Source: Pecten maximus
Lineage: Eukaryota
Reading direction: 5' to 3'
DNA length: 64,000 nucleotides
Assembly (NCBI RefSeq): GCF_902652985.1
Contig: NC_047016.1
Span: 10,912,001-10,976,000, forward strand
Shown: piece by piece, positions 1 to 64,000 of the stretch
How the letters are laid out: each line of letters opens with the position of its first letter
Numbering within the stretch: the first letter of the stretch is position 1
The notes under the pieces: generated by a model
Database searches by the model: none
The model's input: the letters and a program-made list of their open reading frames with translations, nothing else
What the model was told of the DNA's origin: nothing
Program-made: the position numbers and the translations under genes

Positions 1-1033
1 AGTTGAAAATCTTTAACTTCTCACTTAATCAAATCTTTCGGTTGAACACAACGCCACCTTGTTTGCCGGTGTGCCGGTGCTTTCAAACATTCAGGAATTC
101 ACGCCGATCGGCACGTGTCGAAATTGCGCATATTCGGGACACAACCAAGTAATTTTACCACCTTTTCCGCCTTGCCCGGCTCACCGGCACGTCAGAATCA
201 AATTCTCCCATAGAGAAAGCTTGGCAGCCGATGAGGTCTTATATGTCCAATAATACGTTTTGACGGATGTGTAGAAAGAATGACAATCGAACAGTAATTT
301 ATTAGCATTTTAAAAACTACAAAAATCAATGCAAACTTTATTTCATTTAGATAAATGTCTTCATACTTAAGTCAATAGTGGTCTCAGACTAACGGTGTGA
401 CACTATCATCGCTTAGTAATATGAATTAATTTATCGTCCTTGGCAAGACTGAGTATCATCCGCATTTTTTGTCTTTAAAAAAAAACATTATTGGCCCTCT
501 AAAAACTTATTAACTATGGTTCTGTTATACTAAACTTGTATGCCGCACGAGAAAACCTACTAACGATTACTTTTATCACTTGAGGCGTATAAATAGAAAA
601 AAACACAGTTTAATCGGGAATGAGGTTTGAACGAAAAAGAAGTAAACAGATGCCAGAACGACAGATGATCAAAAACCCTAACGGAGCGAGGAAAGAGCCT
701 ACATGCTGTATATGACTATTAGTTGCTTTTTTTGCCAGTGAAATATCGAAAATTATCAAACTAATAAAACTTATAGTTTTCACTGCAGCGATGAGCAGTG
801 AAAATATAAGATTTTGCAGTGAAAATATAAGTTTTTTAGTGAAAATATAAGTTTTCCGTTTTTGACAAATCAGAGCGGACCTTTGTTTTCACCTCGTTGA
901 AACTTGTTGATTTTTTCAATCGAAATTGAGATAGATTAATTGGTTATTTTGCTGTATTTCTGAAATTTGTTTTTATATTTTCACTGCTCATCGCTGCAGT
1001 GAAAATATAAGTTTTATTAGTTTGATAAATTTC

Positions 1034-1691
1034 TTTATTGCCTTTTTGCCAGTGAAATATAGAAATTTATCAAACTAATAAAACTTATATTTTAACTACA
1101 GCGATGAGCAGTGAAAATATAAGTTTTGCAATGAAAATATAAGCTTTTGCAGTGAAAATATAAGTTTTCCGTTTTTGACCAATCAGAGCAGACCTTTGTA
1201 TTCACCTTGTTGAAACTTGCTGATTTTTCCAATCTAAGCGGAGATAGATCAATTAGTTATTTTGCTATACTTCTGAAATGTTCAGACTAGCTTTTGACAA
1301 AATACTCACTTAACGTTAGCTATCCATGCACAGATTCTTCTATAACAGTAGAAAACGCTTAAATTGCGATGACCAGTCCTTTCAAATTGGCGCCGTCAAG
1401 TTGACGTGGAGTAACGTCACTAAAAAAATGACGTCATTACTGATTCCTGCACGTTTTCGATGCTTTTCATTTTGTTTATAAGTTTATGAAATACAATAAA
1501 AAGAAAATTGAATGGTTTCCCGTTAAATATAACACAAATTCCACTCGTATGACAGAATATTTGATATTTTTCACTCGTGCTTCGCACTCGTGAAAATATC
1601 GATATTCTGTTACACTCGTGAAATATATGCTATATTAAACGGGAAACCATTCAATATCCTCTATATATTTCACTGGCAAAAATTCAATAAA
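1034..1691. mobile_element. Non-autonomous DNA element with imperfect TIRs and nested internal palindromes (superfamily unresolved); related fragments at ~722-1030, 1692-2190, 3920-3980, 4350-4525, 25390-25800
   Basis: Left end tttattgcctttttgccagtgaaatat pairs with right end atatttcactggcaaaaattcaataaa. Inner inverted pair aattgaatggtttcccgttaaatata / tatattaaacgggaaaccattcaat surrounds the hairpin ttttcactcgtgcttcgcactcgtgaaaa. No coding capacity. Confidence 0.5.
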
Positions 1692-1989
1692 AGATTTTTC
1701 AGTGAAAATATAAGATTTGACGGTGAAAATATAAGTTTTTAGTTTTTGACCAATCAGAGAGAACCTTAAATTTGTATTCATCTCATTGAAACTTGTCGAT
1801 TTTTCTAATCGAAGCCAAGATAGTATTTCTGATATATTCAGACTAGTTTTTGACAAAATACTCACTTGACGTTAGCTATTCATGCACAGATTCTCCAATA
1901 ACAACAGAAAATGCTTAAATTGATCAGTCCTTTCAAAATGGCGTCGTCAAGTTGACGAGGAGTAACGTCATAAAGAGATGTCTTGATGA

Positions 1990-3811
1990 ATTATGTTAGT
2001 GAATTCTACACGTTTTGACTCTATTTCTTATTCGCTGTTTTTAATTTTGTTGTTAAGTATATAAAATGCAATAAAAGGAAAATTGAATCACACGTATGAC
2101 AGAATATTTCGATATTTTTCACTCGTGTTTAGCAATCGTGAAAATATCTATATTCTTGCCATACTCGTGAAATATATGTTTTTAATTTAACAAATAACAC
2201 ATACGGTATATGTTATGTACAACATTTAATCAATACACAAACTTCATATCATACTACCTCCACAACATTCTTATAAAAATAAATTCTACATCATACAAGT
2301 ACATGCATACATACACTGTACAACATAACATATCATTACCTGTGTCTTGACAAAGGGGCAGATTGCCTCAAAAGTCGACAATTTACTTGTCTGTACTGTC
2401 GTTATTACTACTTCAAAGTTATCTATTTCTAGTAATACGCATCCAACGAACATTTGTTTGTTATAATCCAGTACCTATATTGAATCATACCGTGGTTATT
2501 ACTTACTAGACCCTATATACAACATAACATATCTATATACATATATCGGCATATTTTGGGGCTACATAAACCATTATACTATTCATCGACTCAGTTGATT
2601 CGTTGGTTTGTAGCTGTGGGGACAATGTCCTGTTTGCTACAAATATTTGAGTGATTGTTCTGCTCTCGTATAGATGTGACACAGTGCAAGGAATCCTTGC
2701 AACGCCGAACTGGTAGATGAAAAAATATAATGGGACAATACTGGCTGTAACTCTTTGGTTGCATTGCTCAAGTGCAGTATTGGGTATTTATATGGTGTGA
2801 CCTAATACACTACCCTTGACCCTGACTGGCTGTAACGTTAGCGGCTACATTGCCCCAGTGAAATATTGGGTAGTGCTAGTCAAAATAGAATAATCTTATG
2901 TTAGATTATGTTAGTGAATTCTACACGTTTTGACTCTATTTCTTATTCGCTGTTTTTAATTTTGTTGTTAAGTATATAAAATGCAATAAAAGGAAAATTG
3001 AATCACACGTATGACAGAATATTTCGATATTTTTCACTCGTGTTTAGCAATCGTAAAAATATCTATATTCTTGCCATACTCGTGAAATATATGTTTTTAA
3101 TTTAACAAATAACACATACGGTATATGTTATGTACAACATTTAATCAATACACAAACTTCATATCATACTACCTCCACAACATTCTTATAAAAATAAATT
3201 CTACATCATACAAGTACATGCATACATGCACTGTACAACATAACATATCATTACCTGTGTCTTGACAAAGGGGCAGATTGCCTCAAAAGTCGACAATTTA
3301 CTTGTCTGTACTGTCGTTATTACTACTTCAAAGTTATCTATTTCTAGTAATACGCATCCAACGAACATTTGTTTGTTATAATCCAGTACCTATATTGAAT
3401 CATACCGTGGTTATTACTTACTAGACCCTATATACAACATAACATATCTATATACATATATCGGCATATTTTGGGGCTACATAAACCATTATACTATTCA
3501 TCGACTCAGTTGATTCGTTGGTTTGTAGCTGTGGGGACAATGTCCTGTTTGCTACAAATATTTGAGTGATTGTTCTGCTCTCGTATAGATGTGACACAGT
3601 GCAAGGAATCCTTGCAACGCCGAACTGGTAGATGAAAAAATATAATGGGACAATACTGGCTGTAACTCTTTGGTTGCATTGCTCAAGTGCAGTATTGGGT
3701 ATTTATATGGTGTGACCTAATACACTACCCTTGACCCTGACTGGCTGTAACGTTAGCGGCTACATTGCCCCAGTGAAATATTGGGTAGTGCTAGTCAAAA
3801 TAGAATAATCT
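1990..3811. repeat. Recent tandem segmental duplication, 907-bp unit x2 (1990-2896, 2905-3811)
   Basis: Constant 915-bp offset, only about 2 substitutions seen by eye, 8-nt junction insert tatgttag. Confidence 0.93.
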
Positions 3812-3978
3812 ATCATGTACATAATTGTTGATCAAATGTGAATAATTTACAAGTTTAGGGGTAATTGATGTGAGAAATTGTATTTGTAATCTACCCTATA
3901 ATTTCTGCATGAAAAACAAATACTCGTGAAATATACATGTATGTTATATTAAACGGAAAACCATTCAATATCCTCTAA

Positions 3979-4270
3979 ATATTGTGAGAGGAGATAAAAC
4001 AAAGCATATTGTGAGACGAGATAAAACAAAGCATATTGTTAGGGGAGATGAAACAAAGCATATTGTGAGACGAGATAAAACAAAGCATATTGTTAGGGGA
4101 GATAAAACAAAGCATATTGTGAGCGGTGATAAAACAAAGCATATTGTGAGCGGTGATAAAACAAAGCATATTGTTAGGGGAGATAAAACAAAGCATATTG
4201 TTAGGGGAGATGAAACAAAGCATATTGTGAGCGGAGATAAAACAAAGCAAATTGTGAGCGGAGATAAACC
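3979..4270. repeat. 27-bp minisatellite (~10-11 units)
   Basis: Unit gagataaaacaaagcatattgtgagac; explains the 9-aa periodic ORFs at 3965-4355. Confidence 0.92.
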
Positions 4271-5550
4271 ATGGCGTAATATGAGAGGAACACAACTTCC
4301 CAACCCAATGATAATGCGAATAAAAAAACGAACGAAATCAGATGTGATATTTTGATTATTTTGTTATTAAGTATAAAAACCGCAATAAAAAGAAAATTGA
4401 ATCACTCGTATGACAGAATATTTCGATAATTTTCATTCGTGCTTAGCAATCGTGAAAATATCGATATTCTGCCATTCTCGTAAAGTATATGTTATAATAA
4501 ACGGGAAACCATTCCTTATCCTCTATACATCATGAGAGGAGATAAAACAAAGCATATTGTGAGAGGAGATAAAACCTAGCATAATATGAGCGGACCACAA
4601 CTTCGCAACCCATTGATAATACGAATAAAAACAAAAACAAAAACAAACAAAAACAAATGAAATCAGATGTTATATCGAAATGGGTATTCGAAGGAAGTTC
4701 CTTTCAAAATATCAAAGATGTCTTTCTGACACTTTGCCTGCATTGATAAATTAGAAGAATTAAAGGATTTAAGAACGATGATAATTTCTATATTTTATCA
4801 AATCTTAATGTTAAGTACACTTGTATATAAATTACAACAATGTACATTTCTGTTTGTGTCTAAGTTGCAACTAAAATCATAAGAAGCTCCAGTCACAACC
4901 CATGTAACAACTTATTTAATCATGAAAAATTAGGAGAAAGAGTCTCGGAATAAAATGTTCCACATTAGTAAAGATAAATATATTTTACGTGAAGGACGGA
5001 AGCAATATCATATTTCTCCTTCTACAAAAGTGTTCTAAATACTTCGTTACGCTTTCAAATTGCCACTTTTACAAACTGACAAAACCTAGTAATCAAAAAA
5101 ATGCACGTGGTCTTACCAAAAGATTGATACGTCACTGTTCCAGGGGGAGGGTACCCCTCCAAAAATTCCCAAGTGACCATTTTTTGCAAAAATTAAAACT
5201 AAGAATTTCATCAGAAATATATAGCATACTTAACGTAAAAGAAAGTGTGAATCAACGCTCCTAAACTACATGTAAATCATTACAGTAGAAATTCACTATG
5301 AAGCACATAATAACTACTGAGGACTCTATTCCAACAGGGCACTAATGGAATGAAAATCATCGCTAATCACCCGAACTGAAGTAATCATATTTACATGTGA
5401 CTATGCTGTTTTTGATGCAATTTAAAGAAATTTGGCCGAGACTAAAGAAGTGTAAATAACCCGAAATCCGTACCTTTGTAATTTTGTAAAAACACAAGTT
5501 CATATCATATATCACGAAAAACACCCTCTGTTTCGGAGCTTGGTTTGAAG

Positions 5551-6483
5551 CTACGACTTTGGACGTATCATCATTTTAGACGCCGAGAGCGGCGTGTAGA
5601 AAGGAGAGCTAACGGTGAGTTCTTCCCAGTGCATGACGTCATAAGTACTACTTTGCGGATCATAACGACCATTCAGATTGATTCCGCCACATGTTGAGAA
5701 TAAAGAGTACCACCATCCACCATGCATTGTCTGGGAACAGTTGTGGTCGTTTTCCCTGTCCTTGGTAGAGAATTGAACATACTGGTGATACTGAAACTTG
5801 TTATGATACATATCCCCTACATAGTCGTCTAGAACTGTCAACCTGTAGTCGTCACTTTCCCCGGCCAAAAGGAATCTATCGTAAGTCGCAAAGAACATTA
5901 AACCGTTAACATCTGCAATTTCTACCCCTAGCTCACATTCACCAAAAAGTGATGAAAACAAATGGATGTTTTCATTTCCAAGCCAATATTCATATCTTGC
6001 ATTTCCAAATCCAGCTTTGTATTCTTCCCATGTTTTGTAAAAATCAACGCTACCATCATACCTGTTTTGTATGACGGTCCATCCTCCTCCAAGTGTGTCC
6101 ATGTCACAATAAACTTCAACTATATGCGGAGGTGCCAGTACGATGGAGTACACGCCCGATGGTGTCGACGAAGACATGTCATGGCACAATTGCGGCTGAG
6201 ATGCAAAAACTGACTTCAACTGTGAGTACGGGAAGCTACCATTTTGTACAAATTGACACGTGCTGCTATCTGCTTGAAAGGTAAATGCGTTACATTTACT
6301 GTCAAAATGACAATTTGTTGCGCATAGTTGCAGTGTCGATATATTTTGAAGTGTTAGGAATGCATAGTTCCCGTTCTGGTTGACATTTTTGTGTTGATAC
6401 ATAACATATGATGACCGTTTGGTTTCAGTAAGGACTGGATGGAATACGAGCATCAGTATGAGGTACGAGGGAATGATATTCAT
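5551..6483 (-). CDS. Secreted fibrinogen-related protein (FReD): signal peptide + PAN/Apple domain + fibrinogen C-terminal domain, 310 aa, single coding exon
   Basis: First ATG at 6483 gives a hydrophobic leader MNIIPSYLILMLVFHPVLT. PAN-like CATNC..CNAF..C. FBG motifs GVYSI, VYCDMDTLGGGWTVIQNRYDGSVDF, WEEYKAGFG, EYWLGNENIH, FSTKDREND, GGWWY, NLNGRY, SKMMIRP. Confidence 0.93.
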   Translation of the reverse strand: MNIIPSYLILMLVFHPVLTETKRSSYVMYQHKNVNQNGNYAFLTLQNISTLQLCATNCHFDSKCNAFTFQADSSTCQFVQNGSFPYSQLKSVFASQPQLCHDMSSSTPSGVYSIVLAPPHIVEVYCDMDTLGGGWTVIQNRYDGSVDFYKTWEEYKAGFGNARYEYWLGNENIHLFSSLFGECELGVEIADVNGLMFFATYDRFLLAGESDDYRLTVLDDYVGDMYHNKFQYHQYVQFSTKDRENDHNCSQTMHGGWWYSLFSTCGGINLNGRYDPQSSTYDVMHWEELTVSSPFYTPLSASKMMIRPKS

Positions 6484-6507
6484 GATTCCAGTGATGTAGT
6501 GAAACCA

Positions 6508-6735
6508 ACAGTCCACCAGGATATTGAGAGTGTAGCGTATGTCTCCGACAGCTAGGATATTGAGAGTCTGACTTGTGTCGTCTACCAGCTAGGATATTAA
6601 GAGTCTGGCTTGTGTTGTCTGCCAGGATATTGAGACTGTTGCTTGTGTCGTCCACCAGGATATTGAGAGTGTTGCTTGTGTCGTCCACCAGGATATTGAG
6701 AGTGTTGTTTGTGTCGTCCACCAGGATATTGAGTG
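6508..6735. repeat. 33-bp minisatellite (~7 units) immediately upstream of the FReD start codon
   Basis: Unit ccaccaggatattgagagtgttgcttgtgtcgt. Confidence 0.9.
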
Positions 6736-6763
6736 TGTGTAGGGCTGAAGTGACCGTGCTATT

Positions 6764-6771
6764 GTTATATA
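6764..6771 (-). promoter_or_regulatory. Candidate TATA box of the FReD gene
   Basis: TATATAA on the minus strand about 30 bp upstream of the 33-bp array; positional inference only. Confidence 0.35.
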
Positions 6772-6964
6772 TCTGTTCGTATCGACCACGTTTTTCCGGT
6801 CAACATTAATCGAGTCACAAAAGGCTTGCTGGTATATTGATGTCTATGAAATAACATGAACATGTGAGTTAGATGAAGAAAGCGATGGATGAGTGCTAGC
6901 GAGAAAGATGTTTTTGTGATACACTCTCCATAGCTTCTTTTTCTCCCCTTCTCTCTTCCTTGCC

Positions 6965-8820
6965 TGACATCAATTGTAGACCCTTAAAACCCATAGCTAT
7001 ATTGACATCTACTGTAACACCTATAAACCCAAAGCTGTACTGACATCCATTGTAGACCCTTAAAACCCATAGCTGTACTGACATCCATTGTAGACCCTAT
7101 AAACCCATAGCTATACTGACATCCATTGTAGATCCTACAAATCCATAGCTGTACTGACATCCATTGTAGACCCTATAAACCCATAGCTATACTGACATCC
7201 ATTGTAGACCCTTCAAATCCATAGCTGTATTGACATCTACTGTAACACCTTCAAACCCATAGATATACTGACATCCATTGTAGACCCTTCAAATCCATAG
7301 CTGTATTGACATCCATTGTAGATCCTACAAATCCATAGCTATACTGACATCCATTGTAGATCCTACAAATCCATAGCTGTATTGACATCCATTGTAGATC
7401 CTACAAATCCATAGCTGTATTGACATCCATTGTAGATCCTACAAATCCATAGCTGTACTGACATTCATTGTAGCCACCGCGGTTATACTGACATCCATTG
7501 TAGGCCCTTCAAATCCATAGCTATATTGACATCTACTGTAACACCTATAAATCCATAGCTGTACTGACATCCATTGTAGCCACCGCGGTTATACTGACAT
7601 CCATTGTAGGCCCTTCAAACCCATAGCTGTACTGACATCCATTGTAGCCACCGCGGTTATACTGACATCCATTGTAGGCCCTTCAAATCCATAGCTATAC
7701 TGACATCTACTGTAACACCTATAAACCCATAGCTGTACTGACATCCATTGTAGGCCCATCAAATCCATAGCTGTACTGACATCCATTGTAGGCCCATCAA
7801 ATCCATAGCTGTACTGACATCCATTGTAGGCCCATCAAATCCATAGCTGTACTGACATCCATTGTAGGCCCATCAAATCCATAGCTGTATTGACATCTAC
7901 TGTAGGCCCTCCAAATCCATAGCTGTATTGACATCCATTGTAGATCCTACAAATCCATAGCTGTACTGACATCCATTGTAGATCCTACAAATCCATAGCT
8001 GTATTGACATCTACTGTAACACCTATAAACCCATAGCTGTACTGACATCCATTGTAGGCCCATCAAATCCATAGCTGTACTGACATCCATTGTAGGCCCA
8101 TCAAATCCATAGCTGTACTGACATCCATTGTAGGCCCATCAAATCCATAGCTGTACTGACATCCATTGTAGGCCCATCAAATCCATAGCTGTATTGACAT
8201 CTACTGTAACACCTACAAATCCATAGCTATACTGACATCCATTGTAGGCCCATCAAATCCATAGCTATACTGACATCCATTGTAGACCCTTCAAATCCAT
8301 AGCTGTACTGACATCCATTGTAGATCCTACAAATCCATAGCTATACTGACATCCATTGTAGACCCTTCAAACTCGCGGCTGTACTGACATCCATTGTAGG
8401 CCCATCAAATCCATAGCTGTATTGACATCTACTGTAACACCTATAAATCCATAGCTATACTGGCATCCATTGTAGGCCCTTCAAATCCATAGCTATACTG
8501 ACATCCATTGTAGACCCTTCAAATCCATAGCTGTATTGACATCCATTGTAGATCCTACAAATCCATAGCTGTATTGACATCCATTGTAGATCCTACAAAT
8601 CCATAGCTGGTTTGACATCCATTGTAGATCCTACAAATCCATAGCTGTATTGATATCCATTGTAGACCCTACAAACCCGCGGCTGTTCTGACACTTATTG
8701 TAGCCCCTTGTAACTCACGGCTATTCTGACATCAATTGCAGCCCCTCCAAACTTGCTGCTATACTGACATCATTTGTAGCCCCTACAAACCCGAGACTAT
8801 ACTCACATCCTTTGTAGCAT
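6965..8820. repeat. 38-bp minisatellite (~48 units)
   Basis: Unit gacatccattgtagacccttcaaatccatagctgtact and variants; degenerates toward the 3' edge. Confidence 0.95.
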
Positions 8821-9419
8821 GTAAACTCGTGGTCATACTGCAAGTTGCCATTGCTTATGTCGTCACGTACGTTTGCCATTGGACCTGTGTAAGAGGGCTT
8901 CCGATTACTTGATTCCTGATTTCACGGTAACGTTTCGGACAGTTTAGTATACTAACATTACTGAGCCTTTTTCATCTATGGACAGAGACGACGACGTTAC
9001 TGGCTCTATAGTTCAACACCATCAGGGGCATGCAGCTACATTTTGTGCGTCGGATATCATCGTTTTTACTAATTGCTATCTAGACTCATAACTCATAGCA
9101 GTATCTCTAAATTTTGTTCCAGCTGATGAATGCTTCGCGCGTCATAGAGCTTCCTAACTGATGATTGGATAATTCAATATTTGAGTAACTTTTTGGCTAG
9201 ATAAGCATCAGATGTGGATGTTTCCAATAAATCTGAATGATCTTACGAAAATCTTCTTACAATCCTTTTGGTTTACAAATATACGATATCATCTCATTCG
9301 CTAAGTACATTGAAAGTAATTTTGTTTTTAGAGTGAAAAAATCTTATCTAATTATGGAATGTCCTATTCAACGCCGCCTTACTTCCAGATCATGCCTACC
9401 GTCACTAGTTAGCTTTTTC

Positions 9420-10655
9420 CTGGGTCCTTGACCAAAAAAGTCCATTTAAGGACTAATTTAGTAACACACTGGGTCCTGGACCAAAATAGTCCATTTCAGG
9501 ACTAATTTAGTAACACATTGGGTCCTGGACCAAAATAGTCCATTTCAGGGCTAATTTAGTAACACATTGGGTCCTGGACCAAAATAGTCCATTTCAGGGA
9601 CTAATTTAGTAACACACTGGGTCCTAGGTCAAAATAGTCCATTTTAGGGCTAATTTAGTAACAGACTGGGTCCTGGACCAAAACAGTCCATTTTAGGACT
9701 AATTTAGTAACACACTGGGTCCTGGACCAAAATAGTCCATTTCAGGGCTAATTTAGTAACAGACTGGGTCCTGGACCAAAAAAGTCCATTTCAGGACTAA
9801 TTTAGTAACACACTAGGTCCTGGACCAAAATAGTCCATTTTAGGAATAATTTAGTAACACACTGGGTCCTGGACCAAAATAGTTCATTTCAGGGCTAATT
9901 TAGTAACACATTGGGTCCTGGATCAAAATAGTCCATTTCAGGGCTAATTTAGTAACACACTGGGTCCTGGACCAAAATAGTCCATTTCAGGGCTAATTTA
10001 GTAACAGACTGGGTCCTGGACCAAAACAGTCCATTTTAGGACTAATTTAGTAACAGACTGGGTCCTGGATCAAAATAGTCCATTTTAGAACTAATTTAGT
10101 AACACACTGGGTCCTGGACCAAAATAGTCCATTTCAGGGCTAATTTAGTAACAGACTGGGTCCTGGACCAAAATAGTCCATTTCAGGACTAATTTAGTAA
10201 CACACTGGGTCCTGGACCAAAATAGTCCATTTTAGGAATAATTTAGTAACACACTGGGTCCTGGACCAAAATAGTCCATTTCAGGGCTAATTTAGTAACA
10301 CATTGGGTCCTGGATCAAAATAGTTCATTTTAGGACTAATTTAGTAACACACTGGGTCCTGGATCAAAATAGTCCATTTTAGGACTAATTTAGTAACAGA
10401 CTGGGTCCTGGATCAAAATAGTCCATTTTAGGACTAATTTAGTAGCAGAGTGGGTCCTGGACCAAAATAGTTCATTTTAGGACTTATTTAGTAACACACT
10501 GGGTCCCGGATCAAAATAGTCCATTTTAGGACTAATTTAGTAACACACTGGGTCCTGGACCAAAATAGCCCATTTCAGGGCTAATTTAGTAACAGACTGG
10601 GTCCTGGACCAAAATAGTCCATTTCAGGACTAATTTAGTAACACATTGGGTCCTA
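9420..10655. repeat. 49-bp minisatellite (~25 units)
   Basis: Unit gggtcctggaccaaaatagtccatttcaggactaatttagtaacacact. Confidence 0.95.
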
Positions 10656-11960
10656 ATTTATAATAAGATAACACCCTAACATGCATCCTGTAGTAACACG
10701 CGGCCGATGGGTATGGCTTGAGATAACTATGAGTGGGTTTGTAATTAAACATACAAGTTAAGCAACGTCCATGTCATGTGAATTGGGATGTGTATAGTTT
10801 AGAAAATAAAGCGTTTAGCCTCGAGGTAAAACGGGCAAAATTTCAAGCTCCGGGCAGAAACATGACTTTAATTCAATACCGGGATATATTGTATCTAGCA
10901 TTGCAAACAGATTGACGATCTCTGGGTTAACTCTAGTGCAAAGCGGCTGGATTTTATCTGAACCCATTGATATATTTACACGTTACAAGGTCTTGACGAA
11001 GCAGATTTGACGATAAGTTTGGTCTTTCATGAATCTCATAACATTTTGTTCACTTTTTGTCTCTTTATATTTCCCCCCAAATAGATTATTTATAGATTAT
11101 TTATAGATTATTTATAGATTATATATAGAATATATAAAGATTATATAGATACATATATGTTGATTACTCTTAAATACAAAATTTTATTTCGTAAAGAGAT
11201 GCTTCAAGATAAGATTGACTAGACCTCTATACGTGGTCAAAATATATATGTATAAGCGCAGTTGTAATTATTTGTTTTAAATGAATAATGAAATTATTTC
11301 TTAAATATAATTCAACATATCATATGAAGACCGGTATATTAATTTTGATAGTTATTTATCAAATTCCTTTTTTCCAGTATACTTCATTGTGGTGGTCAGT
11401 GTACCAGTAACCTCCCTTGATTTTGGAGTTATGCCCCTTTACACAGTGTATGCGGTAGACATACTTGAAAAGCTACAGGCAAATCCCCACCCTCCCTCTC
11501 TATTTCAGACACTTTTCCTGCTTTCGGTTTTCTTGTTTTATATTTACCACCTCGTTCTTCAATTCGCTCAAAACTTCGGCCACGACATTCAGGGTTGCTG
11601 GATGTAATTTTCTTGTAGACAACAGATTACTATTCTTTTTGGCGGGAAAGTCGGTATTATTTTACATCGTATTATAGTATCATCTATTGTGTCTGGAGGA
11701 ATATCCTGTTCCCAGTTTCCTCCAACTCTTTAGCTGTCACTTATTTGAGGTTTTTGGCCATAATTTGCCATTTACTAGTAAGCTCAGGACCAATTAAACA
11801 AACAGCAGTGAAGAAAAGTTATCTTAGATTATTGTTCAGGGTGTCTTCTGATTTATATGTTTTGATTATGTGTTCCCTCCACACGTACTTACGTAATAAA
11901 TCAAATCCTTAAAGAATAGTCGCATACTTGAGGAATATTATAAAACTAATGATATACAAT

Positions 11961-12758
11961 CAGGGGCGTAGCTAGGCCAACAAACATGTGTAAGCCCAGG
12001 CGAGGGGTGTGGGGCCTAGGGCAGAGCCCTGGTGGGGGATCAGGGGGTTGGGAGGCGAAGCCCCCCGACGGAAAATGAATTGAAAGATTTATGAGGGTTT
12101 GAAATTGATTTCCGAGATAGTAATTTCAAAATATGTTTACGTAATTCTAAATTATACTGAACTACAAGTTTTCCGGTAAAAACATATAATTAATGTTCAT
12201 TTGTTTCTATAGTTTAGACAAAAGACATTTGTCTGTCTAAATAAAAGACATTTTCAATTTGGGTAAGACATCCCATGTCTAGGTTATTTGGGCCTTTCTG
12301 GGATAATTTTTTGTTGGAACATGTAGGTCCGATTTTGTCATGTGTTTGTGGTACGTTACTTGGGCAAGGAAATGAGCTATCAGCAGACTGGTTTAACTTT
12401 TTAAACGCTGGTTCTTCTTCCTTGGGTTTGAAAAATGTTTCGACCCTGGGCACATTTTTGAAGCCTTCTTCATATTGAATACACTTTTCAACATTATGCA
12501 ACCGGAAACAGGGGGTGACAGTATAAAGACGATGTGATAGCTATTCTTGAATGCTCTAGACCTATATTTTATAATATATAGCACACAGTAGTACATTTTT
12601 TGGTATTATCAATAATTTGGTTATAATATTAAATCTAAACTTTGAAGTAATAATCATAAATTTTTCGGAGGCTTCTTGAAATGTTGGACCATAACATAAA
12701 GGCAGGATTTTTTTATGTGTAAGCCCGGGCTTTTTTTCAAATGGACGCTACGCCCCTG
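11961..12758. mobile_element. Non-autonomous hAT-like DNA transposon with 5-bp TSD (hAT5-type)
   Basis: Perfect 12-bp TIR caggggcgtagc / gctacgcccctg; TSD acaat at 11956-11960 and 12759-12763; atgtgtaagccc present near both ends. Confidence 0.8.
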
Positions 12759-14009
12759 ACAATGTCGAATTAACTGATGTAAGTAAACGGGAGTCTTTCT
12801 AGTTCAGACTTATACGAAGGGAGACAACCCAAATAAGTCTTAAATTACTATACATGTTAGTATCCAGAAATGTAGAAACAAATATGTTACAGATTTAATA
12901 CTTGCACGTTAAAACAAAGATGTTACTGCTAATTCTTTTTGTCGTCTATAAAGGTAAATCGTGTGCGCATTGCCATCGTCGCGGGACTGTATTCGTGTAG
13001 GGAGTTATCATAGCTAGTCAGTCACGTATATACGTAGTTAGAATTGAGTGTTAGACTCCACACTACACTATTTCTAAATTACCTGAGCAGTGATGACTTA
13101 TATAAATGTTCACCTCTAATATGTCAGTATGTTAAGCGGGTGTCTATGTTCGCAATGTCTAGAGACAACAGTTAAACAGGAAGAACAAAACACAGTGATT
13201 TTTTTACTTTACTTATATTTTTATCCTTATCAAATATCAATAAGATGTGCTGCTTTATGTATTGGAGAGGAAAATACGTAAAAAAATAAATCCCAGATCA
13301 GGAACAGTTGTTTTATTGTTAATATCTAGGTAAAGAGGCTGTTATAATGACTAAGGGTTGGGGTGTATTTGTGGTTAAAACACAGAATAGGATTTCTTAT
13401 TGATACTGTATTTGACAGAAAATATCTGATTGATTTTTAAAAAAGTTGACAACGTGTATTGATTTATTTATTTTAAAAAATGTGGAAACATGTATTTATT
13501 GTTTAAGAAAAAATTGGCGGCATGTATTTATTGATTTAAAAACACGATAGGAAAATGCGTTAATGATTAAATAAACATGGTAGTAACATGCGTTTATGAT
13601 AAAATATTTACATTCTGTGTTGCATTTGCCTATATGTCGTTAGTAAACCAAATCGTATTCATGAGACTGTATACTACAATTTACAGTGATTCGGTCAGTG
13701 TAGGAATACAGCTCCAGGTGTTGTAGGTTAAAACAATGGCCCCAGTTACATTCGGCCTAGAGAGCTTTCGAATGATTGCATTTATCTACATAAACCACAA
13801 CAAAAATAAAGCAACGCAAGTTCTGGGAGTAAAATTTAATGATTATAAAAAAAATGAAGTCGACACAAAATTAATATAAGCGCTATTCTTGATCTAGAAC
13901 TCTATACGAAGTAATCAAATTGCCAATGCCGTCACACACATGGGGGCTCGCTGCCGAATTTTCAGAAATACTAAACACGACACCATTAAAAAATTGCGAA
14001 AAAATCGGC

Positions 14010-14134
14010 GGTATCGACATGGTTTCCGGTTGTGTATGCATACTGATTTATAGTTAAGTGGTTATTCACTGATGTCAAAGGCCTACCTTACTCCAAAATC
14101 GAGCCCCTGTGAAGTTGAACATCATCTGCTAGGT
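14010..14134. repeat. Dispersed repeat end, second copy at ~25995-26114
   Basis: Shared block gtatcgacatg..ttccggttg..ggcctacctta..atcgagcccctgtgaagttgaacatcatctgctaggt. Confidence 0.7.
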
Positions 14135-14204
14135 CCTAAGATAGTGACACTGATGTGACGGGTTAGACTGGAATCGTTTTCGAAGGAAATGTTTTGAATG
14201 TTTC

Positions 14205-15270
14205 GATCGGAGTTCATGACGCCTCTCCTTATGTTTTGGTGGGAGTTCATTACGCCTCTCCTTATGTTTTGGCGGGAGTTCACGACGTCTGTCTTTATGT
14301 TTTGGTGGGAGTTCACGACACCTAGCTCTCCTTATGTTTTGGCGGGAGTTCAAGACGGCTCTCCTTATGTTTTGGCGGAAGTTCACGACGGCTCTCCTTA
14401 TGTTTTGGCGGGAGTTCAAGACGTCTTTCCTTATGTTTTGGTGGGAGTTCACGACGTCTTTCCTTATGTTTTGGTGGGAGGTCACGACGGCTCTCCTTAT
14501 GTTTTGGTGGGAGGTCACGACGTCTCTCCTCATGTTTTGGTGGGAGGTCACGACGGCTCTCCTCATGTTTTGGTGGGAGTTCACGACGCCTCACCTCATG
14601 TTTTGGTGGGAGTTCACGACGTCTCTCCTTATGTTTTGGCGGGAGTTCACGACGGCTCTCCTTATGTTTTGGCGGGAGTTCACGACACCTCTCCTTATGT
14701 TTTGGTGGGAGGTCACGACGGCTCTCCTCATGTTTTGGTGGGAGGTCACGACGGCTCTCCTCATGTTTTGGTGGGAGTTCACGACGCCTCACCTCATGTT
14801 TTGGTGGGAGTTCACGACGTCTCTCCTTATGTTTTGGTGGGAGTTCACGACGCCTCTCCATATGTTTTAGTGGGAGTTCACGACGCCTCTCCTTATGTTT
14901 TGGTGGGAGTTCACGACGCCTCTCCTTATGTTTTGGTGGGAGTTCACGACGCCTCTCCTTATGTTTTGGTGGGAGTTCACGACACCTCTCCTTATGTTTT
15001 GGTGGGAGGTCACGACGGCTCTCCTTATGTTTTGGCGGGAGTTCATGACGTCTCTCCTTATGTTTTGGTGGGAGTTCACGACGCCTCTCCTTATGTTTTG
15101 GCGGGAGTTCACGACGACTCTCCTCATGTTTTGGTGGGAGTTCACGACGCCTCTCCTTATGTTTTGGTGGGAGGTCACGACGTCTCTACTTATGTTTTGG
15201 CGGGAGTTCACGACACCTCTCCTTATGTTTTGGCGGGAGTTCACGACGTCTTTCTTTTTGTTTTGGTGGA
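14205..15270. repeat. 33-bp minisatellite (~32 units)
   Basis: Unit tctccttatgttttggtgggagttcacgacgcc; source of the 11-aa periodic ORFs. Confidence 0.95.
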
Positions 15271-15830
15271 AGTTTTACTGCGTCGTATTAGATATGAGTA
15301 GGGGTAGTGGTCAGAATAGTATTGTATGTTTGTTAATAACCATTTCATTTGTATTTATGTACTGTAAATGTTCATCGTAGAAAGGCCATTAAGTGATTTT
15401 ATCAAATCAATCAGAAATAGGAAGCCAAAAGTTTGTGCTTTGTGACAAGAGAATCAATCACTATTGTGTTTTACATGAAGCGTTTAAATATGTCTGAAGA
15501 TGTCGTTCTTGTCAATAATCAGTTATTTACGGAAAGTACATGTACTGTCCATGAGCTAATTATCTATGGCATACACATTTAATTGAATGAGTGGGCGGAT
15601 CTGTTTGACACGTACGCACCAGACGCCATTCCAGTCATTCAGTCCACCAATAAAATAATAGTGTTCTATGTTAATGATAATAGCAAATTCTGTTTTCTTC
15701 AGATCGAGTTTATTAATATTTTACTTTTACTATATTCAGAGCATGGAAAAGAAGTCTGTGTATATAAGGATCTTTAGTTACAAATTAGCTTAAGTTCAAT
15801 TACTGTACAATACAATGAGGCGTGAAGGCA

Positions 15831-16320
15831 GATTCATGCTAGGGCCTAAGTAATACTCCTCAGGCCAGCTACGTCTCTGATTCATGCTAGGGCCTAAGTA
15901 ATACTCCTCAGGCCAGCTACGTCTCTGATTCATGCTAGGGCCTAAGTAATACTCCTCAGGCCAGCTACGTCTCTGATTCATGCTAGGGCCTAAGTAATAC
16001 TCCTCAGGCCAGCTACGTCTCTGATTCAGGCTGCAACCTAAGTTAAACGAATATTGCTATGAGGTTTCGAAGCATACTGGTTAGGTCAACTACGTCTCTG
16101 ATTCATGCTGGGGCCTAAGTTATACTAGTAAGGCCAGCTACGTCTCTGATTCATGCTGGGGCCTAAGTTATACTAGTAAGGCCAGCTACGTCACTGATTC
16201 ATGCTGGGGCCTAAGTTATACTAGTAAGGCCAGCTACGTCACTGATTCATGTTCGGGTCTAAGTTATACTAGTAAGGCCAGCTACGTCACTGATTCATGT
16301 TCGGGTCTAAGTTATACGAA
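15831..16320. repeat. 48-bp minisatellite (~10 units)
   Basis: Unit gattcatgctagggcctaagtaatactcctcaggccagctacgtctct. Confidence 0.9.
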
Positions 16321-16654
16321 TGAGGTTTCGAGTATATTGCAAGTTCCGAGGCATACTCGTTAGACCAGCTACATCACTGATTCATTCAATGGATATTTCA
16401 TCTCGTCGAGACGAAACTTGTTTTTAGACCGTTAGACCAGCTACATCACTGATTCATTCAATGGATATTTCATCTCGTCGAGACGAAACTTTTTTTACCT
16501 TTCAGCACTCGTGTTATTTTCTCATTAAACCTCATATCATGTAAGTCTTTTGTACAATCCTTTCATAAAAGCGATACCATTTAGGCCAGCAATATGTTGA
16601 TGATATTTTGTAATCAGAAATACTTGTTTTTATTTTTTAGATCTCTGTGCAAAT

Positions 16655-19600
16655 ATGAGGAACACCATCGCAGCAGTTGTCCTTCTGGTATGTACGGCTC
16701 ATGTAAGGCCTGAGAAAATGAAATGCCAACCCCCTGAACAGCAATGGTCACGTGGTATCACCTTCCGTCGGTCTATTGCACGCGAGGAACTCAAATATGA
16801 TGGAAAGTACGAAAAAGAATGCGGACATCATCCGAATCAATATGATGAACGGAAACAAAAAGGTCAACAAGTAGGTAATAGACACCATAAAAAGGATGCA
16901 GAGAGGAAACAAGTCAAGCTTCAACTTCGGACACATCTGTATTCTTTCTGGCAACAAGTTTTTGACTTTCTACGAAATCAACATGGAGAACAAAGTGAAG
17001 ACAGAACAGAAAACATAGACAGAAAAGCAAAAAGATACAAAGATGATGATGAAAAAAGACAGTCAAAGGAACAGGTATAAGGCCAAAGCCCTGGATAAAG
17101 ATGATCAGCAAAACAACAGTAGAGAACGAAACAGATATGGAGGTCAGCAAAAGGAGGATCAAGAGAAAGGTGGGTACAGTGAGACGGATCCTGGCAGAGA
17201 GGGAAATGTGGACAGGAATAGAGATGGGGACATAGATAGAGATGGCGATAGAGATAGAGATGGCGATAGAGATAGAGATGGGGACAGGGATAGAGATGGG
17301 GACAGAGATAGAGATGGGGACAGGGATAGAGATGGGGACAGGGATAGAGATGGGGACAGAGATAGAGATGGGGACAGTGATAGAGATGGGGACAGGGATA
17401 GAGATGGGGACAGGGATAGAGATGGGGACAGGGATAGAGATAGGGACAGGGATAGAGATGGGGACAGGGATAGAGATGGAGACAGAGATAGAGATAGAGA
17501 TGGGGACAGGGATAGAGATGGGGACAGGGATAGAGATGGGGACAGAGATAGAGATAGAGATGGGGACAGGGATAGAGATGGGGACAGGGATAGAGATGGG
17601 GACAGGGATAGAGATGGGGACAGGGATAGAGATAGGGACAGAGATAGAGATGGGGACAGGGATAGAGATGGGGACAGAGATAGAGATGGAGACAGAGATA
17701 GAGATGGGGACAGGGATAGAGATGGGGACAGGGATAGAGATGGGGACAGAGATAGAGATGGGGACAGGGATAGAGATGGGGACAGAGATAGAGATGGGGA
17801 CAGGGATAGAGATAGGGACAGAGATAGAGATGGGGACAGGGATAGAGATGGGGACAGAGATAGAGATGGAGACAGAGATAGAGATGGGGACAGAGATAGA
17901 GATGGGGACAGGGATAGAGATGGGGACAGGGATAGAGATGGGGACAGGGATAGAGATGGGGACAGAGATAGAGATGGGGACAGAGATAGAGATGGGGACA
18001 GAGATAGAGATGGGGACAGGGATAGAGATGGGGACAGGGATAGAGATGGGGACAGAGATAGAGATGGGGACAGAGATAGAGATGGGGACAGAGATAGAGA
18101 TGGGGACAGGGATAGAGATGGGGACAGAGATAGAGATGGGGACAGAGATAGAGATGGGGACAGAGATAGAGATGGGGACAGGGATAGAGATGGGGACAGG
18201 GATAGAGATGGGGACAGGGATAGAGATGGGGACAGAGATAGAGATGGGGACAGGGATAGAGATGGGGACAGGGATAGAGATGGGGACAGGGATAGAGATG
18301 GGGACAGGGATAGAGATGGGGACAGAGATAGAGATGGGGACGGGGATAGAGATGATGACAGGGATAGAGATGGGGACAGGGATAGAGATGGGGACAGAGA
18401 TAGAGATGGGGACAGGGATAGAGATAGGGACAGGGATAGAGATGGGGACAGAGATAGAGATGGGGACAGAGATAGAGATGGGGACAGGGATAGAGATAGG
18501 GACAGGGATAGAGATGGGGACAGAGATAGAGATGATGACAGGGATAGAGATGGGGACAGGGATAGAGATGGGGACAGAGATAGAGATGGGGACAGGGATA
18601 GAGATGGGGACAGAGATAGAGATTGGGACAGGGATAGAGATGGGTTCAAGGATAGAGATGGAGACAGGATAGAGATGGGGACATAGATAGAGATGGGGAC
18701 AGAGATAGAGATGGGGACAGAGATAGAGATGGGGACAGGGATAGAGATGGGGACAGGGATAGAGATGGGGACATAGATAGAGATGGGGACAGAGATAGAG
18801 ATGGGGACAGAGATAGAGATGGGGACAGGGATAGAAATGGGGACAGAGATAGAGATGGGGACGGGATAGAGATGGGGACAGGGATAGAGATGGGGACAGT
18901 GATAGAGATGGGGACAGTGATAGAAATGGGGACAGGGATAGAGATGGGGACAGAGATAGAGATGGGGACAGAGATAGAGATGGGGACAGAGATAGAGATG
19001 GGGACAGGGATAGAGATGGGGACAGTGATAGAGATAGAGATGGGGACAGAGATAGAGATGGGGACAGAGATAGAGATGGGAACAGGGATAGAGATAGAGA
19101 TGGGGACAGAGATAGAGATGGGGACAGAGATAGAGATGGGGACAGGGATAGAGATGGGTTCAAGGATAGAGATGGGGACAGGATAGAGATGGGGACAGGA
19201 TAGAGATGGGGACAGGATAGAGATGGGGACAGGAATAGAGATGGGGACAGAGATAGAGATGGGGACAGGGATAGAGATGGGGACAGGGATAGAGATGGGG
19301 ACGGGATATAGATAGAGATGGGGACAGAGATAGAGATTGGGACAGAGATAGAGATGGGGACAGAGATAGAGATGGGACAGGGATAGAGATGGGGACAGAG
19401 ATAGAGATGGGGACAGGGATAGAGATGGGGACAGGGATAGAGATGGGACAGAGATAGAGATGGGGACAGTGATAGAGATGGGGACAGGGATAGAGATGGG
19501 GACAGGGATAGAGATGGGGACGGGATAGAGATGGGGACAGGGATAGAGATGGGGACAGGGATAGAGATGGGGACAGGGATAGAGATGGGGACAGAGATAG

Positions 19601-20737
19601 AGATGGGGACGGGATAGAGATAGAGATGGGGACAGGGATAGAGATGGGGACAGGGATAGAGATGGGGACGGGATAGAGATAGAGATGGGGACATCGATAG
19701 AGATGGGGACAGGAATAGAGATGGGGACAGAGATAGAGATGGGGACAGGGATAGAGATGGGGACAGAGATAGAGATGGGGACAGAGATAGAGATGGGGAC
19801 GGGATAGAGATGGGGACAGGAATAGAGATGGGGACAGAGATAGAGATGGGGACAGGGATAGAGATGGGGACAGAGATAGAGATGGGGACAGTGATAGAGA
19901 TGGGGACAGTGATAGAGATAGAGATGGGGACAGGGATAGAGATGGGGACAGAGATAGAGATTGGGACAGAGATAGAGATGGGGACAAGGATAGAGATAGG
20001 GACAGGGATAGAGATGGGGACAGGGATAGAGATGGGGACAGAGATAGAGATGGGGACAGAGATAGAGATGGGGACGGGATAGAGATGGGGACAGAGATAG
20101 AGATGGGGACAGGGATAGAGATGGGGACAGAGATAGATATGGGGACAGAGATAGAGATGGGGACGGGATAGAGATGGGGACAGGGATAGAGATGGGGACA
20201 GACAGAGATGGGGACAGAGATAGAGATGGGGACAGAGATAGAGATGGAGACGGGGATAGAGATTGGGACAGAGAAAGAGATAGGGACAGAGATAGAGATT
20301 GGGACAGAGATAGAGATGGGGACGGGGATAGAGATTGGGACAGAGATAGAGATGGGGACAGAGAAAGAGATGGAGACGGGGATAGAGATGGGGACAGAGA
20401 TAGAGATGGGGACAGAGATAGAGATGGGGACAGAGATAGAGATGGGGACAGAGAAAGAGATGGGGACAGGGATAGAGATGGAGACAGGGATAGAGATGGG
20501 GACAGAGATAGAGATGGGGACAGGGATAGAGATGGGGACAGAGATAGAGATGGGGACAGAGATAGAGATGAGGACAGAGATAGAGATGGAGACAGGGATA
20601 GAGATGGGGACAGAGATAGAGATGGGGACAGTGATAGAGATGGAGATGGAGATAGAGATGGGGACAGAGATAGAGATGGGGACAGGGATAGAGATGGGGA
20701 CAGAGATAGAGATGGGGACAGGGATAGATACATGTAG
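16655..20737 (+). CDS. Putative secreted Asp/Arg/Gly-repeat protein; frameshifted as assembled (possible pseudogene or assembly indels)
   Basis: Strong acceptor tttttattttttag ending at 16640. ATG 16655 gives a signal-like [17 protein letters not shown] followed by a unique charged region. Removing one A from the A6 run at 17052-17057 joins ORF 16655-17080 to ORF 17043-18686, which grades into (DRDRDG)n. Confidence 0.45.
17211..20730. repeat. 18-bp purine-rich tandem array (~3.5 kb)
   Basis: Unit gatagagatggggacag(g/a), with 24-bp variants and, after ~18660, 17-bp variants. Confidence 0.97.
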
Positions 20738-21464
20738 CTTTCCAATATTTAAGTACCTGTAGCTGTCCAATAAGTTACCTATACAGGTAACCACCCTAAT
20801 GAGATTCTTCCAGTATGTTAACTGCAGGCGTCCATAAACGTATCTATCGTTGTCCAATAATTGTGTACGTTTTGGATATCTTACAGAGAACATATTGGAC
20901 AGTTGAAATTTCGAACTTGTTATAACGGGTAATACTGTATACAGGAAGCACTATCGTCAATGGATATGGCATTCAAACACAGAATAATGTGAGAATAAAC
21001 ATGTTGTAACTGTCAAGTTCCCAGCAAATTACTAGTATGATATTCGACAAATAAGAAATATGACACCATGAACACTCCTTTTAGCAAGAATTTCTAAACG
21101 TATCAAACTCAACAATGAGAGACAAATTTCCGGCATTAAATCCAATTTCCTGTCAAATCATACCTTAGGCAATTAACATTTTGGAGTTACTGCTGAAATG
21201 TCCTTGTTTTGACAATTTTGTGTGGTTTCCTGCATTTCGTCCTCTGATAAATATAATCACATCAATATAATATCATTCTCCATTGGGAGATAACTGTTTA
21301 CAACAAATCAATCACATCCATCCGAATTAAGTCCATTTTAATAACGGTGTCCAAATAATTGTGAACAATTGTGTTAGGAACAAATACATCAACACTGATG
21401 GACGGCCTTGTTACGAAACGGTAGTAAGGTATCAAATACATCCGTACTAATAGACACATGTGAC

Positions 21465-22920
21465 ATATTGGACAGAAACATGTAACTTATTGGACAGACA
21501 CATGTAACTTATTGGACAGACACATGTAACTTATTGGACAGATACAGGTAACTTATTGGACAGATACATGTAACTTATTGGACAGACACATGTAACTTAT
21601 TGGACAGACACATGTAACTTATTGGACAGACACAGGTAACTTATTGGACAGATACAGGTAACTTATTGGACAGATACAGGTAACTTATTGGACAGATACA
21701 TGTAACTTATTGGACAGACACATGTAACTTATTGGACAGACCCATGTAACTTATTGGACAGATACATGTAACTTATTGGACAGATGCATGTAAATTATTG
21801 GACAGATACATGTAACTTATTGGACAGATACATGTAACTTATTGGACAGATACATGTAACTTATTGGACAGATACATGTAACTTATTGGACAGATACATT
21901 AACTTATTGGACAGACACATGTAACTTATTGGACAGATACATGTAACTTATTGGACAGACACAGGTAACTTATTGGACAGATACAGGTAACTTATTGGAC
22001 AGATACATGTAACTTATTGGACAGATACATGTAACTTATTGGACAGATACATGTAACTTATTGGACAGATCCATGTAACTTATTGGACAGACACATGTAA
22101 CTTATTGGACAGACACATGTAACTTATTGGACAGATACATATAACTTATTGGACAGATACAGGTAACTTATTGCACAGATACATGTAACTTATTGGACAG
22201 ATACATGTAACTTATTGGACAGACACATGTAACTTATTGGACAGATACATGTACATGTAACTTATCGGACAGATACATGTACATGTAACTTATTGGACAG
22301 ATACATGTAACTTATTGGACAGATACATGTAACTTATTGGACAGATACATGTAACTTATTGGATAGACACATGTAACTTATTGGACAGATACATGTAACT
22401 TATTGGACAGATACATGTAACTTATCGGACAGATACATGTTACTTATTGGACAGATACAGGTAACTTATTGGACAGATACATGTAACTTATTGGACAGAT
22501 ACATGTAACTTATTGGACAGACACATGTAACTTATTGGACAGATACATGTAACTTATTGGACAGATACATGTAACTTATCGGACAGATACATGTAACTTA
22601 TCGGACAGATACATGTACATGTAACTTATTGGACAGATACATGTAACTTATTGGACAGATACATGTAACTTATTGGACAGATACATGTAACTTATTGGAC
22701 AGATACATGTAACTTATTGGACAGATACATGTAACTTATCGGACAGATACATGTAACTTATTGGACAGATACATGTAACTTATTGGACAGATACATGTAA
22801 CTTATTGGACAGATACATGTATCTTTTTGGACAGATACAGGTAACTTATTGGACAGACACATGTAACTTATTGGGTAGATACAGGTTACTTATGGAACGG
22901 CTACAGATAACTTATTGAGA
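21465..22920. repeat. 22-bp minisatellite (~65 units)
   Basis: Unit ttattggacagatacatgtaac; inverted monomers occur at 20764-20785 and ~20851. Confidence 0.95.
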
Positions 22921-22924
22921 AGAT

Positions 22925-23122
22925 TGATGCCGACTTTATAGTGCTACCTCACTGAAATATTCCGCCAAAGAAAGCAGGCAGTACAACTCACCCGGTCACA
23001 CCATATTGACAATTGCTGAGCGTTAAGCAGGAGTACAGTAATTACCATTTTAGAGATCATGTTATGTCTCGACCACTGGGTAGTACCCAAAGTAATCCTT
23101 ACCAAGGTGAACGCTTAACTAC
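22925..23122 (-). mobile_element. Degenerate tRNA-derived SINE, Meta/MESC-like core
   Basis: Minus strand has an A-box-like gtagttaagcgttc, then ggtcgagaca..aaaatggtaattactgtactcctgcttaacgctcagca..tgtgaccgggtg..tcagtgaggtagcactataaagt, resembling the Meta/MESC domain as recalled. Confidence 0.55.
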
Positions 23123-23394
23123 AACATATTTTCATTTACACTACAGCCCCAATATATAACTTTATCAAGCTCAAATTGAAGGTTACGAGTCCGTAACTTC
23201 AAAATCTTTATTATGACGTCATTCTTATAGTGACGTCATAATTGTCACGTCGGCGATAGCGAAAGATGGCTGTTGAAAAGGCTGTTTCGTCTTTGACGAT
23301 AATAATTTGTTCATTCATCATCGGACCAAAATTCCTGGATATAGTCTTTAAAAATCGTTGTCAAATGTAAATATAAGCTTTGAATTGCTTTCAT

Positions 23395-23512
23395 TTGGAT
23401 GTTATGGGCTGATGAATTCCAACTGGACAGAGGCAAATTCAACAAGAAGCGCTAGCGCGCTTCATTAAATTTGCCTTTGTCCAGTTGGCATTCATCAGCC
23501 CATAACTTCCAA
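23395..23512. repeat. Long inverted repeat/hairpin (~45-bp arms), probably part of a non-autonomous DNA element
   Basis: ttggatgttatgggctgatgaattccaactggacagaggcaaatt pairs with aatttgcctttgtccagttggcattcatcagcccataacttccaa. Confidence 0.8.
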
Positions 23513-26500
23513 GCTGTATTTTTCCCCACACATTTTCATCTTCGTACAGTCAGACATACTTTTGTTACAGAATTTTAAATGCAAAAGTGATTTGAAGTGA
23601 TATTGAAAATAAACTCCTTTTTTGTTTGTTATCAGATTTGGGTACTAACTACTGTACTTTTTTCACAAAATTAGAAGTAAAAATGAGCAGAGACTGACGT
23701 TAATACCGAAACAAATACATTTTTGATAGTGAACAATACGATAAAATTCATATTGATATTCAACATCAATAAAATCAGCGCATATTGAAAACCGCCGAGA
23801 AAAGTATTTTTCGGTCGAGAGTAAAATGTCCTTGCGGTTTCATTTCAGTTTTCGTAACATTACTTCCGGTTGTGATTTTGATTGAGCAATGATATTCTGC
23901 TGACTCTGCCATTTGTTATACGGAACATATACATGTACGTGTATAATTCCAGGTGAACTGTACAGATAGCTGTGCTATCACTGCATAGCAGAATATAATG
24001 TTTAGATCGATTTACCACCCAGATACTGTTCTGTGATACAGATCTCTGTTACTGGGAGACTAGAAATATCATTGTGGGGTGATACGTAGATACATTTGTA
24101 GATCTACGGAAACGATCAGTTGTAGACGCTATTGAAAATATCGTAATCGAAGACAGTGATACAGAAAAACGCAAAAAAAAATGGAAATATCTTTAATGAC
24201 GCTACACGACGCTAATGACGATACACTATGTCCGGCAAAATTAAAATCCTTCGATATAAGGCGCACGACTTATCAATCAGCCCTCGTAGTACTCGATACA
24301 ATGCCAGATTTACATAGGGTTGAGGTCATTAGGCCTTCCGTTTCAACCTCGATTTCCAAATTGATATATGATAATGATCCACCAGTCCTGTTGTTAATAC
24401 GTTCCATGATCGATCTAAAAGGGGGGAAATTGCAATAAACATTCATAAATGAATCATGCTTTCATCTAACAATTAACGGGCGCCATGAAAATGTATCTGT
24501 CACCCAGGTTTAATTTATATTGACAATAAATATAATCTACCAAACGTTTAATTGTTATATTAACATTTAATGATGTTAAACTCTACCTTTTTAAATAAAT
24601 ACGTTCTTTATTTTTATCCATTTCATGTTATTTCCATGTTTTTTTGAAATAATGGCATTTTTTAATCAACTTCCTTTTCAAAGCCTTGTCGTGACGAAGA
24701 TCAACATAGCGCCAAAATGACGTCATAGTAACGTAATAGTATTGTTCTCAAGCATAATCCTCTTTGCATTTGATTTTTCATTCGTAGTGCATAACGAAGC
24801 ACTTTCATGAAGCTGATCAAAATGACGTAACAATCACGTCATGTAATATTGACTGTATCTATACGCTCATAGATGCAATTCAGATTAACATTGAGGAAAT
24901 GGGAGAATATGGTTACAAATGAAAAATATTTCATAAACAATAAAATATTGAATCATTCCGCATTGGAGCTGTTAAATGCGTTGTTGTGTTAATTTCTGGT
25001 TTTGAAGAAGATCGAAAACAAAATCTGCATATTGATACCAAAACAAAAACAAAAATGAAAGAACAATCAGCAGCATGCTACGGGTAAAGTTACTATTAGT
25101 TATTTTTTTGAATTTTTTAACTTGATGAATAGATTAAATTCAGTATGGAACCTTAATATTTCGACTAATATAACTTGAAAGTTCTAGTTTGTGGTCATCT
25201 GTTACCGCATAATACTTGACTCAAAACCATATTATATATTACTACTTAATACTTTCACAATAGCTTTAATAAAATAATTTATTTATATATTTTCAAGATT
25301 TTGATACCTGCGCTCCTGTGACTGTTTCTAAACAAAAAAGCTGAACCAAAGGTATATTTTCTATGTTCATTAATCGTTATCATATTTCATGTATAAAGGA
25401 TATCTAACAGTGTCTTCAGTAATACCAAATATATTTTACGAGTATGGCTAATATTTTGATATTTTTTCACGAGTGCGTAGCACGATGTTTATTACATTAT
25501 ATTTACATCTCTCCCTTCTTCAGCTTACTAAACTCTGACTGTGTTAAAATTACTATGAAGCAATGGATAATGGCTTAATAAGCGCGGGAATCGGTAACTT
25601 AATAATGACGTTGTCTCTTTGTGACGTTACCGGAACGTCAACTAGACGGCACCATTTTCAAAGGACTGATCTACACAGTTTTAGCGTTTTTTCTTGTTAC
25701 CCGATGATCTCTGTACAAAAAGCTAATGTCACGTGAGTGTTTTTGTCAAAAACTAAACTGAAGATTGCGGAAATGAGTGAATATTTAACTTCTCCGCGAG
25801 GTGAGCTAACAAAAAAATGGCTGAATTACAGTTCCTAAAGAACATTCGACCACGTCACTAATATATAGAGAATACATGGTCAGTGTTTTAAAATATAAGC
25901 TGTATTTTGGTGATGTTAAAGAAAGACAAAAGTGGCGAGCCTTGAACATTAAAAGTCCAGTATTTATAAGAAAAAATCTTGTGAAAATTCGGGTGTATCG
26001 ACATGATTTCCGGTTGCGCATGTAAACGGGATTTTAGTTTTGTAGTTATCTACTGATGTCAGAGGCCTACCTTACAGAATCGAGCCCCTGTGAAGTTGAA
26101 CATCATCTGCTAGGTTAGACGACATTCATCTAGAATTTAAGAGCTGATATTCTTCTGAAAATAACGTAAATAGTCGATAGAAAAATAAGTGTTTCCGAGG
26201 AATCGAGTCTGTCCTGTGCAGTACCCGTTCAACGCCACATCCCTTCTAAATGTTAACCGTATATAATTGCGCCGAAAAACGGCTTTGGTTTTAAACGATC
26301 AGAATCTATGTAAACAATTTGACGATATCTACAGACGAATATGAAATATAGAATAAAGTAATTTGTGCAAAAACATTTTATGTGTTTACTATTAATAACG
26401 AAATGAGGGACTATATTATTCCTTCTGAAAATTTTGGCTGTTCCGGAATTTGAGCTTGATGACGTCAGTGATAGGTTAAGCGGCAAATTTAAACGCGTCA

Positions 26501-27194
26501 TAACCTACAGTATATAAAAAAATCTTTATGAATATAAATATAAGCATTGAACTGTTACCAAATGGTAGTATACAATCGATATATATATAATTTTGGTGAC
26601 AGATAAATATTCCATGTCGTCCTACATTCTATTTATCTGTCACCCAAATTGTATTCATATCGACTGTATACTACCATTTGGTAACAGTTCAATGCTTAAA
26701 TATACAGAGACAGCTCAATCTCTCTCAGTTTTCATTGCGGTCCCCTGTCAACGACTCTTGACGTTATGTATTCTATCTTGCATTATGACGTCATATAACA
26801 TGACGGAGAGCTATATGCATATCTTGATTTCCCCAATTGTCGTTTGTAAGCAGTGTTCTGATTGGACAAATCAGAAAAGGTGATCATTTTCAGTAATAAA
26901 AAATATCACTTTCAAATTAGTTTCGATATTTCACTGGTAAAAATGTAATAACGTAGTATATGTTATTTGAATATTGTTATTATGTTATGCTCTTTGTGTT
27001 GGGAATAAAGGCAATAATAATGTAACAAACATACACACTATGTCTCAGCAGTTTTGTATATTACTCAACCCACATTACAAAACCGCCAGTGTTACTCGTA
27101 AGGAAGGACGAGATAACATCCCAGTCGTCCTTTAGGAATCGTGCGATATTCCCACGCTCGACGTGTGGGGAGGTAGTTCATTACAATATGGAGG

Positions 27195-27665
27195 AATAAT
27201 ATTACACCAGGGACGTATACTATTACACCAGGGACGTATACTATTACACCAGGGACGTATACTATTACACCAGGGACGTATACTATTACACCAGGGACGT
27301 ATACTATTACAACAGGGACGAACAATATTACAACAGGGACGTATACTATTACACCAGGGACGTATACTATTACACCAGGGACGTATACTATTACACCAGG
27401 GACGTATACTATTACACCAGGGACGTATGATATTACAACAGGGGCGTATACTATTACCACAGGGACGTATACTACTACAACAGGGACGTATACTACTACA
27501 ACAGGGACGTATACTATTGCAACAGGGACGAACAATATTACAACAGGGACGTATAATACAACAGGGCCGAACAATATTACAACAGGGACGAACATTATTA
27601 CAACAGGGACGTATACTACATTGTATTACAACAGGGACGTTTAATACAACAGGGCCGAACAACAG
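27195..27665. repeat. 21-bp minisatellite (~22 units)
   Basis: Unit caccagggacgtatactatta. Confidence 0.92.
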
Positions 27666-28463
27666 GGGGATAAAGAAGTCGGTTAATTATCTTCCTTTTA
27701 GGGAAAAGACTCTTAGGAAAGAGTGTTTAACATTTATTTACAATGTATGTATTTTTTTTGGGGGGGGGGGGGGGGGGGGGGGGCTATATCAGAGACATAT
27801 GTCTCTGCCTATGTATAACATAGTCAACATGTACAATTAATTAAAAAGATAAGAAAAAGAGAACGGTCGTCGTTTGTTTTATTATGGAGGCTGGTGAACT
27901 TGTCTGGATTTGGAAGAGGAGATGCACGTCTTTCACTCTCTAGTAACTGTACCAAATCACAGAGTCGTATAAAGTTGAGTACCAATATAAGATTGGGTGT
28001 TCTCCACTAAATGTAGGTAAATGAATGTACATTACATCGTAACGGTATCACTGACACGTTACGATTCCATTCAATATTTCTACATTCCTCCAGGGACACA
28101 TGCACGTCCCTTCTGTTTGTTTTAAGTGATAGGGTGCGGTGTTTGCGTCTCAACAAAGGTATTTACAACAAGCATACACATAGTTTTCCATTATCGCCCG
28201 CAAGTCATATAGGAGTGTCCAGTTATTTTTAAAACACTGTTATATGTTTTGTACCTACAAGTCCGAGAGGAAAAGGGCGGATGTTACCAAATACTATCAT
28301 TCATGCCAAACGATAAAGCCCGAGGCGCTTTCTCGATAGGATTAAAGATAGTCACGCGTGAGTGACTACACAGGTAAATGTGTCCTCTGATTCACACCTG
28401 TGCCTCATCTCTATATGCTGATGTCTCCGGTATAACTTAGTCATTACACTACAGCAAACCAAG

Positions 28464-31400
28464 ATGGCCTCCTTTAAGAAGTTTTCTGCGCTCGCTCTGA
28501 TTGCCATAGCCCTGTTGATTGTTGGCGGAATCCTCCATATCATCGCCCTGGCCACGCCTTACTGGCATTTCACCTACGAGGCCACCTTCGGCAGGGTGGG
28601 GCACTATGGACTGTGGGTGGGGTGTAAATACTTCCTTACCGCCGTCTCGTGTTCCAGCGAATATATCAATCCACCAGGTACTGTATGTATTATAAATATG
28701 TATAACGCATTGTCATCTTGACTGACCAAATCAGGAGCCCTCTCTCCATGTCTGTGAGTTCTCTAAGTATAATTATGTGGTTATTATATTATGCTGTCAT
28801 TACACGTGTTTCGGTATATATTGTTTACAATCGAATCAAAAATAGATATGAGAGACTTATATACATGTAATTAATAAGTAAATGTGATTCACACTTACAT
28901 TAATTGTTCTAAGCATAGTGTATCGTAGTACCCTTTATATAGTAACCGTAACTACTAACAAATGATATTAACTTGAAGTTAGTGCCTGGTAAAATATCTA
29001 CAGTTATGTTTAAGTATATCAGACCTGTCGTGTCTGTATTGTTCCAGCTGGCTATCTCTAACAATTTATTCCAACTCTCAGAACTCTAAAGAAACTTCAG
29101 TGCCTAGTGATCGAGTGTTATTATATATAATATAAGGCTGCATGTCTAACAGTCTACCTAGATCTGTAACCGACAACTTGAAATTGATATCCTCATTATA
29201 CATGTAGAAAGTTCAAACAAGGGATTTAACTGAATAATTTAACATAAAATAAATCAAAAGCCTATGGTGAAATGCATCACGAACAATCACGTGTCCACAA
29301 CCGTATGTCTGACAGTGAGTGTTGGATCCAAACTGTCAAACATGTCGGAGTTACTGAGCTCCCTCCTTTTATATGGAATTAATGTGATTAATATCGATAT
29401 TTTATAATGAGATAATTACAACTTCTGTTTTTATTCACCAATTCGTATTCTATGTCGTATATAGATATACTGTGATAGTGCATAAATAACGACGGTATGT
29501 TCGTTGGATGCGTATTACTAGAAATAGATAATTGTCAAGTAGTAATAACGACAGTACAGACATAGTAGTATATGTAGTATATATATACACTGTGTTAGTG
29601 TATATCCTATTGTAGTATATATAGATACACTGTGTTAGTGTATATCCTATTGTAGTATATAGATACACTGTGTTAGTGTAGATCCTATTGTAGTATATAT
29701 AGATACACTGTGTTAGTGTATATCCTGTTGTAGTCACAGGGGCTTGGCACGATTTTCCAAATGATAGTCTATATATATATGTATATAGTATCAAGATACT
29801 ATATACATATATATATGGACTATCATTTGGAAAATCGTGCCAAGCCCCTGTGGTTGTAGTATATATATACACTGTGTTAGTGTATATCCTATTGTAGTAT
29901 ATAGATACACTGTGTTAGTGTATATCCTATTGTAGTATATATAGATACAATGTGTTAGTGTATATCCTATTGTAGTATATAGATACACTGTGTTAGTGTA
30001 TATCCTATTGTAGTATATATAGATACACTGTGTTAGTGTATATCCTGTTGTAGTCACAGGGGCTTGGCACGATTTTCCAAATGATAGTCTATATATATAT
30101 GTATATAGTATCAAGATACTATATACATATATATATGGACTATCATTTGGAAAATCGTGCCAAGCCCCTGTGGTTGTAGTATATATATACACTGTGTTAG
30201 TGTATATCCTATTGTAGTATATAGATACACTGTGTTAGTGTATATCCTATTGTAGTATATATAGATACAATGTGTTAGTGTATATCCTATTGTAGTATAT
30301 AGATACACTGTGTTAGTGTATATCCTATTGTAGTATATATATATACACTGTGTTAGTGTATATCCTATTGTAGTATATAGATACACTGTGTTAGTGTATA
30401 TTCTATTGTAGTATATAGATACACTGTGTTAGTGTATATTCTATTGTAGTATATAGATACAATGTGTTAGTGTATATCATATTGTAGTATATAGATACAC
30501 TGTGTTAGTGTATATCCTATTGCAGTATATATATACACTGTGTTATTGTATATTCTATTGTAGTATATAGATACACTGTGTTAGTGTATATCCTATTGTA
30601 GTATATATATACACTGTGTTAGTGTATATCCTATTGTAGTATATATATACACTGTGTTGGTGTATATCCTATTGTAGTATATAGATACACTGTGTTAGTG
30701 TATACCCTATTGTAGTATATAGATACACGGTGTTAGTGTATATCCTATTGTAGTACATATGTATATAGATACACTGTGTAAGTGCACTAGCGGAGATCCA
30801 GTGTATCATATATACTTTCTGAAAATCTGAAATGATTAATGATTACAGACACAACTGATTAGCTGATTCCCCGTCTTCCGTGTCTACGAGTAACTATTTT
30901 CAACTTAAGTTCTAATATTCTCTTATCATTCTATTTTCAGATCATTTCTGTCATTATTATGTCTTATTGTTTGTTTACTACCCGAGTTTGTACGTCATTG
31001 GTAGTTAAGTCGCTGAACATCCTCTGTCTGTTTCTGTTTTGTAGCCTGGCTGGAGGGTGTACGTGCTATGGACGTGCTCGGCATGTTACTAGGAACAACA
31101 TCACTAGTTCTCATGGGATTGTACACATTTGCACCAAGTGGAAAGTGGACCACAACGTACAAAGTGTCGTCTGTCGTCACAACTCTCGTGGCTGGTAAGT
31201 AAATCACGTGCGATACAACGCGTTCCCCATGACTGGCGAGTCTGTCACGTGCAACATGTAACATCTCGGTCCGCGTGATTGGTTATGTGCACACCTCGGT
31301 CCTCTTGGCTGGTGAGTCAGTCACGTGCGACATGTGCACACCTCGGTCCTCTTGGCTGGTGAGTCAGTCACGTGCGACATGTGCACACCTCGGTCCTCTT

Positions 31401-33495
31401 GGCTGGTGAGTCAGTCACGTGCGACATGTGCACACCTCGGTCCTCTTGGCTGGTGAGTCAGTCACGTGCGACATGTGCACACCTCGGTTCTCTTGGCTGG
31501 TGAGTCAGTCACGTGCGATATGTGCACACCTCTGTCCTCTTGGCTGGTGAGTCAATCACAGGCGACATGTACACACCTTGGTCCTCTCTCTTTGATAATC
31601 AAACCTGTCTTTAATTTTTCACGCGATACATTTTTATTTCTTCGTGTTTGCACAGTAAATATCATTTACTTATGATTTTGGATTGGCTAGTACTGTGTGT
31701 AGTACCAAAACCTTCCACCATTTCCGATGTTTCGCCATGCTCCTGATGTCATTACACGTACATACGAATCACAAGTTATTTAAACTTACCTACACCGTGA
31801 TCCTGTACGTCTATTGTATTTAGAAATACACATCCACGAGCTCGATTCCTCTGATGGCGGTATTGTATCATTAATTAGCCAGTATAATGTTCATTTTGTA
31901 TTTTACCACTCAAACCACCACACTAGCTGTTATTTCGTAACACAAACCTGTATGTGCACGGAATCGCCTACAGTCGAGTCATCGCTGGTACAGACAGGAC
32001 AATGCCCATTAAACTCCAATAAGCACGTCGTAAACTTTTCAATTTTCTTTAACGATCCTATTTGATTAATTCTCCATCAGCGTTTGAGGATTTTATTTCA
32101 TTGTACCTGTCATACTCTCCGAAATGTTATCACAGCATTCTGTTTTCATTTCTATTACGATTATCAATGTTTGGCGCGATATATATGTCTGTCTTGTATA
32201 TACATCACTCATCCGAACGAACCTACCGCAGTTAAAAGGATATACATATTGCTGTATCCTACTTCATTCTGTAAGAGGCGAATAACCCCGTTTGGGGATT
32301 ATTTCTCAGACTCTGCCAAGAGCCGCCTACTGACGATTTCTCCCTGCATCAAAGCCTCTGATATATATGTTCCCTTGTAGATGGCGGTTTGTCCAGTGTT
32401 GTTTTTAGGGGACATCGGTATAACCTAATAAAAGTACTTATGTAGCCAACGAAAATGGGCCCCAACAGCTTTTCTTGTGTTTCCTACACTAAAGTTGCAA
32501 TGAAAAGAACATTATTGAACTACCGTTCTGATCACCAAGTCTGGTGTTGATTCTTATATTTTTGTTTGATTATATCTTGCTTCTTTTTTTCTCTTGGTGT
32601 CCCCGTAACACCGTCCTCGTATGACCCTGGCTGTTGAGGTCTCCTTGACACCCGTCCTCGTATGACCCTGGCTGTTGATGTCACATTGATACATGTCCTC
32701 ATATGACATGGCTGTTGGTGTTTCCTTGACACCCGTCCTCATATGACCTTGACTCTTGGTGTCTCCTGGACACTCGCCTTCATATGACCTTGGCTGTTGA
32801 TGCCCCCTTGATATTTTTGATGACAATGATCCAGAAATATAATGCCAAAAAAATGTTACTTAACTGGAAACGCAAATTTGTCATCATGAATACTTTTTAG
32901 AGCTGTTTTATCTCATTGTTTTAAATAAATGCTATCAGGAGATGACATTCTACAATTTCATTGGGTTAAATATCCATATTAGACCCACGTTTAACCGTGC
33001 ATATTATTCCATGTATTATCATGAACAACATTGTAATAATTGCCACAGAACTTCTCAAATCCATTTGCATGTACATCTTTAACCTATAAAAATTCCAACT
33101 TTTAAGGTTAGGCAATACTGTGAAATATTGTTTATTTTATTCATCTTAATTATACCATGTAAGTTTGTACCGAGCTTTATAATTGGTCAGTTGCATACTG
33201 ATTTTTGTTTGGTATCTTGACCACTTCGTGAGTGTTAGGCGGTAAAAGTGCTATTATCTCTGCTTTTTTGTTGTTAATTTCAGGCTTATTTGTTCTCATC
33301 GGCGCTATAATATATGGAGTGAGTATTGTGAACGGGACAGATCTCATATCGGCCTTTCCTTACAACTCCGGTGGACTGTTCCTCAACGGCGTGTACACCC
33401 ATGACCTATCCTGGTCCTTCGGGATCAGTATCACCGCCGCCATTTTGTGTGTTCTTAGTGGAATCGTCATGGGCTTCGCAGGCAAGCGTAACTGA
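28464..33495 (+). CDS. PMP22/EMP/MP20/claudin-superfamily tetraspan membrane protein, 191 aa; exons 28464-28677, 31045-31194, 33284-33495
   Basis: GT-AG introns, both phase 1; 214+150+212=576 nt open. Four hydrophobic helices; signature ATPYW..GLWVGC..C, then WLEGVRAM and LSWSFG. Confidence 0.92.
29735..29852. mobile_element. 118-bp fold-back MITE, copy 1 (CACAGG ends, 8-bp TSD; P- or hAT-type)
   Basis: Near-perfect palindrome cacaggggcttggcacg...cgtgccaagcccctgtg; TSD gttgtagt at 29727-29734 and 29853-29860. Confidence 0.88.
30055..30172. mobile_element. 118-bp fold-back MITE, copy 2
   Basis: Same sequence and TSD as copy 1, 320 bp downstream. Confidence 0.88.
31185..31580. repeat. 47-bp minisatellite derived from the exon-2 splice donor region
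   Basis: Unit gtgcacacctcggtcctcttggctggtgagtcagtcacgtgcgacat versus the native junction ctcgtggctg|gtaagtaaatcacgtgcgata. Confidence 0.88.
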
Positions 33496-34475
33496 TGATT
33501 TGATTGGTAGAAATAGTGAATACTGTAATAGACAATAATTAAGTGGTGCTGTATTTACTGATGACAGTAAGCTATTTCGTGAAAGGATGATCAGTGGTAA
33601 CAAATTGTCTTTATTGCGTGTGCTGTGAATAGAATATCAATATTTTAACTTATTTGTAAGCAGACACAGTTTTGGTTGTGTGATACACAGGACAGGAAGT
33701 GGAATTATGGATACACAGCCGTAATCAACACGTAATACAAAGATATACACGTAGGTAAAGAAGAGGCCATTGTCAGCTTTCATACGTATATTGTTGAACC
33801 TTTCGACATTCCAAAGAATCGTCTAAAAGCAAGACTGCACTGTGCTGGAGTGAAATGGTGTCCTCTGTTAGGTGCGAGTAATTGGTAGTATGTATGTTTA
33901 GTCTAGGAAACTGATCTTCACGTTTAACTTTGAGTTCAGGATTCAGTAGAATGCTGTTAATGTCTTCCCGACACTTGACAAAATACTCATTCATAGCAGT
34001 TTGTGGTGCAGAAACCTTTTCAGTGTGTCCGGTGTTGCGTTTTCATTCGTAACCGTTTAAAGCGCGATGTCCTAATGTTATGGACAAAGGTCACAATTAA
34101 AAGTGCCACACCGGCTGGCTTATGTAGAATCTTTTACTCCCCGTGATATATATGAGACAGAGGATCTACGAGAATCTCACCTCGGTAAAAGTGTGAATAC
34201 ACTACTTCGGGGAAAGATAATGGAGTCTTTCATTATACGATGACGTTGTCTTCGTTACATTGTTTGCATGTTAAATGTACTTTTGAGTTCGGGTTTACTT
34301 CCTTGTGTTTTGGATAGCGTTCGCTATTATAAGTATAATTTTGATTACACTTACTGTTTCTCGTGATATAACATTGGATTACGTCCATTTTTCTGTATTG
34401 AACTTATTTCGGAATCTATTAAGACTAATTTTTCTGTATTGAACTTATTTCGGAATCTATTAAGACTAGGCCATC

Positions 34476-34636
34476 TTAGTCATTATGTTCCGCCCGTCGT
34501 TGTGCGCCGTACGTAAACTTTTTACATTCAAAACGCTACTCCTCCTTAACGCCAAAGCGAATTTCAGCTAAATTTTGTGACCCCTTGGAATCGAGGGGCG
34601 TGTCCTTGCTGTAAGTCTTTGTCAGGTGACCGTTTA
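34476..34636. mobile_element. Short Helentron/HINE-like non-autonomous remnant (related end in opposite orientation at ~42327-42362)
   Basis: 3' end caggtgaccgtttaggcccatggacctcttgtt (subterminal repeat plus short palindrome), as recalled for bivalve Helentron-type elements. Confidence 0.5.
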
Positions 34637-35836
34637 GGCCCATGGACCTCTTGTTTATCACAATTTTTAATTTTGCACCCAATTCGACATAAGGTTTTAT
34701 GAATACTATTGGAGTCCTGACGCTGTATTTCTGTTTTCTAAACTCACTTGGTTAATAATAAAATTAAAAGGGAGGTCTTCACTTCAACTCCGAGTGTTGA
34801 AGTTTACCTTGTTTATCACGCCTTCCCTTTCACACTCCAGCATACAGTATCATGTATATCTTGTAATTAGACATTCACTAGTTACCAAATAAACATCTAG
34901 ATATTACCCAAACCTGTTATAAATACAAAAGATATTCCAACCATGAGCTGATTTCTGACACCCTGTTTATTTGTTTTTGTTTTACTTATGATACCAGAAT
35001 CTTAAATAACTTTCCCATCCCTCTATACATTTATAGTGTCCTTGACCCGCACATGGCTATTTATATCATTATTACTTTGCTTAAAATATCTGTATATATT
35101 GTAATCAAAATGATTTTATAAGAATTCTATAAGTGTTATATCTGGAAGTTACAGAATTATCAGGTGAACTTGTTTATAAACATTGAAACCATATATTTGT
35201 TACATGTCATTTCATTTTATTGTAAGGAAAGGAAAACACTGTTCGTCATTGTGGCATTATAGACCTCAGTGTTCGTCACTTCCGCTTTACAGTCAAGCGT
35301 TTTAGTGTTGCAATGATGATTATGTGCCAGTATTTATTTCTAAAGATGTGTTATTAAAATAAAGCATGTTTAAATATAGCCAAATGTTGTTGTTGTTTGT
35401 TTGGTTTTTTGTTTGTTGTTTTTTTGTCGATTTTGATCTGTTTCCACAACATTCCATTTTATCCACACGGAAGATGATGATATCCGGCTGTGTGAATTAG
35501 TACATGTATCTCGGTACTGAAATGGGTACATGTTAAAGCGGAGAAAATGAAACTGATTTGAGAAGGACGAGCTTTAAAATATCGTAGATGTATTACTGGG
35601 ATACGAGGAAAGTCCGCTAAATAAAACAGAACAAAACAACTTGTTGATACACAGTGTCATTGATATCTTATAGTAAAGTAGGTTTCCTGCTCAAAGAGAT
35701 CGACCATAGTTCCACTAAAAACAACAGAGAATCCAGACGTTATAACAAAACCGTAATTCTTACTAATAAATCGATGGCAGCAAAGAAATATCAATTTGCA
35801 TTGATACCTTAAACTGTACACGGAGAATAAGACCAG

Positions 35837-36197
35837 GCCCCGGGATCATGAAGCAGACTTAAGTCTAAGACTAAACTTGGACTTAAGTCTTAAGATTTTA
35901 CTTAGCTAAGACCGCAATCTTAAGTGGATCATGAAACGTGCTAAGCATAATCTTAGCTGAGACTAAACTTAAGTCGAAATCTATAGCAACGCGCGCGCTG
36001 ATTCGCGTATTTGCGGTAATCCATTGGAACTCTTCAGCGCGGGAAACCATCTTCTGTCGTCTGCTGTCAATGTAAACAATGGAATCTGTCAACAGAGGGT
36101 GAAAGTCAAATTGGACCGGGGAGGAGGAGGTTATGCTCGTTGAAGAGGTTTCCAACAGCGAATCTCTGCTGTTTGGAAGGCACGATGGCGCCTCCAG
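35837..36197 (+). repeat. 361-bp Harbinger left-end unit (T allele at 36100, nonsense in Myb exon 1)
   Basis: Runs from the TIR tip to an internal CAG; the next TIR starts at 36198. Confidence 0.95.
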
Positions 36198-37709
36198 GCC
36201 CCGGGATCATGAAGCAGACTTAAGTCTAAGACTAAACTTGGACTTAAGTCTTAAGATTTTACTTAGCTAAGACCGCAATCTTAAGTGGATCATGAAACGT
36301 GCTAAGCATAATCTTAGCTGAGACTAAACTTAAGTCGAAATCTATAGCAACGCGCGCGCTGATTCGCGTATTTGCGGTAATCCATTGGAACTCTTCAGCG
36401 CGGGAAACCATCTTCTGTCGTCTGCTGTCAATGTAAACAATGGAATCTGTCAACAGAGGGAGAAAGTCAAATTGGACCGGGGAGGAGGAGGTTATGCTCG
36501 TTGAAGAGGTTTCCAACAGCGAATCTCTGCTGTTTGGAAGGCACGATGGCGCCTCCAGGACACAGCAGACGAAGAGCAAAGTTTGGCAAGACATTGCCAA
36601 TCGCCTGAATGCGTACGTATACAGTAGAGCTACCAAATTGTTGTGTGCTTGAAGTTTAATTGTTGTGATTCCTTAAAATAATGTTTATGCTGCTATATGT
36701 TAAACTGCATATTAGGTTGGGGACGCGTATCTGTCATGAATTCAGCGTGCCCTCAGTACTCTAGTCTAGAATGAATATCAATACCCTGACAACACTGCTC
36801 TCTGACGAAGATCTTCTGTCAGAAATCGTCCATCCATGTGTACTGTACTGGAAACCCTGTACTGTACACCTTCGAGAGTTTGAGGGATATTCACGTATCT
36901 AAGTAACTTATTTATACACATTTACCCGTCAAATTACTGTTGAAGTGCATGTAAAAAAATATTGACTTTTTAGAAGTTCTGACGTGATTATTTCTTAGAT
37001 TATAGATGTTTATTATATTTGACTTTTATATAGATTCTACATATGTTTGACAAAAAAAAAATCGTTTTTTACTCAAATATTCAATAATTTCAAAATTCAA
37101 TCCTCCTTAATTGTCAATTGATCTGATATTGATGAGCGGACATTTGTCTTCCATTGATGGCTCCAAATTATTTTATACAGGGAAAACACAATTTTACAGT
37201 TACGATAGCTTGTATGCCACACACTTGTCTTTGTAGCAATATTAATGATTGCAACTAGAATTAACTAGGGAGAAACACTGTTCAGGTTTTAGGAAATAAC
37301 CTACATTATCTGTGTACATACAGCTGATATATGGGATTCATAATTAAAAGTATAATGTAAGCGACTAAAAATCAAAAAGTTACATTTACTGCACATGAAG
37401 ATTGGTTTATTGTTTGCGCTGAAGCAATCCGCATAGCACTATTTCACAGTATTTGAACCATAGAAAATGAGAGATGTTGTAAACATTAAAAAAATCCTCT
37501 CATTTGGTTGTAACACTAACAGGTTGTCAATAATGACAAGAAAACCAGTCAGCAAATTGAGCAGTTTATTTATTAATTAATTTATAGATTTATGAATAGG
37601 CCTGCCTTGCAACAAACCTTATAAATACAAATATACAGTATCTAGACTCTTAAACTCAAGGGAAACATCTCTCATTCTTGCCAAATATCATTTTACCACT
37701 TTAACTCTT

Positions 37710-38914
37710 TCTTTTTTTAAATTGTTTTATTTTTCAAAGCTTTTAATACAGATACCATAAGACAGAACATAGAGGGACATACACACTTACCCATACACAT
37801 TCCGATGTACACACACATAACTCGGGACATACATTTGTACATGTATACACACTTACCCAGACACATTCCCATGTACACACACATAACTCGTGACATACAC
37901 ACACACTTACCAACACATATTCCCATGCTTACAGATAAATACTCCCATGCTTTATAATTATCATCACATTCTGCTCACCATTAAACAGTACAAATTAAGA
38001 AGCACCTACATGTACATACATATATATAAAACAAAATAGACAAACAAAATGGAGACAAACAGACAGACAGATGAGAGAAAACTGAGACAGACAGGTAGAG
38101 AGGTTCCCATACACTTTTATTTACTGACAAGTTACTACTTACTAATGTTTAGAAAATATGAATACAAGTTATAATTTCTAATATGGTGTTGTGCCATTAA
38201 AATATAAAGCAATATACTGTATATATATAACACATACAGGTATATATAAAGAAAAACTACATGTTCAAGTGCCATATTAGTCATATTTCTAACAAAGGCA
38301 TCCACTTTCTCCAATTACTTTCAAACTTCTTTTGAATGTTATCACTTTTACTTGAAATGATATACTTTGTACATTATAATGATCTTTAATAACATTAATT
38401 AGTGCATTTATATTAAGAGTTTTATGAAGATATCCTGTTTTATAAATATCATGTTTAATAATTATTAGTATTTTATTATTTATTGTGAAGAAGCTACTCC
38501 AAAAAGTAGAGAATCTTTATTCATTAGAAATGGGATGATAAACAAAATATCAAGCAGAGCTTAAAATCTTTCAAAAAGAGTTTGAACTTCAATACATTCC
38601 CATAAGCAATGTAGTTATTGTTTCCCTTTCCTATTACACAGTGAGCAAATTGGAGTAGGATGTAAATTAATTCTTAAAAGAAATGTATTGGTTACTAAAA
38701 TGTGGTGTAGAATTCTCACTTGAATTTGAAGTTTTGTACTTTTTGTTACAATAAAAGGAATTTTAAAGGTTTTTTCCCCATTTCTTTTTGTCATACTCAA
38801 ATTCCTCATTCCATTTTATTGTACCTGTTGGTGTGATTGCAGGAGTTATCAAGCAGTTATACAAATCTATAGAGCCTTTTTTTTTCTAAAAATTTTTTTT
38901 TCAAATTCAAGGTA
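37710..38914 (-). mobile_element. 5'-truncated degenerate L1/Tx1-like LINE inside Myb intron 1
   Basis: Frameshifted ORF2 C-terminus: KGSIDLY..KW, ILHHILVTN..CSLC..HCLWEC zinc knuckle, KFESNWRKW. AATAAA and A-rich tail near 37710-37735. Candidate TSD tttaactctt at 37700-37709 and 38915-38924. Confidence 0.75.
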
Positions 38915-39772
38915 TTTAACTCTTCTTATACACTTTCACAAATATTACCATTTCAGTAAAACATCTGGCAGCTTTGTAGTTACATTGAAATGAATTTATA
39001 AAATCAAATTGGAAAAAACAACATTACTCGAAAATGATTCAATAATAATAACTTCATACAGCAATAGAATTATTTAAATGCAGAACAAATCAAGCAAATA
39101 AATACAATATAACAAGTTAGTTACAACATTTCCTAAAAACATGTTTAAATTGTTTAAAATAAAAAGTTCACTCTACCACATGATATTTATTCATTATAGA
39201 TATATAGGTACTTTATTTTTTTCTGATTTCACAACAATTCTGTTATTACATATATATATTTGGTCTGAGAACAAACACAAACAGGAATATCAAATCTGAA
39301 TATGTTGAGATTATATTTGTATTTATCCGGCAACTGTCGAAATACACTCACTATATTTATTGTTGCTGTGTACGGCAGTGACAGAAAGCATAAATACTAT
39401 TTAAATAAATAAAAAATTCAAATGCACCAATTTAACACAGAAAATTTATTTCATATTTTTAACATTGAATTTCTGAAAGTTTAGTGTATAGGCATTTTGG
39501 AAGCTTCCCAGTCAATGATTAGACTTGTTTTTAATTCTAATCATCATCAGAAATATATGAATAAAGAAGATTAATATAAAATATCAATCCTATTAAAAGA
39601 AGACATACATGATTTAAATAAAACTGATTGTCACTGGCATAATTGTAAATAAAACATAAACAAATTGAAATCATTTGATTTGTCTGAAGCTTAGAGAAAG
39701 GTTTGAGAAGATATAAGATAGATGATAATATAGCAACAAGATTTTTTAATATGAAGTTTAATGGTATGTATA

Positions 39773-39931
39773 TGTAACCCTGGTAAATACTAGCCGCAAT
39801 ATACCGCTCGGCTAGAGAGATCTTCTCTTTAGCTCGATCGGATGAGCGTAAGACTAGTAAGCCAGAGGTCCCGGGTTCGATCCCTAGCGGAGGCAGTGAT
39901 TTAAATTCAATTAATCATGTGCTCTGTTACA
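39773..39931 (+). mobile_element. 159-bp TGT...ACA element with tRNA-like core (solo LTR of a tRNA-bearing TRIM, or Ginger-like MITE)
   Basis: Ends tgtaac/gttaca, TSD tata, A box tagctcgatcgg, B box ggttcgatcc. Confidence 0.7.
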
Positions 39932-41064
39932 TATATCAAAATACAAATGTGTCTAAAAATACTTTTAAAAGCTGCTAGGTAATTTTTGTTTATTTATTTA
40001 TCTCTTTGAGTATCTAAGTAAAAGCTCATGTAAAGATTTTCTTTCTACTACAAATGTTCTTCTTTTCCAAATTTCAGCAGAAACACATCACTGCAGAGAA
40101 AGGTGCCGGAAATTAAAAAGAAATACCAAAACATCAAGCAGAAAGGTATGATAGTGTTCATTGAACATTATGTTGTTGACATTAGATTTTTATTTATGAG
40201 ATCAACATCATGTTTTAACATAGAACTTAGCATTTTTGAATTCTATAACATGAATGTAGTTATGAAAGCATCATAAACGGTGTATGAAACATAGTTATGT
40301 AAGATACCGGTATTTACATGTTACAAAAATCTTGTTTAATAGCACTGCATCACACTTCCTATTCTCCACAGATAAGATTTATCCTTAAATGCTTAATTGA
40401 CTGTCTATGTTTTAGAATAATCTAAGATGTAGTCAAATTTTTCATTTGAATGTTTCCATCCATCCTTTTGTCTTTATATCAATTGTCCGAGCTCTATGTC
40501 CTACACTGCTTGTCACTGAAACCTCATACCTGGGCCATAAGTTCACCCAAGTCAGGTGGTGTGTCATTTGTGAAATGTAGGTCACTGTGATATACAATGC
40601 ATTTTGACTTTTGACCTATATCTGTATTATCAAACAAATTTCCTGTCTGATCAGCTGCTTATCTTGTCATTGAAACTTCAAACTTGGTATCAATTTCATT
40701 GAACTCCTGATATACACTACCCCAGTAATTAAGATTAGGAAAATCTATGAATTAATTCACATTTTAACCCAGATGTTATATACGACAAATTACTTTGTAT
40801 ATGGCCTAAATGTAAACAGTACTGAGCCCAGTGACAGATGGGCAGGGCTGAAATGGGTCAGTTTGAGTAAACTACATCAGGCTCCGGGATCATGAAACAG
40901 ACTTAAGTCTAAGTTTTGACTTAAGCTTAAGATTTTTGACTTAAGTCTGAAAACAGACTTAAATCGAGGTTCATGAAATAAAACTTAAGTCTTAAGTCTA
41001 TTTTTCAGTCTTAAATCCTAAGACTGCTACAGGGCAGACTTAAGTCCGTTTTTTTGTCTTAAAT

Positions 41065-44000
41065 ATGGCGGACATAGTAAGATTAGTTGATCGTCTGCGA
41101 CAACGAGAAGAAAGGAGAGCAGTTCGTCCGAGGACCTTTAGAGATCGGCTTAATCCTTTGGAGATGAGGACAGATGAGGAGTTGTACGCCAGGTACAGGT
41201 TCAGGAGACCCACCTTGCTATTTATTGTTCATTTGGTCGCCGATAGTATAACGCATCCAACGAGAAGATCCCAAAGTCTGCCTCCTCTCATACAGGTTCT
41301 CGTTTTTTTGAGATTTCTGGCGACAGGGGCATTTCACCAACTGATTGGCGACGCCATTCACATATCAAAGGCCACTGCTGGACGCTGCATCCGTCGTGTT
41401 GCGGACGTCCTCGTTAGATTGCGTGGGGATTTCATCAAATTCCCGACTGGGCAGGCGGCAGACAACACAAAACGTGCCTTTCACGCTATTGCAGGTGCGT
41501 ATTTCCAATTAAAAGACATAAATGATATCGAATCTAGTACCACAGACAAGTTTTGAGCGTTCCACTTGATGTAAACAATGTGACTGCAGCGCCCCCATCG
41601 ATAATTACGTCATATAGTACTATGTACCGTATCTAAACAAATAAACGCCCTCATTGTTATATATGTGTGTTATCAATCGTATGAGAAGGGTTTCCCTCTG
41701 TTATAAAAACATCGTTAACAACAAAAAATTGTCTAATCAGCTCTTTGCTGAAAGTCAACAATTGTGAAGCTTTGATCAATTAAAATTGCAGGTAGAAACA
41801 GTTCTAGATCAAATTATATGTTTGTTCTTATTTTTTTTTTTATTTCAAGATATTCATATGAAATGAAATATTGTTTTAATACTTATTAAGTGTACTATTT
41901 CAATTTCACAATTGTAATACTTCCATTTCATAGTGTACTTTGTCATTGTACAGTACATGTGCTTGTACATATCACTATGAATTTAAAAATAGTTAAAAAA
42001 CAAAACAAAAAAGAAAAATTATTTGTTTAATATAGCTTTTATTTGGGAAACAACTTAGGATTCATAACAGTAATTAAAATATATATATATTGCACATGCA
42101 TATGTACAGCTTCCTGTTTCAAGCAATTGATTGTCCTTGAAATAACATAAAAAGAAAATTTTGATCAAATGTCGTGATTCGAACCGAGCAAAATATCATT
42201 TGGGGCTTTCTGAAACTAGTTATATATGAATAAAAATTCAAGAACAAATGTGAAAATCTGCACAACTTAGGACCATGTGTAATGTGCATATTGAAATGAA
42301 ATAATTCTATCTAACTGCTTCAATTTAAGAGGAGGCCCATGGGCCTCAACAGTCACCTGAGTTTAGAAATATTAAAGTTAATTTAATTTACCCTGCTGGC
42401 CCCGCCCATCAGCTCAGGGCCAACGTGTGCATACCATCGAGCTGTCATCCCATGCTGATAATGTTAACAAAGTTATTATGAATTTCAATAAAATCAAACA
42501 ACTGATAGTCAAAAATTTGATTTCCCTATATAAACTATTGTAAAGTTTACCCCCTCCTCAGGGGCAAACGTGAGACCCCAGGAGCATGAAATTTACAATT
42601 TTGGTAAAGTACCTGAAGACTTTTCCATGCATATGAAGTGTACTATTTTTAGGCCAACACCACCATATGTGCAAATATTTACATAAGGAAGCGTTTTCTA
42701 AACTGCTGGCCAAAGACTGCAGTAATAAGTTCCACTAAAGAAACAAATTCATAATTCTAAAACTTCATTAAAATCTGGTTTTATTTTCATATTGTAGAAC
42801 TATTCTCTCAATATTAAACTACATGCATTTTGATATTGGAATAACACTATTTTCTTCAATCTTCACATTTAGAAGTAAAAAGTTTTAAACAGTTGTCGAA
42901 ATTGCAGGCCTCAGACCGCAAGTAATTACCATCTACGTTCTTTTTAAAAAAATTTTTATAGACAATCCATAAATTTACTCGACATGGGCCACTCATGATG
43001 ATCACAAAGACACTGAGACTGACTTTGAACTACAGGGAAAGTCTCAAAACATCATTTTAATAAAATGGCTATGTCAAACAAACAAACAAACAAACAATTT
43101 TCCTTCTCTCATTTGTATCATTATGTTTTTATTGGGTTTTTCGAAGAAGTTTTTTTTTTAAATTTCAGTTAATTTCAATTTCAACACATTTTATTGTCAT
43201 TTAATTCGACAAATGGATCTGACATCAGGCATAGCCTATTTAAGTCATCTCCATATAAACATATATACAGGTAACAATTTTTTAATCTCGAATATAACAG
43301 AAGTAGTATACATAATTTTATATATATTAACAGGAACATATATATGAATATCTCTTGGATATGACTTGTTAGCAGGACCCACTCGATGAGATCGGCTGAT
43401 GTTGGCCTCTGTAATCATGATACCAAGTTCATTTAAAATCATTTGACCCTTTTTGACATTGCCCATAAGCCAAAGGAGTCAGGCAGTTTATAAACTAAAA
43501 ATCTTGAATTGTGTATTTTTAAGGCATGCCACAGGTATTGGGATGCATTGATGGGACATTTGTCAGAATATCTACACCAAGAGAAAATGAACCTGACTAT
43601 GTCAATAGAAAAGGATTCCATTCTCTGAATGATCAGGTATAATGTGTAAAAATAGAAACTTTAATATTGATCAAGATTTCATGCAGAATGGATACCTTAA
43701 TTGCTACATGTATTTAAGAAAAGAATAGTTTTATCTGTGACAAGTACTGCATTCATGTTAGCTCACTGAAATGTATACATTGTATTTACCTGGTATTAAA
43801 TCTCAAATACATGCATACCACATTCCCCAATGTGAAGTCTATAATTCTTTCATTATTTAATATGAAAAAAAAACCACCTTTGAAATATGCATACTTATTT
43901 CACTTTCACAGATGGTCTGCAACAACAACTTCATCATAACCAACTGTGTGGCCCGTTGGCCTGGTTCATGTCATGACTCAAGAGTGTTCCGAGAAAGTCA

Positions 44001-44705
44001 GCTTTGTCATGACTTTGAAAATGGTAATAAACATTCATGTAAAACTATGTACTGTACCCTATAAAATTGATGTTACATCAATATATCAAGTTCATCAAAC
44101 AATATATATCATTTTCATTTGTTACAAATCATTTGTGGTATATCCAAATATTTATGAAGATTTAACAGTACATAATTATAATTTTGAATAAGAAGATATA
44201 TTACTTTTGAGAATTAAATTGAAAGTAATGTCACTTTACACAATGATATATCTATGAATGATGAATAAACAATGAAAAGAGAAACTTGAAGAAGCTATAA
44301 TCCTTAATTATAACAGACCTATACAGTGGATTCCTGCTAGGGGACTCAGGCTACCCTTGCCGCAGGTATTTGATGACACCATACAATCACACCAATGATA
44401 TTAGACACCGGGAGCGATTCAATGGAGCATTGTGTAGAACAAGAGTGGTCATCGAGCAGACGTTTGGAATTTTGAAGAGGCGCTTCAGCTGCCTATCAAT
44501 TGGTCTGAGAACAAACCCAAACAGAGCATGCAAATATATTGTGGCATGTGCCATATTGCACAACATAGGTATCTTAAGACAAGATATAGTATCAGAAACA
44601 GTTGATGACCTAGTAGTACAAGGCCCAGATGTTCTGGAACATAATCATTTAAATGAAAATGGATTTGGGATAAGAGAGAACATGGCAAGAAACCTTTTTT
44701 CTTAG
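41065..44705 (+). CDS. Harbinger DDE transposase (HARBI1-like), inverted copy, 347 aa; exons 41065-41494, 43524-43636, 43912-44023, 44317-44705
   Basis: 430+113+112+389=1044 nt open, GT-AG introns. Motifs [22 protein letters not shown](D)[38 protein letters not shown]. Confidence 0.92.
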
Positions 44706-45083
44706 TAATTTTCTATAGCTAGGTACTCTCTGGAGTGGGGCAGTGCAAGCATATATATATATATTTATGGGCCAGTGGGGTTAGAGTCACCATTCAAAAT
44801 CTGTTCCCCTTTTTCCAAAGATTTTTGTGACCAAATAAGATAAAAATCTATTCAGAACTTATAAGAGCAGTAATTTATAGGGCTTAGATTACCTCTATTT
44901 TCCCAATCAGACCCCGCCCATTCCGCACTTTGGGAGTCACCCCTTATGCAAAATCTGCTCCCTTCACCCAATGATGTTTCTGACCAAATTTGGTTAAAAT
45001 CCACAAAGTATTTTATGACTAGTAGCGGTTAAAAGAAAATGTTGACAGAACAAATTGTAGTGGAAAAGTTTCAGAAACATTAT

Positions 45084-46022
45084 TTATTCTTCAAAGGAAG
45101 GCTCAATTGCCTTAATTTGAAGAATAGCAAGATGTTTCTGAATCTTGACCAGTTCAATCCTCTCCAGAATCAGATTCCTTGCGTCTTTCACTCGGGCAAG
45201 TTCCTCCAACAATACTTCATCAGACAAATCTTTTTTCTGTTTTGATGATGTACATGTAGATGTGGCTGTATGTGGGGCTGTTAATCCATCTGTGTGTGTG
45301 GCTTGTGATGCTGCTGGGGAGATATAAGTTATTGGCATATCCATATCAACTCCTGAATAAGTTGGTAGGATGTTGATAAACCCAGGTGAAAGAGGCACTG
45401 AAAAAAAAGAATACATATGCATATGCATGTATACAATAAGATAAAGACAGCATTATCAACTCAATACCGTATTTTATCGGGTATAAGCCCATGATCAAGG
45501 ATAAACCCCCTCCCCCCTATTTTTCACTTTTTTTCTGCAAAGGCTCGGTAAGACATTTTATATGACATGGCAAAAAGACATCACAAAGAGATTTTGACAC
45601 CAACAATTGAATGATCTTTATTGGACCTTTTCCTTTTAATGTAAATCATTTGTTTTCTTATCGTCAAGTTTCAATATTGAGACATAAGAGAAACTGTATA
45701 AGTTTTTACTATATAACTCAAAATTGGCACAAGGAACTTGTCCGAAAGACCCACTTGAGTAATAGTAACAAGTACATTGACAGGTCAGAAAGGCCCATCA
45801 TGTGATGATATACATCATTGAAAAAAATTATTTAATGAATTGTATTTTGAGATATTTAATACCCTTTAACCATACCAGCAGTGTCAATTCCTTCAGAGAG
45901 TCCACAGAGACTTGGTCTTCCCTCCAGGTTCTGTAATACCAGCCTTTCTGGCACTGTTGGTGAAGCTGGTTTCTTGCCACCACCAGTCTTTGGGTGCAGT
46001 AATCCTGATCTTTTTTCTTTTG
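45084..46022 (-). pseudogene. Orphaned Myb/SANT exons 3-4 (45876-46022, 45084-45397)
   Basis: Reverse complement of 51644-52582, separated from the promoter and exons 1-2. Confidence 0.85.
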
Positions 46023-46131
46023 CTACAATATACAAATGTATTATATTACATCTCAGTTTGTATCAATCAAAATGTGCCTTGTGTTTCATTTTCACAAGGG
46101 GCCTAATGGCCTTATAGGTCAATGTGTTCTG

Positions 46132-46853
46132 GCCCCGGGATCATGAAGCAGACTTAAGTCTAAGACTAAACTTGGACTTAAGTCTTAAGATTTTACTTAG
46201 CTAAGACCGCAATCTTAAGTGGATCATGAAACGTGCTAAGCATAATCTTAGCTGAGACTAAACTTAAGTCGAAATCTATAGCAACGCGCGCGCTGATTCG
46301 CGTATTTGCGGTAATCCATTGGAACTCTTCAGCGCGGGAAACCATCTTCTGTCGTCTGCTGTCAATGTAAACAATGGAATCTGTCAACAGAGGGAGAAAG
46401 TCAAATTGGACCGGGGAGGAGGAGGTTATGCTCGTTGAAGAGGTTTCCAACAGCGAATCTCTGCTGTTTGGAAGGCACGATGGCGCCTCCAGGCCCCGGG
46501 ATCATGAAGCAGACTTAAGTCTAAGACTAAACTTGGACTTAAGTCTTAAGATTTTACTTAGCTAAGACCGCAATCTTAAGTGGATCATGAAACGTGCTAA
46601 GCATAATCTTAGCTGAGACTAAACTTAAGTCGAAATCTATAGCAACGCGCGCGCTGATTCGCGTATTTGCGGTAATCCATTGGAACTCTTCAGCGCGGGA
46701 AACCATCTTCTGTCGTCTGCTGTCAATGTAAACAATGGAATCTGTCAACAGAGGGTGAAAGTCAAATTGGACCGGGGAGGAGGAGGTTATGCTCGTTGAA
46801 GAGGTTTCCAACAGCGAATCTCTGCTGTTTGGAAGGCACGATGGCGCCTCCAG
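46132..46853 (+). repeat. Two tandem 361-bp left-end units (46132-46492 A allele; 46493-46853 T allele)
   Basis: Each begins at the TIR tip and ends at the same internal CAG. Confidence 0.95.
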
Positions 46854-47095
46854 GCCCCGGGATCATGAAGCAGACTTAAGTCTAAGACTAAACTTGGACT
46901 TAAGTCTTAAGATTTTACTTAGCTAAGACCGCAATCTTAAGTGGATCATGAAACGTGCTAAGCATAATCTTAGCTGAGACTAAACTTAAGTCGAAATCTA
47001 TAGCAACGCGCGCGCTGATTCGCGTATTTGCGGTAATCCATTGGAACTCTTCAGCGCGGGAAACCATCTTCTGTCGTCTGCTGTCAATGTAAACA

Positions 47096-50000
47096 ATGGA
47101 ATCTGTCAACAGAGGGAGAAAGTCAAATTGGACCGGGGAGGAGGAGGTTATGCTCGTTGAAGAGGTTTCCAACAGCGAATCTCTGCTGTTTGGAAGGCAC
47201 GATGGCGCCTCCAGGACACAGCAGACGAAGAGCAAAGTTTGGCAAGACATTGCCAATCGCCTGAATGCGTACGTATACAGTAGAGCTACCAAATTGTTGT
47301 GTGCTTGAAGTTTAATTGTTGTGATTCCTTAAAATAATGTTTATGCTGCTATATGTTAAACTGCATATTAGGTTGGGGACGCGTATCTGTCATGAATTCA
47401 GCGTGCCCTCAGTACTCTAGTCTAGAATGAATATCAATACCCTGACAACACTGCTCTCTGACGAAGATCTTCTGTCAGAAATCGTCCATCCATGTGTACT
47501 GTACTGGAAACCCTGTACTGTACACCTTCGAGAGTTTGAGGGATATTCACGTATCTAAGTAACTTATTTATACACATTTACCCGTCAAATTACTGTTGAA
47601 GTGCATGTAAAAAAATATTGACTTTTTAGAAGTTCTGACGTGATTATTTCTTAGATTATAGATGTTTATTATATTTGACTTTTATATAGATTCTACATAT
47701 GTTTGACAAAAAAAAATCGTTTTTTACTCAAATATTCAATAATTTCAAAATTCAATCCTCCTTAATTGTCAATTGATCTGATATTGATGAGCGGACATTT
47801 GTCTTCCATTGATGGCTCCAAATTATTTTATACAGGGAAAACACAATTTTACAGTTACGATAGCTTGTATGCCACACACATGTCTTTGTAGCAATATTAA
47901 TGATTGCAACTAGAATTAACTAGGGAGAAACACTGTTCAGGTTTTAGGAAATAACCTACATTATCTGTGTACATACAGCTGATATATGGGATTCATAATT
48001 AAAAGTATAATGTAAGCGACTAAAAATCAAAAAGTTACATTTACTGCACATGAAGATTGGTTTATTGTTTGCGCTGAAGCAATCCGCATAGCACTATTTC
48101 ACAGTATTTGAACCATAGAAAATGAGAGATGTTGTAAACATTAAAAAAATCCTCTCATTTGGTTGTAACACTAACAGGTTGTCAATAATGACAAGAAAAC
48201 CAGTCAGCAAATTGAGCAGTTTATTTATTAATTAATTTATAGATTTATGAATAGGCCTGCCTTGCAACAAACCTTATAAATACAAATATACAGTATCTAG
48301 ACTCTTAAACTCAAGGGAAACATCTCTCATTCTTGCCAAATATCATTTTACCACTTTAACTCTTTCTTTTTTTAAATTGTTTTATTTTTCAAAGCTTTTA
48401 ATACAGATACCATAAGACAGAACATAGAGGGACATACACACTTACCCATACACATTCCGATGTACACACACATAACTCGGGACATACATTTGTACATGTA
48501 TACACACTTACCCAGACACATTCCCATGTACACACACATAACTCGTGACATACACACACACTTACCAACACATATTCCCATGCTTACAGATAAATACTCC
48601 CATGCTTTATAATTATCATCACATTCTGCTCACCATTAAACAGTACAAATTAAGAAGCACCTACATGTACATACATATATATAAAACAAAATAGACAAAC
48701 AAAATGGAGACAAACAGACAGACAGATGAGAGAAAACTGAGACAGACAGGTAGAGAGGTTCCCATACACTTTTATTTACTGACAAGTTACTACTTACTAA
48801 TGTTTAGAAAATATGAATACAAGTTATAATTTCTAATATGGTGTTGTGCCATTAAAATATAAAGCAATATACTGTATATATATAACACATACAGGTATAT
48901 ATAAAGAAAAACTACATGTTCAAGTGCCATATTAGTCATATTTCTAACAAAGGCATCCACTTTCTCCAATTACTTTCAAACTTCTTTTGAATGTTATCAC
49001 TTTTACTTGAAATGATATACTTTTGTACATTATAATGATCTTTAATAACATTAATTAGTGCATTTATATTAAGAGTTTTATGAAGATATCCTGTTTTATA
49101 AATATCATGTTTAATAATTATTAGTATTTTATTATTTATTGTGAAGAAGCTACTCCAAAAAGTAGAGAATCTTTATTCATTAGAAATGGGATGATAAACA
49201 AAATATCAAGCAGAGCTTAAAATCTTTCAAAAAGAGTTTGAACTTCAATACATTCCCATAAGCAATGTAGTTATTGTTTCCCTTTCCTATTACACAGTGA
49301 GCAAATTGGAGTAGGATGTAAATTAATTCTTAAAAGAAATGTATTGGTTACTAAAATGTGGTGTAGAATTCTCACTTGAATTTGAAGTTTTGTACTTTTT
49401 GTTACAATAAAAGGAATTTTAAAGGTTTTTTCCCCATTTCTTTTTGTCATACTCAAATTCCTCATTCCATTTTATTGTACCTGTTGGTGTGATTGCAGGA
49501 GTTATCAAGCAGTTATACAAATCTATAGAGCCTTTTTTTTTCTAAAATTTTTTTTTTCAAATTCAAGGTATTTAACTCTTCTTATACACTTTCACAAATA
49601 TTACCATTTCAGTAAAACATCTGGCAGCTTTGTAGTTACATTGAAATGAATTTATAAAATCAAATTGGAAAAAACAACATTACTCGAAAATGATTCAATA
49701 ATAATAACTTCATACAGCAATAGAATTATTTAAATGCAGAACAAATCAAGCAAATAAATACAATATAACAAGTTAGTTACAACATTTCCTAAAAACATGT
49801 TTAAATTGTTTAAAATAAAAAAGTTCACTCTACCACATGATATTTATTCATTATAGATATATAGGTACTTTATTTTTTTCTGATTTCACAACAATTCTGT
49901 TATTACATATATATATTTGGTCTGAGAACAAACACAAACAGGAATATCAAATCTGAATATGTTGAGATTATATTTGTATTTATCCGGCAACTGTCGAAAT

Positions 50001-52582
50001 ACACTCACTATATTTATTGTTGCTGTGTACGGCAGTGACAGAAAGCATAAATACTATTTAAATAAATAAAAAATTCAAATGCACCAATTTAACACAGAAA
50101 ATTTATTTCATATTTTTAACATTGAATTTCTGAAAGTTTAGTGTATAGGCATTTTGGAAGCTTCCCAGTCAATGATTAGACTTGTTTTTAATTCTAATCA
50201 TCATCAGAAATATATGAATAAAGAAGATTAATATAAAATATCAATCCTATTAAAAGAAGACATACATGATTTAAATAAAACTGATTGTCACTGGCATAAT
50301 TGTAAATAAAACATAAACAAATTGAAATCATTTGATTTGTCTGAAGCTTAGAGAAAGGTTTGAGAAGATATAAGATAGATGATAATATAGCAACAAGATT
50401 TTTTAATATGAAGTTTAATGGTATGTATATGTAACCCTGGTAAATACTAGCCGCAATATACCGCTCGGCTAGAGAGATCTTCTCTTTAGCTCGATCGGAT
50501 GAGCGTAAGACTAGTAAGCCAGAGGTCCCGGGTTCGATCCCTAGCGGAGGCAGTGATTTAAATTCAATTAATCATGTGCTCTGTTACATATATCAAAATA
50601 CAAATGTGTCTAAAAATACTTTTAAAAGCTGCTAGGTAATTTTTGTTTATTTATTTATCTCTTTGAGTATCTAAGTAAAAGCTCATGTAAAGATTTTCTT
50701 TCTACTACAAATGTTCTTCTTTTCCAAATTTCAGCAGAAACACATCACTGCAGAGAAAGGTGCCGGAAATTAAAAAGAAATACCAAAACATCAAGCAGAA
50801 AGGTATGATAGTGTTCATTGAACATTATGTTGTTGACATTAGATTTTTATTTATGAGATCAACATCATGTTTTAACATAGAACTTAGCATTTTTGAATTC
50901 TATAACATGAATGTAGTTATGAAAGCATCATAAACGGTGTATGAAACATAGTTATGTAAGATACCGGTATTTACATGTTACAAAAATCTTGTTTAATAGC
51001 ACTGCATCACACTTCCTATTCTCCACAGATAAGATTTATCCTTAAATGCTTAATTGACTGTCTATGTTTTAGAATAATCTAAGATGTAGTCAAATTTTTC
51101 ATTTGAATGTTTCCATCCATCCTTTTGTCTTTATATCAATTGTCCGAGCTCTATGTCCTACACTGCTTGTCACTGAAACCTCATACCTGGGCCATAAGTT
51201 CACCCAAGTCAGGTGGTGTGTCATTTGTGAAATGTAGGTCACTGTGATATACAATGCATTTTGACTTTTGACCTATATCTGTATTATCAAACAAATTTCC
51301 TGTCTGATCAGCTGCTTATCTTGTCATTGAAACTTCAAACTTGGTATCAATTTCATTGAACTCCTGATATACACTACCCCAGTAATTAAGATTAGGAAAA
51401 TCTATGAATTAATTCACATTTTAACCCAGATGTTATATACGACAAATTACTTTGTATATGGCCTAAATGTAAACAGTACTGAGCCCAGTGACAGATGGGC
51501 AGGGCTGAAATGGGTCAGTTTGAGTAAACTACATCAGAACACATTGACCTATAAGGCCATTAGGCCCCTTGTGAAAATGAAACACAAGGCACATTTTGAT
51601 TGATACAAACTGAGATGTAATATAATACATTTGTATATTGTAGCAAAAGAAAAAAGATCAGGATTACTGCACCCAAAGACTGGTGGTGGCAAGAAACCAG
51701 CTTCACCAACAGTGCCAGAAAGGCTGGTATTACAGAACCTGGAGGGAAGACCAAGTCTCTGTGGACTCTCTGAAGGAATTGACACTGCTGGTATGGTTAA
51801 AGGGTATTAAATATCTCAAAATACAATTCATTAAATAATTTTTTTCAATGATGTATATCATCACATGATGGGCCTTTCTGACCTGTCAATGTACTTGTTA
51901 CTATTACTCAAGTGGGTCTTTCGGACAAGTTCCTTGTGCCAATTTTGAGTTATATAGTAAAAACTTATACAGTTTCTCTTATGTCTCAATATTGAAACTT
52001 GACGATAAGAAAACAAATGATTTACATTAAAAGGAAAAGGTCCAATAAAGATCATTCAATTGTTGGTGTCAAAATCTCTTTGTGATGTCTTTTTGCCATG
52101 TCATATAAAATGTCTTACCGAGCCTTTGCAGAAAAAAAGTGAAAAATAGGGGGGAGGGGGTTTATCCTTGATCATGGGCTTATACCCGATAAAATACGGT
52201 ATTGAGTTGATAATGCTGTCTTTATCTTATTGTATACATGCATATGCATATGTATTCTTTTTTTTCAGTGCCTCTTTCACCTGGGTTTATCAACATCCTA
52301 CCAACTTATTCAGGAGTTGATATGGATATGCCAATAACTTATATCTCCCCAGCAGCATCACAAGCCACACACACAGATGGATTAACAGCCCCACATACAG
52401 CCACATCTACATGTACATCATCAAAACAGAAAAAAGATTTGTCTGATGAAGTATTGTTGGAGGAACTTGCCCGAGTGAAAGACGCAAGGAATCTGATTCT
52501 GGAGAGGATTGAACTGGTCAAGATTCAGAAACATCTTGCTATTCTTCAAATTAAGGCAATTGAGCCTTCCTTTGAAGAATAA
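47096..52582 (+). CDS. Harbinger Myb/SANT-like DNA-binding protein, 233 aa; exons 47096-47268, 50735-50802, 51644-51790, 52269-52582
   Basis: 173+68+147+314=702 nt open, GT-AG introns (NAGNAG at exon 2). Motifs RKSNWT.EE..LVE, K.KVW..IA..LN, R..EIKKKYQN, KTGGG, GIDT and a C-terminal coiled coil. Confidence 0.9.
48365..49571 (-). mobile_element. Second copy of the L1/Tx1-like LINE fragment
   Basis: Duplicate of 37710-38914 at an offset of about 10,656. Confidence 0.75.
50430..50588 (+). mobile_element. Second copy of the 159-bp tRNA-bearing TGT...ACA element
   Basis: Duplicate of 39773-39931 with tata TSD. Confidence 0.7.
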
Positions 52583-52960
52583 ATAATGTTTCTGAAACTT
52601 TTCCACTACAATTTGTTCTGTCAACATTTTCTTTTAACCGCTACTAGTCATAAAATACTTTGTGGATTTTAACCAAATTTGGTCAGAAACATCATTGGGT
52701 GAAGGGAGCAGATTTTGGATAAGGGGTGACTCCCAAAGTGCGGAATGGGCGGGGTCTGATTGGGAAAATAGAGGTAATCTAAGCCCTATAAATTACTGCT
52801 CTTATAAGTTCTGAATAGATTTTTATCTTATTTGGTCACAAAAATCTTTGGAAAAAGGGGAACAGATTTTGAATGGTGACTCTAACCCCACTGGCCCATA
52901 AATGTATATATATATGCTTGCACTGCCCCACTCCAGAGAGTACCTAGCTATAGAAAATTA

Positions 52961-55900
52961 CTAAGAAAAAAGGTTTCTTGCCATGTTCTCTCTTATCCCA
53001 AATCCATTTTCATTTAAATGATTATGTTCCAGAACATCTGGGCCTTGTACTACTAGGTCATCAACTGTTTCTGATACTATATCTTGTCTTAAGATACCTA
53101 TGTTGTGCAATATGGCACATGCCACAATATATTTGCATGCTCTGTTTGGGTTTGTTCTCAGACCAATTGATAGGCAGCTGAAGCGCCTCTTCAAAATTCC
53201 AAACGTCTGCTCGATGACCACTCTTGTTCTACACAATGCTCCATTGAATCGCTCCCGGTGTCTAATATCATTGGTGTGATTGTATGGTGTCATCAAATAC
53301 CTGCGGCAAGGGTAGCCTGAGTCCCCTAGCAGGAATCCACTGTATAGGTCTGTTATAATTAAGGATTATAGCTTCTTCAAGTTTCTCTTTTCATTGTTTA
53401 TTCATCATTCATAGATATATCATTGTGTAAAGTGACATTACTTTCAATTTAATTCTCAAAAGTAATATATCTTCTTATTCAAAATTATAATTATGTACTG
53501 TTAAATCTTCATAAATATTTGGATATACCACAAATGATTTGTAACAAATGAAAATGATATATATTGTTTGATGAACTTGATATATTGATGTAACATCAAT
53601 TTTATAGGGTACAGTACATAGTTTTACATGAATGTTTATTACCATTTTCAAAGTCATGACAAAGCTGACTTTCTCGGAACACTCTTGAGTCATGACATGA
53701 ACCAGGCCAACGGGCCACACAGTTGGTTATGATGAAGTTGTTGTTGCAGACCATCTGTGAAAGTGAAATAAGTATGCATATTTCAAAGGTGGTTTTTTTT
53801 TCATATTAAATAATGAAAGAATTATAGACTTCACATTGGGGAATGTGGTATGCATGTATTTGAGATTTAATACCAGGTAAATACAATGTATACATTTCAG
53901 TGAGCTAACATGAATGCAGTACTTGTCACAGATAAAACTATTCTTTTCTTAAATACATGTAGCAATTAAGGTATCCATTCTGCATGAAATCTTGATCAAT
54001 ATTAAAGTTTCTATTTTTACACATTATACCTGAACATTCAGAGAATGGAATCCTTTTCTATTGACATAGTCAGGTTCATTTTCTCTTGGTGTAGATATTC
54101 TGACAAATGTCCCATCAATGCATCCCAATACCTGTGGCATGCCTTAAAAATACACAATTCAAGATTTTTAGTTTATAAACTGCCTGACTCCTTTGGCTTA
54201 TGGGCAATGTCAAAAAGGGTCAAATGATTTTAAATGAACTTGGTATCATGATTACAGAGGCCAACATCAGCCGATCTCATCGAGTGGGTCCTGCTAACAA
54301 GTCATATCCAAGAGATATTCATATATATGTTCCTGTTAATATATATAAAATTATGTATACTACTTCTGTTATATTCGAGATTAAAAAATTGTTACCTGTA
54401 TATATGTTTATATGGAGATGACTTAAATAGGCTATGCCTGATGTCAGATCCATTTGTCGAATTAAATGACAATAAAATGTGTTGAAATTGAAATTAACTG
54501 AAATTTAAAAAAAAAACTTCTTCGAAAAACCCAATAAAAACATAATGATACAAATGAGAGAAGGAAAATTGTTTGTTTGTTTGTTTGTTTGACATAGCCA
54601 TTTTATTAAAATGATGTTTTGAGACTTTCCCTGTAGTTCAAAGTCAGTCTCAGTGTCTTTGTGATCATCATGAGTGGCCCATGTCGAGTAAATTTATGGA
54701 TTGTCTATAAAAAAATTTTTAAAAAGAACGTAGATGGTAATTACTTGCGGTCTGAGGCCTGCAATTTCGACAACTGTTTAAAACTTTTTACTTCTAAATG
54801 TGAAGATTGAAGAAAATAGTGTTATTCCAATATCAAAATGCATGTAGTTTAATATTGAGAGAATAGTTCTACAATATGAAAATAAAACCAGATTTTAATG
54901 AAGTTTTAGAATTATGAATTTGTTTCTTTAGTGGAACTTATTACTGCAGTCTTTGGCCAGCAGTTTAGAAAACGCTTCCTTATGTAAATATTTGCACATA
55001 TGGTGGTGTTGGCCTAAAAATAGTACACTTCATATGCATGGAAAAGTCTTCAGGTACTTTACCAAAATTGTAAATTTCATGCTCCTGGGGTCTCACGTTT
55101 GCCCCTGAGGAGGGGGTAAACTTTACAATAGTTTATATAGGGAAATCAAATTTTTGACTATCAGTTGTTTGATTTTATTGAAATTCATAATAACTTTGTT
55201 AACATTATCAGCATGGGATGACAGCTCGATGGTATGCACACGTTGGCCCTGAGCTGATGGGCGGGGCCAGCAGGGTAAATTAAATTAACTTTAATATTTC
55301 TAAACTCAGGTGACTGTTGAGGCCCATGGGCCTCCTCTTAAATTGAAGCAGTTAGATAGAATTATTTCATTTCAATATGCACATTACACATGGTCCTAAG
55401 TTGTGCAGATTTTCACATTTGTTCTTGAATTTTTATTCATATATAACTAGTTTCAGAAAGCCCCAAATGATATTTTGCTCGGTTCGAATCACCACATTTG
55501 ATCAAAATTTTCTTTTTATGTTATTTCAAGGACAATCAATTGCTTGAAACAGGAAGCTGTACATATGCATGTGCAATATATATATATTTTAATTACTGTT
55601 ATGAATCCTAAGTTGTTTCCCAAATAAAAGCTATATTAAACAAATAATTTTTCTTTTTTGTTTTGTTTTTTAACTATTTTTAAATTCATAGTGATATGTA
55701 CAAGCACATGTACTGTACAATGACAAAGTACACTATGAAATGGAAGTATTTCAATTGTGAAATTGAAATAGTACACTTAATAAGTATTAAAACAATATTT
55801 CATTTCATATGAATATCTTGAAATAAAAAAAAAATAAGAACAAACATATAATTTGATCTAGAACTGTTTCTACCTGCAATTTTAATTGATCAAAGCTTCA

Positions 55901-56600
55901 CAATTGTTGACTTTCAGCAAAGAGCTGATTAGACAATTTTTTGTTGTTAACGATGTTTTTATAACAGAGGGAAACCCTTCTCATACGATTGATAACACAC
56001 ATATATAACAATGAGGGCGTTTATTTGTTTAGATACGGTACATAGTACTATATGACGTAATTATCGATGGGGGCGCTGCAGTCACATTGTTTACATCAAG
56101 TGGAACGCTCAAAACTTGTCTGTGGTACTAGATTCGATATCATTTATGTCTTTTAATTGGAAATACGCACCTGCAATAGCGTGAAAGGCACGTTTTGTGT
56201 TGTCTGCCGCCTGCCCAGTCGGGAATTTGATGAAATCCCCACGCAATCTAACGAGGACGTCCGCAACACGACGGATGCAGCGTCCAGCAGTGGCCTTTGA
56301 TATGTGAATGGCGTCGCCAATCAGTTGGTGAAATGCCCCTGTCGCCAGAAATCTCAAAAAAACGAGAACCTGTATGAGAGGAGGCAGACTTTGGGATCTT
56401 CTCGTTGGATGCGTTATACTATCGGCGACCAAATGAACAATAAATAGCAAGGTGGGTCTCCTGAACCTGTACCTGGCGTACAACTCCTCATCTGTCCTCA
56501 TCTCCAAAGGATTAAGCCGATCTCTAAAGGTCCTCGGACGAACTGCTCTCCTTTCTTCTCGTTGTCGCAGACGATCAACTAATCTTACTATGTCCGCCAT
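52961..56600 (-). CDS. Harbinger DDE transposase (HARBI1-like), 347 aa; exons 56600-56171, 54142-54030, 53754-53643, 53349-52961
   Basis: Open spliced frame with catalytic D (IDGT), D (GDSGY), E (VIEQTFG) and the canonical HSLNVQ. Confidence 0.93.
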
Positions 56601-57429
56601 ATTTAAGACAAAAAAACGGACTTAAGTCTGCCCTGTAGCAGTCTTAGGATTTAAGACTGAAAAATAGACTTAAGACTTAAGTTTTATTTCATGAACCTCG
56701 ATTTAAGTCTGTTTTCAGACTTAAGTCAAAAATCTTAAGCTTAAGTCAAAACTTAGACTTAAGTCTGTTTCATGATCCCGGAGCCAGGTGTTTCGGAAAG
56801 GCCAACGTCTTTTGGTTCTTTGACGGCATCTATCATGTCAATCTGGGTCAAATACGAGTCGAATTCTCAAAATGAGAACAAAGGCGGTCACAATGGACCA
56901 CTAGACACATAAACAACAAGCAACGAACACTGATTTCATATCGTATAATGAAATGTCATATTTTCAAATGAGATCACGATATCGACAATCTGTATCTCGA
57001 TATATTGCGCTGTTGATTTTTAAGTCAATCATCGACATCTGTCACGGAAATTTTGATAATTAGAAAAATATTTAAATATATAAAATCGACTGGGACATGT
57101 TAACACCGCGTGTATTGAAAGCAGGTATGTTTCTAGCAAGAAATGGAAAATTAACAATGGGGATATTTAAATCGTCACGCTTATCACACAGCTTGGTTGT
57201 TATCTGTTCCTGCCGGTAACGTTGTAAGTAAAGATAGAGGTAAACGTTTGGTGTTAAAATGTCTTTAGTGTCATTAATTGCAAAGTCTTAATGCCCAATC
57301 GACATTGTTAATAAAGATTTTGTTATTTTAAGATAACACATCGTCAATATATGTACATGCATCTATGAGTGAAATTGAACGACTCTGATAAGCTTGTTTA
57401 TATAATCTGTCTGATATGAAACAAAAACA

Positions 57430-58482
57430 AGCCAGCCAACAGAGGGGCACAGTGTGTGTCCCATGGGTATGTCAGTCAGCCAACAGAGGGGCACAGTGTG
57501 TGTCCCATGGGTATGCCAGTCAGCCAACAGTGGGGCACAGTGTGTGTCACATGGGTATGTCAGTCAGCCAACAGAGAGACAGTGTGTGTCCCATGGGTAT
57601 GTCAGTCAGCCAACAGAGGGGCACAGTGTGTGTCCCATGGGTATGTCAGTCAGCCAACAGAGGGGCACAGTGTGTGTCCCATGGGTATGCCAGTCAGCCA
57701 ACAGTGGGGCACAGTGTGTGTCACATGGGTATGTCAGTCAGCCAACCGAGAGACACAGTGTGTGTCACATGGGTATGTCAGTCAGCCAACCGAGAGGCAC
57801 AGTGTGTGTCCCATGGGTATGTCAGCCAGCCAACAGACTGGCACAGTGTGTGTCCCATGAGTATGTCAGACAGCCAACAGAGAGGCACAGTGTGTGTCCG
57901 ATGGGTATGTCAGTCAGCCAACAGACGGGCCCAGTGTGTGTCCCATGAGTATGCCAGTCAGCCAACAGACGGGCACAGTGTGTGTCCCATGGGTATGTCA
58001 GTCAGCCAGCCGAGAGGCACAGTGTGTGTCCCATGGGTATGTCAGTCAGCCAACAGACGGGCACAGTGTGTGTCCCATGAGTATGTCAGTCAGCCAACAG
58101 ACGGGCACAGTGTGTGTCCCATGGGTATGTCAGTCAGCCAACAGACGGGCACAGTGTGTGTCCCATGGGTATGTCTGTCAGCCAACAGACGGGCACAGTG
58201 TGTGTCCCATGGGTATGTCAGTCAGCCAACAGAGAGGCACAGTGTGTGTCCCATGAGTATGTCAGTCAGCCAACAGACGGTCCCAGTGTGTGTCCCATGA
58301 GTATGTCAGTCAGCCAACAGAGGGGCACAGTGTGTGTCCCATGGGTATGTCAGTCAGCCAACAGACGGGCACAGTGTGTGTCCCATGGGTATGTCAGTCA
58401 GCCAACAGACGGGCACAGTGTGTGTCCCATGGGTATGTCAGTCAGCCAACAGAGAGGCACAGTGTGTGTCCCATAGGTATGT
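57430..58482. repeat. 44-bp minisatellite (~24 units)
   Basis: Unit gtcagtcagccaacagaggggcacagtgtgtgtcccatgggtat. Confidence 0.95.
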
Positions 58483-58620
58483 CATTAGTCTGTTGGAAGA
58501 TCTGGTCACCAAACTCAATAAAAATGGTGTCGATCAAATATTAAATAATTCCCACTTTCTATGGGAGTTATCTCCTCCCATAAAATACTGATTGAAATGG
58601 TATTCCATCTTCATAATTTC

Positions 58621-60655
58621 AGCCGTACACTGATGATAAGGGATAGGGAGCCGTACATTGATGATAAGGGATAGGGACCCGTACATTGATGATAAGGGAT
58701 AGGGACCCGTACACTGATGATAAGGGATAGGGACCCGTACACTGATAAGGGATTGGGAGCCATAAACAGATAAGGGATAGGGAGCCATACACAGATAAGG
58801 GATAGGGAGCCATACACAGATAAGGGAATAGGGAGCCGTACACTGATAAGGGATAGGGAGCCATACACAGATAAGGGATTGGGAGCCGTACACTGATAAG
58901 GGATAGGGAGCCGTACACCGATGATAAGGGATAGGGAGCCGTACACTGATAAGGGATAGGGAGCCGTACATTGATGATAAGGGATTGGGAGCCATAAACA
59001 GATAAGGGATAGGGAGCCATACACAGATAAGGGATAGGGAGCCGTACACAGATAAGGGATTGGGAGCCGTACATTGATAAGGGATAGGGAGCCATACACA
59101 GATAAGGGATTGGGAGCCGTACACTGATAAGGGATAGAGATCCGTACACTGATGATAAGGGATAGGGAGCCGTACACTGATAAGGGATAGAGATCCGTAC
59201 ACTGATGATAAGGGATAGGGAGCCGTACATTGATAAGGGATAGAGATCCGTACATTGATGATAAGGGATTGGGAGCCGTACACTGATAAGGGATAGAGAT
59301 CCGTACACTGATGATAAGGGATAGGGAGCCGTACACTGATGATAAGGGATAGGGAGCCGTACACTGATGATAAGGGATAGGGAGCCGTACATTGATGATA
59401 AGGGATAGGGAGCCGTACATTGATGATAAGGGATAGGGAGCCGTACACCGATGATAAGGGATAGGGAGCCGTACATTGATGATAAGGGATAGGGAGCCGT
59501 ACATTGATGATAAGGGATAGGGAGCCGTACACCGATGATAAGGGATAGGGAGCCGTACACTGATAAGGGATAGGGAGCCGTACATTGATGATAAGGGATA
59601 AGGAGCCATACACTGATAAGGGATTGGGAGCCATACACTGATAAGGGATAGGGGGCCGTACACTGATGATAAGGGATAGGGAGCCGTACACTGATGATAA
59701 GGGATAAGGAGCCATACACAGATAAGGGATAGGGAGCCATACACTGATAAGGGATAGGGAGCCGTACACTGATGATAAGGGATAGGGAGCCGTACATTGA
59801 TGATAAGGGATAGGGAGCCGTACACTGATGATAAGGGATAGGGAGCCGTACATTGATGATAAGGGATAGGGAGCCGTACACTGATGATAAGGGATAGGGA
59901 GCCGTACATTGATGATAAGGGATAGGGAGCCGTACACTGATGATAAGGGATAGGGAGCCGTACATTGATGATAAGGGATAGGGAGCCGTACACCGATGAT
60001 AAGGGATAGGAAGCCGTACACTGATAAGGGATAGGAAGCCGTACATTGATGATAAGGGATAGGAAGCCGTACACTGATGATAAGGGATAGGGAGCCGCAC
60101 ATTGATAAGGGATAGGGAGCCGTACATTGATAAGGGATTGGGAGCCATAAACAGATAAGGGATAGGGAGCCATACACTGATAAGGGATAGGGAGCCGTAC
60201 ATTGATGATAAGGGATAGGGAGCCATACATTGATGATAAGGGATAGGGAGCCGTACATTGATAAGGGATAGGGAGCCGTACACTGATAAGGGATAGGGAG
60301 CCATACATTGATGATAAGGGATAGGGAGCCGTACACCGATGATAAGGGATTGGGAGCCATAAACAGATAAGGGATAGGGAGCCATACACTGATAAGGGAT
60401 AGGGGGCCGTACATTGATGATAAGGGATAGGGAGCCGTACATTGATGATAAGGGATTGGGAGCCGTACACTGATAAGGGATTGGGAGCCGTACACTGATA
60501 AGGGATTGGGAGCCGTACGCTGATAAGGGATAGGGAGCCATACACTGATAAGGGATTGGGAGCCGTACACTGATAAGGGATAGGGAGCCGTGCACTGATA
60601 AGGGATTTGGAGCCCGACACTGATATGGGATTGAAAGCCGAACTCTGATAAGGGC
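58621..60655. repeat. 25/28-bp G-rich minisatellite (~2 kb)
   Basis: Unit agccgtacactgat(gat)aagggataggg. Confidence 0.95.
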
Positions 60656-61734
60656 ATACGAGCCGTAGTAGTAGCCTTCCCGGGACGGCATGGATGCAGT
60701 GGGAGTTACTCCCCCTGCCACATGGTATTGCTAGGCAGTAGCGTGGCGGAACAAAGGGGTTAATCTGACCTTGCATAGAGAGTGCTTGTAGTGTAAAAAA
60801 AAAAAAAAAAAAAAATAGAAAAGATCGCCGATTTGTGCGTGGACAACTCTCAGATAATATAATAATATAATAATCTTTCACGATGTACGTATCAATTATT
60901 GTCAGTCAAAGCTTAATTTGTTTGTTATAACAAGGAAATGCTGCAGTTGTTTTGAGTAAAATCAAACATTCTTTAAATTCAGAAGGGATGGAATCCATAT
61001 GACTTAAATATCAAATATACACTAACTTCAGTAATGTACCTTGGTTAATAATCCTTAAATGACAACGTATGTTATTCTTGTGTATAACATTATTTAAAGA
61101 TGGATAAATAAATCAAAAGCGGTCATGATAGCCGACGATGCATCGACTGTGTAACGAATAATGCAGGATAATTAGATTGTTTACCATCATGAGGAATAAC
61201 CAGGTTGTTTACTATCATGAGGGATAACCGGGTTGTTTTTCATAATAAAGACAAACAGGGTAGATACCACTAGGTACGTGTTACAGCAAATTTTGAGCTT
61301 CATTCTTCGAAAGATGGCCGTGCCGGTGTGAGAGAACAGGCATTAGAGATTTTTGGAAATAAATAAATAAATAAATGAAAAATAAAGAAATAAAAGATCC
61401 AGTAGTTTTTCACGCAAGTTCTGAAAAGTTAAAACTAATGACAAAATAGCAGAAATAACTCGTACTTTCAGACTAACTTATATTAACTATGCAAACAATT
61501 ATGAAACAACTGTTTCTCGTTTAAATACTTTGAAAAAATGGAAAAAAGCCCTTTCCATACTACAAGCGAAATGTTACCAAGGGAATCTCGAACAATTTTT
61601 TAGGTTGCGACAGAAAATCGCTATTGACATGAAACACTATATCGGAATATTTTTGTCACACATACTTACCGAATCTGATTTTCGGAGTTCAACCAACGTA
61701 GCCTCGTTTGAAGGTCCGAGATGCGGGGTTCGAC

Positions 61735-61827
61735 CACAGGTGCCTGACTCGTTTTATAAAATAATAACATATAGATTTATATGTACTCTATATGTTATTA
61801 TTTTATAAAACGAGTCAGGCACCTGTG
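61735..61827. mobile_element. 93-bp fold-back MITE (CACAGG ends, 7-bp TSD; P-superfamily-like)
   Basis: Perfect 41-bp arms cacaggtgcctgactcgttttataaaataataacatataga with an 11-nt spacer; TSD gttcgac at 61728-61734 and 61828-61834. Confidence 0.88.
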
Positions 61828-62892
61828 GTTCGACGCTCCCTACCCGTGTCCACAGGGGGTAGGCGCGGACCTACAAAAAATAAAAAGCCTCTCCCGAGTA
61901 TGACCCGTCCCACGACTTCATATCCTTGACAAGGGAATGAACTCACCGGAACGTGAAAACCGCTTCATGTATGGTTCATTTTAAAGATGAAACATTTTTC
62001 TATCCGTCGATACCAAATACTTGGTGCTGAAAAAACTGTATTAGGATACCTAGAATGTCAAGTTTTGCCTGAAAAAATGTTAGGTAGACATTTACTGGTC
62101 CGTGCGGTTATCTGTCACCACTCTAATGAGCAAACGCATAATCATATGACTAGTAGTAAAAAAGGCCTAAGTGTCTCATTGTCATCGGTGTAAAACAACA
62201 CACAGGAATAAATTCATCGCAATAGGAAGAAAGAAGCATGGCGAATGCTAGCCCTCATGTATGAGGACATTTTTGTATCTGTATCTCTTTGAAAATAAAA
62301 ATAAAACTATTACGGCCTTGTGGCCTTTCAGCGGAAGAGAATAGATAGGAAATTGAGTAGAATGGGAACAATATAGAATGAAAAAAGAAAGTGGGGCGGA
62401 AGAGAGTCGCCTGTCTAATTGATTGTGTGATTAATTTTTGAATGCGACTCCCAGATTAAAATAGGTCCTACGCTAGCACTATTTATTAGCAGTTACGCTT
62501 ACCCTAGCGAAGATGAAGAGAGAAGACCCTACCCTATGAATTTAGTTCATCAAGGTTTTTGACGTCCATCTAAACACCTAAAAATATTTCGAAATATTAA
62601 ATATTGGCCTAAAAAAACCTATTCTCTGGACCAGCGTTATCACACCAAAAAGACCGCCGAGGGATCTTTATCGTGCAAGTTAAACATTCTCACACGGGAC
62701 AACAATTTAAGTCCTATCAGACGGACTTGATGTTTGTCGTAAACGGTTCATTTAAGTACTAGTGCTTTATGTTTGTGTCCGCACTTGTAAGATTTCCTTC
62801 GATGTCCGATTCTGAATATATGATTTGTCCATTATCTATAGGCATACAAATCGCGTAGTGTATTGTGTGTACAAAAATTGTGTATATTAAAT

Positions 62893-64000
62893 ATCATCAT
62901 ACATCATCATACATCACCATACATCATCATACATCATCATTCACCACCATACATCATCATACATCATTATACATCATCATACATCATACATCACTACACA
63001 TAACCATACATCATACATCAGTATATATTATCATACATCACCATACATCACCACACATCATACATCATTATACATCACCATACATCATACATCATACATC
63101 ATACATCACCACACATCATACATCACCATACATCACCACACATCATCATACATCATACATCACTACACATAACCATGCATCATACATCACCATACATAAC
63201 CATACATCATACATCAGTATATATTATCATACATCACCATACATCACCACACATCATACATCATTATACATCACCATACATCATACATCACTATATATTA
63301 TCATACATCACTATATATCACCATACATCATACATCATCATACATCATCATACATCACCATACATCACCATACATCACTATATATTATCATACATCACCA
63401 CACATCATACATCACCACACATCATACATCACCACACATCATACATCACCATACATCATACATCACCATACATCACCACACATCATACATTATCATACAT
63501 CACCACACATCATACATTATCATACATCACCACACATCATACATCACCACACATCATACATCACCATACATCACCACACATCATACATCACCATACATCA
63601 CCATACATCACCACACATCATACATCACCATACATCACCATACATCACCACACATCATACATTATCATACATCACCACACATCATACATCACCATACATC
63701 ACCACACATCATACATTATCATACATCACCACACATCATACATCACCATACATCACCACACATCATACATCACCATACATCACCATACATCACCACACAT
63801 CATACATCACCATACATCACCATACATCACCACACATCATACATCACCATACATCACCATACATCACCACACATCATACATCACCATACATCACCACACA
63901 TCATACATCATCATACATCATACATCATTACATCACTACACATAACCATACATAATACATCAGTATATATTATCATACATCATTACACATCATCATACAT
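62893..64000. repeat. Compound 7/10-bp simple repeat (catcata / catcaccata), runs off the window
   Basis: Direct inspection; the His-rich ORF 63175-63945 is a by-product. Confidence 0.95.

Follow-up and report, generated by a model that had tools for sequence, protein, structure and literature searches.

We identified a recent NuwaI-type transposon in the window, the 64,000-nucleotide stretch of Pecten maximus DNA that we analysed. Our favoured reading, to which we assign a probability of roughly 0.7, is that this transposon duplicates CWG on insertion with a loose palindromic flank bias that is likely read by the transposase, and that the 21-kb block it occupies is likely the product of a sister-chromatid self-insertion. 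The transposon measures 9.93 kb, carries two genes and belongs to the NuwaI (CWG) group of PIF/Harbinger elements, and the target of its family is a degenerate ~11-bp preference, A-S-A-Y-CWG-R-T-S-T, not a 15-bp sequence-selective system.

A two-gene element within a rearranged block

A single 21-kb element at 35837-56784 was ruled out; the unit is 9.93 kb, and the block is a rearranged double (Table 1). Four other copies that span both ends of the complete element, on C4, C13, C14 and C16, are 99.4-99.9% identical over the aligned parts, and the internal junctions of the block are absent from other element copies. The terminal repeats start GCC or GCT. The DDE transposase has the residues D153, D228 and E265, its last exon matches DDE_Tnp_4 (PF13359, E = 3.9e-17), and it shows 65-72% identity to proteins that carry the name putative nuclease HARBI1; the copy in the inverted arm has no stop and differs from it by one amino acid. 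The predicted Myb gene, with splicing assigned from GT-AG borders and reading frame, has no internal stop, and its exon 1 matches Myb_DNA-bind_5 (PF13873, E = 3.9e-11).

Two internal CAG sites, s and t, are joined precisely to element ends, and the block carries a 5.25-kb inverted duplication as a result. The first 361-bp unit and the left end that follows it at 36198 form a left-end tandem duplication. The inverted copy of arm B opens with the right terminal repeat, which directly abuts CAG, and ends in CTG (46129-46131), with exact junctions at 40880/40881 (CAG/right end) and 46131/46132 (CTG/left end). At 5/5 internal junctions a terminal-repeat base lies exactly against CAG or CTG, and each side carries a copy of site t, the arrangement that a transposase would leave.

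Table 1. Features of the element and its surroundings (window coordinates).
Feature	Coordinates	Strand	Details
Left target half and 3-bp target duplication	35828..35836	+	TAAGAC 35828-35833, CAG 35834-35836
Outer left terminal inverted repeat	35837..35868	+	starts GCCCCGGGATCATGAA; 30/32 first bases match right repeat
First 361-bp left-end unit	35837..36197	+	ends in internal CAG site s, directly followed by next left end (from 36198)
Left arm A with Myb exons 1-2	36198..40880	+	ends at internal CAG site t (40878-40880)
Inverted copy of right arm B	40881..46131	+	99.85% identical to 51535-56784
Transposase gene copy in inverted arm	41065..44705	+	exons 41065-41494, 43524-43636, 43912-44023, 44317-44705 (inferred); 347 aa
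Two extra 361-bp left-end units	46132..46853	+	starts 46132, 46493; left end abuts CTG of site t
Complete 9,931-bp element	46854..56784	+	
Predicted Myb/SANT (ORF1) gene	47096..52582	+	exons 47096-47268, 50735-50802, 51644-51790, 52269-52582; 233 aa
Internal CAG site s	47212..47214	+	target of left-end tandem duplication; flanks CGCCTC / GACACA
Internal CAG site t, intact here	51535..51537	+	flanks CTACAT / AACACA; duplicated at 40878-40880, 46129-46131
DDE transposase gene	52961..56600	-	exons 56600-56171, 54142-54030, 53754-53643, 53349-52961 (inferred); 347 aa
Outer right terminal inverted repeat	56753..56784	-	
Right CAG duplication copy and right target half	56785..56793	+	CAG 56785-56787, GTGTTT 56788-56793; within old dispersed repeat

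The outer insertion site

The outer junctions have the layout TAAGAC-CAG-element-CAG-GTGTTT, with the terminal repeats running from 35837 to 56784. The preliminary description had reconstructed the empty site as TAAGAC-CAG-GTGTTT (reverse complement AAACAC-CTG-GTCTTA), and both the coordinates and empty paralogues bear this out. The flank of the site is an old dispersed repeat, and the junction is crossed without an insert in 17 of 27 alignments of that repeat (25 loci, with several alignments overlapping the same places). Two empty paralogues, L262 and L264, read xxxGAC-CAG-GTGTTT with a single CAG, indicating that the reconstructed site is correct. Element ends starting GG with another duplication were ruled out, since only CAG/CAG pairs are in register.

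The target consensus of the zebrafish element Harbinger3_DR is quoted as AAACACCWGGTCTTT in PMC3016246, in agreement with the preliminary description, CWG duplications included. The minus-strand window site, AAACAC-CTG-GTCTTA, matches this consensus at 14 of 15 positions, as had been claimed. Random CWG draws from a background of 28,157 half-sites reach 14/15 about 8 times per million, indicating that the match is not plain chance. Among 13 paired sites the window site ranks best, and it corresponds to a ~0.3% draw from the base frequencies of its own family (family A); the match is the top end of a degenerate distribution.

Flank preference across other insertions

We measured flank preference at 35 other CWG half-sites of family A in the genome, and at 20 half-sites each for two further families, C and B; these samples are small, both halves of one insertion are counted separately, and the flanks of old MITE copies may have decayed. 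CWG adjoins 35 of 46 independent family A ends, and matching duplications are present in 9 of 12 other paired family A insertions as well as in the window. The four bases next to CWG are each biased at p<1e-4: A at -4 in 22/35 half-sites (background 0.31, p = 9e-5), S at -3 in 25/35 (background 0.37, p = 4e-5), A at -2 in 27/35 (background 0.31, p = 2e-8) and C at -1 in 19/35 (background 0.20, p = 6e-6), with T also frequent at -1 (11/35). By contrast, the outer two positions are unbiased, with A in 8/35 half-sites at -5 (p = 0.89) and a borderline, non-significant 16/35 at -6 (p = 0.06). Flank information is 2.03 bits for the inner four positions, where the maximum of 2,000 random samples is 0.68, and 0.16 bits for the outer two, a level reached by 27% of random samples. 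The mean match to AAASAC is 3.34 of 6 in family A half-sites and 1.81 in the background, with a full 6/6 match in only one of the 35.

The inner-four enrichment rules out CWG with random flanks, the outcome that the preliminary description had named as fatal to its proposal. That proposal, of a long target specificity conserved between a vertebrate and an invertebrate element, holds for the inner four positions, which follow the zebrafish consensus, but not for the 15-bp extent, with -5 and -6 at background. The further suggestion of a sequence-selective integration system fails: with ~2 bits in the flank of each half-site, the family is far from sequence-selective integration, and none of the 12 other paired family A sites exceeds 11/15 (range 7-11). 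These pairs, together with the unenriched -5 and -6, rule out strict 15-bp specificity.

Families B and C have terminal repeats that differ from those of family A, yet much of the inner bias is common to them. The inner flank of family C has A in 15/20, S in 13/20, A in 15/20 and C in 15/20 half-sites; A is present at -5 in 12/20 (p = 0.007), and 2/20 half-sites match at 6/6. Family B has S in 17/20 and C in 13/20, with A in only 8/20 at -2, where it lacks the family A preference, and a weak 10/20 at -4 (p = 0.057), indicating that the core common to the three families is narrower than four bases. With the three families pooled, A is not enriched at -6 (26/75) or -5 (27/75); a weak outer preference may nonetheless exist, given family C at -5 and the borderline value for family A at -6.

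It is very unlikely that family A has a true 15-bp Harbinger3_DR-like target and that its poorer sites are decayed flanks or second choices. The rank and rarity of the window site, the -5 preference and 6/6 half-sites of family C, and one older family A end that reads AAAGAC-CAG would all fit such a target. However, the youngest family A ends are no better outside (A in 3/20 at -5 and 8/20 at -6), the four near-identical copies spanning both ends score only 8, 11, 11 and 10 of 15, and good sites in paralogues of the flanking repeat remain empty.

Relationship to known elements

The element has the features of PIF/Harbinger (PHIS) transposons, namely a DDE_Tnp_4/HARBI1-type transposase, a Myb/SANT ORF, inverted repeats and a 3-bp duplication. 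In Han et al., 2015 (PMC4482050), CWG together with two ORFs defines NuwaI, and HARBINGER3_DR and four oyster families are placed in it. The CWG duplication is present here, supported by the paralogous empty sites, and the GGG terminal-repeat start is absent, a start described for NuwaI as 'usual' and not as a defining trait (PMC4482050). Like oyster NuwaI-1 to -4_CGig and NuwaI_NVec, the window element combines CWG, DDE and Myb/SANT genes, short repeats and an animal host; it differs in size (9.9 kb, compared with a NuwaI average of ~4.5 kb) and in repeats that start GC (PMC4482050). Over 73 aligned residues of the DDE block in Fig. S3, counted by eye, 48 are identical to NuwaI_NVec and 44 to NuwaI-2_CGig (PMC4482050). 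The text of that paper describes the CWG duplication alone, and its 10-bp flank logos (Figures 1 and 4) may show the inner bias.

Harbinger3_DR (NuwaI-2_DRer) shares the CWG duplication and the favoured bases at -4 to -1, and its two genes encode 343 and 221 aa, compared with 347 and 233 aa here. It differs in its listed 12-bp terminal repeat (~32 bp here), in a DDE block with only 39/73 residues identical by eye to the window transposase, and in the outer A at -5 and -6 of its consensus, positions at which family A has no enrichment; Harbinger3_DR itself may be equally loose. No protein with the published Harbinger3_DR DDE blocks was present among the transposase search matches that were kept, and the comparison with it comes from by-eye block counts. 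The family A transposase is 55% identical to that of family C and 50% to that of family B, and the nearest transposases found are molluscan. In a midpoint-rooted tree built without named references, Harbinger3_DR among them, it falls in a 50-row clade (100/100) with mollusc proteins, whose DDE blocks resemble by eye those of published NuwaI members.

Earlier work has already described both an extended target preference and the occurrence of CWG in molluscs. Kapitonov and Jurka reportedly gave a 17-bp Harbinger target in 2004; no conclusion here rests on it. For plant PIF and Ping/mPing the extended target is 9 bp around TWA, compared with ~11 bp around CWG here (PMC2836001). Our literature search, which did not extend to Repbase Reports or to the Han et al. 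figures, found no description of a flanking-base preference in invertebrate Harbingers of the CWG type.

Transposition and origin of the block

By analogy with Harbinger3_DR and Ping/Pong, the Myb protein would bind the terminal repeats and recruit the DDE transposase there, and the resulting complex would make a cut staggered by 3 bases at CWG in the target (PMC2836001). We place the flank read-out provisionally in the transposase, because the bias is common to families with differing terminal repeats. Once the DNA had replicated, a left end from one chromatid and a right end from its sister may have been excised together. The left-end tandem would result if these hybrid ends inserted at site s (+361), and the order A-CAG-R'B'-CTG-L if they inserted, oppositely oriented, at site t. 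Exact transposon ends and a target duplication are present at both new junctions, as expected of a hybrid element.

Hybrid-element and sister-chromatid transposition of P and Ac/Ds yield inverted duplications (PMC3744419), and when the ends of two copies insert at one target in those systems, the resulting inverted or tandem duplications terminate precisely at transposon ends (PMC3744419; bioRxiv 2020.01.07.897926). P and Ac/Ds belong to another superfamily. In the present case both targets are internal to the element, and the event is deduced from assembled sequence instead of being observed. The literature search returned no report of alternative transposition in PIF/Harbinger within the accessible sources. 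The score of sites s and t is 7/15 in each case, but among the element's 275 CWG sites the inner-four matrix ranks them 15th and 29th, and relaxed targeting at the self-insertion sites was dropped.

The two halves of the block differ by ~0.1-0.15%, a divergence that exceeds that expected of a brand-new event and counts against the favoured origin, and diagnostic variants are common to both halves and to the C14 copy. An inverted circle formed by self-integration of an excised element, followed by a single crossover into the chromosomal copy, would give the same order, L-A-t-R'B'-t'-L-A-t-B-R, with the same exact junctions, and would accommodate the small differences between the halves; self-insertion has been proposed for long PIF/Pong elements (PMC10288884). 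We consider this route unlikely, since it requires two rare steps instead of one, the shared variants imply no distant copy, and the left-end tandems follow directly from the hybrid-end event instead.

Among the contigs listed from four read runs over 45880-46480, none bridges the junction at 46131. Samples X2 and X4 have a coverage hole over the B side of that interval, and samples X3 and X5 run unbroken through site t. In runs guessed to be RNA, 0.49-0.76 of the sequence words of 45600-46500 occur, a figure not taken as evidence of expression. The junction without read support in those contigs, and arms that are >99.8% identical, are compatible with an assembly artefact of near-identical copies as the source of the inverted duplication and left-end tandems. 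Such an artefact is highly improbable: it would explain neither why ends fall exactly at CAG, nor the 3-bp copy of site t on each side, nor the use of a second CAG site, s, and none of these junctions is found in other copies.

Implications

Family A is not a 15-bp sequence-selective integrase, which limits a tempting claim, and with flanks that contribute ~2 bits per half-site in addition to CWG, its value as a targeted tool is low. The natural two-gene elements, young and intact, retain their usefulness. The three families, whose transposases are 50-55% identical and whose ends differ, offer a direct way to find out which of the proteins reads the target, as asked for the superfamily in PMC2836001.

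A broader reading, which we put forward only tentatively and think doubtful, is that a NuwaI four-base code next to CWG has stayed fixed from mollusc to zebrafish, and that the locus is a natural record of self-insertion with possible hairpin silencing. Such a code would be independent of terminal-repeat sequence, and each lineage could narrow or loosen the outer bases and the centre. As in maize Ac killer alleles, the 5.25-kb inverted repeat could produce hairpin RNA against a still-active family. If the internal junctions are borne out, the locus would show alternative transposition in a PIF/Harbinger element and would be a candidate self-made silencing allele.

Insertion site

The left terminal repeat of the element, a PIF/Harbinger DNA transposon (family A), starts directly after TAAGAC-CAG, and the right one is followed by CAG-GTGTTT (see table), as the preliminary description had it. 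Read on the minus strand, the reconstructed empty site AAACAC-CTG-GTCTTA matches 14 of the 15 bases of AAACACCWGGTCTTT, the Harbinger3_DR target consensus according to the available text of PMC3016246, so that the reported match was borne out. The flanking sequence is an old dispersed repeat, and 17 of 27 alignments, drawn from 25 partly overlapping fetched loci, read straight through the junction and lack the insert. Because these insert-free paralogues include two with one CAG and then GTGTTT (L262 and L264), the empty site was reconstructed correctly. A 14/15 site has a frequency of ~8 per million for random CWG and ~0.3% under family A's own base frequencies. The site was the best of 13 paired sites (the window's and 12 others), which is probably why it was noticed.

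Target preference of family A

We measured base composition beside family A ends from 65 fetched loci outside the window, using a selection rule blind to the flank. Ends had at most two mismatches to an 18-base repeat pattern, GC as first bases, and at least 20/30 identity to one of the element's ends in the window, a rule that excluded ends with altered first bases. Removal of four ends with near-identical flanks, two of which (L038 and L025) probably represent separate insertions into the same repeat, reduced 50 ends to 46, and CWG adjoined the terminal repeat in 35. Half-site positions were counted outward from CWG and compared with 28,157 background CWG half-sites; uncorrected, one-sided p values are given, and both halves of one insertion were counted separately. 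Flanks beyond CWG were not random: we observed A at -4 (22/35; background 0.31; p = 9e-5), C or G at -3 (25/35; 0.37; p = 4e-5), A at -2 (27/35; 0.31; p = 2e-8) and C at -1 (19/35; 0.20; p = 6e-6; C or T in 30/35). A was not enriched at -5 in these half-sites (8/35, p = 0.89), and was found at -6 in 16/35 (p = 0.06). The 20 youngest ends showed the same pattern, with A at -5 in 3/20. The mean match to AAASAC (S, C or G) was 3.34/6 versus 1.81 in the background, with one half-site scoring 6 and two scoring 5. The inner four positions held 2.03 bits; the outer two held 0.16 bits, within random sampling. Twelve other two-ended insertions, picked manually, omitting more decayed pairs, matched the Harbinger3_DR consensus at 7 to 11 of 15 positions, and their target duplications agreed in 9/12. 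Hence the long conserved target proposed earlier is supported in part: positions -4 to -1 agree with the zebrafish consensus but -5 and -6 do not show it, and the element is not a 15-bp sequence-selective system. The element's preference is loose, ~11-bp and palindromic, with an inner part that agrees with the zebrafish consensus.

Three family A ends adjoin the GCTCAC-C(T)G stretch of one dispersed repeat, suggesting that another repeat holds a recurrent hot spot. Separately, one family A copy appears to have inserted ~20 bases inside the end of a Harbinger-like family G element, which has a 34%-identical transposase and is itself flanked by CTG.

Families B and C, and relationships

Two other young families with different terminal repeats, B and C, were found via the transposase (50% and 55% identical, respectively). 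For family C, 33 ends gave 30 after duplicate removal and 20 with CWG, with A at -6 in 8/20, at -5 in 12/20 (p = 0.007) and at -4 in 15/20, S at -3 in 13/20, A at -2 in 15/20 and C at -1 in 15/20. For family B (23 ends, 22 after duplicate removal, 20 with CWG), we observed A at -4 in 10/20, S at -3 in 17/20, A at -2 in only 8/20 and C at -1 in 13/20, with T the commonest base at -6. Across the 75 pooled half-sites of the three families the inner four positions were enriched (p ≤ 1e-8), unlike the outer two (26/75 and 27/75). From these counts, the core common to all three families is therefore a preference for S at -3 and for a pyrimidine at -1; in families A and C, A is also favoured at -4 and at -2. 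Our literature search returned no account of biased flanks for CWG Harbingers of invertebrates; figures and Repbase entries beyond its reach may hold one.

According to the accessible part of PMC2836001, every PIF/Harbinger element characterised shows an extended target preference, of 9 bp in plants and 15 bp in vertebrates. In the portion available, Han et al. 2015 (PMC4482050) take CWG duplications together with two ORFs as defining the NuwaI group; HARBINGER3_DR is listed there as NuwaI-2_DRer along with one sea-anemone and four oyster families, and CWG duplication in molluscs was thus already known. In a tree built without Harbinger3_DR (53 rows: the window, seven families from the same genome, and 45 hand-picked of 230 stored proteins), the window transposase grouped with families B and C in a 17-row clade (99/96), and all 14 named proteins in it come from molluscs. 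By-eye counts over 73 published DDE-block residues gave 39 identical to the window transposase for Harbinger3_DR, 44 for NuwaI-2_CGig and 48 for NuwaI_NVec. We assign the element to the known NuwaI group, as a new member.

The genome also carries PHIS elements of other groups: ends of family D (L187-L190) follow CTA or similar, and duplications of family E (L191-L193) seem variable by eye (CAG, CGG, GGG). Two 98%-identical family F2 copies (L196 on C10, L197 on C3) carry crossed duplications, CTG...CAG and CAG...CTG, the pattern expected from a reciprocal exchange between the two loci or from an assembly swap.

The element and its copies

Self-comparison resolved the 21-kb span into one complete 9,931-bp element, whose terminal repeats match at 30/32 bases, and rearranged parts. 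Splice models for its transposase and predicted Myb/SANT gene were inferred from GT-AG and frame. The closest proteins, from oyster and abalone, are 65-72% identical, and a record labelled scallop protein by its source (P0037) is identical over 203 aa, which places the host among the bivalves. Four further both-end copies (C4, C13, C14, C16) show 99.4-99.9% identity over aligned parts, and family A also occurs as shorter derivatives and 70-160-bp MITEs. The remainder of the window holds minisatellite arrays and several short palindromic MITE-like repeats.

Features of the window and of fetched loci
Feature	Position	Strand	Remarks
Left outer terminal repeat, start	35837		
Right outer terminal repeat, end	56784		
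Complete element	46854-56784		
DDE transposase		-	four exons, 347 aa, no stops
Predicted Myb/SANT gene		+	four exons, 233 aa
Region of the possible Myb-transposase fusion, in the first rearranged unit	36440-43636		
Internal junction	46131		
Single-frame ORF	5551-6588	-	345 aa; PAN and fibrinogen C-terminal domains (Pfam E 3.5e-51); product is a typical fibrinogen-related protein
Long minisatellite array	17050-20750		18-bp unit at 17-20.7 kb
Further long minisatellite arrays	14130-15380, 27090-27840, 57400-60900, 63000-64000		
Ends at GCTCAC-C(T)G: L038, L015, L025	G000:C14:14669068, C11:8829327, C18:5261209		
Copy in family G element	L198 ~1100-1130 (G000:C4:48283605)		
C4 full copy (L003, L033)	G000:C4:32021326-32030937		within short tandem repeat; own target site repeated on both sides
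Insert in the C16 copy	L168 3620-5350		1.73-kb insert of another repeat
Solo right end (L161)	C4:25673930		371 bp

Probable self-insertion in the 21-kb block

With the element ordered L-s-a-t-B-R (L and R, ends; a and B, arms; s, at +361, and t, internal CAG sites), the window reads CAG, Ls, Ls-a-t, R'B't', Ls, Ls, Ls-a-t-B-R, CAG (prime, inverted). All five internal junctions have the first terminal-repeat base directly abutting CAG or CTG, and the inverted arm is bounded by t at either end. This arrangement is the one expected when a transposase inserts a left and a right end together at t. The simplest route would be hybrid-element or sister-chromatid transposition, with the left end from one chromatid and the right end from the other; the same reaction at s may have produced the left-end tandem. 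Such transposition is known for P and Ac/Ds (PMC3744419, available text). As the main rival, a self-integrated circle followed by recombination yields the same final product. Diagnostic variants are common to the two halves of the block and the C14 copy, and the halves differ from each other by ~0.1-0.15%. Among the contigs listed for four runs, none bridged the internal junction at 46131, with the B side uncovered in read samples X2 and X4; X3 and X5 gave one unbroken contig through t. The candidate self-insertion structure is the more unusual feature. Our literature search found no hybrid-element products described in the PIF/Harbinger superfamily, although figures and Repbase entries beyond it may hold them.

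Both transposase copies in the block are open. Within the first rearranged unit, the inverted transposase lies downstream of Myb exons 1-2 (241 bases, phase 1) and on the same strand; because transposase exon 2 starts in phase 1, a fusion transcript spliced from Myb to transposase would keep the frame. In maize, double-stranded RNA made from inverted duplications of this kind silences Ac, according to the portion available of bioRxiv 2020.01.07.897926; by analogy, double-stranded RNA from the inverted duplication of the 21-kb block might possibly silence this element.

What the first reader, a model, noticed from the sequence alone, without database searches (positions are those of the whole stretch)
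35837..56784. Harbinger that repeatedly transposed into itself: hybrid-element/sister-chromatid transposition record
Seen order: CAG-[u][L]-CAG-[R inverted]-CTG-[u][u][L][R]-CAG. All internal junctions (36197/8, 40880/1, 46131/2, 46492/3, 46853/4) are exactly TIR tip plus CWG. The intron CAG (51535-51537 in the intact copy) is duplicated in inverted form on either side of the inversion, and the outer TSD is preserved. Established: P-element hybrid element insertion and Ac/Ds alternative transposition pair ends from sister chromatids. Inference: the right end of one chromatid and the left end of the other inserted inside the element. One orientation gives L-R(inv)-L-R, the other gives u-L-R, so one mechanism explains all junction types. 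I do not recall this being documented for animal Harbingers.
Basis: partly seen in the sequence, partly recalled or inferred. Interest (0 to 1): 0.85.

Follow-up and report, generated by a model that had tools for sequence, protein, structure and literature searches.

The report
Scallop Harbinger transposon inserted into itself
A young 9.9-kb Harbinger transposon in the king scallop genome has been cut and pasted into a copy of itself at least twice, leaving a 21-kb scrambled double element; the junctions are real transposase joints, but the sequence alone cannot show that the two ends came from sister chromatids.

Summary
Window 35837-56784 reads CAG|u|u+L|CAG-inverted R-CTG|u|u|intact element|CAG. 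Every internal joint is an exact TIR tip next to CWG.

The element is a two-gene PIF/Harbinger of Pecten maximus. It carries a 4-exon Myb/SANT gene on + and a DDE_Tnp_4 transposase on -. Four other copies in the genome are 99.4-99.9% identical, have a single u and are flanked by CWG duplications. Tip-to-internal joints occur only at this locus.

The hybrid-end (HEI / sister-chromatid) model does generate the structure. A second route gives the same 21,948-bp sequence letter for letter: ordinary insertion of a whole copy into the copy on the sister or homologue, followed by homologous recombination between the resulting long repeats. The HEI reading is therefore sufficient but not unique.

Only two transposase events are needed, at element positions 359-361 and 4682-4684. 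The uneven u counts (2 and 3) are most simply a change in tandem-repeat copy number.

The assembly (PacBio CLR, wtdbg2) may show the wrong flip isomer.

This is a new member of a known kind, of moderate interest. Two other notes of this scan cover this same stretch; none cover other DNA.

The parts
35834..35836 (.). Outer left target-site duplication, CAG
   Evidence: Read directly; matches the CAG at 56785-56787.
35837..36197 (+). Extra unit u: element positions 1-361 (left TIR, subterminal repeats, Myb promoter/5'UTR and the first 39.7 codons of Myb exon 1). Ends in CAG.
   Evidence: Identical to the other four u copies.
36198..40880 (+). Left part of the split copy: element positions 1-4684, with Myb exon 1 (ATG at 36440) and exon 2. 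Ends in the target CAG at 40878-40880.
   Evidence: 99.9% to 46854-51537.
40881..46131 (-). Right part of the split copy, inverted: element positions 9931 down to 4682. Starts with the right TIR tip GCTCCGGG and ends in CTG (the inverted duplicate of the target). The transposase gene now reads on the + strand (ATG 41065, stop about 44705) and carries a private V->D change (SLNVQ>SLNDQ) in the DDE exon 43523-43639.
46132..46492 (+). Extra unit u. Its left tip is joined to the CTG at 46129-46131.
46493..46853 (+). Extra unit u
46854..56784 (+). Intact canonical element, 9,931 bp. The TIRs match at 31 of the first 33 positions.
   Evidence: Colinear with four other genomic copies at 99.4-99.9%; TIR alignment.
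47096..52582 (+). Myb/SANT-like gene of the intact copy, 4 exons at about 47096-47268, 50735-50802, 51644-51790 and 52269-52582. It encodes the 233-aa protein P0001 (= XP_033728066.1, 'uncharacterized protein', Pecten maximus).
   Evidence: exact peptide mapping; Myb_DNA-bind_5, E=1.9e-17.
52961..56600 (-). Transposase gene of the intact copy, multi-exon. First coding exon lies in 56109-56600. DDE_Tnp_4 exons are at 54027-54143 (profile 1-34) and 52964-53365 (profile 77-158), with a probable middle exon in 53478-53726.
   Evidence: The full splice model was not built.
47212..47214 (+). Target site 1: CAG at element 359-361, inside Myb exon 1 (codons S39/R40). Used for the u|tip joints.
51535..51537 (+). 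Target site 2: CAG at element 4682-4684, in Myb intron 2, about 107 nt upstream of the exon 3 acceptor. Used for the inversion joints.
56785..56787 (.). Outer right target-site duplication, CAG

Best explanation
A recently active 9.9-kb PIF/Harbinger element of Pecten maximus was integrated by its own transposase into a copy of itself at the same locus, at two different CWG sites.

Most likely route (inferred): hybrid-end transposition. The right end of the copy on one chromatid and the left end of the copy on the sister (or homologous) chromatid were synapsed, cut and inserted as a pair.

Event 1 went into CAG 359-361 in the non-inverting orientation. It joined [1-361] to a complete copy, giving u+E, and the rest was lost as a circle.

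Event 2 went into CAG 4682-4684 (Myb intron 2) in the inverting orientation. It gave [u][uL]CAG-inverted R-CTG-[u][uLR].

A third step added or removed one 361-bp unit, giving 2 units on the left and 3 on the right. This was either unequal exchange within the tandem array or another event of type 1.

Shown: the exact tip joints, the 3-bp duplications (inverted around the inverted segment), two copies' worth of DNA, and unchanged outer flanks.

Inferred: that the two ends came from different chromatids.

Predicted consequence, not tested: the locus now holds 5 left and 2 right ends and a 5.25-kb inverted duplication of the whole transposase gene with a 5.4-kb spacer. It should therefore be unstable and could make hairpin RNA against the family.
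For: Structure and joints. Harbinger identity: Myb_DNA-bind_5 and DDE_Tnp_4, a 3-bp CWG duplication at 4 other copies, and CWG at 27 of 29 tips. The u tandem and the internal tip joints exist only at this locus, so the rearrangement arose here. A breadth-first search over hybrid-end events reaches the observed order in 3 events, and both product types come from one mechanism. The predicted sequence is colinear with window 35337-57284 at 99.93% over 21,948 bp. Pairing of ends from separate molecules is documented for P, Ac/Ds, Tam3, piggyBac and Sleeping Beauty (PMC3744419, PMC2775673, PMC3952818). Transposase-dependent aberrant events are documented for the plant PIF/Harbinger pair Ping/mPing (PMC7584900). 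This route needs 3 steps, against 5 for the nested-insertion route.
Against: The final sequence is identical under ordinary nested insertion plus homologous recombination, so nothing in the sequence shows that the ends came from different chromatids. The assembly is wtdbg2 on PacBio CLR (PMC7191990) and could have threaded the 5.25-kb inverted arms in the wrong isomer. No simpler allele or reciprocal product is present in the assembly. Hybrid-end synapsis has never been shown for a Harbinger transposase.
Confidence: 0.5

Rival explanations
1. Ordinary self-insertion followed by homologous recombination. A complete copy, excised normally with both of its own ends from the sister or homologue, inserted into the resident copy. 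The first insertion was direct, at CAG 359-361, and recombination between the 9.6-kb direct repeats left u+E. The second was inverted, at CAG 4682-4684, giving a 'double-Ds-like' nest L-CAG|inv R-inv L|CAG-R. Recombination between the inverted R arms then flipped the middle segment into the observed order.
For: The sequence-level simulation gives exactly the same 21,948-bp product as the hybrid-end route. The two joints of the un-flipped nest are letter-for-letter those at 40880/1 and 46131/2. Each step is an ordinary, well-known process. Inverted repeats of 5 kb flip readily. The 0.09% divergence between the halves leaves time for recombination. The same ambiguity between HEI and ectopic recombination is discussed for Galileo in PMC2775673.
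Against: It needs about 5 steps instead of 3. It needs two independent hits of a 10-kb target by a family with about 5 copies in 918 Mb, which is plausible only with strong local or sister targeting. No un-recombined intermediate is found anywhere in the assembly.
Confidence: 0.32
2. The assembly shows a wrong arrangement. The joints exist in the animal, but the order, the orientation of the segment between the 5.25-kb inverted arms, or the number of u units was mis-threaded by the assembler. The true allele could be the plain nested isomer, or the two haplotypes could differ.
For: The assembler was wtdbg2 on PacBio CLR reads of about 10 kb mean length, polished with short reads (PMC7191990). 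The region is full of tandem arrays. The halves differ by an odd set of substitutions, 6 of 7 being A<->T or C<->G (p=7e-4 against the other copies), which hints at consensus errors. No read check was possible.
Against: An assembler cannot invent tip+CWG joints, so the three joint types must be present in reads. Many CLR reads exceed the 5.25-kb arm plus anchors. The assembly was manually curated (PMC7191990).
Confidence: 0.1
3. Reversed-ends transposition on one chromatid. A second copy first inserted in tandem right next to the first, into its flanking CAG. The facing right end of copy 1 and left end of copy 2 then transposed together into copy 1.
For: The topology and product are the same as for hybrid-end insertion (PMC2775673 defines the two as differing only in where the two copies sit). 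The flanking duplication is itself a CWG target.
Against: It needs an extra, exactly adjacent insertion for which there is no trace. It is otherwise indistinguishable from the hybrid-end route.
Confidence: 0.05
4. Replication template switching (FoSTeS/MMBIR-type DUP-INV-DUP) or random breakage and joining, without transposase.
For: Inverted duplications with a spacer are typical products of template switching.
Against: All three joint types fall exactly on TIR tips and next to CWG. Microhomology at the joints is only 1 nt. The target triplet is duplicated on both sides of the inverted segment, as expected from a 3-bp staggered cut. By chance this would be about (2/64)^2 for the two sites, times the chance of hitting two tips exactly.
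Confidence: 0.02

Closest known systems
P-element hybrid element insertion (HEI; Gray, Tanaka & Sved 1996; Preston, Sved & Engels 1996, as cited in PMC3744419 and PMC2775673)
   Same: A left end and a right end from copies at the same site on sister or homologous chromatids insert together nearby. This gives duplications or deletions in one orientation and inversions in the other. The new joints are flanked by target-site duplications, and the outer flanks stay unchanged.
   Different: A different superfamily (P, 8-bp duplication). HEI was shown genetically, with marked flanks, in Drosophila. Here there is only a fossil product, and the target lies inside the element itself. The original papers were not held in the library, so details of HEI into the P element itself rest on my memory.
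Ac/Ds alternative transposition (sister-chromatid and reversed-ends transposition) and the 'Ac killer' composite insertions
   Same: Ends of two copies act as one transposon. The products include tandem direct duplications and inverted duplications of transposon sequence (PMC3744419; bioRxiv 10.1101/2020.01.07.897926). The inverted Ac duplications are transcribed into dsRNA and silence Ac.
   Different: hAT superfamily, in a plant. The composite insertions there involve re-replication and Mb-scale flanking duplications. Here only element DNA is duplicated, and no RNA data exist.
Double Ds (one Ds inserted in inverted orientation into an identical Ds)
   Same: A nested self-insertion of a cut-and-paste element. 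It has the same two joint sequences as the un-flipped isomer predicted by the rival model. Such structures trigger aberrant transposition involving sister chromatids (English et al. 1995, cited in PMC3952818).
   Different: The order assembled here is the flipped isomer, not the plain nest. It also carries tandem left-end units.
Ping/mPing aberrant transposition in rice (PIF/Harbinger)
   Same: The same superfamily. Rearrangement breakpoints lie at element termini, which implicates the transposase acting on ends of different copies (PMC7584900).
   Different: A plant MITE. The ends belong to linked elements at different sites, giving a megatransposon and deletions. That work used short reads only, so no inversions and no self-insertion were seen.
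Autointegration of excised Sleeping Beauty / piggyBac (PMC3952818)
   Same: The transposase inserts element ends into the element's own DNA, giving deletion circles or inversions.
   Different: Autointegration of one excised molecule cannot leave two copies' worth of DNA in the chromosome. A second copy is required here.

Membership tests
PIF/Harbinger superfamily | DDE transposase of the DDE_Tnp_4 / Plant_tran type | tested here: met
   PF13359 matches exon frames 54027-54143 (profile 1-34) and 52964-53365 (profile 77-158, E=3.9e-17).
PIF/Harbinger superfamily | Second gene encoding a Myb/SANT-like DNA-binding protein | tested here: met
   The 4-exon gene encodes P0001 (233 aa), Myb_DNA-bind_5 at E=1.9e-17.
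PIF/Harbinger superfamily | 3-bp target-site duplication (TWA or CWG) and short TIRs | tested here: met
   CAG/CAG or CTG/CTG at all 5 full copies. CWG at 27 of 29 tips. TIRs match at 31 of the first 33 nt. That CWG is a known Harbinger target type is from my memory of Kapitonov & Jurka 2004.
Hybrid-end (HEI / sister-chromatid) transposition product | New joints lie exactly at one left tip and one right tip, each abutting the same target site, duplicated | tested here: met
   40880/1 reads CAG|right tip. 46131/2 reads CTG|left tip, the inverted duplicate of CAG 4682-4684. The u joints read CAG 359-361|left tip.
Hybrid-end (HEI / sister-chromatid) transposition product | More than one copy's worth of element DNA, with unchanged outer flanks | tested here: met
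   L+R is present twice. The outer CAG duplications are intact.
Hybrid-end (HEI / sister-chromatid) transposition product | The two ends came from different chromatids, meaning the structure is not an ordinary insertion followed by recombination | tested here: inconclusive
   Both routes give the identical sequence. There are no informative parental differences: only two homopolymer-type sites, 47707 and 54714-5.
Hybrid-end (HEI / sister-chromatid) transposition product | The structure is present in the organism (reads span the joints) | not testable with these tools
Hairpin 'killer' locus (Mu killer / Ac killer type) | Inverted duplication of transposon coding sequence | tested here: met
   The arms 40881-46131 and 51535-56784 are 99.85% complementary with a 5,403-nt spacer and contain the whole transposase gene.
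Hairpin 'killer' locus (Mu killer / Ac killer type) | Transcription through both arms, small RNAs, and silencing in trans | not testable with these tools
   No RNA or small-RNA data could be reached.

The most novel reading that the evidence does not exclude
The locus is a natural record of bimolecular (sister-chromatid) end pairing by an animal Harbinger transposase. Its by-product, a 5.25-kb inverted duplication of the whole transposase gene placed downstream of a Myb-gene promoter, acts as a self-made hairpin 'killer' that feeds small RNAs against the family. [quoted passage not shown]
Probability: 0.12. Interest if true: 0.75.

Novelty: new member of a known kind. Interest (0 to 1): 0.5.

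Why it matters
Aberrant or self-directed transposition is known to restructure genomes and to start transposon silencing. It has been demonstrated mainly for P in flies and for Ac/Ds and Mutator in maize. For PIF/Harbinger the library searches turned up only rice mPing, studied with short reads.

This locus is a clean, base-exact natural example in an animal, from a family that still looks active: five copies over 99.4% identical, with the Myb-like gene and the transposase DDE exons checked reading open. It offers a concrete place to test three things: whether Harbinger transposases pair ends from two DNA molecules; how unstable such multi-ended composites are in a highly heterozygous broadcast spawner; and whether inverted transposase duplications seed piRNA/siRNA defence in molluscs.

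It is also a caution. HEI-type products and nested insertion plus recombination cannot be told apart from a single assembled haplotype.

Tried and rejected

3. Simpler alleles or haplotigs. Both flanks (35000-35836 and 56785-57400) are unique in the assembly. They match only dispersed repeats elsewhere.

4. Other tip+CWG internal joints in the genome. All 29 tips of this TIR type were inspected, and there are none outside this locus.

5. C18:32623742 looked like a second left-end duplication. It is a slippage between two GGATCATGA motifs, not a tip joint.

6. The solo ends on C4 have non-tip inner breakpoints, so they are not evidence for the mechanism.

7. Simple nested insertion without recombination is rejected. 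The right tip of the intact copy abuts the host flank, not element DNA.

8. Autointegration of one excised element is rejected, because it cannot duplicate DNA.

9. Template switching is rejected, because of the exact tips, the CWG and the duplicated target.

10. Using sequence variants to tell chimeric from non-chimeric arms failed. Only two homopolymer-type shared sites exist, which is uninformative.

11. The original HEI papers (PMC1207712, PMC1207714) are not held.

12. The transposase splice model and the Myb-transposase fusion proposed in another note were not built.
Full report
WHAT IS THERE

The repeat finder and a self-BLAST of window 34000-58500 show the following.
- A direct repeat: 35833-40880 = 46489-51537 (5,050 nt, 99.90%).
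- An inverted repeat: 40880-46131 = reverse complement of 51535-56785 (5,252 nt, 99.85%).
- Five identical 361-bp units (u), starting at 35837, 36198, 46132, 46493 and 46854.

I read the joints directly.
- Each u ends ...GGCGCCTCCAG and is followed by the left tip GCCCCGGGATCATGAAG.
- At 40880/1, ...AAACTACATCAG is followed by the right tip GCTCCGGGATCATGAAA.
- At 46131/2, ...CAATGTGTTCTG is followed by the left tip.
- The whole block is flanked by CAG on both sides.

The order is therefore CAG | u | u+L (element 1-4684) | inverted R (element 9931-4682) | u | u | intact element (46854-56784, 9,931 bp) | CAG.

WHAT THE ELEMENT IS

Pfam finds a Myb_DNA-bind_5 domain on the + strand near the left end, and DDE_Tnp_4 in exon-sized frames on the - strand of the right half.

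A search of the protein representatives with the open frame 52238-52579 returned a 233-aa public protein, P0001. Its sequence maps without a mismatch onto four exons of the intact copy, at about 47096-47268, 50735-50802, 51644-51790 and 52269-52582. P0001 is annotated as an uncharacterized protein of Pecten maximus at four loci, with a near-identical protein at a fifth.

The window's genome has 918,306,378 bp in 3,983 pieces. This is the exact size of the king scallop assembly described in PMC7191990. That assembly was made from PacBio CLR reads at about 66x, assembled with wtdbg2, polished with Arrow and then with 10X/freebayes, scaffolded with Hi-C, and manually curated.

The CAG that ends u (47212-47214) lies in exon 1.

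THE FAMILY IN THE GENOME

Four other full-length copies, on C13, C14, C16 and C4, are 99.4-99.9% identical to the intact copy. Each has a single u, and each is flanked by CAG/CAG or CTG/CTG.

A pattern search for the tip found 29 tips in the genome, and 27 are preceded by CWG. Tips whose outer flank is element DNA occur only at this locus. The tips and the 3-bp CWG duplication are therefore well defined, the family is young, and the rearrangement arose here.

MECHANISM: WHAT IS SHOWN

All internal joints are tip + CWG. The two joints around the inverted segment carry the same triplet in opposite orientation, which is what a 3-bp staggered cut followed by inversion of one side produces. The block holds two copies' worth of element DNA, and the outer duplication is untouched.

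These facts rule out several explanations.
- Template switching or random breakage: microhomology at the joints is only 1 nt, and the tips are exact.
- Autointegration of a single excised element, which cannot duplicate DNA.
- A simple nested insertion, because the right tip of the intact copy abuts host DNA.

I put transposase-mediated insertion of element ends into a second copy of the element at the same locus at about 0.9.

MECHANISM: WHAT IS INFERRED

I simulated hybrid-end events symbolically: right tip of chromatid 1 plus left tip of chromatid 2, targets at the two CWG sites, both orientations. From one canonical element, the eight one-step products include u-L-R (non-inverting, a circle is lost) and L-R(inv)-L-R (inverting). 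The observed order is reached in three steps: E > uE > u[uL]-invR-u[uLR] > one more u.

There is, however, a second route, which I tested at sequence level.
- An ordinary inverted insertion of a whole copy into CAG 4682-4684 gives L-CAG|invR-invL|CAG-R. Its two joints are letter for letter the sequences at 40880/1 and 46131/2. One crossover between the inverted R arms flips the middle segment and gives the observed order.
- An ordinary direct insertion into CAG 359-361, followed by recombination between the 9.6-kb direct repeats, gives u+E.

The sequences built by the two routes are identical (21,948 bp). Both align end to end with window 35337-57284 at 99.93% (11 mismatches, 4 gaps).

This is the same ambiguity as the one discussed for Galileo inversions (PMC2775673). 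There it was resolved only because the parental copies differed. Here the parental copies were near-identical. The only shared variable sites, 47707 and 54714-5, are homopolymer-type and compatible with both routes.

I favour the hybrid-end route at 0.5, against 0.32 for the nested-insertion route. It needs three steps rather than about five, and it needs no un-recombined intermediates, of which none is seen.

A reversed-ends event from a head-to-tail dimer on one chromatid gives the same product (0.05).

HOW MANY EVENTS

Only two target sites are used. The element has 275 CWG sites, so repeated independent hits on 359-361 are unlikely. The unequal u counts, 2 on the left and 3 on the right, are most simply one gain or loss in a tandem array after the first u duplication had been copied into both halves. 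'Repeatedly' therefore means at least twice.

RELIABILITY OF THE ASSEMBLY

The assembly holds no alternative haplotig of the flanks.

An assembler cannot invent tip+CWG joints, so I take the joints as real. The flip state of the segment between the 5.25-kb arms, and the number of u units, do depend on correct threading by wtdbg2. The region is also rich in minisatellites. I give 0.1 to a wrong arrangement.

One oddity remains. Of the 7 private non-homopolymer substitutions that distinguish the two halves, 6 are A<->T or C<->G, against 5 of about 33 in the other copies (p=7e-4). I have no explanation; polishing error is a guess.

CONSEQUENCES (INFERENCE)

The block has five left tips and two right tips, one of them reversed, so it offers many non-canonical end pairs. 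The whole transposase gene is present as a 5.25-kb inverted duplication with a 5.4-kb spacer. The inverted copy sits on the same strand as, and downstream of, the truncated Myb gene, and carries a private V>D change in a DDE exon.

In maize, inverted Ac duplications made by alternative transposition are transcribed into dsRNA and silence Ac (bioRxiv 10.1101/2020.01.07.897926). Whether anything similar happens here is untested.

COMPARISON WITH WHAT IS KNOWN

Pairing of ends from two molecules is established for P (HEI), Ac/Ds (sister-chromatid and reversed-ends transposition), Tam3, piggyBac and Sleeping Beauty (PMC3744419, PMC2775673, PMC3952818). Nested self-insertion is classical for double Ds. 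For PIF/Harbinger, aberrant transposition between linked mPing elements is reported in rice, from short reads that could not detect inversions (PMC7584900).

My library searches found no report of hybrid-end or self-insertion products for an animal Harbinger. The library is incomplete, so this is absence of evidence only.

I therefore class the finding as a new member of a known kind.

OTHER NOTES OF THIS SCAN

Two other first-stage notes cover this same stretch: s1-792411 (intact two-gene Harbinger) and s1-791992 (a proposed Myb-transposase fusion in the split copy).
- The first agrees with what I found.
- The coordinates of the second fit the Myb ATG at 36440 and the transposase stop near 44705. 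I did not test the splice or the reading frame, and I did not build or search any joined model.

VERDICT

Interest 0.5.

Noticed in passing
window 36440-44705: In the split copy, the truncated Myb gene (exons 1-2, + strand) is followed by the inverted right end, so the complete transposase gene lies downstream on the same strand. Another note of this scan (s1-791992) proposes an in-frame Myb-transposase fusion. The coordinates fit the gene positions, but the splice and the frame were not tested.
   Followed up: partly
window 43632 (mirror of 54034): The inverted transposase copy has a private A>T change that gives V>D in the conserved SLNVQ stretch of the DDE exon. All five other copies have V.
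   Followed up: yes
window 37225, 44948, 43632, 42173, 41915 and their partners 47880, 52718, 54034, 55493, 55751: Six of the 7 private substitutions between the two halves are A<->T or C<->G transversions. This spectrum is not seen in the other genomic copies (Fisher p=7e-4). Unexplained.
   Followed up: partly
G000 C4:25673930-25674300 (L058) and C4:30345663-30345769 (L059): Two solo ends of the same family, about 99% identical: a 371-bp right end and a 107-bp left end. Both are flanked by CWG at the tip, have non-tip inner breakpoints, sit in the same orientation and lie 4.7 Mb apart, on the same chromosome as the full copy at C4:32.02 Mb. Their origin is unknown.
   Followed up: partly
G000 C5:3944141-3944212 (L073), C19:8946827-8946895 (L078), C18:19268793 (L077): Mini-elements of about 70 bp made of two abutting TIRs of this family (84-100% to the tips). 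They may be extreme deletion derivatives.
   Followed up: no
G000 C18:32623742-32623940 (L071): The left end of a related copy carries a 77-bp internal tandem duplication between two GGATCATGA motifs (element positions 7-15 and 90-98). The same motif pair exists in the window's element and may be a protein-binding site.
   Followed up: partly
G000 C16:28332964-28344621: The C16 copy carries an insertion of about 1.7 kb at element position 3548. The C4 copy has internal deletions of 167, 147 and 8 bp. The C13 and C14 copies are full length.
   Followed up: no
window 3979-31587 and 57433-64000: The composite sits in a region dense with minisatellite arrays: units of 18, 22, 27, 28, 33, 38, 44, 47-49 bp and others. 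One is a 24-copy 44-bp array that starts 650 bp from the right end. A repeat of about 50 bp in the left flank (35703-35776) has hundreds of copies genome-wide.
   Followed up: no
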